From: Candidatus Methanoperedens sp.
Lineage (GTDB): Archaea; Halobacteriota; Methanosarcinia; Methanosarcinales; Methanoperedenaceae
NCBI GenBank assembly: GCA_049690315.1
Contig: JBAVMS010000041.1
Location: 1-32,000 of the forward strand
Reading direction: 5' to 3'
Length of the DNA: 32,000 nucleotides
The position numbers and the translations under genes are program-made. Below are positions 1-32,000 of the stretch, piece after piece (the first letter of the stretch is position 1; the number at the start of each line of letters is the position of its first letter). The notes under the pieces are model-generated. The model was given only the letters and a program-made list of their open reading frames with translations, searched no databases and was not told the DNA's origin.

Positions 1-690
1 GTCCATAGTTTCGAGTAATTTGTCTATATCTATGGATATTGGTCGTACTGCATGGCTATTTGCGACCGGTGACCCGTGGATTATAAACGGCATGAGGTCT
101 GTGACGTAGGGGCGCCTGGGCATTTCAGCCATGAGGTCTATATCCCGTGGCATCATCCCTTCTTTTATATCAAAATAAAATTCATCTCCGGCTCTCAGGA
201 GGTCAACCGGGCGCCCAGTTTTGGTAACATTCTCTCTGAAAACTTTATAAAACTCAAATTCATTTCCATTGTTGACATAGAGGTTGTATACGATAAGCGC
301 CATGATCATGTGATAGCAGGGATGGCCGTCAGATAATCCCTGGCATGTATGATACAAGGTGTTTCCCGGGCCATTGCTGTCGGTGCCCGCAACTAATGTC
401 AGAACGTGCATATTGGATGAAGACTCCGATTTGATTTCCATTTGTATTTCAACATCGCTATTCGGAGTTGTGGGAGCTATTATGCCCGCGCTGTGCAGTT
501 GAGATGGCAGCATAGTAATGGCTTTTAAAATCTGCTTGCTTGCGCCCACACGGTTTGTTGTGTTGCGCCTGCTCATTGCATCAGGGTCTTGTGTATGTGC
601 CAGCAGGATATCGGGGCAGCATTTGCTTATTTTGCTTCCCGGAACGTCCGGGTTTATCCAGTTTAGGGCATTGATCCATTGAGAGGGCAT
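1..690 (-). CDS. hypothetical protein, C-terminal end cut by window edge
   Basis: The minus-strand frame is open from the ATG at 690-688 to base 1: 230 codons with no stop (MPSQWINALNWINPDVPGSK...). It is missing from the supplied ORF track because it has no stop inside the window. It lies on the same strand as, and 19 nt downstream of, the 66-codon ORF. No motif recognised. Confidence 0.45.
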   Translation of the reverse strand, partial: MPSQWINALNWINPDVPGSKISKCCPDILLAHTQDPDAMSRRNTTNRVGASKQILKAITMLPSQLHSAGIIAPTTPNSDVEIQMEIKSESSSNMHVLTLVAGTDSNGPGNTLYHTCQGLSDGHPCYHMIMALIVYNLYVNNGNEFEFYKVFRENVTKTGRPVDLLRAGDEFYFDIKEGMMPRDIDLMAEMPRRPYVTDLMPFIIHGSPVANSHAVRPISIDIDKLLETMD

Positions 691-709
691 TTCAATTACA
701 TCCTTTATT

Positions 710-910
710 TTATTTCTTTAAGTTTTTCTCGATTTCTGTCGGCGGCACTGCCCGTTTTGCTTCCAGTTCAGCCCTTTGTCTGCGCTCCCGCCCCTCCATA
801 TATCCCGCAGGCGGCTTTAGCTCGTACTTCCTTTGAACAACTATCTTGTGCTGCAAAACTACCCTGTTACCTGCCGGGATGATTGCATATTTCGCAAGGT
901 CAATCCCCAA
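710..910 (-). CDS. small hypothetical protein (66 aa)
   Basis: Track ORF with a non-ATG (TTG) start and a charged/basic sequence. It is tightly spaced with the flanking minus-strand ORFs. No motif recognised. Confidence 0.3.
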   Translation of the reverse strand: MGIDLAKYAIIPAGNRVVLQHKIVVQRKYELKPPAGYMEGRERRQRAELEAKRAVPPTEIEKNLKK

Positions 911-960
911 GTTGTGAGCTTCCTGTTCCAGGTCTATCCCGAATGTTTCTTTTATTGACT

Positions 961-1557
961 CTATCTGTTTTTTCCGATTTTCTTCTCGGCAATCGCCCTG
1001 AACTGTGGAACCAGCATGCGCGCCTCATCCTTTGATACCTGGATGTTCCGGTATATGTCCTGCGCCATCCGCTCGTCGCTCAGGAACTTTGGCGATGCAA
1101 GGGCGCCTGTTGTGAGCTGGGTGCATCCGATGTAACTGTTGTACATCGCCTCAACCCCAGGCTGCCTCTTTTCCATTGTTTTAATAAGACTTTCCAGGTC
1201 CAGTATAGTGTTCTCCCTTGACTGTCTGGGGTCGTTGTATCTGTTGATCCATCCCTCTATGTCTCTGATAGACCACATCGATTTTGCCTTTTCAATCAGT
1301 GCTCCGAATCTTCTGTTCATCTCCGCCCATTTTACTGGTATCAAATTGGTCGCTCTCGTTCCTCCACATTTCACGGTTTCTCTGGGGCTTATTCTCTTGA
1401 TTAACTGTGCGTCAAATAATTCATTAACCTCAACAACCTCAAGAACATCCTCGGCTGTCAGGCTTCCCCATGTCTTTTTTACATGCACCAGATCGCCTAT
1501 TTGCGGAATATAAGCTTGTTCCGGGGCTCCGGCTCTTTCCATCATTACTTCTGCCAT
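961..1557 (-). CDS. hypothetical protein (198 aa)
   Basis: Long ORF co-directional with its neighbours, with a 26-nt gap to the upstream membrane-protein gene. The antisense 124-aa ORF looks low-complexity and spurious. No motif recognised. Confidence 0.5.
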   Translation of the reverse strand: MAEVMMERAGAPEQAYIPQIGDLVHVKKTWGSLTAEDVLEVVEVNELFDAQLIKRISPRETVKCGGTRATNLIPVKWAEMNRRFGALIEKAKSMWSIRDIEGWINRYNDPRQSRENTILDLESLIKTMEKRQPGVEAMYNSYIGCTQLTTGALASPKFLSDERMAQDIYRNIQVSKDEARMLVPQFRAIAEKKIGKNR

Positions 1558-1583
1558 TATTTCAATCCTCCAATGATTGTGCC

Positions 1584-2300
1584 TTAAAAGTTAAATTTAT
1601 TTTTTTCTGCTGTGATTTGTATGGCAGTTTTTAGTGAAGCAGGTTTTACAAATAAAAGATAAGCCAGGGATGTTATAATTACCGCGCTGTAGACATTCAG
1701 GATTTGCATGATTAAGGCGAACATCCCAACGACAAGAGCGATTTCGAGGAGTGTGATAAAAAGCGATTCCAAGAAGCTGTTTTTAATGATGTTCACTGAT
1801 TCGCATATGGACATGAATGGGTCGCGCAGCGGAATAGAAAGGATTTCCGCATATTTTGTAAGGAACAATACAGTACCGGCCTGGATCACCCACATAATGC
1901 CGCCAAGGAGTTCGTACCCGGGAAATAAATAATTCGATAGAGGAATGTATCCGATTCCTGCTATGACGATGAGAAGTACCAGGGCTTTTGTCATTGCCAT
2001 GCTTTTAATCGAATCGTGTGTCAGCACAGCATGTATCGGGATACCTGTACTCGAAGATAAAGCCAGAATATCCCAAACACTGTTTGATAGGACAACAATT
2101 CCAAACAAAGTTAATCCGAGAATAAAAACCTCCGGGAATTCCGGGGTCTGTATGCTGCCGTTTCCTATTGACATAATTATACCGAGTATGAATACAATTC
2201 CAATACCGGTGACAGTTATGAAGAGAGCGGATGCAAATTTCAGCAGGTATGCCGCTCCTGATCCAATGTCTATTTTGTTCATTATATCATTTACAATCAT
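1584..2300 (-). CDS. integral membrane protein (about 6 predicted helices)
   Basis: Several long hydrophobic stretches are present ([95 protein letters not shown]). The start overlaps the deaminase stop by 4 nt, which suggests translational coupling. Confidence 0.6.
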
Positions 2301-2770
2301 TTTTCCACCTCATGAAATTGTTCAACCTTTACTCCGGCTTTATCAAAAAAGTCCAGAGCTTCTGTGTCAGGATAAACTACCCCGAAAACCACTTTTTCAA
2401 TCCTGGCATTGATTAACATCTTTGCGCAGAGGATACATGGCTGATGGGTACAATAAATTGTAGCGTTCTCGATGCTCACACCATGAAGCGCTGCCTGTAT
2501 AATGGCATTCTGCTCTGCATGCACCGCGCGGCAGAGTTCATGCCTTGTACCGGAGGCGATGTTATTCTGCTGCCTTATGCATCCGATTTCAAGACAGTGC
2601 TCTAAATTCCGGGGCGCGCCGTTGTATCCGGTTGAAAGAATCGTTTTCTCTTTTACGATCAACGCGCCTACCTGATTCCGGAGGCACGTTGAGCGTTTCG
2701 CTACAATGCCTGCTATCTCCATGAAGTACTCATCTATGGATGGACGTTTCCTCGGTGATGAAAAATTCAT
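2297..2770 (-). CDS. dCMP/cytidine deaminase family protein (ComEB-like dCMP deaminase)
   Basis: Zinc-binding CDA-fold motifs HAEQNAI and [10 protein letters not shown] (H-A-E ... P-C-x-x-C) are present. The 157-aa size is typical of dCMP deaminases. Confidence 0.85.
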
Positions 2771-2802
2771 AAATCCTCATTCTATTGCTTAAACAACTGT
2801 TT

Positions 2803-4188
2803 TTATTTTCTTGTTGCCATTATTTCCTTTTTCTTCTCGTAGTACCGTTCAGGCATCCTGAGTCCGGATATCCAGCAGCGCGGACATTTTTCATATCCGA
2901 TGCAGTATGGAGCATATCCATTGACGCCGTAGCAGTATTTCGGCACCGATTTTCCGGTCTCATCCGATTCCAGCAGTGAATTTAACTGATACCTGCTGTG
3001 TCCTAGGTCGAAATTCGTCACTCTTATTTTCTTTTCAATTATTTCTATGCACTGATCAACATTATAGAACCAGAGCAGGGTCGAGAACATGGCTGCACGC
3101 ATCTGGTGCGGCACTGCTTTATCTTTTACTGCACGGGCAAAGCACGGGAATACAGAGAGCCTGTCAAAATCATTTATTTCTATCAATATCATCCTTTCAG
3201 GTTTTCCGAATCTGATTATGCATTTCTGCGGTCCCAGGGCTGCTCTTTGAATATCTTTTATATAAGCGCAGTTTTCATTCTTATACTGGATCAGGGTTGA
3301 CAGCAGGCCATCCAGGGCCATGTTTAATATCGCATCCCTTTCTCTTGATTCCCAGGGTGCGCGTGAATCCGGCTGGTATTTTTTTATATCTTTTACAAGA
3401 CCGTGTATAAGCAGAGGAGTATTCATGTTCCCGGATGCTTCCAGGGCTTTAATAATCAATTCGATCATGGGATACGGTTTTTCATGCACGTCTTTGAGTA
3501 TCCACGGGCCGTGTTGATTCGCAAGCAATTCCAGGACGGTTTTGAATATTACTATACTTGATTCGAGTCTTGTCTTTACCCTATATTCAACGCTCACATC
3601 GACCATTTTTACAAGCGCTTCAAATACATTTTTTGAATACTGTTTGAAATGCAGCTTGAAAGAATTCGCGGGGATGTAAACGCATTTCGATTTTATGATG
3701 ACGCCGTCAAGAGCATGACGGTTCGTTGCATTCTTCAACGGTATGGTGACACGGCCATCCTTAATGTATGCGTCAGGGCAGTACATAGCCTCCAGCAGCC
3801 CCGAACTCTCTGCTTGTTGAGGTATGGATTGTATTTCAAAGCCGTCTGAGCTGCAGAGCTCTATAGGCAGGAACGCGGAGGTTTTCAGTCCGAGGTACTC
3901 AATAGTTAGTTTCTGGAATACTGCCAGTGTCCGGTCTGATACTCTCGGATATCTCGTTTCCTTAGCGCGCCAGCCTGCTAATCCTGAAATCGCAGCAAGC
4001 TTTTCAGGAGTTCCGAAATCTGCAAATTCTATCGGTCTTTCTGCTTTGCCCATACCCGTCAGCAGGTAGTGCTCTGCTAGTTTTGCAACCTCATCTATTT
4101 TCATCCCTTTAATCCCGGATTTCATCGTATTGAATAAAGCATCATCATCCATGAGATGTGCCGCGATTATAGGATTGGTATGCGTCAT
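2803..4188 (-). CDS. priL: primase large-subunit (PriL)-like protein
   Basis: The C-terminal third follows the PriL Fe-S domain pattern: FPCFARAVKDKAVPHQMRAAMFSTLLWF, then YCYG, YC and CPRC cysteines. The ATG shares one base with the stop of the upstream PriS-like gene (TAATG at 4186-4190). The N-terminal part was not recognised. Confidence 0.5.
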   Translation of the reverse strand: MTHTNPIIAAHLMDDDALFNTMKSGIKGMKIDEVAKLAEHYLLTGMGKAERPIEFADFGTPEKLAAISGLAGWRAKETRYPRVSDRTLAVFQKLTIEYLGLKTSAFLPIELCSSDGFEIQSIPQQAESSGLLEAMYCPDAYIKDGRVTIPLKNATNRHALDGVIIKSKCVYIPANSFKLHFKQYSKNVFEALVKMVDVSVEYRVKTRLESSIVIFKTVLELLANQHGPWILKDVHEKPYPMIELIIKALEASGNMNTPLLIHGLVKDIKKYQPDSRAPWESRERDAILNMALDGLLSTLIQYKNENCAYIKDIQRAALGPQKCIIRFGKPERMILIEINDFDRLSVFPCFARAVKDKAVPHQMRAAMFSTLLWFYNVDQCIEIIEKKIRVTNFDLGHSRYQLNSLLESDETGKSVPKYCYGVNGYAPYCIGYEKCPRCWISGLRMPERYYEKKKEIMATRK

Positions 4189-5105
4189 TATTGGCTCCAG
4201 TTAGGTTTGGCGATTATATCTTCCAGATCGGATGGATGTTTCAATTCCTGTACTCTTCTATTGACTCCGGCATGAAGGCTGCCAGTGAAGCGCAGCACGC
4301 GTCGGCTGTCTATGGTGATAGGTGTATCTATCGGTATTTCTGCCTTTGTGAGCATCTTGGCAATGAAAATCCTGGCATCTTTAGGATAACTCCACGTTTC
4401 TGAATCTGTTACGTGAATATGAGCGCCCTGGCCGCTGTAGTAGATGTGAATATCCTCTGGCGCGAATCCCCATTCCATCAGGATTTTTTTCGCTTCAAAT
4501 GCTTTGTTTACTGCTACCTGGATGCAGTTATAGCAGTAAAGATATCCCTTTTCAGGGTCTTTTATATGTTTTGGATGAACAGGCGGTATGTTGCCGATCA
4601 TGCGGCGCCAGTTTATTATTTCGCTGTCATCAGCATCAGGCCTTAATCCCGGGTGGTGTTCGCATAAACCTGAAAGTGCAATGTCCTTTGCATCTATATC
4701 AAAAGCAATAAGCCATCTGTCTTTCATTCTAAGAGAAAAATAAAAACTTTCAACCTGGCTATTTTCTATTACAGCTCCCAGCGGATCAAACTGCCTGAAG
4801 TTCAGCAGCAGTTTCTGGAGGGTATTTAAATCATGTCCATATCCGCGATTCTCCCGGCGCAAGAAATCTTTTTCTTTAACGATGCCACCTATGTCCATGG
4901 TTTTTACAGGTCTCAGGAAAGCAAAAGCATATTCTTCGGATAAGGTCTTTGCAAGGTATTCAGGCAAGGTTTTCCATGTTCTGGGGAATGCATCTTTATA
5001 ATAAATTTTTATCTCCTCCGAGGTAGATGGCCGCCAGTCTACGGGTGTGATCTTATGTGGATTCATAATAGATTCAAATTGTTTTTCTTTGATTTCAAGT
5101 ATCAT
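4188..5105 (-). CDS. priS: archaeo-eukaryotic primase catalytic subunit (PriS-like, AEP fold)
   Basis: AEP motifs are present: LIAFDIDAKD (DxD), YYSGQGAHIHV (SGxGxH) and RVLRFTGSLH. A Cys/His cluster (CEHH ... CYNC) is consistent with the PriS zinc knuckle. An alternative start lies at Met14 (5066). Confidence 0.7.
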   Translation of the reverse strand: MILEIKEKQFESIMNPHKITPVDWRPSTSEEIKIYYKDAFPRTWKTLPEYLAKTLSEEYAFAFLRPVKTMDIGGIVKEKDFLRRENRGYGHDLNTLQKLLLNFRQFDPLGAVIENSQVESFYFSLRMKDRWLIAFDIDAKDIALSGLCEHHPGLRPDADDSEIINWRRMIGNIPPVHPKHIKDPEKGYLYCYNCIQVAVNKAFEAKKILMEWGFAPEDIHIYYSGQGAHIHVTDSETWSYPKDARIFIAKMLTKAEIPIDTPITIDSRRVLRFTGSLHAGVNRRVQELKHPSDLEDIIAKPNWSQ

Positions 5106-5124
5106 ATGATGTGTGGGTGAACTA

Positions 5125-6315
5125 CTACCTTACAAGTAGGGTTGCTTCCTGCTTCATTATGTCTCTATTGAGACCACTCTTACAGGCTTCAATTCCCGCA
5201 GTTACTGCGGTACATCTATTCAAAACATTAATTGATGCATTAACATCCCTATCTTCGATATTTCCGCATCGAGAACAATGGAATACCCTGTCTGCCAGTG
5301 TTAAATGCTCAACATTTCCACAGACATTGCATTCTTGGGATGTTCCTTTCGCTATGCAGAACTCAGCAAGCTTGCCAGCATCTTCCGCTTTGTACGCCGT
5401 GAAATTCTGCAACTGATACCATCCTGCATCTGCTATGCTTTTTGCAAGATGATGATTTTGAACCATTCCTCTGATGTTGAGGTTTTCAAATGCTATGAGA
5501 TCATAGGTATTGACCAGCATTCTCGAAGTCTTGTGAGCAAAATCTTTCCTCTGGTTCCTGATTTTTCTGTGTACTCTCGCTACCTTGATTCTCTGTTTTT
5601 TTCCATTCTCTGAACCTATCTTCTTCCTGCTCAGGCTAATCTGCTCCTTCGCAAGCTTCTTTTCTGATTTTCTTAAGAACTCAGGAGGAGCTATCTGTTC
5701 CCCATTACTTAATGTTAGTAGTGAAGATAGACCAACATCTACTCCAATAGCGTTCTTAATCTCAACGGGTTCTGATGTTTTCTTTATCTCAGCGGTGAAT
5801 ATCGCATACCACTGATCAACATCTTTCTTGATTGTACAGGTCTTGATTCTACCTTCAATGTCTCGATGCAGGATGATCCTCATTGTACCTATCTTCGAGA
5901 TGATGATTTTTCCTTCTTTTCCATCTTCAATCTCTACTTCAAAACCATTTTGAGGATATGTGAACGAATCATACCTGTTCCTTCCTTTGAACCTCGGATA
6001 CCCGAAGCCATTGAAGAAGTTCTTGAAGCTTCTATCCAATCGCTTCAGTGTGTTTTGCAGTACCTGTGAATATACTTCTTTCTGAAATGAATTTTTCTCC
6101 GAGGATAGCGTATTAGCCTGGTCTTCGTAGCTTATCCATTCGGTTTTTCCCCATGGAAACACCTGAAAATCTCTTTTCAATCTGTTGAGCTCTGCCTGCC
6201 GCTTCCGTTCGGAAAGTGCATCGTTATAGAGATGCCTACAGGTGTTTAGCGTTCTGTTCAGCTTGACCTCCTGATTTTTATTAGGGTAAATACGGAAACA
6301 ATAGGCTTTTTTCAT
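5125..6315 (-). CDS. tnpB: TnpB (IS200/IS605-family OrfB, RNA-guided endonuclease)
   Basis: The N-terminus is typical (MKKAYCFRIYPNKNQ). The RuvC triad is intact (GVDVGL, FENLNIRGM, DRDVNASINVL), as is the zinc finger (CNVCG ... CSRCG). No tnpA (Y1 transposase) is present anywhere in the window. Confidence 0.9.
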   Translation of the reverse strand: MKKAYCFRIYPNKNQEVKLNRTLNTCRHLYNDALSERKRQAELNRLKRDFQVFPWGKTEWISYEDQANTLSSEKNSFQKEVYSQVLQNTLKRLDRSFKNFFNGFGYPRFKGRNRYDSFTYPQNGFEVEIEDGKEGKIIISKIGTMRIILHRDIEGRIKTCTIKKDVDQWYAIFTAEIKKTSEPVEIKNAIGVDVGLSSLLTLSNGEQIAPPEFLRKSEKKLAKEQISLSRKKIGSENGKKQRIKVARVHRKIRNQRKDFAHKTSRMLVNTYDLIAFENLNIRGMVQNHHLAKSIADAGWYQLQNFTAYKAEDAGKLAEFCIAKGTSQECNVCGNVEHLTLADRVFHCSRCGNIEDRDVNASINVLNRCTAVTAGIEACKSGLNRDIMKQEATLLVR

Positions 6316-6581
6316 CTAAAGTCACATTCTTTTAGCAATATATACATTTAATGACAGCGGTGTGAAAGTAATATTTCAAGGGGCATGATTCGTCTTTCCG
6401 ACAAGTTGGGTGGCCTTTTCTACCCCTTGGCCCCACGTTATATATTTTATCTATATATAGGGTGAAAGTAATGTTTTGAGTTATTTCGCTCTGTCTATTG
6501 TTTGGATTGTTTTGGTAACTATTCATGTTAATATTAACAAGAAATAGGGACAAACATTATTTCATTAAACAAACTAATATT

Positions 6582-6815
6582 TTATTAAGTATTTATTATT
6601 AAGGTATTACTAAAAATCATGCTGCTTAAGGAAATATGTATATGCTTTATTTCTATCATGACTGGATTAAATGTTTATTCTTAAGATTATATGGTTCTCT
6701 GTGTCAATTCATAAAGAAACCATCACCTTTAGAGACTATTTTTCAATCAGTAGATAATTTTCTATCAAGAGAATTAATGAAAATTAGATATTCCATAATC
6801 TTGATGATTCAGGTA
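6582..6815. repeat. direct repeat copy A (about 235 bp, AT-rich, non-coding)
   Basis: It aligns by eye with 8753-8988 at roughly four-fifths identity. Long identical blocks include ATTACTAAAAATCAT, TGCTTAAGGAAATATGTATATGCTTT, ACTATTTTTCAATCAGTAGATAATT and ATTAATGAAAATTAGATATTCCATAATC. Track ORFs inside the two copies are not conserved in frame. Confidence 0.8.
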
Positions 6816-6987
6816 TCAAAAAGCGCATGCGATTCGCAGTTCGGAAGATGCGGCAGGTGCCCGAACTCGTACAACGGCGGAACAAGTGCAAACGGTGGAA
6901 CGTGCATGAATGCCGAGATTTGACAAGCCAGTGCGATAAATCATAAAAAACATAGTTTTATAAACTTTACTACACATATTTTGCTTT

Positions 6988-7800
6988 ATGTTTACACCAG
7001 TGTTTAACAATGACAAAAAAAGCGTAGAATTGAGCCCACTGGAACACAAGATATATTTCAGCTTCTATGAGAAAGAGGTATTTAGAAGCAGTGACGCATA
7101 TAAAATCATCCCGAACAAGAAAACAGCAAGGCAGATTCTTTTCAGGCTAAAGAATAAAGGCTTTATTAAGCAAATAAAACGCGGGCTCTTTGCGATCATC
7201 CCGGCGCAAATGATAGGTAAAGGGTTTACTGTTGATAAAATATTGATAGCATCGAAATTAACAGAACCTTATTTTATATCTCATCATACGGCTTTGGAAA
7301 TCCACGGTGCAGCACAATCATATTTTAATATAGCATACATCTCAGCAAATAAAATATTAAAGCCGTTTGAATTTCAGAATATCTCATATAAATTCGTGAC
7401 TACGGAACATATGTTCGGAATAGAGCAACTTCCAAGGGGAAATCTGAAAATAAGTGTTAGCGACAAGGAAAGAACAGTTTTGGATTGCATCAGAAATATA
7501 GAATATGCGGGCGGCATTGAAGAGCTTGCAAAAAGTACCTCGGCATTTCCCAATTTGGATTATAAAAAAATGCTGAAATATTTGAATCTTTTTGGCGAGA
7601 AAAGCCTTTTCCACAGGACAGGATTCATTTTTGGCAGCCTGAAGAGCGAGTTGAATGTTCCCAATGATTTTCTTGATAAAATAAGGGAAAAACTCAGCGC
7701 AAGACCTTATTATTTGTTGCCAAATAAAAAAGGACTCTATATAAAAGAATGGAATATTATCGCGCCTGAAAACATAAAAGAGATGATGAAAATTGCTTAA
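6988..7800 (+). CDS. abiEi: AbiEi-family antitoxin / transcriptional regulator (type IV TA)
   Basis: An N-terminal wHTH-like region (LFRLKNKGFIKQIKRGLFAIIP) is followed by the AbiEi hallmark stretch PYFISHHTALEIHGAAQS and VSDKERTVLDCI. The gene overlaps the downstream NTase gene by 8 nt. Confidence 0.8.
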   Translation: MFTPVFNNDKKSVELSPLEHKIYFSFYEKEVFRSSDAYKIIPNKKTARQILFRLKNKGFIKQIKRGLFAIIPAQMIGKGFTVDKILIASKLTEPYFISHHTALEIHGAAQSYFNIAYISANKILKPFEFQNISYKFVTTEHMFGIEQLPRGNLKISVSDKERTVLDCIRNIEYAGGIEELAKSTSAFPNLDYKKMLKYLNLFGEKSLFHRTGFIFGSLKSELNVPNDFLDKIREKLSARPYYLLPNKKGLYIKEWNIIAPENIKEMMKIA

Positions 7801-8722
7801 GCCTGACAGGAAATATTTTGAAAGCCTTTCTGAAAAGACAAATTTCCAGAAAGATATTCTGGAAAAGGTTTTCAGGCTTGCTGATTTGCTGAAAATGATT
7901 TATGAAAATGAATTTCTGAAAACAAGGCTTGTAATAAAAGGCGGGACAGCGATAAATTTCATCTATTTCAAGATGCCCCGCCTTTCCGTTGACATTGATT
8001 TCAACTTTGTGTCCGATGAAGCAAGGGAAGACATGCTGAAAAGCAGAGAAAATATTGACAGGATTTTGACAAAGATTTTCATGATAGAAGGATATGAAAT
8101 AGAAAAGGTCCAGCCTTATGCGCTTTTGCAGTACAACCTGAAATACAACAATACTGCCGGAAATATTGACAGGATAAAGATTGAGATAAATTTCTTGGAG
8201 CGCATTCCTGTTTTTGATATTGCGGACATGAAAATAAAAGTATTGGATAATCCTGAATTCAAAGTTAAGACTTATCAGATGGAAGAATTGTTTGCAACAA
8301 AAATGAGGGCGTTGATGACAAGAGCCGCTGCAAGGGACTTGTTTGATGTTTACATGCTTCTGAAAAGCGGTCTTGAGTTCGATGAAAGAATGTTGAAGAA
8401 ATGCTTTGTTTTCTATTTCTGCCTTGCGGAAGATTTCAGAAAATTGAATGTGGAGAGCATAAGCGAAATAAACCCGGTTGAGATAAAGAAATTCCTACTT
8501 CCTTTGATGGAGAAGGGAAAGAAAGTAGACATGAGTGAGGTTTCCGGGAAAGTGAAAGAATTCGCGTCCAAGATGCTTCTGCTGGATAAGAACGAACAAA
8601 AATTTATCGAGCTTTTTTATGAGCAGAAAAAAGTGGAATTGGATTTGCTTTTTGAGGATTTGAAATATAATACAAAACTGAAAAATCATCCAATGATTGA
8701 TTGGAGATTGAAAAATATGTAG
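7793..8722 (+). CDS. abiEii: AbiEii/AbiGii-family nucleotidyltransferase toxin (DUF1814)
   Basis: The NTase motif is present (VIKGGTAINFIY ... RLSVDIDFNF), followed by FATKMRALMTRAAARDLFDVY, which is typical of the family. The start is TTG, overlapping the abiEi stop. Confidence 0.8.
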   Translation: MLKPDRKYFESLSEKTNFQKDILEKVFRLADLLKMIYENEFLKTRLVIKGGTAINFIYFKMPRLSVDIDFNFVSDEAREDMLKSRENIDRILTKIFMIEGYEIEKVQPYALLQYNLKYNNTAGNIDRIKIEINFLERIPVFDIADMKIKVLDNPEFKVKTYQMEELFATKMRALMTRAAARDLFDVYMLLKSGLEFDERMLKKCFVFYFCLAEDFRKLNVESISEINPVEIKKFLLPLMEKGKKVDMSEVSGKVKEFASKMLLLDKNEQKFIELFYEQKKVELDLLFEDLKYNTKLKNHPMIDWRLKNM

Positions 8723-8752
8723 TTCGCTTCCCGCCGTATCCCCTTATCTCAT

Positions 8753-8988
8753 ATTTATTAAGTTTTTTATTTATTAAGTTATTACTAAAAATCATATTGC
8801 TTAAGGAAATATGTATATGCTTTTTTCTTTCACGACTGAACGATATGGTTATTTCTAAGATCATATTGTTCTCTGTATCAATAAACAAAAAAACCATCAC
8901 CCTTAGATACTATTTTTCAATCAGTAGATAATTCTTTATCGAGAGCATTAATGAAAATTAGATATTCCATAATCCTGATGTCCTGGTA
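8753..8988. repeat. direct repeat copy B (partner of 6582-6815)
   Basis: See copy A. It begins about 30 bp after the abiEii stop. Confidence 0.8.
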
Positions 8989-9506
8989 GATGCTGCGGCG
9001 CACAGCAAGGAGGCAAAGGAAGGCATCGTGACTACGCTCGGACTTCGTCCGAGGCTTCAATTTCTTGATTCAAAAAGGGTTTGCACTTTCACTACCACTT
9101 ACCTCAAGCATATAAGCCAGTTGGTAAATTAATAAGAATATAGAGCGCGTGCGTTTGCCCGGAGGATAATCAGTGCGGCTTGTTCAGAGCCGCTTATGAC
9201 TATCGGGCTAACGCCAAGGATGACGCATAACCGGCACAAATCAATCATCGATGCTCTGGCGAAAGATGATGAAATGTTCAGAGCAGTGAAAGAAATAGCT
9301 GAAACTAAAGATGTAACCTTTGAAAATATGGAAGGATGAATGAGAAACTGACAAATCAGTAGTCAAAGCCTTCATAGGCAAGAGCATGGGAAAATGTACT
9401 GGCATTCTGGTACTGAGTCAGCTGCGAAGGTAAAATCGGTGGCTTATAACAATGTTGCAGAGTTAGCCATGAAGGGAATCGAGGAGGTAAGTAGCCATGG
9501 TAAAAG

Positions 9507-10472
9507 ATGGAGGTTAAAGGCATGAATGCAGTGAAGGATTTTCTTGAGGAACTCGAGCTATTCGGCAAATCATATAATTATATCTATGGCACAAGGTTAA
9601 CTCTTAGAGATTTTGCCAGGTCATGCAAAAGCGAAAACGGAACCGAGTTTGATGTCCCCACAGATGCTACCGAGGATGATATCAAGAAATGGATAAAGGA
9701 TATGATGGAAAGAGGTGTGGGCGAGAGGTCACGAATCAGGGGCATCGTAGTAATACAGAGATTTTTCGTATTTCTGATGGAATCGCCCAAATATAATCTA
9801 AAATATAATCCTGTGAGTAGGATAGCAAAGCAGCTTCCAAAGCCGAATACGCAGACTCGGAGACCAATAAAAAGCTTGGAAGAAATATCAATAATGCTCA
9901 GGAGTATTTTTCACGTAAGAGATAGGGTGATGGCTGTGCTCCTTGCCAAAACAGGCATACGCGCTGGAGAACTCAGTGCCCTTGATTTAGAGGATGTGGA
10001 TTTTGAGAATAGAACCCTTAGAGTGGATAAACACATTGGCAATTTTTGTAGCCTCGCAATAGCTAAAGGCAGAAAGAACAAGGTTGAAAGTATGATTCCT
10101 CTGGATGATGAAACCTTACGAGTTCTGAAAGTGTACCTTGCAATAAGGCAGCGGCGCAACACTAATGCATTGTTTATTTCGGGTCATGGAAACAGGATGC
10201 CCGTTGGAGAGGTTAGCAGGATTATAAAAAACTGGGCAGTCAAGACAGGGATGTGCAAGAACAGCAACAAGACAGAGGAGAAAATCACACCTCACTTTTT
10301 CAGAGCATGGATCACCTATCAGCTTCAAATCAATGGCTGTAACGCCATAGTCATAGATGCCATAAGAGGAGATAAAGCCTCTAACATGCGGACATTCTAT
10401 GCAAACCAAGTGCTGCCGTTTGAGGAAATAAGAAGGGAATACGAGCGAACAGTACCAAAGTTTGGAATATGA
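9507..10472 (+). CDS. tyrosine recombinase / phage-type integrase (XerC/D-like)
   Basis: The catalytic-domain pattern is present: TGIRAGELSALDLEDVDF (Arg), TPHFFRAWITYQL (H-x-x-R) and RGDKASNMRTFYA (terminal Tyr). An N-terminal SAM-like domain is also present. An alternative start lies at Met6. Confidence 0.85.
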   Translation: MEVKGMNAVKDFLEELELFGKSYNYIYGTRLTLRDFARSCKSENGTEFDVPTDATEDDIKKWIKDMMERGVGERSRIRGIVVIQRFFVFLMESPKYNLKYNPVSRIAKQLPKPNTQTRRPIKSLEEISIMLRSIFHVRDRVMAVLLAKTGIRAGELSALDLEDVDFENRTLRVDKHIGNFCSLAIAKGRKNKVESMIPLDDETLRVLKVYLAIRQRRNTNALFISGHGNRMPVGEVSRIIKNWAVKTGMCKNSNKTEEKITPHFFRAWITYQLQINGCNAIVIDAIRGDKASNMRTFYANQVLPFEEIRREYERTVPKFGI

Positions 10473-10522
10473 TTTTAAGAAGCAAGAAGCCGAAAGAAAG
10501 TTCTGCGCTCTGATACTAACAG

Positions 10523-11442
10523 CTTTCAATCCTCATTTTATAAGGATACATTCTGAAATTAACGCAATTTTTCCGCTGAAAGCGGGTGATGGGTATCTTT
10601 CAATCCTCATTTTATAAGGATACATTCTGAAATATCTATCGTCACACCAATATGCACAAAGCATATCAACTTTCAATCCTCATTTTATAAGGATACATTC
10701 TGAAATCGGCGCGAAAGCCATTTCATGCCCGGCTTTCGAACTCTTTCAATCCTCATTTTATAAGGATACATTCTGAAATTTGTACAGTCCGAAATGTCAT
10801 ATTCCTGTTTTGCCTGCTTTCAATCCTCATTTTATAAGGATACATTCTGAAATTAAAAGAACATTGTGATGTGAATTGTGAGCTTGCTGACTTTCAATCC
10901 TCATTTTATAAGGATACATTCTGAAATTTCAAAAAAAGGTATTCGCTGGTATGCACATAATACCTTTCAATCCTCATTTTATAAGGATACATTCTGAAAT
11001 TAACTCTCCTCTGAGGGGTGCCCAGCTGCCGCGGTATACTTTCAATCCTCATTTTATAAGGATACATTCTGAAATTCGGTGCCGAGTTGCTTGAACCGAT
11101 GATTACGGTATTCTTTCAATCCTCATTTTATAAGGATACATTCTGAAATAATTCAATTCACGTTTCAAACCCCAGCCGGACATCGCTTTCAATCCTCATT
11201 TTATAAGGATACATTCTGAAATAAAGAATATCAAGCCGGATTCGATGATACGATCTTCTTTCAATCCTCATTTTATAAGGATACATTCTGAAATTCAAAG
11301 AGTGGATATTTGATTTCCAGCTTATAAAAGGTCTCTTTCAATCCTCATTTTATAAGGATACATTCTGAAATTTAACTGGTCTGGATGGTAGGGCTTTGGG
11401 GTTTTCTTTCAATCCTCATTTTATAAGGATACATTCTGAAAT
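10523..11442 (-). CRISPR. CRISPR array: 13 identical 37-nt repeats and 12 spacers of 34-40 nt
   Basis: The plus-strand repeat is CTTTCAATCCTCATTTTATAAGGATACATTCTGAAAT, with starts at 10523, 10597, 10670, 10743, 10817, 10891, 10964, 11039, 11113, 11186, 11258, 11335 and 11406. On the minus strand it reads ATTTCAGAATGTATCCTTATAAAATGAGGATTGAAAG. That version ends in the canonical 8-nt tag ATTGAAAG and contains a 7-bp stem (ATCCTTA/TGAGGAT, one T.G wobble) with a TAAAA loop. The sense strand is therefore minus, matching the adjacent cas genes. Confidence 0.97.
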
Positions 11443-11554
11443 AGCCCATGAAACATGGCTTTTTTACGGTTTAAAGCTTCCTATTACCTCGAATTCCAGG
11501 CTCATTTGTGAAGGTCTAAAAGTCGTAAGGGTATTTATCAAGGTCTGCACAGAC
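11443..11554 (-). promoter_or_regulatory. putative CRISPR leader
   Basis: This is a 112-bp non-coding stretch between the cas4 stop and the first (leader-proximal) repeat in the minus-strand sense. On the minus strand there are TATA-like elements: GATAAATA at 11539-11532 and CTTTAAAC near 11470-11477. A bulged palindrome (11443-11460) directly abuts repeat 1. Confidence 0.5.
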
Positions 11555-12136
11555 TTAAGTACAGAACTTCTTCATCTCACAATAACTGCACTGTTTGCCT
11601 TTGGAAACATTCGGCATCTTTTCGCTATCTATTAGCTCCTTTATCTTCTTTACGTCCTGTTTTAGTATGGCTTTTGCCTCATCAGGTATATCGACCTGCA
11701 TTTGTTTGAGTTTTGATGGAAAGTATACGAATCCTCTTTTTACTATTGTCTTGAATCGGGAATCCAAAAGGAGGGCATAAGCCGTTAACTGCTTTTTCCA
11801 GTTTACTCTAACGCTCTCAGCATCTGTATATTTAACATCAACCGGGACTATTTCTCCACTTTTCAGTATAATCGTTGTATCCACCATGCCATATAGACCT
11901 AAATTGACATCCTCCACAGCAAGGTTATGTATAACCTGAGCCACATCCTCCTCTGAAAAACCATAGACAGTTTTTCTCTCTTTCACGCGGCGATGCTCTT
12001 TTTCATGTTCTTCTTTGCCCATATCCATCTTTGGCCTTGCCTTGATCTTAATGCCAAGTGTTTTCATAAAATACACCTTGCGAGGGCAGTAAAAATACTG
12101 AGTAATATCGCTTACCTGAAGCATGTCCTCTACCAT
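11555..12136 (-). CDS. cas4: Cas4 (RecB-like nuclease with Fe-S cluster)
   Basis: An N-terminal Cys sits in YFYCPRKVYF and a C-terminal CSYCEMKKFC is present, giving the four-Cys cluster. Nuclease motifs are GMVD, VDVKY and QLTAYALLL. The gene overlaps the cas1 stop by 7 nt. Confidence 0.9.
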   Translation of the reverse strand: MVEDMLQVSDITQYFYCPRKVYFMKTLGIKIKARPKMDMGKEEHEKEHRRVKERKTVYGFSEEDVAQVIHNLAVEDVNLGLYGMVDTTIILKSGEIVPVDVKYTDAESVRVNWKKQLTAYALLLDSRFKTIVKRGFVYFPSKLKQMQVDIPDEAKAILKQDVKKIKELIDSEKMPNVSKGKQCSYCEMKKFCT

Positions 12137-13173
12137 CGCAACCAGAACCCCTTATATGTTTTAGATTCTCCCCGCAGGAATTGAGCGACATCTCTTGCCT
12201 GATTCAGGATAAGGTCAGTCCATTTAATGTTTCTATCCTCATACCTTATATTATCCTCAAGCTTGGTCAGAAGTTCATTCAGCAATAACTTACGTGCGTC
12301 ATCAGCCATTTTACATACCCCATTCTCGATAGTGAACTCCCCTGGCTTAACCTGTCCCAGCGAAAAAATCTTAATAACTGACTTATCAACCACCTGCTGC
12401 CTGAACTCTTCCATAAGATCATAGACAAGGCTGGCTTTACCTGGTCGGTCCACATGCAGGAATCCTCCATACGGATCAAGACCGGAGTAATGGACTGCGC
12501 GCCAGCATTCGCCCTCAAGTACTCCGTAGCCGTAATTCAGCATGGCATTCACCGGGTCGGCAGCGTATCTGCCGCTTCGATCTTTGAACTCAAACTCGGC
12601 GGGAATTATTCCTAAGATCGACCGCCAGTAGGAAGCAGATGCATTGCCTTCAAAACCCATGATAGTCTCCCTGACATCGCTGCAGGTCTTGCCCTTGGTG
12701 CTCAGCCCTTCCAGTTTTTCTACCCCTACATTAACCGCGTCTCTTGCATTTTTCAAGGCCTCGGCTGATTCGGGAAATGTATCCTTTCTGGATTTGGCAA
12801 GAGTTCCCAATGTGGCGGACATGTTATGCAGCTTTGCATTGATGAACTCCTTTGCAAGTACAGCACCCGCCGGAATATCGAAGGCGCGGTACTGCTCCCG
12901 GCGCGTGTTCACCGTTCTCATCTGAGGGGGTGAAATATACGCAGTCACCTGTCCTCGCCAATCTATCAGCACTACATCAACTCCATGCTCAGCCAGAAGC
13001 TCAATGGCATCGGTGCTTATGCTACCCTTGCCTGAGATCACCACCTGGCGAAGGTCCTGGGGGATGCATCTATGGATGACGCTATTTACGCCATCCTTTT
13101 TTTCTTTTACGATTATCTGTTCATGGTCTGTGCCGATGAACTTTCCCCAGCCGTCGATAACAAGGCGATCCAT
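12130..13173 (-). CDS. cas1: Cas1 integrase
   Basis: The canonical C-terminal domain is present: NAMLNYGYGVLEGECWRAVHYSGLDPYGGFLHVDRPGKASLVYDLMEEFR. The protein is 347 aa. Confidence 0.95.
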   Translation of the reverse strand: MDRLVIDGWGKFIGTDHEQIIVKEKKDGVNSVIHRCIPQDLRQVVISGKGSISTDAIELLAEHGVDVVLIDWRGQVTAYISPPQMRTVNTRREQYRAFDIPAGAVLAKEFINAKLHNMSATLGTLAKSRKDTFPESAEALKNARDAVNVGVEKLEGLSTKGKTCSDVRETIMGFEGNASASYWRSILGIIPAEFEFKDRSGRYAADPVNAMLNYGYGVLEGECWRAVHYSGLDPYGGFLHVDRPGKASLVYDLMEEFRQQVVDKSVIKIFSLGQVKPGEFTIENGVCKMADDARKLLLNELLTKLEDNIRYEDRNIKWTDLILNQARDVAQFLRGESKTYKGFWLRW

Positions 13174-13563
13174 GTATACCTCGCGTGCATCAACAAATGA
13201 AAATGCACTGCTTTTGGTACTCTATAAATATGTATGTTATAGTATAAATATTATGAGTGAATGATGTATTTGATCTAAAGCATTCAGGGAAGATTTGCGC
13301 GGAAGGAGATAAGCGGAGTAGCATTTCCGGAAATCAGCGGGCGATTGAGGATAATTTTACGTTACGGGATTTAAGCCTTGCAAGTGTTGCGTTCAAAATA
13401 GCGGATAAAAGCCGCCATCTGAGGTTCATACGTCCACAGCTATCGCTTTTTTTCTTACCGAGACGCAGCGAAGCATAGGAGGGCGGCGTGAGTTAAGAAT
13501 GAGCGTGGTAAACAGGTTTTCATTTTGGCTGCGTGTGGTTGGGATTGCTTAGGGCTGGATGTG

Positions 13564-14379
13564 TTAGAGACGGCGCCACAGTCCTTTATCTTCAATTCGC
13601 ACGGATATTTCCTCGTTAACCTTTGTTTCAGGCGCCCAACAAATTTGTGCCGTTGAACAAAATTTTCCAAAATTTGCTGTTTTCGTATCAGTTTCCCTTC
13701 CCACTAAAGGTTCTATTATTCCATTACAATTTAAGTTATTTGCTAATGTATGAGCGAGCAGTACATTGTATTTGGGTATAATCAGAACAGGGCGATCATT
13801 TATTGATTCAGATTTAAATGTTAATTCAAAAACTTTATTAACTTTTTGTGGTTGATTACATAGTCCAACTCGACCCCAACCATATCCGCGCTCACCCCCG
13901 AACTGGAGACGATTCAATACGTCCTTCCACTTTAAATCACATCCATCCCTTTCAAAGATATAGCCTATAAGGTATACAGGCTCATCATCTCGTGTAGTAG
14001 GAGCTATGAACTCTGTTTCATGCAAACTTCCATCCTCGGCGCCCCGCCCATATTGAAGTGCTGTGCTGACATAGCTACTTAGAAATTTCCAAGAAAATTC
14101 ATCTAAGTCATCCCAAGGATAACAGATAACAGTGTCTTTTTTTGTGGAAGGATAAAAGTATGTAAAAGCCAGCTGTTCATCCACCTCTTTTCCCTTATTT
14201 TTATAATCATTTCCTCTGGCATTCTGCACAAGGGCTGCTGTCAGTGCCCCCCAAAGCGCTCTTCCAGTCACATATGGACGGGTCTGCTGAAGGCTACCTG
14301 TTTTGCGCCAGCCTATATGCATGGGCGTGAGAAGTTTGAAAGTTACAAGGTAAGGAGTCCAGCCTGCCATAAAATTCAC
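13564..14379 (-). CDS. cmr3: RAMP protein, Cas5-family subunit of the type III module (Cmr3/Csx10-like)
   Basis: The N-terminus is LLTPMHIGWRKTG ... RPYVTGRALWGALTAALV and a glycine-rich loop FGGERGYGWGRVGL is present. It is the last gene of the effector operon and overlaps cmr5 by 4 nt. The family assignment is by position and RAMP motifs only, so a Cas6-like role cannot be excluded. Confidence 0.6.
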   Translation of the reverse strand: MNFMAGWTPYLVTFKLLTPMHIGWRKTGSLQQTRPYVTGRALWGALTAALVQNARGNDYKNKGKEVDEQLAFTYFYPSTKKDTVICYPWDDLDEFSWKFLSSYVSTALQYGRGAEDGSLHETEFIAPTTRDDEPVYLIGYIFERDGCDLKWKDVLNRLQFGGERGYGWGRVGLCNQPQKVNKVFELTFKSESINDRPVLIIPKYNVLLAHTLANNLNCNGIIEPLVGRETDTKTANFGKFCSTAQICWAPETKVNEEISVRIEDKGLWRRL

Positions 14380-14768
14380 TCACGTGCCTTGGCACCATAG
14401 CGCGCATAAGTCAATGTCTGTTCCCAGAGCTGCTTCACAAATAAAAGCGTGTCAAGGTCGTTGCAAATCTCAGACGTGAGAAAAGATAGTACTGCTTGTA
14501 TTTCTACTGCTTGTATTTCAAGTTTCGATGGTGGCTTTTTTCCCATTTTTTCTGTTAGTGTTAGCAATTCTTTCCGTACTTTTACTGCCACGGCTGTATC
14601 TGCTGTACTGGTGCGAGAACAAAGAAAGAGCATACATGCATATACCCCATTTTCTTGCAATACTCCTAACGTTTTTGTAACAAGATTATCTACTTCTGAA
14701 GATTTTTGACTATAGGTATTTTTTATTATTTCCTGAGCAGATCTGGCAGATTCAAGGTCAAGATTCAT
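14376..14768 (-). CDS. cmr5: type III small subunit (Cas11, Cmr5-like)
   Basis: This is a 130-aa helical protein between the Cmr4-like and Cas5-like genes, with 4-nt overlaps on both sides. It contains an in-frame 15-bp tandem duplication (EIQAVEIQAV). Confidence 0.6.
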   Translation of the reverse strand: MNLDLESARSAQEIIKNTYSQKSSEVDNLVTKTLGVLQENGVYACMLFLCSRTSTADTAVAVKVRKELLTLTEKMGKKPPSKLEIQAVEIQAVLSFLTSEICNDLDTLLFVKQLWEQTLTYARYGAKARE

Positions 14769-15727
14769 TTCTTCTGAACCTCCCCATCATCAACTACTAT
14801 CTTCATCCGACCGAAGCCACGTGTTCCCATGCCACCGACGCCGAGAAATTCAAACAATTTGAATCCTGTTTTCACCACATCTAATGGTCTATACCATGTT
14901 TCTCCCAAAGGTTCACCATTATTTTCATTAGTTTTAAATTGATTATTGGTTGTAGGAAAACCGTTACGATAATCATTTTCCACGACATCACAAATTAGCC
15001 ATGCTGCCCTCGGTATGGCTTCATAAGTGAATAGCGCCCCATCTTCCGCCGCGCCAGTTTCCGGGTTTATCGCTACAGACGTTCTGACCTCAAGGTTGCT
15101 GTTAATAACTTGTGAAAAGAGCTTTTGAGAGACTATAACTATCCTTTTATTTATTGCATTCCATTCAGGTTTGTTACTCAATTCGGGAGGGGCTACTACT
15201 TCTAGCCCATTTTTTGCTTCAAGCAATAACCACCCAAGGTTAAGGTTTTGTTTTTTCCACTCTAATGACGTTGATATCTGCTCATCTTTCACATCGCCAT
15301 TGTTCATAGTAAAACTTGCTTCTGTCAGCATATCTTTCGTACTTACCCATACAGGTCCTGCCATAGAATGCACAGGGAAAAAGAGTATTCTGGCATCACC
15401 TATGCTTATAGTTCCTGCAAATCCCTCATTGGATTCCGATGCTGTACCAAATGTGTAGATGATTGGACATTGAGTTTTATTTCCTCTAAAATTCTTATGC
15501 TGCCCTGCTGCCTCGGGCTTGCCATAGCGCATTGCAGCATAACTTCGTGCCGCACCCATCAGACTCGTACCCGGTATTTTAGGCAGGTTGGTTCCGGGTT
15601 CTCTCACTATGGTATTGTCCACCCTACCAAGACGGTATCCTCCTGCGCCAATATGCACAGGGTCAAGTGTCATGAAGACGAAACGCTGGTGCGTATATAA
15701 TTTATTTCCTCCTGCTTCTTTGCTCAT
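14765..15727 (-). CDS. cmr4: Cas7-family backbone subunit (Cmr4-like)
   Basis: Motifs are TLDPVHIGAGGYRLGRVDNTIVREPGTNLPKIPGTSLMGAAR (the Asp in VDNTIVRE corresponds to the Cmr4 target-RNA cleavage Asp) and a C-terminal G-rich loop LGVGGMGTRGFG. Confidence 0.8.
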   Translation of the reverse strand: MSKEAGGNKLYTHQRFVFMTLDPVHIGAGGYRLGRVDNTIVREPGTNLPKIPGTSLMGAARSYAAMRYGKPEAAGQHKNFRGNKTQCPIIYTFGTASESNEGFAGTISIGDARILFFPVHSMAGPVWVSTKDMLTEASFTMNNGDVKDEQISTSLEWKKQNLNLGWLLLEAKNGLEVVAPPELSNKPEWNAINKRIVIVSQKLFSQVINSNLEVRTSVAINPETGAAEDGALFTYEAIPRAAWLICDVVENDYRNGFPTTNNQFKTNENNGEPLGETWYRPLDVVKTGFKLFEFLGVGGMGTRGFGRMKIVVDDGEVQKK

Positions 15728-18555
15728 GTTGAATCCTCCAAATCATTTTGTTCCTCTTTATCTTTTAAAATGTCCATATAAAGTTCTACAATATCATTCA
15801 GCTTACCGCTAACTGCGGCTTTCTCAATTTCCTCGATCTCAACAGGCTTTCCATTTTTCCAGTTAGCATTGTGAATAACGTCATGAACAAAAAGCTTGAA
15901 TGCTGAGAATGCTGCATTTCCTGGTTTAGCTTGCCATTCTTCTCTCTTTGTTTCAATAAGTCCGAGCAATCCTTTTCTTTGCGTTCTTGCTAACTTATTC
16001 TTGAGAATAGGCCAGAGCTTTTCAAAGTCAGTGAATTCTTCAAGGTAATAGGGGCGATTGGATTTTCTATTTTCTCTTCGCTTTCCATCTTTATAGCTGA
16101 CCTCAAATCTGCGGGCGGCGCTGTCAAGAAATTCAAAGTCCAGATGAGAAGGGGAAATTTTTAGTATATCATCTTTTTTGAGTTCTTTTACATGAACCAG
16201 CAAGCCTTTTGGACCTTCAAAAGCGGTAGAACGGTCACGAGGAACTCCTTTCACATAAAAATAGGGATACCAGGTATCATCTGTTTCATTATCACCCATT
16301 TTAACTGGAATACGCATCGATAAACCTTTTTTGAAGTTTAATTCAAAATCTGAATCGCAGTCTTTAGAATCTTCTTCCAGTCCCCATTCCTCCTCTTCAG
16401 TAGAAACTTTCATCATTCTTCTACCGACATCCATCATAGCGGCTAAAGGTGTATGGGATTGACAAAATGTCAAACCAATTGATATCGGCAATCGATTTCT
16501 GACTTTTCCAAGTTCCTTCTCATATTTTTCTTTTATTTTATTTGTAACTTCTAATGCTTTATCGGCTGGAATGATCGCCATGAATATACTTGGTTCGGAT
16601 AGGATGGGAATTGCTGGAATATAAGGTATGGTTATATTTTCAATATGGAATACATTCAATTGGCCGATCAAATTACGTTTTCCTTCAGACTCAAATATCT
16701 TTAAATTTTTAACGGTAAGAAAATCCTTAACGAATGCGGCTGAATTTTCATATGACTTCGATTGTTTTACAGATGCACCCATTTTATTAGCTAAATTCTG
16801 GAGGTTTTCGATTATCAGGTAATCGGTGTTACCGTCATAGAAAATAGTGAATCTTTTTCCTTCCAGTTCAGCCTCATATGCATTGTTTTTTTCAGGAAAT
16901 GAATTATTCATCTCTAGTTTTAATTCCCCAATTATCTTCAGGCGTTGACTTATTGGTCTAACAGTCTCTTTGAAATCAGAATTAACATTATCCCAGAATT
17001 TCTTAGTAGTATCCCAAACTCTTTTGAGACGGGCAAAAGAGGGCGTTTTTTTAATAACATTATCTGGGTCATCATTTGCCGGTTTGACCAATAAGGTTTT
17101 AATATGGCCTTCCGGTTTCAGCCATTCGGCAATGTCAAGTTTTCCTGTTATTAAACAAATCCTGCCATTGGAGTCCGCTACTTCGTCAATCCATATTGTT
17201 GTGTGGAGATTTTTGCCCCAGTTTTCCGCTCTGCCAGTAGCTGTAACTTTTTCTGACCAGTAATTTGAAGCTTTCCGCAGCGACCCTTCATATTCTTGTG
17301 GGCGCAGCCATGAGATTGTGCAAATTTCAGGGTTTCCATCTACACCATCCCACCATTTCTTAACCCTGCTGGCATCTGCTGGTGAGTACGCATTTTTTAA
17401 AAGGATATCTGCTATAGGTGGGATTTTATCACGCACTTTGTCAGGGCGACCATCTGGGTTTTGCCCCCACCAAGGGAGGCTAATATCTGGAGTGACAATA
17501 ATTTCTCCATCATAGCCAAGGTTTTCAGATATCAATTCCTTTAATGTTAATTTTTTTTCAGATTCTATTATCTCCAATAATTTGTCAATATCTGGTACAA
17601 CAAATATACTGCCGTTTTCATCCCTATATACTTCATTTCCAAGTGGATAGGTTTTCTCAAGAAGTTCTTTAACCTTATCCAGCCCATTTGTAATCCAATC
17701 CTTTCTTGCCAACAATGCTGATATGTTAGAGACATTTCCCCATACATGCTCTGAATTTACTCTTATTTCTAAAAGCCGCCATTTTAAATCGTTGGGCTGT
17801 GGTTTTCCTCCAAGAAGTACTCCTGCTAATGCCGATTTATATAGGGCAGCTACGATGCCTGACCAGTCCCAAAGGTCAACTTCATTTATCGGTCTTTGTG
17901 TGTCACCTGGCGCGCTCTCGAATACTTTATTTAGTTCCGTCAAAAATTCCTGTCTGTTTGTTATATTATCAAAAGGCAGGTTCTTTAATTTATTTGTTAG
18001 CCCAACCAACGGTTCTGTTTCATATCCAAATGGACTGCTTAGACGAACATCGTTAGCTTTTTGGTCAACTAAATCTTCACCACCTTCTTTTTCGATATGG
18101 GCCGCTCCATGAGCACGCCCTAAGTATTCGTTCGGTTCAATATTTTTTTTCAAAAGGTCACTTGTTTTTCCAATGAAGAGAGGGCGACCAAAATAGATTA
18201 CTTCTCCAATAGAATAGTCATTATTGGAAAATTTGAATTTAAGATTAATTTTCTTACAATTAATATTACCGAGAATCTTATTAAGAGCGTATTGATGATC
18301 AGTTTCACAATGTCTTACAGGTTTAAATTTAGGGGAGAAATTATAATTCTCCAAATCTTCCAAACATAGAATTGCTTTATAGGGGTCAATGTCATGACCT
18401 TTACATTTTATTCTTCTATTTTTATTATTTAAGAACTCGTCGCTACATTTTCCCATATCATGCAGCCACGCACCTACCTCAGCCAGAAGCAGATCTCTCC
18501 TCTTATCAGCAAGGATTTTGAGATCAGGTGTCATCGTGTCCCTCAGCACTTGCAT
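15724..18555 (-). CDS. cas10: Cas10 large subunit (Cmr2-like) with N-terminal HD motif and no recognisable GGDD cyclase motif
   Basis: The HD motif is GAWLHDMGK. Cas10/Cmr2-like blocks are SPFGYE, DLWDWSGIVAALYKSAL and SFARLKRVWDTTKKFW. In the palm region before LPISIGLTFCQSHTPL, where GGDD is expected, the sequence reads SIFMAIIPADKALEV. No GGDD/GGDEF string occurs anywhere in the 943 aa. Confidence 0.85.
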   Translation of the reverse strand: MQVLRDTMTPDLKILADKRRDLLLAEVGAWLHDMGKCSDEFLNNKNRRIKCKGHDIDPYKAILCLEDLENYNFSPKFKPVRHCETDHQYALNKILGNINCKKINLKFKFSNNDYSIGEVIYFGRPLFIGKTSDLLKKNIEPNEYLGRAHGAAHIEKEGGEDLVDQKANDVRLSSPFGYETEPLVGLTNKLKNLPFDNITNRQEFLTELNKVFESAPGDTQRPINEVDLWDWSGIVAALYKSALAGVLLGGKPQPNDLKWRLLEIRVNSEHVWGNVSNISALLARKDWITNGLDKVKELLEKTYPLGNEVYRDENGSIFVVPDIDKLLEIIESEKKLTLKELISENLGYDGEIIVTPDISLPWWGQNPDGRPDKVRDKIPPIADILLKNAYSPADASRVKKWWDGVDGNPEICTISWLRPQEYEGSLRKASNYWSEKVTATGRAENWGKNLHTTIWIDEVADSNGRICLITGKLDIAEWLKPEGHIKTLLVKPANDDPDNVIKKTPSFARLKRVWDTTKKFWDNVNSDFKETVRPISQRLKIIGELKLEMNNSFPEKNNAYEAELEGKRFTIFYDGNTDYLIIENLQNLANKMGASVKQSKSYENSAAFVKDFLTVKNLKIFESEGKRNLIGQLNVFHIENITIPYIPAIPILSEPSIFMAIIPADKALEVTNKIKEKYEKELGKVRNRLPISIGLTFCQSHTPLAAMMDVGRRMMKVSTEEEEWGLEEDSKDCDSDFELNFKKGLSMRIPVKMGDNETDDTWYPYFYVKGVPRDRSTAFEGPKGLLVHVKELKKDDILKISPSHLDFEFLDSAARRFEVSYKDGKRRENRKSNRPYYLEEFTDFEKLWPILKNKLARTQRKGLLGLIETKREEWQAKPGNAAFSAFKLFVHDVIHNANWKNGKPVEIEEIEKAAVSGKLNDIVELYMDILKDKEEQNDLEDST

Positions 18556-19711
18556 TTAATGCGCTTTCGATTTTCTGAGCCATTTTCATCAACTCATCAA
18601 AGTCTTTGAAAGTCAATGCTGTAAAATTTGGCGTTGGAGCATCTTTAGCTTGAATATGTTTTTTCCATCTCTCGCCATCTTCAATAAACCAATCTCGAAA
18701 TCTTTGAAATTCTGATGAGTTGAAACCGCTCACTTTTTGCTTCAATTCTCCAAATCCCTTGGCGCTCAATAATCCACCTTTTCCACCACCGAGGAACTCT
18801 TTTTTAACAGTGTAATCTTCATTGAGATACTTCATAAAAGATTCTTCTGGCGGTTTTGGTTTTTCCTCTTCTTTATTGCTGATTTCTATTCCTTTAGCCT
18901 TCAAGATGAGATTCCCTTCTACAAGTTCAGGTTTAGCAATCCCATGACCGCTTGAGGTCTTGGCGCCAAAACCGTAAGTCAGAAACATTGCTTTTAGTCC
19001 CTCGCTAATCAAATAAATATGCTCTGCCACCTGTTTTCTGGTCTCTTTCTCTTCTTTTCCAATCAAATCGAATGGGACATAAAGAAGGGTGAAAAGACCG
19101 ACTGTATCCTTCGGGACGCTTTCCATAAGGATAGGTGTCGTGCCAACCTTTCGCTTTTTATCGTGAGGATTTATTATCTCCAAACCCTTTTTTGTGAAGA
19201 ATGTTGGAAATAGATGCAATCTGCCAGCCCTTAACTTTTTTTGTTCTTCTGCAGATCGCTCATTCCCGAATATTCGCCTTGTTTCTTCATCATCAGCCTT
19301 GCGACCAAGCTGCCATATCGCCGCCCTGAGGCTTCCTTTCCATGAAGACGGTGCAATATAAGGAAGACCGAACACTTTATCTTTGCGAATGGGATTGTCA
19401 ATGATGTAGAAATCCTGTTCATCCCGGGAAATATAAGGTTTATCGAGGACGAATTTAAACTGGAGAAGGAATGAATATTGTGGAAGGGAGGCAAATTCAA
19501 TTTTTGGGTATCGAATTAAATCCCATAAATCACCGAACTTCTGAGTATCTATATCTACAGAAGTGTTTTCTTTTTTCCATTTTTCTCTAAGAGCATCTGC
19601 ATCTTTATTTTTGCTTAAAGCTTTCAATTGATAATATCGGGTCGTCAAATGTTCCAAAGTGGTTATATCAGAACTTTCTTGAGATAAATCGGCAAAATAA
19701 TCTATGTTCAT
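18524..19711 (-). CDS. cmr6: Cas7-family RAMP (Cmr6-like)
   Basis: Motifs are GLPYIAPSSWKGSLRAAIW, RIFGNE, GRLHLFPTFF and a G-rich loop YGFGAKTSSGHGIA. I prefer the ATG at 19711, which has GGAG 6 nt upstream and lies 10 nt after the cmr1 stop. The track instead extends to a TTG at 19747. Confidence 0.75.
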   Translation of the reverse strand: MNIDYFADLSQESSDITTLEHLTTRYYQLKALSKNKDADALREKWKKENTSVDIDTQKFGDLWDLIRYPKIEFASLPQYSFLLQFKFVLDKPYISRDEQDFYIIDNPIRKDKVFGLPYIAPSSWKGSLRAAIWQLGRKADDEETRRIFGNERSAEEQKKLRAGRLHLFPTFFTKKGLEIINPHDKKRKVGTTPILMESVPKDTVGLFTLLYVPFDLIGKEEKETRKQVAEHIYLISEGLKAMFLTYGFGAKTSSGHGIAKPELVEGNLILKAKGIEISNKEEEKPKPPEESFMKYLNEDYTVKKEFLGGGKGGLLSAKGFGELKQKVSGFNSSEFQRFRDWFIEDGERWKKHIQAKDAPTPNFTALTFKDFDELMKMAQKIESALNASAEGHDDT

Positions 19712-19721
19712 TAATTGCTCC

Positions 19722-20924
19722 CTATACTTGTAATATATCCTTACCAAAGGTGACTTTTGTTGATGTGACGTTAAAAGCGTATTTCATATACTCTTTGCAG
19801 TAAGTATCTAACAAACTAGCTGTCATTTCTCCCTCTGGAACTTTAAGGGAAGGGGGCGCGAAGCCAAATATTCGCAACCGATAGTCCTTATCATCAATCT
19901 TATAAGGCATCCCAAAACATAGGCGACTGGCAGTGCGGAAATTTTCATCAATCTTTACTGTTTTCCCATAGGTATCCCATTGAGATCTTGGTCCTAAAAG
20001 TTGATCAATTTGCCCCAGATTTTTGGGATTATCGCTTTCAGACCATTTTTTGATATCTTTTAACCATCTCCGCATCCCAAATTTATCTTTACCCTTATAA
20101 CGTAAGTCAAATGCGCAGGGTATGTACATATCTTCTTGATTTTTTGAAATTTTACCTATATGGCTACTTTGCAACATGAAGGGCTTTAGAGAAGGCGCGG
20201 ACAAAACATATTCTAATAAAATAAAATGCTCTAAATTATACGGCATATTTGCTGTTGTCGTCTCTACTTTTTGAATTCGCTGAGATAATTCTTTTAAACC
20301 ATCTTCGACCAAAAGTTTATCTCGAATTGGTGGTTCTATTTTTAACACCTGGATTTGTCCAAATCCATGTTGGAGTTTTGCGCCAAGTCCTCCATATTCA
20401 GAAATGAATCTAAAAAGCATGACTAATTGAGACCTGATATAATCATTATCCTTCCCTTTCAACAAGAATCTGAATGTTAGTTCACCATAAAACACATTTA
20501 GATTATCTATATCCTGACTTTCTCCACCAAAAATTCGTCTTAGCCAATTCTTATTCATGTCAACTGAGGTCCTAAAGTGCAAAGGAGTTGTCGGAGCATC
20601 CATAGTATAAAGCTGAAATTGTCGCTTCCATCCACCGCACCCGAAGAGCCTACATACTGGACAGACTTCTTTTAATCCAACTGCCAATGCATTTTCGATA
20701 CTTTTGCCACTCCTTAAAGCGTTTCCATATCCTTTTGTATCAAATTCACAGCTTTCATTTAAAGAATCACATACATATCCACCTAATCCTCGCACTATCG
20801 CCTCATACCACCAGCGCAGACTTCCGAGGATTCCTGTCTCTTTTATCTCTGTACAGCGTCCATTAACATCCCCAGTCCATATCGGCGTCAACGTTTTAAT
20901 AGAAATGATAAATGTTTCACTCAT
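19722..20924 (-). CDS. cmr1: Cas7-family RAMP (Cmr1-like) with Cys-rich insertion
   Basis: Motifs are TLTPIWTGDVNG ... TGILGSLRWWYEAIVRG, CPVCRLFGCGGW (plus two upstream Cys) and a G-rich loop YGGLGAKLQHGFGQ. It is the first gene of the effector operon. Confidence 0.7.
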   Translation of the reverse strand: MSETFIISIKTLTPIWTGDVNGRCTEIKETGILGSLRWWYEAIVRGLGGYVCDSLNESCEFDTKGYGNALRSGKSIENALAVGLKEVCPVCRLFGCGGWKRQFQLYTMDAPTTPLHFRTSVDMNKNWLRRIFGGESQDIDNLNVFYGELTFRFLLKGKDNDYIRSQLVMLFRFISEYGGLGAKLQHGFGQIQVLKIEPPIRDKLLVEDGLKELSQRIQKVETTTANMPYNLEHFILLEYVLSAPSLKPFMLQSSHIGKISKNQEDMYIPCAFDLRYKGKDKFGMRRWLKDIKKWSESDNPKNLGQIDQLLGPRSQWDTYGKTVKIDENFRTASRLCFGMPYKIDDKDYRLRIFGFAPPSLKVPEGEMTASLLDTYCKEYMKYAFNVTSTKVTFGKDILQV

Positions 20925-21141
20925 ATCTCACCCTGCCTCATGCACCACCGCCGCCAGTACCAGGTTCTCATAATCCCTATTTTCACCCATGGATTCGGGA
21001 ACGTGTTTAACGTGTATAAATTTTTCGCAATATTATAAAACTGCGCCGAACTCCTTCCTCACCTTCTCAATCAGCTTCTTCTTACCTTGTTCTCAGCAGC
21101 AAATCCTATGAAAATAACCCACATGGCATTTCCTGTTTGCA

Positions 21142-22032
21142 CTACGCCATGCACTCTGCCGCATACATACATCGCCTCTCGCATTCAGCCATGCCGGGGT
21201 CTTTCTCCTCGTAGACCATTTCTAACTTTTTATCCCTTTCCTCAATCCACCAGCTTCGGAGGTCATCGCTGATGTGGAAAAGGTCGCGCTCAACCAAGAG
21301 GCGATCATCTTTAAAATTTAGAAAAACCGTGCATCCTACGTCTACAGGGATCTCATATACGCTCTCAAAGACAAGAGCATAGCCTGTTGCGTAAAGCTTG
21401 TAGGGGTTCACTTCCTCCTTTTTTATACCTGTCTTAACATCGAACATGATATTGTGCAGGTAATCGTAGCAGTCCACGCTCAGGATGCCGCTGCATCCTA
21501 TCAATTCACCGCTAATCTTATGTTCGATAAGGAAGGGCGCTGAGGTTGCGATCATGTCTTCCTCTGTAGAATAGGGCTGGCTGCTCATGGCATCTCTGAA
21601 TTTAGATTCAGCGTTGGTGAGAACATGCTTCCAGACCATTCCTGCATATTTTTTTATGAGTTCAAGGTTTCCCTGGATATGTGTCTCAAACTTCTGCGTA
21701 TTATACCACTCTTCAAAAGCTGGATTGAAGTTCTTCCGCCGCACCTGCCTATATGACTCATTTATTGCGGCATGTGTAACAGAACCCAGAGATACAGGGT
21801 ATGTCATCTCGCCTTTCTTTTTAAGCACATGCTTCAGGTAGACATCCCTCGACGTTGGACAGTACTTACTGCATATAGAATACATCGGGAGCTTTACATC
21901 GTGGTAGGGTTTCAATGGAGAATTATCCCAGCTCCAGCCCCGAAGCTCCTCAGTTACCCCAACGCTCCTTGAGAGGGGGCGGAGCTTCTTCACAAGATAT
22001 TTATGCTCGATATCGTTTAAGTAATACACCAT
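21142..22032 (-). CDS. csa1: Csa1 (Cas4-family PD-(D/E)xK nuclease)
   Basis: An N-terminal Cys region (ICSKYCPTSRDVYL), the nuclease motif MFDVKTG and a C-terminal Cys cluster (CERRCMYAAEC) are present. The 296-aa size and the position next to cas2 fit Csa1. Confidence 0.7.
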   Translation of the reverse strand: MVYYLNDIEHKYLVKKLRPLSRSVGVTEELRGWSWDNSPLKPYHDVKLPMYSICSKYCPTSRDVYLKHVLKKKGEMTYPVSLGSVTHAAINESYRQVRRKNFNPAFEEWYNTQKFETHIQGNLELIKKYAGMVWKHVLTNAESKFRDAMSSQPYSTEEDMIATSAPFLIEHKISGELIGCSGILSVDCYDYLHNIMFDVKTGIKKEEVNPYKLYATGYALVFESVYEIPVDVGCTVFLNFKDDRLLVERDLFHISDDLRSWWIEERDKKLEMVYEEKDPGMAECERRCMYAAECMA

Positions 22033-22036
22033 AGCA

Positions 22037-22321
22037 TCACACTATCTGCACGCTTGAGTCTTTTACCAGACATGCGCCACTGTTACTGATAATCTCGGCT
22101 GTGCCTGTACACCGGTCGCACAGGGGAATGATAAATATGCTGTCATGCTCATCTTTCACGAACTGGCTCACTCTCCTGGCAAGCACAGCCCTGTCATTGG
22201 CATTCAACTCGCCTCTAAAAGCACTGTACTGGATACGGGCAAGACCGAATGTCTGGAGCATAGTAGCAAGCCTCTTCCGCTGCCCGTCATCCGTTATATC
22301 GTATACCGCGAGACAGTTCAT
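22037..22321 (-). CDS. cas2: Cas2
   Basis: MNCLAVYDITDDGQRKRLATMLQTFGLARIQYSAFRGEL matches the Cas2 ferredoxin-fold N-terminus. The protein is 94 aa and the gene overlaps the csa3 stop by 4 nt. Confidence 0.9.
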   Translation of the reverse strand: MNCLAVYDITDDGQRKRLATMLQTFGLARIQYSAFRGELNANDRAVLARRVSQFVKDEHDSIFIIPLCDRCTGTAEIISNSGACLVKDSSVQIV

Positions 22322-22920
22322 ATTATCGCAATCCTCCCTGCACTGGTTATCTTGAAACCGTTCCCCTCACTCACGTAGCCCATAGCTTTGAGTTCCCTGA
22401 TATGGCTGTAAGCCATGCCCTTTGAGATGCCGACCTTTACCGCTATCTTGCTTACAGAGGTTTCACCGCTCTCAAGCTGCTCAAGCACGGCGCGCTTTGT
22501 ATCCGAAATACCGAATCCAAGCAGCGGGAACTCTAACACGAACTGATCCTCCTCTGTTACGTAGACCACCTGCTCCACCATCTCTTTCCGTGCATAGGAT
22601 CCGAAGAGTGCGCCGAATGCCTGCGGCTTCCTGCCGCCCGAAACGTTCACGATTATGCGCTGACCTCTTGCATTCTCCTCTTCAATTATTGCAGCAACAT
22701 CTCTGGCAACTTTTACAACATCATATATGGTTGTATATTTTTTCTCTACCTCGAGGACTGAGCCTAACGTATCGGTAATCATCTGTTCTGCACGCGTTTT
22801 CTCTTCGGGCGCCTTCTCCTCAGTTAGCAGGATGATGCGCGAGGGTGAGAAACGGGTGGCGCAGACGATGACAGGCTCGATGGAGTAGATTGTTGAGATG
22901 AGTGTAAGATTGGTTGTCAT
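22318..22920 (-). CDS. csa3: Csa3-like regulator (CARF domain plus C-terminal wHTH)
   Basis: The N-terminal Rossmann-like domain carries the CARF-type loop IIVNVSGGRKPQAF. The C-terminal wHTH is VSKIAVKVGISKGMAYSHIRELKAMGYV. The protein is 200 aa. Confidence 0.75.
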   Translation of the reverse strand: MTTNLTLISTIYSIEPVIVCATRFSPSRIILLTEEKAPEEKTRAEQMITDTLGSVLEVEKKYTTIYDVVKVARDVAAIIEEENARGQRIIVNVSGGRKPQAFGALFGSYARKEMVEQVVYVTEEDQFVLEFPLLGFGISDTKRAVLEQLESGETSVSKIAVKVGISKGMAYSHIRELKAMGYVSEGNGFKITSAGRIAII

Positions 22921-23020
22921 TGATATGTATTTTGAATATAATTGTATATATTCTTTACTGATTTATGAAGGTACATGATGTATGAGTGAGGAATTGGGGT
23001 GTACAATGAAATCTTCACGT

Positions 23021-24394
23021 TCATATCAGCAGTAAGAAAAGCCATATCGGAATAAACAAAACCTTGCGGCCTTCAAGTTCTCCTTTCCTGAAGGTGTCTT
23101 TTGTTACGACTATTCCCACGTTCAAGTCTTCCATCTCCATGAATTCTATAAGTCCTTTCAGATCGGCATTTGTAGGATGCTCTCTGTACTTAACTTCTAT
23201 GGGGATTACTTTTTTCGAGTCATCATATACAAAATCGACCTCGTATTTATTCTTCCAGTAATAAGGCTCAAAGAACGGCTTTGATTCACGACCCTTTTTG
23301 ATCAGGTGCCATGCAGCTATATTTTCTGCAGCTTTACCATCGTCCCTGTCCAGAGTAAGCGCTCTCCTGAGTCCTTCTTCCCAGAAATATAGCTTCTTTG
23401 CCCGCTTCTCAGCCGCTTTCTTAGAGGGTGCAAAAACATCTGCTACGAATACCATCATGGAACTCTGCAGGTAATAAAGATAGAGTTTCACAGTCTCTCG
23501 GTCAATATCGAGCCTTTCGGATAATCCTTTGTAGGTGAACCTGTTGGTGGAAATGGCTGCAATAGCCCGTACCATCTTTTCAAGAAGTATGGGATCCTTC
23601 ACTTTGAACACGCTTACGATGTCCCTGAACAGGATGAGGGCGAAATAATCCTCCACAATAGTTCTGTACCACTGTTCCATATCTCTGATCTTGAACCATT
23701 CAGGATACCCTCCCGTATCGAAGTACTGGCTAAGAAAATGCAATATGCTCTGTTTATGTTCTATAATACCATGGTATGCCTTTTCAATATCTTCAAAACT
23801 CTCAAGGTCTGGTTTTTGCGGAAGCATCCCGGAAAGATCAATATTATTGAATTCCAGGAACTCCCGGAACGTCAGGGGGAAAACGTCAAGGAATCTTATC
23901 CGTCCTGCCAGGCTTTCTGAAGCATCCCGATACAGTAGGGTTTTGGATGACCCTGATATTATGAACCTGCATTTTGCATGGGCATCTGTGTAGTATTTCA
24001 ACTGCAATTGCCACCCTTTCATGACATGTATCTCGTCAAGCAGGAAGTATGTTGATTCTATGGATGGGTCTATGCCTGTAAGTTCATGATACGTGTTCAG
24101 GATATCATGGATGTTGTCTATTTTTCCGAGAAGGTCATCTATTTTTGCATAGACTATCTCTTCGGGTTTTTTTGTTTTGAGAAGAAGGTCTATGTACTGG
24201 TACAATATGGTTGTTTTTCCACTCCGTCTTATCCCTGAGAGGCAGATAATCCTTTCAAGGTTGTCGGATTCCTGTATCTTGTCGAGATAATCCTGTCTCT
24301 GAGTTCCTCTATCCGAAAGTGCTACATTTTTTGTTTGCCACCAGTAATTTCTTTTTTTGAGATAGCTTATCAGGAACTCTTTATCCATGTGCAA
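23021..24394 (-). CDS. AAA-type ATPase with C-terminal DUF4143/nuclease-like region (COG1373-like)
   Basis: Motifs are Walker A GIRRSGKTT, Walker B-like YFLLDEIH, and a C-terminal KYEVDFVY ... IPIEVKY resembling a PD-(D/E)xK (D ... ExK) core. Confidence 0.75.
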   Translation of the reverse strand: MHMDKEFLISYLKKRNYWWQTKNVALSDRGTQRQDYLDKIQESDNLERIICLSGIRRSGKTTILYQYIDLLLKTKKPEEIVYAKIDDLLGKIDNIHDILNTYHELTGIDPSIESTYFLLDEIHVMKGWQLQLKYYTDAHAKCRFIISGSSKTLLYRDASESLAGRIRFLDVFPLTFREFLEFNNIDLSGMLPQKPDLESFEDIEKAYHGIIEHKQSILHFLSQYFDTGGYPEWFKIRDMEQWYRTIVEDYFALILFRDIVSVFKVKDPILLEKMVRAIAAISTNRFTYKGLSERLDIDRETVKLYLYYLQSSMMVFVADVFAPSKKAAEKRAKKLYFWEEGLRRALTLDRDDGKAAENIAAWHLIKKGRESKPFFEPYYWKNKYEVDFVYDDSKKVIPIEVKYREHPTNADLKGLIEFMEMEDLNVGIVVTKDTFRKGELEGRKVLFIPIWLFLLLI

Positions 24395-24693
24395 GTATAG
24401 TCAGCAGAATAAACATAAATGTTGCGGTTTACGTTTGTATGCTTATATAGTGCCGGTGGCATTGCTCATATTTTTAATCAGCCTTGGTGCTGGAAAGTAT
24501 ATGTATTCACAGTATTTGTGAAGGTAAATGGTAAACGAGTGTATAGTAAAACGAAAAAGTTAAATATTGAAACTGCATAGTTCCAGCCATGAACTTCGGG
24601 GATGTCTGCGGAAGGATTCGGAATGGCGCTACAGTTGGGCGCAGGAGGCGCGAAGTAGATTGAGGCGCTTAGTAAATCGAGGAGATGTAGAGA

Positions 24694-26706
24694 ATGGATG
24701 ATGATAAGCTAAAAATTGAATTGACCGGAAATCCGTTTGTAGATACAGGAATAGGAGTAATTGCTTCCCTAGCAAAGCTCAATGAGGTTAATCAATTAAC
24801 TTTAGTAGATATAAAGTCAGTTTATGGGGATGGCTCGCAACTAACTGAGTGGAACTCCAAATTAAAAACCTTTTCTCAGGTATTTGGAACAAATAACCCA
24901 CTATTTCATCCATCGTATGGCTTCAAGAAAGGTTTAGGACCATCTGATATAAACAAAAGAATATACAAAAGCACTCTTGATGGTTTACTTTTTGAGATAA
25001 AAAAATCTGAAAATGGCTCAAGGTGCTGGGCTTGTGGCAATCGTACAGATTTTGATTTTGCTCAAGTTTGTAAGAAAGCTGTTGAAGCTAATGGGAAAAA
25101 AGCACCTGAAGAAAAATGGGTAGGAAGGGACTGGTTCCCTTTAGCTGGAAGTTTAGGAAGCGATGCTCAAGCACTTCCCGCAGCTTCAAGACCTCCCCAT
25201 ATATGCCCCCAATGCCTTTTTGCAATTCATTATTTGCCAATGGGATTGATTTTGCTTGACGGTCGTTTGGCAGTCTTTCAATGCTCATCTCCTGAATTCT
25301 GGTATGAACTTATTAAGGATATTGTAAATGAAATTAAAGAACGAGTACATGCTGGAATTTACGACACTTTAGGAGGTAAAGAAGGAAGCAGGGCGGTTAT
25401 GCAAAGACTTTTGAAATTATTTGAGCGTCTCCAAAGAGAAAAATATTATTATGGCAGAGTTCCCGAAGGAATAGCTCTTTATGTATGGCGATTTAGCAAT
25501 TCTGGGGCTTCTCCAGAATGTTTGATAGAAGAAATTCCAAACCTAGCACTAACATTTTTGTGGGAGGCTGCACAAAATAATTTATCTTCTGAGATTGAAT
25601 CACTTGTTGGTTCCGAAGGGAAAAATCCACGATATTCTCTATTCCAATGTATCTTAAATGGACGCGATTATCCTAATCTATATCCTGAAGGGAAAAGAAA
25701 AGGTGCATCACCTAAACTTTTCGCCCTATATCAGATGCACATTCGTAACCATTCCACAAGAGCTTTACAAGTCGCGTATGAATTAGCAAAAGAGATATCT
25801 GAACAGGTTAGTGCAAAAGAACTAAAGCGTATTCAACGCCCTGAAGCATTTAATGAAGAGATGGTTCGAAACCAATTCAAGGCATACATGGTCAGGATGA
25901 CAGAAAAGGGAGATTTCGCTCTGGAAGATTACATTGACCTCTTTCCATTGAAGAACGGTGGGGGGATTACTGTGGAATGGAATGGTTGGAATTTCATTCG
26001 GTTTTACCTTTACCATACAAATGAAGATTTTCCGAGGATTGATGAAAAAAATCAGATTATCAATAAATCGAATCCACAATTATTTTATTATGCCGGGCTG
26101 ATATACAACCGTTATCTCCGTGATAAAGGAAAAGATCGGTTCCAAAAAGATGTTCTTGCACAAATAGATCGCAGAATTCGTGCACTTTGGCTTAGAAGCC
26201 AATTCGTTCAACTTGCAGAATCGGAAGATGGCTTTACTTATGGTCATTGGTCAAAACTTTGCAAATTAGATGATGAAAGGCTTTTTATTTCAGAATTGCT
26301 TTTTCATATGCGGTTGCTGTGGACACAGTGGATTTATGAAAATAAAACATCCGTGAATATTACAACACAACCATCCGACACAGAATCAACCGATGAATTG
26401 CCAGAACGTATAAAAACTTTAATCGAATTATTATTCACCGATTACGTAAATAGAAGAGGGCTCGACCGTTTCTATCGTGATATATTACTAAGACTTCGGC
26501 GAAAAGAGGTTGGACTTTTCTGGTTCAAGGACAAGCTTACAAAACAAGTATCTGAGGAAATTCAGCCTCTTACCGAAGAAGAATGGGAGAAGTTTTTAGT
26601 AAATGACGAAGGTCAAAGCATTAAAACTGAAAGGTTATTTCAGCTACATTTAGCTCTTGCAAATATTTATAGAGTAAAAGTATTTGAGGAAAACTTAAGG
26701 AGGTAA
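24694..26706 (+). CDS. cas8: type I large subunit, Cst1-like (Cas8a1/Cas8b1, CXXC-CXXC family)
   Basis: It is the first gene of a cas8-cas7-cas5-cas3 operon. Two CxxC pairs are present (CWACGNRTDF and CPQCLFAIHYLP), as in the Cst1 CXXC_CXXC family. The protein is 670 aa. Confidence 0.7.
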   Translation: MDDDKLKIELTGNPFVDTGIGVIASLAKLNEVNQLTLVDIKSVYGDGSQLTEWNSKLKTFSQVFGTNNPLFHPSYGFKKGLGPSDINKRIYKSTLDGLLFEIKKSENGSRCWACGNRTDFDFAQVCKKAVEANGKKAPEEKWVGRDWFPLAGSLGSDAQALPAASRPPHICPQCLFAIHYLPMGLILLDGRLAVFQCSSPEFWYELIKDIVNEIKERVHAGIYDTLGGKEGSRAVMQRLLKLFERLQREKYYYGRVPEGIALYVWRFSNSGASPECLIEEIPNLALTFLWEAAQNNLSSEIESLVGSEGKNPRYSLFQCILNGRDYPNLYPEGKRKGASPKLFALYQMHIRNHSTRALQVAYELAKEISEQVSAKELKRIQRPEAFNEEMVRNQFKAYMVRMTEKGDFALEDYIDLFPLKNGGGITVEWNGWNFIRFYLYHTNEDFPRIDEKNQIINKSNPQLFYYAGLIYNRYLRDKGKDRFQKDVLAQIDRRIRALWLRSQFVQLAESEDGFTYGHWSKLCKLDDERLFISELLFHMRLLWTQWIYENKTSVNITTQPSDTESTDELPERIKTLIELLFTDYVNRRGLDRFYRDILLRLRRKEVGLFWFKDKLTKQVSEEIQPLTEEEWEKFLVNDEGQSIKTERLFQLHLALANIYRVKVFEENLRR

Positions 26707-26710
26707 TGAA

Positions 26711-28090
26711 ATGAACGAGAAAAAAATAACTCATGTAACGGGAACTTTCCTTATCCAGGCGGATGCAGCTTTTCTAAACGGCGCTGGATTAGGAGAAGGC
26801 GAGGATCGCAATGTGACAATCCCTAAAACTTTTAGGGATGGAAAAAATGAAGTACCTTACGTATCTGCTCAAGCATGGAAACGATGGCTTAGGAATACCT
26901 TGGTAGAGGAAACAAAATGGCTTACAAGCGAGTCAAAAGCCATTGGCTGGAATCCTAAAGGTAATGTCAATAAAATCGCAGCAGAATTGAATCCTGTTGA
27001 TTTTACTGAGGATGATATCTTTGGCTATATGCGTGCAGAGGCAGGTCAAGGACGGAGAACAACTGGAGAAGAGGAAGAATTTGAGGAAGAAGTAGGAGGA
27101 AGAACTAAATCGGTGATGAGGGCATCTCCATTTATGGCGTCTCTTTTAGTTTCACTACGTTCTGCAGGATGGAGAGGGCAGGATGAAGGTTTCGTTCATT
27201 TGACGAAATATGACCCTCAAGCACTTGCAGAGGCAGAAGTAGAGAGGTTTCTTTCAGTGGTTGCTGAGAAAAAGCAAGATAAAAAGAAAAGCGTGTGGGA
27301 AAGACTGAAGGAATTTGATAATGATTTTGCCAGCAAAGTGAAATTACATGCAGACAAAAGTGAACTAGATGACCTAAGGAATCTTCTTTCAGCAAAGGCT
27401 AAGGAAAAAGACAAAGAAGTTAATGTTAATTTTATCGAGAACCCGTGCAGTCCGCTCCCCTACACCACTCGCTTTTACAATACCCATCTTCAGGGGATTT
27501 TCAGCCTCAACTATAGTCGGCTTGGTGTTTACTGGAATTTGGGAGACAGAATCGAACTGGAAGAAACTAAGGCAAAGAAACTTCTCCAAGAAGGAAAGGT
27601 CACAGAAGTTACAAATGAAGAACCTTACAAAACTTTAAGTGACAATGGAAAAATAGGAAAAATTTATAAGATTGCTGAAAAGGTCAAGCCTACTCCCAAA
27701 GATCGTGCATCTGCATTATTGAAAGCTCTTGCTGTGTTACGGGGAGGCGCAAAGCAAGCTCAATTTGGAACTGATGTTTCGCCTAAAGTATTGATACTTG
27801 CAGGCTTAACCTGTGGAAATCCGATATTTAATCATCTCTTTAAAGACGATCAAGAAGGACCAATCTTAAAGATTGAAACATTAAAAGAGATCATCAGAGA
27901 CTATGCAGACCGTATAGTTACTCCTGTTTTACTTGGCATTCGTTCGGGATATTTAAAGAATGAGAGCGAAATTAAAGCTTTAAATGAAACAAGGGTAAGC
28001 ATAGGAGAAGGAGAAAATAAGAGGGAAGTTGAAATATTAGTTACAACGCCAGTTGAGGCTGCTCAAAATATTAAACAATACTTACCATGA
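26711..28090 (+). CDS. cas7: Cas7 (Cst2/DevR/Csa2 family) with long insertions
   Basis: Motifs are AAFLNGAG, VPYVSAQAWKRWLRNTL, DIFGYM and LAVLRGGAKQAQFGTDVSPKVLIL. AAGGAGG lies upstream of the ATG. At 459 aa it is long compared with the roughly 300 aa I remember for this family. Confidence 0.85.
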   Translation: MNEKKITHVTGTFLIQADAAFLNGAGLGEGEDRNVTIPKTFRDGKNEVPYVSAQAWKRWLRNTLVEETKWLTSESKAIGWNPKGNVNKIAAELNPVDFTEDDIFGYMRAEAGQGRRTTGEEEEFEEEVGGRTKSVMRASPFMASLLVSLRSAGWRGQDEGFVHLTKYDPQALAEAEVERFLSVVAEKKQDKKKSVWERLKEFDNDFASKVKLHADKSELDDLRNLLSAKAKEKDKEVNVNFIENPCSPLPYTTRFYNTHLQGIFSLNYSRLGVYWNLGDRIELEETKAKKLLQEGKVTEVTNEEPYKTLSDNGKIGKIYKIAEKVKPTPKDRASALLKALAVLRGGAKQAQFGTDVSPKVLILAGLTCGNPIFNHLFKDDQEGPILKIETLKEIIRDYADRIVTPVLLGIRSGYLKNESEIKALNETRVSIGEGENKREVEILVTTPVEAAQNIKQYLP

Positions 28091-28857
28091 CATCAATTCC
28101 AGCTTTACATGTACGATTAGAGGGTATTACGGCATCTTTTCGCCTCCCTCTTGCAATCAGCGGCACTCAAATAAGCACTCCTGTGCCGTCCTACAGTAAT
28201 CTACTTGGTATAATCAGCGCCTGCGCCGGTCGCATTGTTAAGCCAAATGAAACAAGAATTGGATTTGAATTTCACTGTCAATCTCATGATATCGAGATAG
28301 AACGAAAAGACCGGTTAGCTTTAAAAGGTGGAAAGCTTGGCCCTATTAGCAAAACAAATGCTCCAAAAGATTACAGGCTTCATGTAAAAACCAGCTCTGA
28401 AAGTTTTAGTGGATTCTTAGAAGAAATACGTCAAGGTGTAGGTTATAGGCAAGTTTACTGGTATCCAAAAATGGATCTTTATGTTACAAACCTTGATCTC
28501 AAGAAAGCCTTTGATAAACCAGCAGCAACTCCGTGTTTTGGTCGTTCTCAAGATATCGCGTGGATTAAATTTGTTGAGCCAATTGATTTGCAACCAGTCT
28601 CAAAAGGTGCAATTGGTCCTACTTTAATCCCAATGCCTCAACTTGGTGTGCCTGGTTTAGTAGTGCGATTACCAGAGTGGATGGAAAATACAAGAATGGG
28701 TTATACCAGAGAACCAGGTCCATTTGGGATCTATCAGGCAATGATTCCAACAACAGATTTTTACTGTGTAATCGAAAGAAAGAATTTATATCATCCCTCT
28801 GATGCTGAAAGAAATGACCATGTTATTTACTTGCACGAATGGATAAAGGAACAATAA
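28087..28857 (+). CDS. cas5: Cas5 (type I)
   Basis: The N-terminal Cas5 signature is LEGITASFRLPLAISGTQISTPVPSYSNLLGIISACAGR. The gene overlaps the cas7 stop by 4 nt. Confidence 0.85.
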   Translation: MTSIPALHVRLEGITASFRLPLAISGTQISTPVPSYSNLLGIISACAGRIVKPNETRIGFEFHCQSHDIEIERKDRLALKGGKLGPISKTNAPKDYRLHVKTSSESFSGFLEEIRQGVGYRQVYWYPKMDLYVTNLDLKKAFDKPAATPCFGRSQDIAWIKFVEPIDLQPVSKGAIGPTLIPMPQLGVPGLVVRLPEWMENTRMGYTREPGPFGIYQAMIPTTDFYCVIERKNLYHPSDAERNDHVIYLHEWIKEQ

Positions 28858-31082
28858 ATACAATTTTGGCTAAAAGCACAGGTGAAACACTCTCAGAACA
28901 TACTATTGAGTGTTTAAAAGCCTCTCAAGTGCTTATAGATTCACTTCCAATCTCAGAAGATAAAATGAAAGTTCTGAGAAATGATGTCTTTCTTGCAGTT
29001 GCAATGCATGATGTTGGGAAGGCAGCCACAGGCTTCCAGAAAGTTCTAAGGAATGAACAAGAAAATTGGCAGAGAAAACGACATGAAATTATTTCTGCTT
29101 CTTTTGCATCTGGTATTGAAGGAATTTCTCCTGCTGTTATCTTTGCTATTTTAACCAGTCATAAAAGTATTCCTTCGGATTTTATCTCGCATAGCTCTGG
29201 ATGCCTGCTTTGGGAACAAATACCCTTTGTATGGAGTGAAACTAACGTCTGGAAGGAAATGGCTAATGAGTGGAAACAAAATGTTATTCCATTCATGGAG
29301 GAATGGAAAAAAATTTGTGACTATCTGAGTCGGAATATTACTTTTGGTGAGTTAAAACCAATATCATTACAACCCGCATGGCTCGAAAGTAACTATGGGA
29401 AAAAAGGTCAAAGACAATCTATCCCATTTCAGGATCGTTATTATGCCTCAATTGTTCGTGGTCTTACAATCGCATCTGATCACCTTGGAAGTGCCAAAAA
29501 AATACCTACTAAAATTCCAGAACTCAGTCGATTTTCTGTAATCAAACAAAATCCAAGACCATTTCAAGAACTTATTGGTAAAATTGAAGGATCAGCAATC
29601 TTAAGAGCACCTACTGGTTCTGGTAAGACCGAGGCTGCTTTGCTATGGTCTCAGAAAAATCAAAGGCGCAATGGCAGACTCTTTTACATTCTTCCTTATA
29701 CAGCCAGCATTAATGCAATGCATCAACGCCTAGCGAAAATTTTTGGAGATAGATATGTAGGAATTCTTCATCACCGTGCAACTTCTGCCCTCTACAGTAT
29801 GTTTGAAGCTGAAGCAGACATTGCTTCCCGTCTTGATAAACAACATATAGCAAAAACCCTTACTGAATTGGCTCATGAAATATGGTTTCCTATAAGAGTA
29901 TGCACTCCACATCAAATATTACGTTACACATTGCGAGGGAAAGGATGGGAATATATGCTTGCCGAATTCCCTAATGCTTGTTTCATCTTTGATGAAATTC
30001 ACGCTTATGACCCAAGAGTGGTTGGACTTACTCTGCGCTCGGCAAAACTAGCAACTCAGTGGGGAGCAAGATGCCTTTTTCTCTCTGCAACATTGCCTGC
30101 ATTTCTCCGTAAATTGATAACTGAGAATATTGAAAATGTGCCATTTATAGAACCAAATCCTGAACAAGACGAAGATAAAAAAATACTGGATAAAAAACGC
30201 CATATTGTTGAGATAAAGGATGGGTCTATAATAGATCATATAGAAACAATAATACAAACAATTCGAAACTGTTCATCGACCCTTATAGTTTGTAATCATG
30301 TAAGAACCTCCCAAGAAATCTACTCCTTATTGAAAGAAAGACTTCATGGTGAAGACATAAAGCTTCTTCATGGTCGATTTAATCAAGAAGATCGGAATCG
30401 GATCGAAGATGGAATTATTAACAAGTCATTACCTAAAGTTTTAGTAGCCACACAAGTTGTTGAAGTTAGCTTAGATGTGGATTTTGGGCAAGCATTTTTC
30501 GAGCCTGCACCCATTGATGCATTGATTCAGCGAATGGGTCGCGTGAACAGGTCCGGTAAGAAACTGCCTGCAAAAGTGATAATATTTATGGAACAGGTTA
30601 ATCCATTCAATCTTTATTGTGAATGTTCTGATGAATCACACAAACCTACTTGCAGAGTAAAATTGACGATAGAAGAACTGCAAAAAATCAAAAATCCAAT
30701 TAGTGAGAAAGATCTTGTCGAGGCAGCAGACAGAGTTTATGGCGAAGGATATCAAGGAGAAGACAGAACTAAATTTGAAGAGGGATTTAATCACCCTGAC
30801 TTGGCAGAATTTGAAGAACATTTTCTTGCAGGTGCTTATAGTGATTGGGTGGAAGATCTCATTGAGAAGACGGATGGAGTTATAGAGGTACTGCCAAAGT
30901 GTCTAATAAGAGAGTACAAAAAAAGAGAAGAAGATGGTCTATGGATAGAAGCTAATAGTCTTTTAGTGCCTGTACGGGAGAAATCGTTGGCTAGGTTAAA
31001 ACCAAAAATTGACATGTCCAATGATCCATGGATAGCCAATCTTAGTTATACATCCGATAAAGGACTTGAAATAAAAAAATAA
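28839..31082 (+). CDS. cas3: Cas3 (fused HD nuclease and SF2 helicase)
   Basis: HD motifs are LSEHTIECL and AVAMHDVGKAATGFQ. Helicase motifs are APTGSGKTEAAL (I), FIFDEIHAYD (II), LSATLP (III) and QRMGRVNRSG (VI). Confidence 0.95.
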   Translation: MDKGTINTILAKSTGETLSEHTIECLKASQVLIDSLPISEDKMKVLRNDVFLAVAMHDVGKAATGFQKVLRNEQENWQRKRHEIISASFASGIEGISPAVIFAILTSHKSIPSDFISHSSGCLLWEQIPFVWSETNVWKEMANEWKQNVIPFMEEWKKICDYLSRNITFGELKPISLQPAWLESNYGKKGQRQSIPFQDRYYASIVRGLTIASDHLGSAKKIPTKIPELSRFSVIKQNPRPFQELIGKIEGSAILRAPTGSGKTEAALLWSQKNQRRNGRLFYILPYTASINAMHQRLAKIFGDRYVGILHHRATSALYSMFEAEADIASRLDKQHIAKTLTELAHEIWFPIRVCTPHQILRYTLRGKGWEYMLAEFPNACFIFDEIHAYDPRVVGLTLRSAKLATQWGARCLFLSATLPAFLRKLITENIENVPFIEPNPEQDEDKKILDKKRHIVEIKDGSIIDHIETIIQTIRNCSSTLIVCNHVRTSQEIYSLLKERLHGEDIKLLHGRFNQEDRNRIEDGIINKSLPKVLVATQVVEVSLDVDFGQAFFEPAPIDALIQRMGRVNRSGKKLPAKVIIFMEQVNPFNLYCECSDESHKPTCRVKLTIEELQKIKNPISEKDLVEAADRVYGEGYQGEDRTKFEEGFNHPDLAEFEEHFLAGAYSDWVEDLIEKTDGVIEVLPKCLIREYKKREEDGLWIEANSLLVPVREKSLARLKPKIDMSNDPWIANLSYTSDKGLEIKK

Positions 31083-31159
31083 TAAAACAAAGCATTCATT
31101 ATTTTCCTTCTATCCTCATCTCCTTACCTCCCGGCCGGAGCAACTACATCACAGTTAGA

Positions 31160-31252
31160 GGCCAAATCCTCATTTTACGAGGATAATCTGAAATCGTAAT
31201 AGCCTTCCAGGTCTATCTTTCAATCCTCGTTTTATAAGGACAATCTAACAAT
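31160..31252 (-). ncRNA. degenerate two-repeat mini-array (psi-repeat / 22-nt psi-spacer / psi-repeat); candidate CreA/CreR-like crRNA-like RNA
   Basis: On the minus strand, 31252-31217 reads ATTGTTAGATTGTCCTTATAAAACGAGGATTGAAAG, with the tag ATTGAAAG intact. The spacer at 31216-31195 is ATAGACCTGGAAGGCTATTACG. The second unit at 31194-31160 reads ATTTCAGATTATCCTCGTAAAATGAGGATTTGGCC; its hairpin is kept but its tag is lost. Family and orientation match the main array. Confidence 0.6.
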
Positions 31253-31286
31253 ATCAAATAGGCTTCAATAAAGATAAATCTTGTGT

Positions 31287-31321
31287 TCAATAGAACTGGA
31301 AGGCTACCAAAAACTATAAAT
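31287..31321 (+). promoter_or_regulatory. predicted psi-spacer target site (PAM-like TCA plus 17-nt seed match) abutting a BRE/TATA-like element
   Basis: 31290-31306 (ATAGAACTGGAAGGCTA) equals psi-spacer positions 1-17 except position 6. TCA lies at 31287-31289. CCAAAAAC and TATAAAT lie at 31307-31321, about 90 nt upstream of the ATG at 31413. Confidence 0.5.
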
Positions 31322-31412
31322 CAAAATAAGACGATATTTACCTGCAATTGAGCAGGGAGCAGGTTTCGGCCAAGAAATCACATGCTTACTGCCCAATACA
31401 GGAGCGTATATA

Positions 31413-31649
31413 ATGAAGGTATTCAACCAACAAATAACTTTCGGTCGCCTGATGAGGGTCATCAGGATAGGAGGGGAACGGACTCACCGACCTTTTCCAG
31501 TCTTATGTGCCGAACAGGATAAAATATACAAAGTTAGGACATGGGATATTGATATAGCTATGAGTGTTAAAGGCGGAGATTATGTGCTCGTGAACCAATA
31601 TGAAATAATAAAATTATATGGCAATAAAATTGCGGCGGTGGTGAAATGA
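31413..31649 (+). CDS. small hypothetical protein (78 aa)
   Basis: AGGAG lies 8 nt upstream of the ATG. The stop overlaps the ATG of a following 45-codon ORF (ATGA at 31646-31649). No motif recognised. Confidence 0.5.
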   Translation: MKVFNQQITFGRLMRVIRIGGERTHRPFPVLCAEQDKIYKVRTWDIDIAMSVKGGDYVLVNQYEIIKLYGNKIAAVVK

Positions 31650-31783
31650 CGAAACCCTCCCGAATAGTCTTTGAATCGTTTTGTGATATGGCGGTAATGC
31701 TGGGTTTTAAAATTGAACGACACCGCAATAAACTGATAATTTTCTTTAATAACGACAATCAATCCGATGATATACTGCATTAA
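31646..31783 (+). CDS. small hypothetical protein (45 aa), translationally coupled to the 78-aa ORF
   Basis: I translated it by hand (MTKPSRIVFESFCDMAVMLGFKIERHRNKLIIFFNNDNQSDDILH), since it falls below the track size cutoff. Start and stop overlap with the upstream ORF. No motif recognised. Confidence 0.35.
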   Translation: MTKPSRIVFESFCDMAVMLGFKIERHRNKLIIFFNNDNQSDDILH

Positions 31784-31855
31784 TTTTATTATAAAAAAAT
31801 CATTTCAAAGGCGATCAATGCATAGATTTAAGGATGCATTTGCAGATTAACATTC

Positions 31856-32000
31856 ATGCTCCCCCTCGCCAAACTCACTGCCCGCCTCGTCTTCCCCACT
31901 TCGGTCACTTTCCCCTACTGGATGGGCAACACCTTTCGGGGCGGCTTCGGCATACACCTGCGCCGCGCCTGCTGCCCTGATTTAAGAAGAGATTGTTATT
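31856..32000 (+). CDS. N-terminal fragment of a RAMP protein, possibly a Cas6-type endoribonuclease (continues beyond window)
   Basis: The frame is open from the ATG at 31856 to the window end (48 codons: MLPLAKLTARLVFPTSVTFPYWMGNTFRGGFGIHLRRACCPDLRRDCY). The pattern of hydrophobic strands, then G-x-x-F-R-G-G-F-G, then Cys-rich spacing, resembles from memory the N-termini of the Cys-containing Cas6 RAMP family. G+C is 38/60 in the first 60 nt, far above the neighbouring sequence. Confidence 0.4.
   Translation, partial: MLPLAKLTARLVFPTSVTFPYWMGNTFRGGFGIHLRRACCPDLRRDCY

Follow-up and report, generated by a model that had tools for sequence, protein, structure and literature searches.

A degenerate mini-CRISPR beside cas3 in Candidatus Methanoperedens as a candidate Cascade guide to the promoter of a neighbouring two-protein operon

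Between the cas3 and cas6 genes of a type I-B module in Candidatus Methanoperedens sp. [quoted passage not shown] The locus thus raises the question of whether the mini-array is a remnant or a working guide, and, if it is a guide, what it controls. The answer that we favour, with a probability of roughly 0.75, is that RNA from the mini-array would guide Cascade to the promoter of the neighbouring ORF1-ORF2 operon and repress it. The geometry of the repeats can be read directly from the window, that is, the whole stretch of 32,000 nucleotides that was analysed; the steps of the mechanism are inferred. The features concerned are collected in Table 1.

The genes cas8b, cas7, cas5 and cas3, together with a Cas6-type repeat that carries the handle ATTGAAAG, identify the module as type I-B. 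The window as a whole is a composite I-B and type III locus. Its main CRISPR array, with the canonical repeat ATTTCAGAATGTATCCTTATAAAATGAGGATTGAAAG in minus-strand reading and spacers of 34-40 nt, served as the reference for repeat and orientation when the mini-array was read. The product of the cas6-like gene has 305 aa in the full contig and matches the Cas6 models PF10040 and TIGR01877 weakly, under the cut-off in both cases. No Rfam family was matched anywhere in the window, the ORF1 leader included, and a scan for sigma-70 promoters and terminators was uninformative, its models being unsuited to an archaeon.

Table 1. Positions of the mini-array, its putative target and the surrounding genes in the window
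Feature	Position	Strand	Remarks
Main CRISPR array	10523..11443	-	13 identical 37-nt repeats, 12 spacers
Cascade genes cas8b-cas7-cas5	24694..28857	+	type I-B; presumed carrier of the CreA-like RNA
cas8b	24694-26706	+	PADLOC Cas8b, E 1.2e-35
cas7/Cst2	26711-28090	+	TIGR02585, 9.2e-37
cas5	28087-28857	+	TIGR01895 and TIGR02593 matches
cas3 (HD + helicase)	28839..31082	+	TIGR01587, 1.2e-77; TIGR01596, 7.6e-15
PsiR2	31194-31160	-	35 nt, degenerate repeat; 90% identity to repeat core
PsiS	31216-31195	-	22-nt pseudo-spacer ATAGACCTGGAAGGCTATTACG
PsiR1	31252-31217	-	36 nt, near-canonical repeat; hairpin kept, 5' half diverged
Predicted mini-array TATA box	31272..31278	-	TTTATCT; ~23 nt 5' of the PsiR1 start
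PAM-like TCA	31287..31289	+	5' of the protospacer, guide-identical strand
Target (protospacer)	31290..31311	+	PAM-distal part overlaps BRE-like CCAAAAAC
Predicted BRE CCAAAAAC and TATA box TATAAAT of the regulated operon	31307..31321	+	directly 3' of the match
5' leader of the regulated mRNA	31339..31412	+	conserved, probably structured; AAGAAATCA invariant; Shine-Dalgarno-like AGGAG
ORF1	31413..31649	+	78 aa; conserved, predicted small beta-barrel (OB-like) protein
ORF2	31646..31783	+	45 aa; model of one helix and a beta-hairpin
cas6 own TATA region AGATTTAAGGAT	31824..31835	+	24 nt 5' of the cas6 ATG; right-hand cassette boundary
cas6-like gene, 5' end	31856..32000	+	AF_1859 type, PF27225; presumed processor of the mini-array transcript

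Read on the minus strand, PsiR1 ends in an exact copy of the 8-nt handle (31224-31217) and leads through PsiS into PsiR2. In the latter, the hairpin ATCCTC/GAGGAT is strengthened by the change of a T.G wobble to a C-G pair, and the 5'-handle part is lost, the unit ending in TTGGCC instead of TGAAAG. The first-pass annotation had described these units and both changes in PsiR2, and all of its coordinates and sequences for the mini-array were re-derived from the window. One unit with handle and hairpin and one with a hairpin only, flanking a spacer-like segment, is the layout of CreA-type elements. It recurs in the related loci surveyed below, where PsiR1 has the handle ATTGAAAG in loci of types I-B and I-D but ATTGAAAA in the four loci of a third group, and PsiS measures 22 nt in 10 of the 11 carriers (24 nt in L016). 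In every locus, both repeat units keep their Cas6-type hairpin, which is clearly constrained. Nine aligned loci share an invariant PsiR2 hairpin and CTGAAAT, and the handle part of this unit is degenerate in all of them. Equally invariant in the nine is AGATAAA, the plus-strand reading of the mini-array TATA box; its distance from PsiR1, which fits that of archaeal TATA boxes from the start of transcription, suggests a role as a promoter. The minimum free energy fold of the mini-array transcript is uninformative, since the palindromic repeats pair as in any normal repeat-spacer-repeat transcript. A search for viral copies of the mini-array found none.

On the plus strand, positions 31290-31306 read ATAGAACTGGAAGGCTA and equal PsiS at 16 of 17 positions (1-5 and 7-17); among positions 18-22 the sole match is at 20. 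The flank TCA, which differs from the AAG of the repeat, and the adjoining elements CCAAAAAC and TATAAAT had been pointed out earlier together with the matching positions, and the sequence bears them out. In every locus, the target lies directly 5' of CAAAAA and a TATA-like, A/T-rich octamer, and these stand at a fixed distance ahead of the conserved leader and ORF1. Stretch 31307-31321 probably acts as BRE and TATA box. For the leader, a fold of 18 pairs is predicted, two of them with compensatory changes, and no upstream mini-ORF is conserved in frame among the aligned loci. A conserved TTTACCTG is found near the predicted start of the plus-strand ORF1-ORF2 transcript. Beside the target, every locus has TC at -3/-2, followed at -1 by A, T or C; in the I-D loci the motif is TCT. 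The PAM reported for the I-D systems studied is GTH, not TCN, and this discrepancy counts against guidance by Cascade. Searches for a PAM returned no protospacer for the three newest array spacers in IMG/VR (every sixth base wild-carded), no match of all 12 array spacers, concatenated, among GenBank phages, and no match of the array spacers in the related loci fetched.

From this arrangement, the following course of events can be proposed. The minus strand would be transcribed from the TATA box at 31278-31272, and Cas6 would cut in PsiR1 and PsiR2 to yield an RNA of ~59 nt made up of ATTGAAAG, PsiS (22 nt) and a hairpin as the 3' handle; PsiR2 would supply this 3' handle and the second Cas6 cut. 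Type I-B Cascade (Cas8b-Cas7-Cas5), loaded with the ~59-nt guide RNA, would recognise TCA at 31287-31289 and pair with the minus strand over 31290-31306, at positions 1-5 and 7-17. Because the guide is short and the complementarity only partial, Cascade would bind without licensing cleavage by Cas3. The bound complex would cover the BRE and TATA box at 31307-31321 and adjoin the mini-array promoter, and the result would be repression of ORF1-ORF2 and possibly of the mini-array itself. Loss or inhibition of Cascade, Cas6 or the guide, as by an anti-CRISPR, would then release ORF1-ORF2 from repression.

The elements involved appear to form a self-contained cassette (31083-31823), inserted between cas3 and the cas6 promoter and made up of the degenerate, creA-like mini-CRISPR and the divergently transcribed, bicistronic ORF1-ORF2 operon. 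Homology to L002, a cassette-free locus with the closest related cas3 (81% identity), stops at the end of cas3 and resumes exactly at 31824, at the cas6 TATA element. As L002 lacks the cassette and keeps the cas6 promoter, the cassette is a discrete insert that is unnecessary for cas6 expression. The complete set of mini-array, target, promoter, ORF1 and ORF2 was found in 10 other distinct loci. The cassette stands behind I-B modules in the window and L017, behind I-D modules in L007, L010 and L018 (Csc2 matching TIGR03157 above cut-off), and behind a third module with split cas3'/cas3'' in L014, L016, L021 and L022; L026 and L028 are the other carriers. L026 was the one new locus obtained by scanning metagenomes for the seed-plus-handle pattern, the other hits of that scan being one known contig, two chance matches and one ordinary array. 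The cassette always comes with one and the same type of repeat and, on contigs that reach far enough, with the AF_1859-type cas6.

Both genes downstream of the target are real and under purifying selection. ORF1 has 19 homologues (62-92% identity, 17 invariant residues) and a dN/dS of 0.17-0.33; the homologue encoded at L010 bears the NCBI name MPEBLZ_01885 (Ca. M. nitroreducens). Its AlphaFold model (pLDDT 76) is a small beta-barrel, for which Foldseek returned only weak matches to OB, PAN-N and HypC folds in the PDB (best E 6.6e-3). In most loci the start codon of ORF2 overlaps the stop codon of ORF1 or directly adjoins it (in the window the two share ATGA), and seven database homologues were found. 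ORF2 is 45 aa long in every intact locus that has ORF1, 43 aa in L013, where an insertion sequence disrupts ORF1, and 39 aa in the decayed L029; dN/dS is 0.2-0.4 at dS > 0.4. The ORF2 model (pLDDT 81) has no fold match in the PDB by Foldseek. In Pfam, NCBIfam, PHROGs and PADLOC, neither protein matched a family of toxins, defence proteins or regulators, and the KilAC domain typical of CreP was found in neither by Pfam and PHROGs. A profile search of 1.8 billion representatives recovered one family member, already known, and two repeat proteins with no more than a GGEKTHR-like motif in common.

A guide aimed at this promoter might also serve the cas genes rather than ORF1-ORF2. In such a CreR-like autoregulation, read-through from the targeted promoter would tune cas6 and any downstream cargo, leaving ORF1 and ORF2 as accessory passengers or as factors that handle RNA; the OB-like fold of ORF1, suited to nucleic-acid binding, would agree with this. 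In the window and L028, cas6 indeed follows ORF2 by ~70-190 nt on the same strand without a strong terminator; the constant company of one cas6 type points the same way, and I-B mini-arrays aimed at the region before cas6 are reported by Shmakov et al. (PMC10120712). However, cas6 has a TATA element of its own, which is kept in L002 and duplicated 3' of ORF2 in the cargo-bearing L007 and L014. Moreover, unrelated cargo of 0.3-3 kb, partly on the opposite strand, lies between ORF2 and the full cas6 in many loci, and ORF1-ORF2 is the sole unit that is always directly 3' of the target. No TCN-flanked seed match was found at the cas8b promoter region or elsewhere in the window. Autoregulation of cas genes is thus unlikely. 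Small minus-strand "genes" called 3' of ORF2 in L014, L018 and L022 are the antisense of a duplicated cas6 5' fragment.

The match through which Cascade would be guided to the ORF1-ORF2 promoter is not due to chance. With up to three mismatches to the first 17 nt of PsiS, the 32-kb window contains PsiS itself and one other site; 100 shuffles gave an expectation of 0.07 matches, and none gave two. A second seed match on the minus strand (927-937) was rejected: it is flanked by GGG, not TCN, and lies just past one coding ORF and inside another candidate ORF. The match to the promoter is present in all 11 distinct related loci, the window included, that retain the mini-array, and it begins exactly at the repeat-handle junction. 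Pairing was tabulated for 10 of these 11. Positions 1-5 and 7-10 match in all 10 loci and position 6 in none; position 12 matches in five and position 18 in two. This loss of every sixth base reads as the signature of Cascade pairing, as in CreA and crRNA-like regulators; the pattern has been demonstrated for CreA (PMC8501985) and is noted for I-F1 mini-arrays in PMC10120712. Partial complementarity to a nearby promoter that is anchored in the seed and dispenses with the every-sixth positions is what a CreA-type guide displays. Much of the match is invariant across loci and thus holds no information on selection for pairing. Where it varies, guide and target have changed together at position 10 (G:G in six loci, T:T in four) and position 14 (G:G or T:T), and at position 11 the match is restored in L022 (T:T, versus T:A in its relatives); these joint changes represent only about three evolutionary events among closely related loci. 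A 1-nt indel in L016 restricts pairing to roughly positions 1-12. The earlier suggestion of a CreA/CreR-like guide for Cascade is thus supported in silico by the conserved match, the seed pattern and the joint changes, and the alignment of orthologous loci that had been proposed as a check found the seed match kept in 11 loci and guide and target co-varying at positions 10 and 14.

PsiS and target are also the arms of a 17-nt inverted repeat, 73 nt apart, and might act without Cascade, as an RNA hairpin in a transcript covering both arms or as a palindromic operator for a DNA-binding protein, possibly ORF1 or ORF2, with the repeat units as incidental remnants. Inverted repeats are common as operators and attenuators, and the ORF1 leader, too, is conserved and probably structured. 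However, one arm begins exactly at the repeat-handle junction, and mismatches cluster at 6, 12 and 18, a spacing to be expected of neither a hairpin nor an operator bound by a dimer. The constraint on the Cas6-type hairpins of both flanking repeats in all loci and the conservation of TC beside one arm only argue further against it. In addition, the predicted TATA box of the mini-array lies between the arms, and so a minus-strand transcript would not hold both of them. We consider this alternative very improbable. Finally, that the mini-array is a non-functional fragment of a decayed array, its similarity to the promoter being accidental or left over from a local duplication, is hardly credible and is already at odds with the comparison of loci: cas genes often have degenerate terminal repeats or orphan repeats nearby, and the similarity of PsiS and target over their full length in L021 and L022 of the third group could reflect descent by duplication, but the match is far beyond chance, the arrangement is kept across different effector modules with ORF1 only ~62-70% identical, the seed is invariant and guide and target change jointly, and the unconstrained parts (the handle part of PsiR2, the 3' end of the spacer and the sequence between the elements) have diverged freely.

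If ORF1-ORF2 is repressed by guided Cascade, its product could be a growth-arresting or toxic protein pair that renders the cell dependent on a working Cascade. This is a tentative proposal, to which we give somewhat less than even odds; the dependence would resemble that in CrePA/CreTA and amount to addiction or to an abortive response to anti-CRISPRs. Two copies of the cassette without intact guide or Cascade context are damaged. L013 has an insertion sequence inside ORF1, and L029 has lost PsiS, PsiR2, target and promoter, has a truncated ORF2 and carries PIN toxin-antitoxin genes upstream, where cas genes would be. This damage may be circumstantial evidence for a cost of unrepressed expression, but it is equally expected from neutral decay of an unused remnant. 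Slightly more speculative still, the cassette may be a portable, effector-agnostic guard of CRISPR-Cas, in which a CreA-type guide and a hitherto undescribed two-protein toxin travel with the AF_1859-type cas6 and its repeat behind three type I modules in Methanoperedenaceae.

The cassette is a new example of a known trick of CRISPR-based repression, not a new kind of system. As the concept is established, its value lies in a well-supported new family and in a concrete target for experiments. If confirmed, it would extend CRISPR-repressed, guide-controlled cassettes to the ANME-2d archaea, methane oxidisers that harbour Borgs and further large extrachromosomal elements, and would add two new small proteins with a function linked to the loss or inhibition of Cascade. 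It would also mean that one design of guide and target (22-nt guide, seed 1-5/7-10, TCN flank) has been retained behind three type I effectors, a natural experiment on the pairing that each Cascade needs in order to bind without cleaving, and that the junction before cas6 is an insertion hotspot for toxin-antitoxin cargo. Should the tentative view of the cassette as a guard be true, it would be the first CRISPR-repressed module with a protein toxin in archaea and a natural case of one regulatory guide that serves different Cascades.

Among known systems, CreTA of haloarchaea likewise belongs to an archaeal type I-B system. There, two divergent pseudo-repeats are processed by Cas6 to leave an 8-nt 5' handle and a 3' handle, as predicted here, and the seed pairs at positions 1-5 and 7-11, with 6 and 12 irrelevant (PMC8501985; PMC9458426), to a PAM-flanked site that overlaps BRE and TATA box; in the window the flank is PAM-like. 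The toxin CreT is a very small RNA that acts by sequestering a rare tRNA, and in H. hubeiense it is co-transcribed with creA (PMC8501985; PMC9458426), whereas here two conserved proteins are encoded by an operon that diverges from the guide; an RNA toxin as the regulated unit was rejected in view of two conserved protein-coding ORFs with dN/dS of 0.2-0.3. The PAM of CreTA is TTC, in contrast to the PAM-like TCN. With CreR (10.1101/2023.03.10.532045) and the crlRNAs of CRISIS (10.1101/2024.12.27.630466), the mini-array shares a degenerate mini-CRISPR directed at a promoter by partial complementarity, with repression instead of cleavage as the predicted outcome. CreR, however, targets the promoter of the cas effector operon, and the direct target here is not a cas promoter. 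CRISIS targets recognisable defence systems in bacterial loci, and archaea are not mentioned in that paper (bioRxiv 10.1101/2024.12.27.630466); the cassette has no recognisable defence gene. The likeness to CreTA/CreR drawn in the first-pass annotation is supported in silico for the logic of the Cascade guide and less so for the unit under control, a conserved two-protein operon.

The claim in the same annotation that such an element lacked precedent in this setting was too strong. For archaeal I-B and I-D loci, Shmakov et al. 2023 (PMC10120712) describe mini-arrays whose spacers are short and mismatched at positions 6 and 12 and whose targets are promoters or cargo. Their mini-arrays that regulate cargo share with ours the two repeat-like units around a shortened spacer, the partial seed match with a mismatch at position 6 (in several related loci of our set also at position 12), a target in the promoter of non-cas cargo genes, a hotspot for toxin-antitoxin cargo and the existence of "empty" relatives. 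According to the same paper, they are frequent in archaeal composite I-B and type III loci, such as the one in the window. The cargo examples given there are I-D loci in which the cargo stands either between cas3 and cas10d or ahead of the locus. In the present case the cassette follows the last effector gene, precedes cas6 and is common to three effector types. No mention of the Methanoperedens lineage or of the ORF1/ORF2 proteins was found in the main text of that paper, nor in the CreR preprint (10.1101/2023.03.10.532045).

A further system for comparison is CrePA of Acinetobacter type I-F systems, which combines creA with the protein toxin CreP (Shu et al., bioRxiv 10.1101/2024.01.05.574328). 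Both modules lie within a cas locus and have a PsiR1-PsiS-PsiR2 mini-CRISPR adjoining cas3; in both, the first ~17-19 nt of PsiS match a PAM-flanked site (PAM-like in our case) that is situated ~100-120 bp ahead of a small protein-coding ORF. They differ in host and effector, the present one being archaeal with BRE/TATA promoters and I-B (I-D or the third type in its relatives) instead of I-F, and in the length of PsiS, 22 nt versus 30 nt in CrePA. CreP is a single KilAC protein, in contrast to the two coupled ORFs here, an OB-like protein of 78 aa and one of 45 aa, which have no KilAC and no family homology. Nevertheless, because the regulated unit is a conserved two-protein operon and cas6 has its own promoter, CrePA and the mini-arrays that regulate cargo are closer analogues of this element than are CreR and CreTA with its RNA toxin.

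The window holds a composite CRISPR-Cas locus in which a degenerate mini-CRISPR on the minus strand (PsiR1-PsiS-PsiR2, a pseudo-spacer between two repeat-like units) lies between cas3 and cas6. The window is identical to a Logan contig of 25 kb (run SRR28011619), and its Cas3 shares 81% identity with the homologue in a Candidatus Methanoperedens MAG. In its geometry, the mini-array agrees in all details of its three parts with the first-pass annotation: PsiS, the guide, measures 22 nt versus 34-40 nt in genuine spacers. The reported match of PsiS to a promoter region was equally borne out, because PsiS positions 1-5 and 7-17 are identical to the plus strand at 31290-31306, which is bordered directly by TCA on the 5' side and by CCAAAAAC-TATAAAT on the 3' side. 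This match is significant. It is the single site with at most 3 mismatches to the guide in the 32-kb window, and shuffled sequence yields 0.07 such matches on average. A second exact seed match (ATAGANCTGGA, 927-937, minus strand), just past a 198-aa ORF (961-1557), was rejected; its flank is GGG, not TCN, and with ~0.06-0.1 expected it is probably due to chance.

Layout of the composite locus in the window, and cas6 5' fragments recurring in related loci (L numbers)
Feature	Position	Strand	Remarks
TnpB, AbiE toxin-antitoxin pair, integrase			first block of the layout
CRISPR array	10523-11443		13 repeats; crRNAs read from the minus strand
cas4, cas1, type III module incl. cas10, csa1, cas2, csa3, ATPase		minus	
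cas8b-cas7-cas5-cas3	24694-31082	plus	type I-B
PsiR2	31194-31160	minus	strengthened hairpin kept; TTGGCC in place of the handle
PsiS		minus	22 nt, ATAGACCTGGAAGGCTATTACG
PsiR1	31252-31217	minus	3' end is the exact 8-nt handle ATTGAAAG
cas6, AF_1859-type	starts 31856		downstream of the mini-array cassette
BREX cluster			outside the window
cas6 5' region, for comparison	31824-31970		window
cas6 5' fragment	5372-5500		L007
cas6 5' fragment	4091-4300		L014
cas6 5' fragment	5320-5500		L018
cas6 5' fragment	1925-2125		L022

Related loci were taken from the contigs of the 19 database homologues of the 78-aa ORF at 31413 (ORF1) and from one metagenome pattern scan. The guide-target match is conserved in these genomes, as the same cassette occurs in 10 further distinct loci, each with PsiR2, PsiS, PsiR1, a minus-strand TATA-like box, the target, CAAAAA plus a TATA-like box, the conserved leader, ORF1 and a 45-aa ORF2. 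Three different types of effector module lie upstream of it: the I-B module of the window (L017), a type I-D module with cas10d, Csc2 and Csc1 (L007, L010, L018), and a third module with split cas3'/cas3'' (L014, L016, L021, L022). L026, a short contig without effector genes in view, carries the same guide as the window, and L028, which begins within the mini-array, has a guide of the I-D type. Assembly GCA_040960995.1 contains two cassettes, L019 and L022, whose guides are of the I-D and split-cas3 type, respectively, and differ, with identity at seed positions 1-5 and 7-9 and a common TC flank. Should both derive from one organism, each guide could target the promoter of the other.

Agreement between guide and target, counted per position over 10 loci, is complete at positions 1-5 and 7-10 and absent at positions 6 and 22. 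It falls to 7/10 and 5/10 at positions 11 and 12, recovers to 9/10 at both 13 and 14, and then varies (4/10 at 15, 6/10 at 16, 7/10 at 17, 2/10 at 18, 5/10 at 19, 8/10 at 20, 6/10 at 21). Judged from these alignments, the dips at 6, 12 and 18 are characteristic of pairing by type I Cascade, where one guide base in six is flipped out; this pattern has been demonstrated functionally for CreA (PMC8501985) and noted in I-F1 mini-arrays (PMC10120712). The predicted covariation was also found: guide and target change jointly at position 10 (G:G in six loci, T:T in four), at position 14 (G:G or T:T) and at position 11, where L022 has T:T and its relatives a T:A mismatch. The target flank reads TC at -3/-2 in all loci, with A, T or C at -1. 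The complementarity had initially been described as seed-only. This description is too narrow, since in the third group (split cas3) similarity extends along the full 22 nt with scattered mismatches. The constant feature is a short guide with the strict 1-5/7-10 core.

The target directly adjoins a predicted archaeal-type BRE/TATA, which lies ~20 nt ahead of a conserved leader and then ORF1. In the aligned leaders (window, L007-L022) AAGAAATCA is invariant, and the leader at 31339-31412 is probably structured, with a predicted stem in which two pairs are compensatory; the Rfam search gave no family for it. It might control translation or serve as a site to which ORF1 or ORF2 binds. The leaders of the window and L007 are identical, a conservation exceeding that of parts of the coding region. 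Both ORFs are coding. ORF1 has 17 invariant residues and a dN/dS of 0.17-0.33, and its model is a small OB-like beta-barrel (pLDDT 76) whose matches in the PDB are weak and generic. ORF2, which starts overlapping or abutting the ORF1 stop in most loci, is 45 aa long in all intact loci, has a dN/dS of 0.2-0.4 at higher divergence, and is modelled as a helix plus beta-hairpin for which the fold search gave no match. Neither protein matched Pfam, NCBIfam, PHROGs or PADLOC, and profile searching across 1.8 billion representatives added no family member to those already known. That search returned P0027 and P0028, ~800-aa repeat proteins that are secreted and come from unrelated organisms, with 5-11 copies of LELGGEKTHRTF, which the most conserved ORF1 motif, IGGERTHRPF, resembles at the motif level only.

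We consider it likely (roughly 75%) from these sequence features that the guide represses the promoter of ORF1-ORF2. The mini-array would be transcribed on the minus strand from TTTATCT (31278-31272), and Cas6 would cut both pseudo-repeats to release a ~59-nt RNA. Loaded by Cas8b-Cas7-Cas5, which would recognise TCN, this RNA would form a short R-loop at 31290-31306 that occludes the BRE/TATA, while the truncated, partly matched guide would not lead to cleavage by Cas3. The last step is consistent with the result for the I-F1 mini-array, which together with Cascade could not trigger target cleavage (PMC10120712). The guide may also curb its own synthesis, because its PAM side adjoins the BRE/TATA of the mini-array. 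By analogy with CrePA and CreTA, the most likely output, put forward tentatively, would be a growth-arresting protein pair freed upon loss or inhibition of Cascade. Two damaged cassettes bear on this. In the L013 lineage (L013 1-1360, L012 1-330) ORF1 is interrupted at about codon 12 by an IS (DDE_Tnp_1, terminal inverted repeats TCAGTACTTCCGAATAG), which splits it from its promoter and mini-array; ORF2 of L013 has 43 aa, and L012 has no cas6 within 5 kb downstream. L029 (1000-1480) keeps PsiR1 and has lost PsiS, PsiR2, the mini-array promoter, the target and the BRE/TATA; its ORF2 is cut to 39 aa, and upstream PIN-domain toxin-antitoxin genes stand where the Cascade genes would be, with no cas genes on that side. 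ORF2 is shortened only in these two copies. Both copies fit a cost of unrepressed expression, but also neutral decay.

The genomic context makes cas6 an improbable primary target of the guide. Homology between the window and L002, the cassette-free locus with the closest cas3, ends at the cas3 end and restarts precisely with AGATTTAAGGAT, 24 nt ahead of the ATG of cas6; cas6 is thus served by a promoter of its own, and the cassette (31083-31823) forms a discrete insert. In L002 itself, ~290 nt of unrelated sequence without a convincing ORF (8212-8495) separate cas3 from the cas6 promoter. The junction is variable even between close relatives. L007 and L014 carry, directly 3' of ORF2, a second copy of the cas6 promoter and of the first ~110 nt of cas6. 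In L018 and L022 this cas6 5' fragment likewise recurs directly after ORF2, but with no recognisable promoter copy; in all four, foreign cargo (HicAB, MJ0235-TumE, nucleotidyltransferase) follows and then full-length cas6. The recurring fragments, the common breakpoint after GCCGCGCCTGCTGC in L007 and L014 and the similar left ends of their inserts suggest that the cas6 5' end is a hotspot at which toxin-antitoxin cargo inserts site-specifically. The 58-65-aa "genes" reported by gene callers are the antisense of the cas6 5' fragment and were discarded. Past the right end of the window, a BREX-type cluster with BrxL and PglZ lies convergent to cas6, as does a UvrD/PD-(D/E)XK helicase-nuclease (L001 14590-22244), which places the CRISPR locus within a larger defence island. 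Within the window, two direct repeats (6596-6806 and 8771-8980; ~210 nt total, 85-93% identity) flank a 2.2-kb segment with an AbiEii-type toxin gene (7793-8722) and an upstream partner ORF (6988-7800), adjoining the integrase (9507-10472) and the trailer end of the CRISPR array. They may stem from duplication of a promoter or gene start, or else mark where an inserted element begins and ends.

The first-pass reading of a CreA/CreR-like guide is supported in silico, with the correction that what the guide regulates is an operon encoding proteins; a cas promoter is not its target. Hence the element is not CreTA, the haloarchaeal type I-B precedent with an RNA toxin as product (PMC8501985), nor CreR, whose guide is directed to a cas promoter (bioRxiv 10.1101/2023.03.10.532045). 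It also differs from CrePA of Acinetobacter I-F, which uses a KilAC protein toxin (bioRxiv 10.1101/2024.01.05.574328), in that the regulated proteins are not homologous to CreP. The element can be placed in the wider class of CreA-type guides regulating cargo. A further precedent for the principle is given by crlRNA-supervised defence systems (bioRxiv 10.1101/2024.12.27.630466). Shmakov et al. (PMC10120712) surveyed mini-arrays with short spacers, mismatches at positions 6/12, targets in cas or cargo promoters, and toxin-antitoxin-rich hotspots with "empty" relatives, and found them highly frequent in archaeal composite I-B loci. With these systems known, the element is not new in kind, and the principle of guide repression is already established. 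The literature searched holds no mention of this lineage; what is new is the lineage, the two-protein family and the deployment of a single cassette downstream of effector modules of three types.
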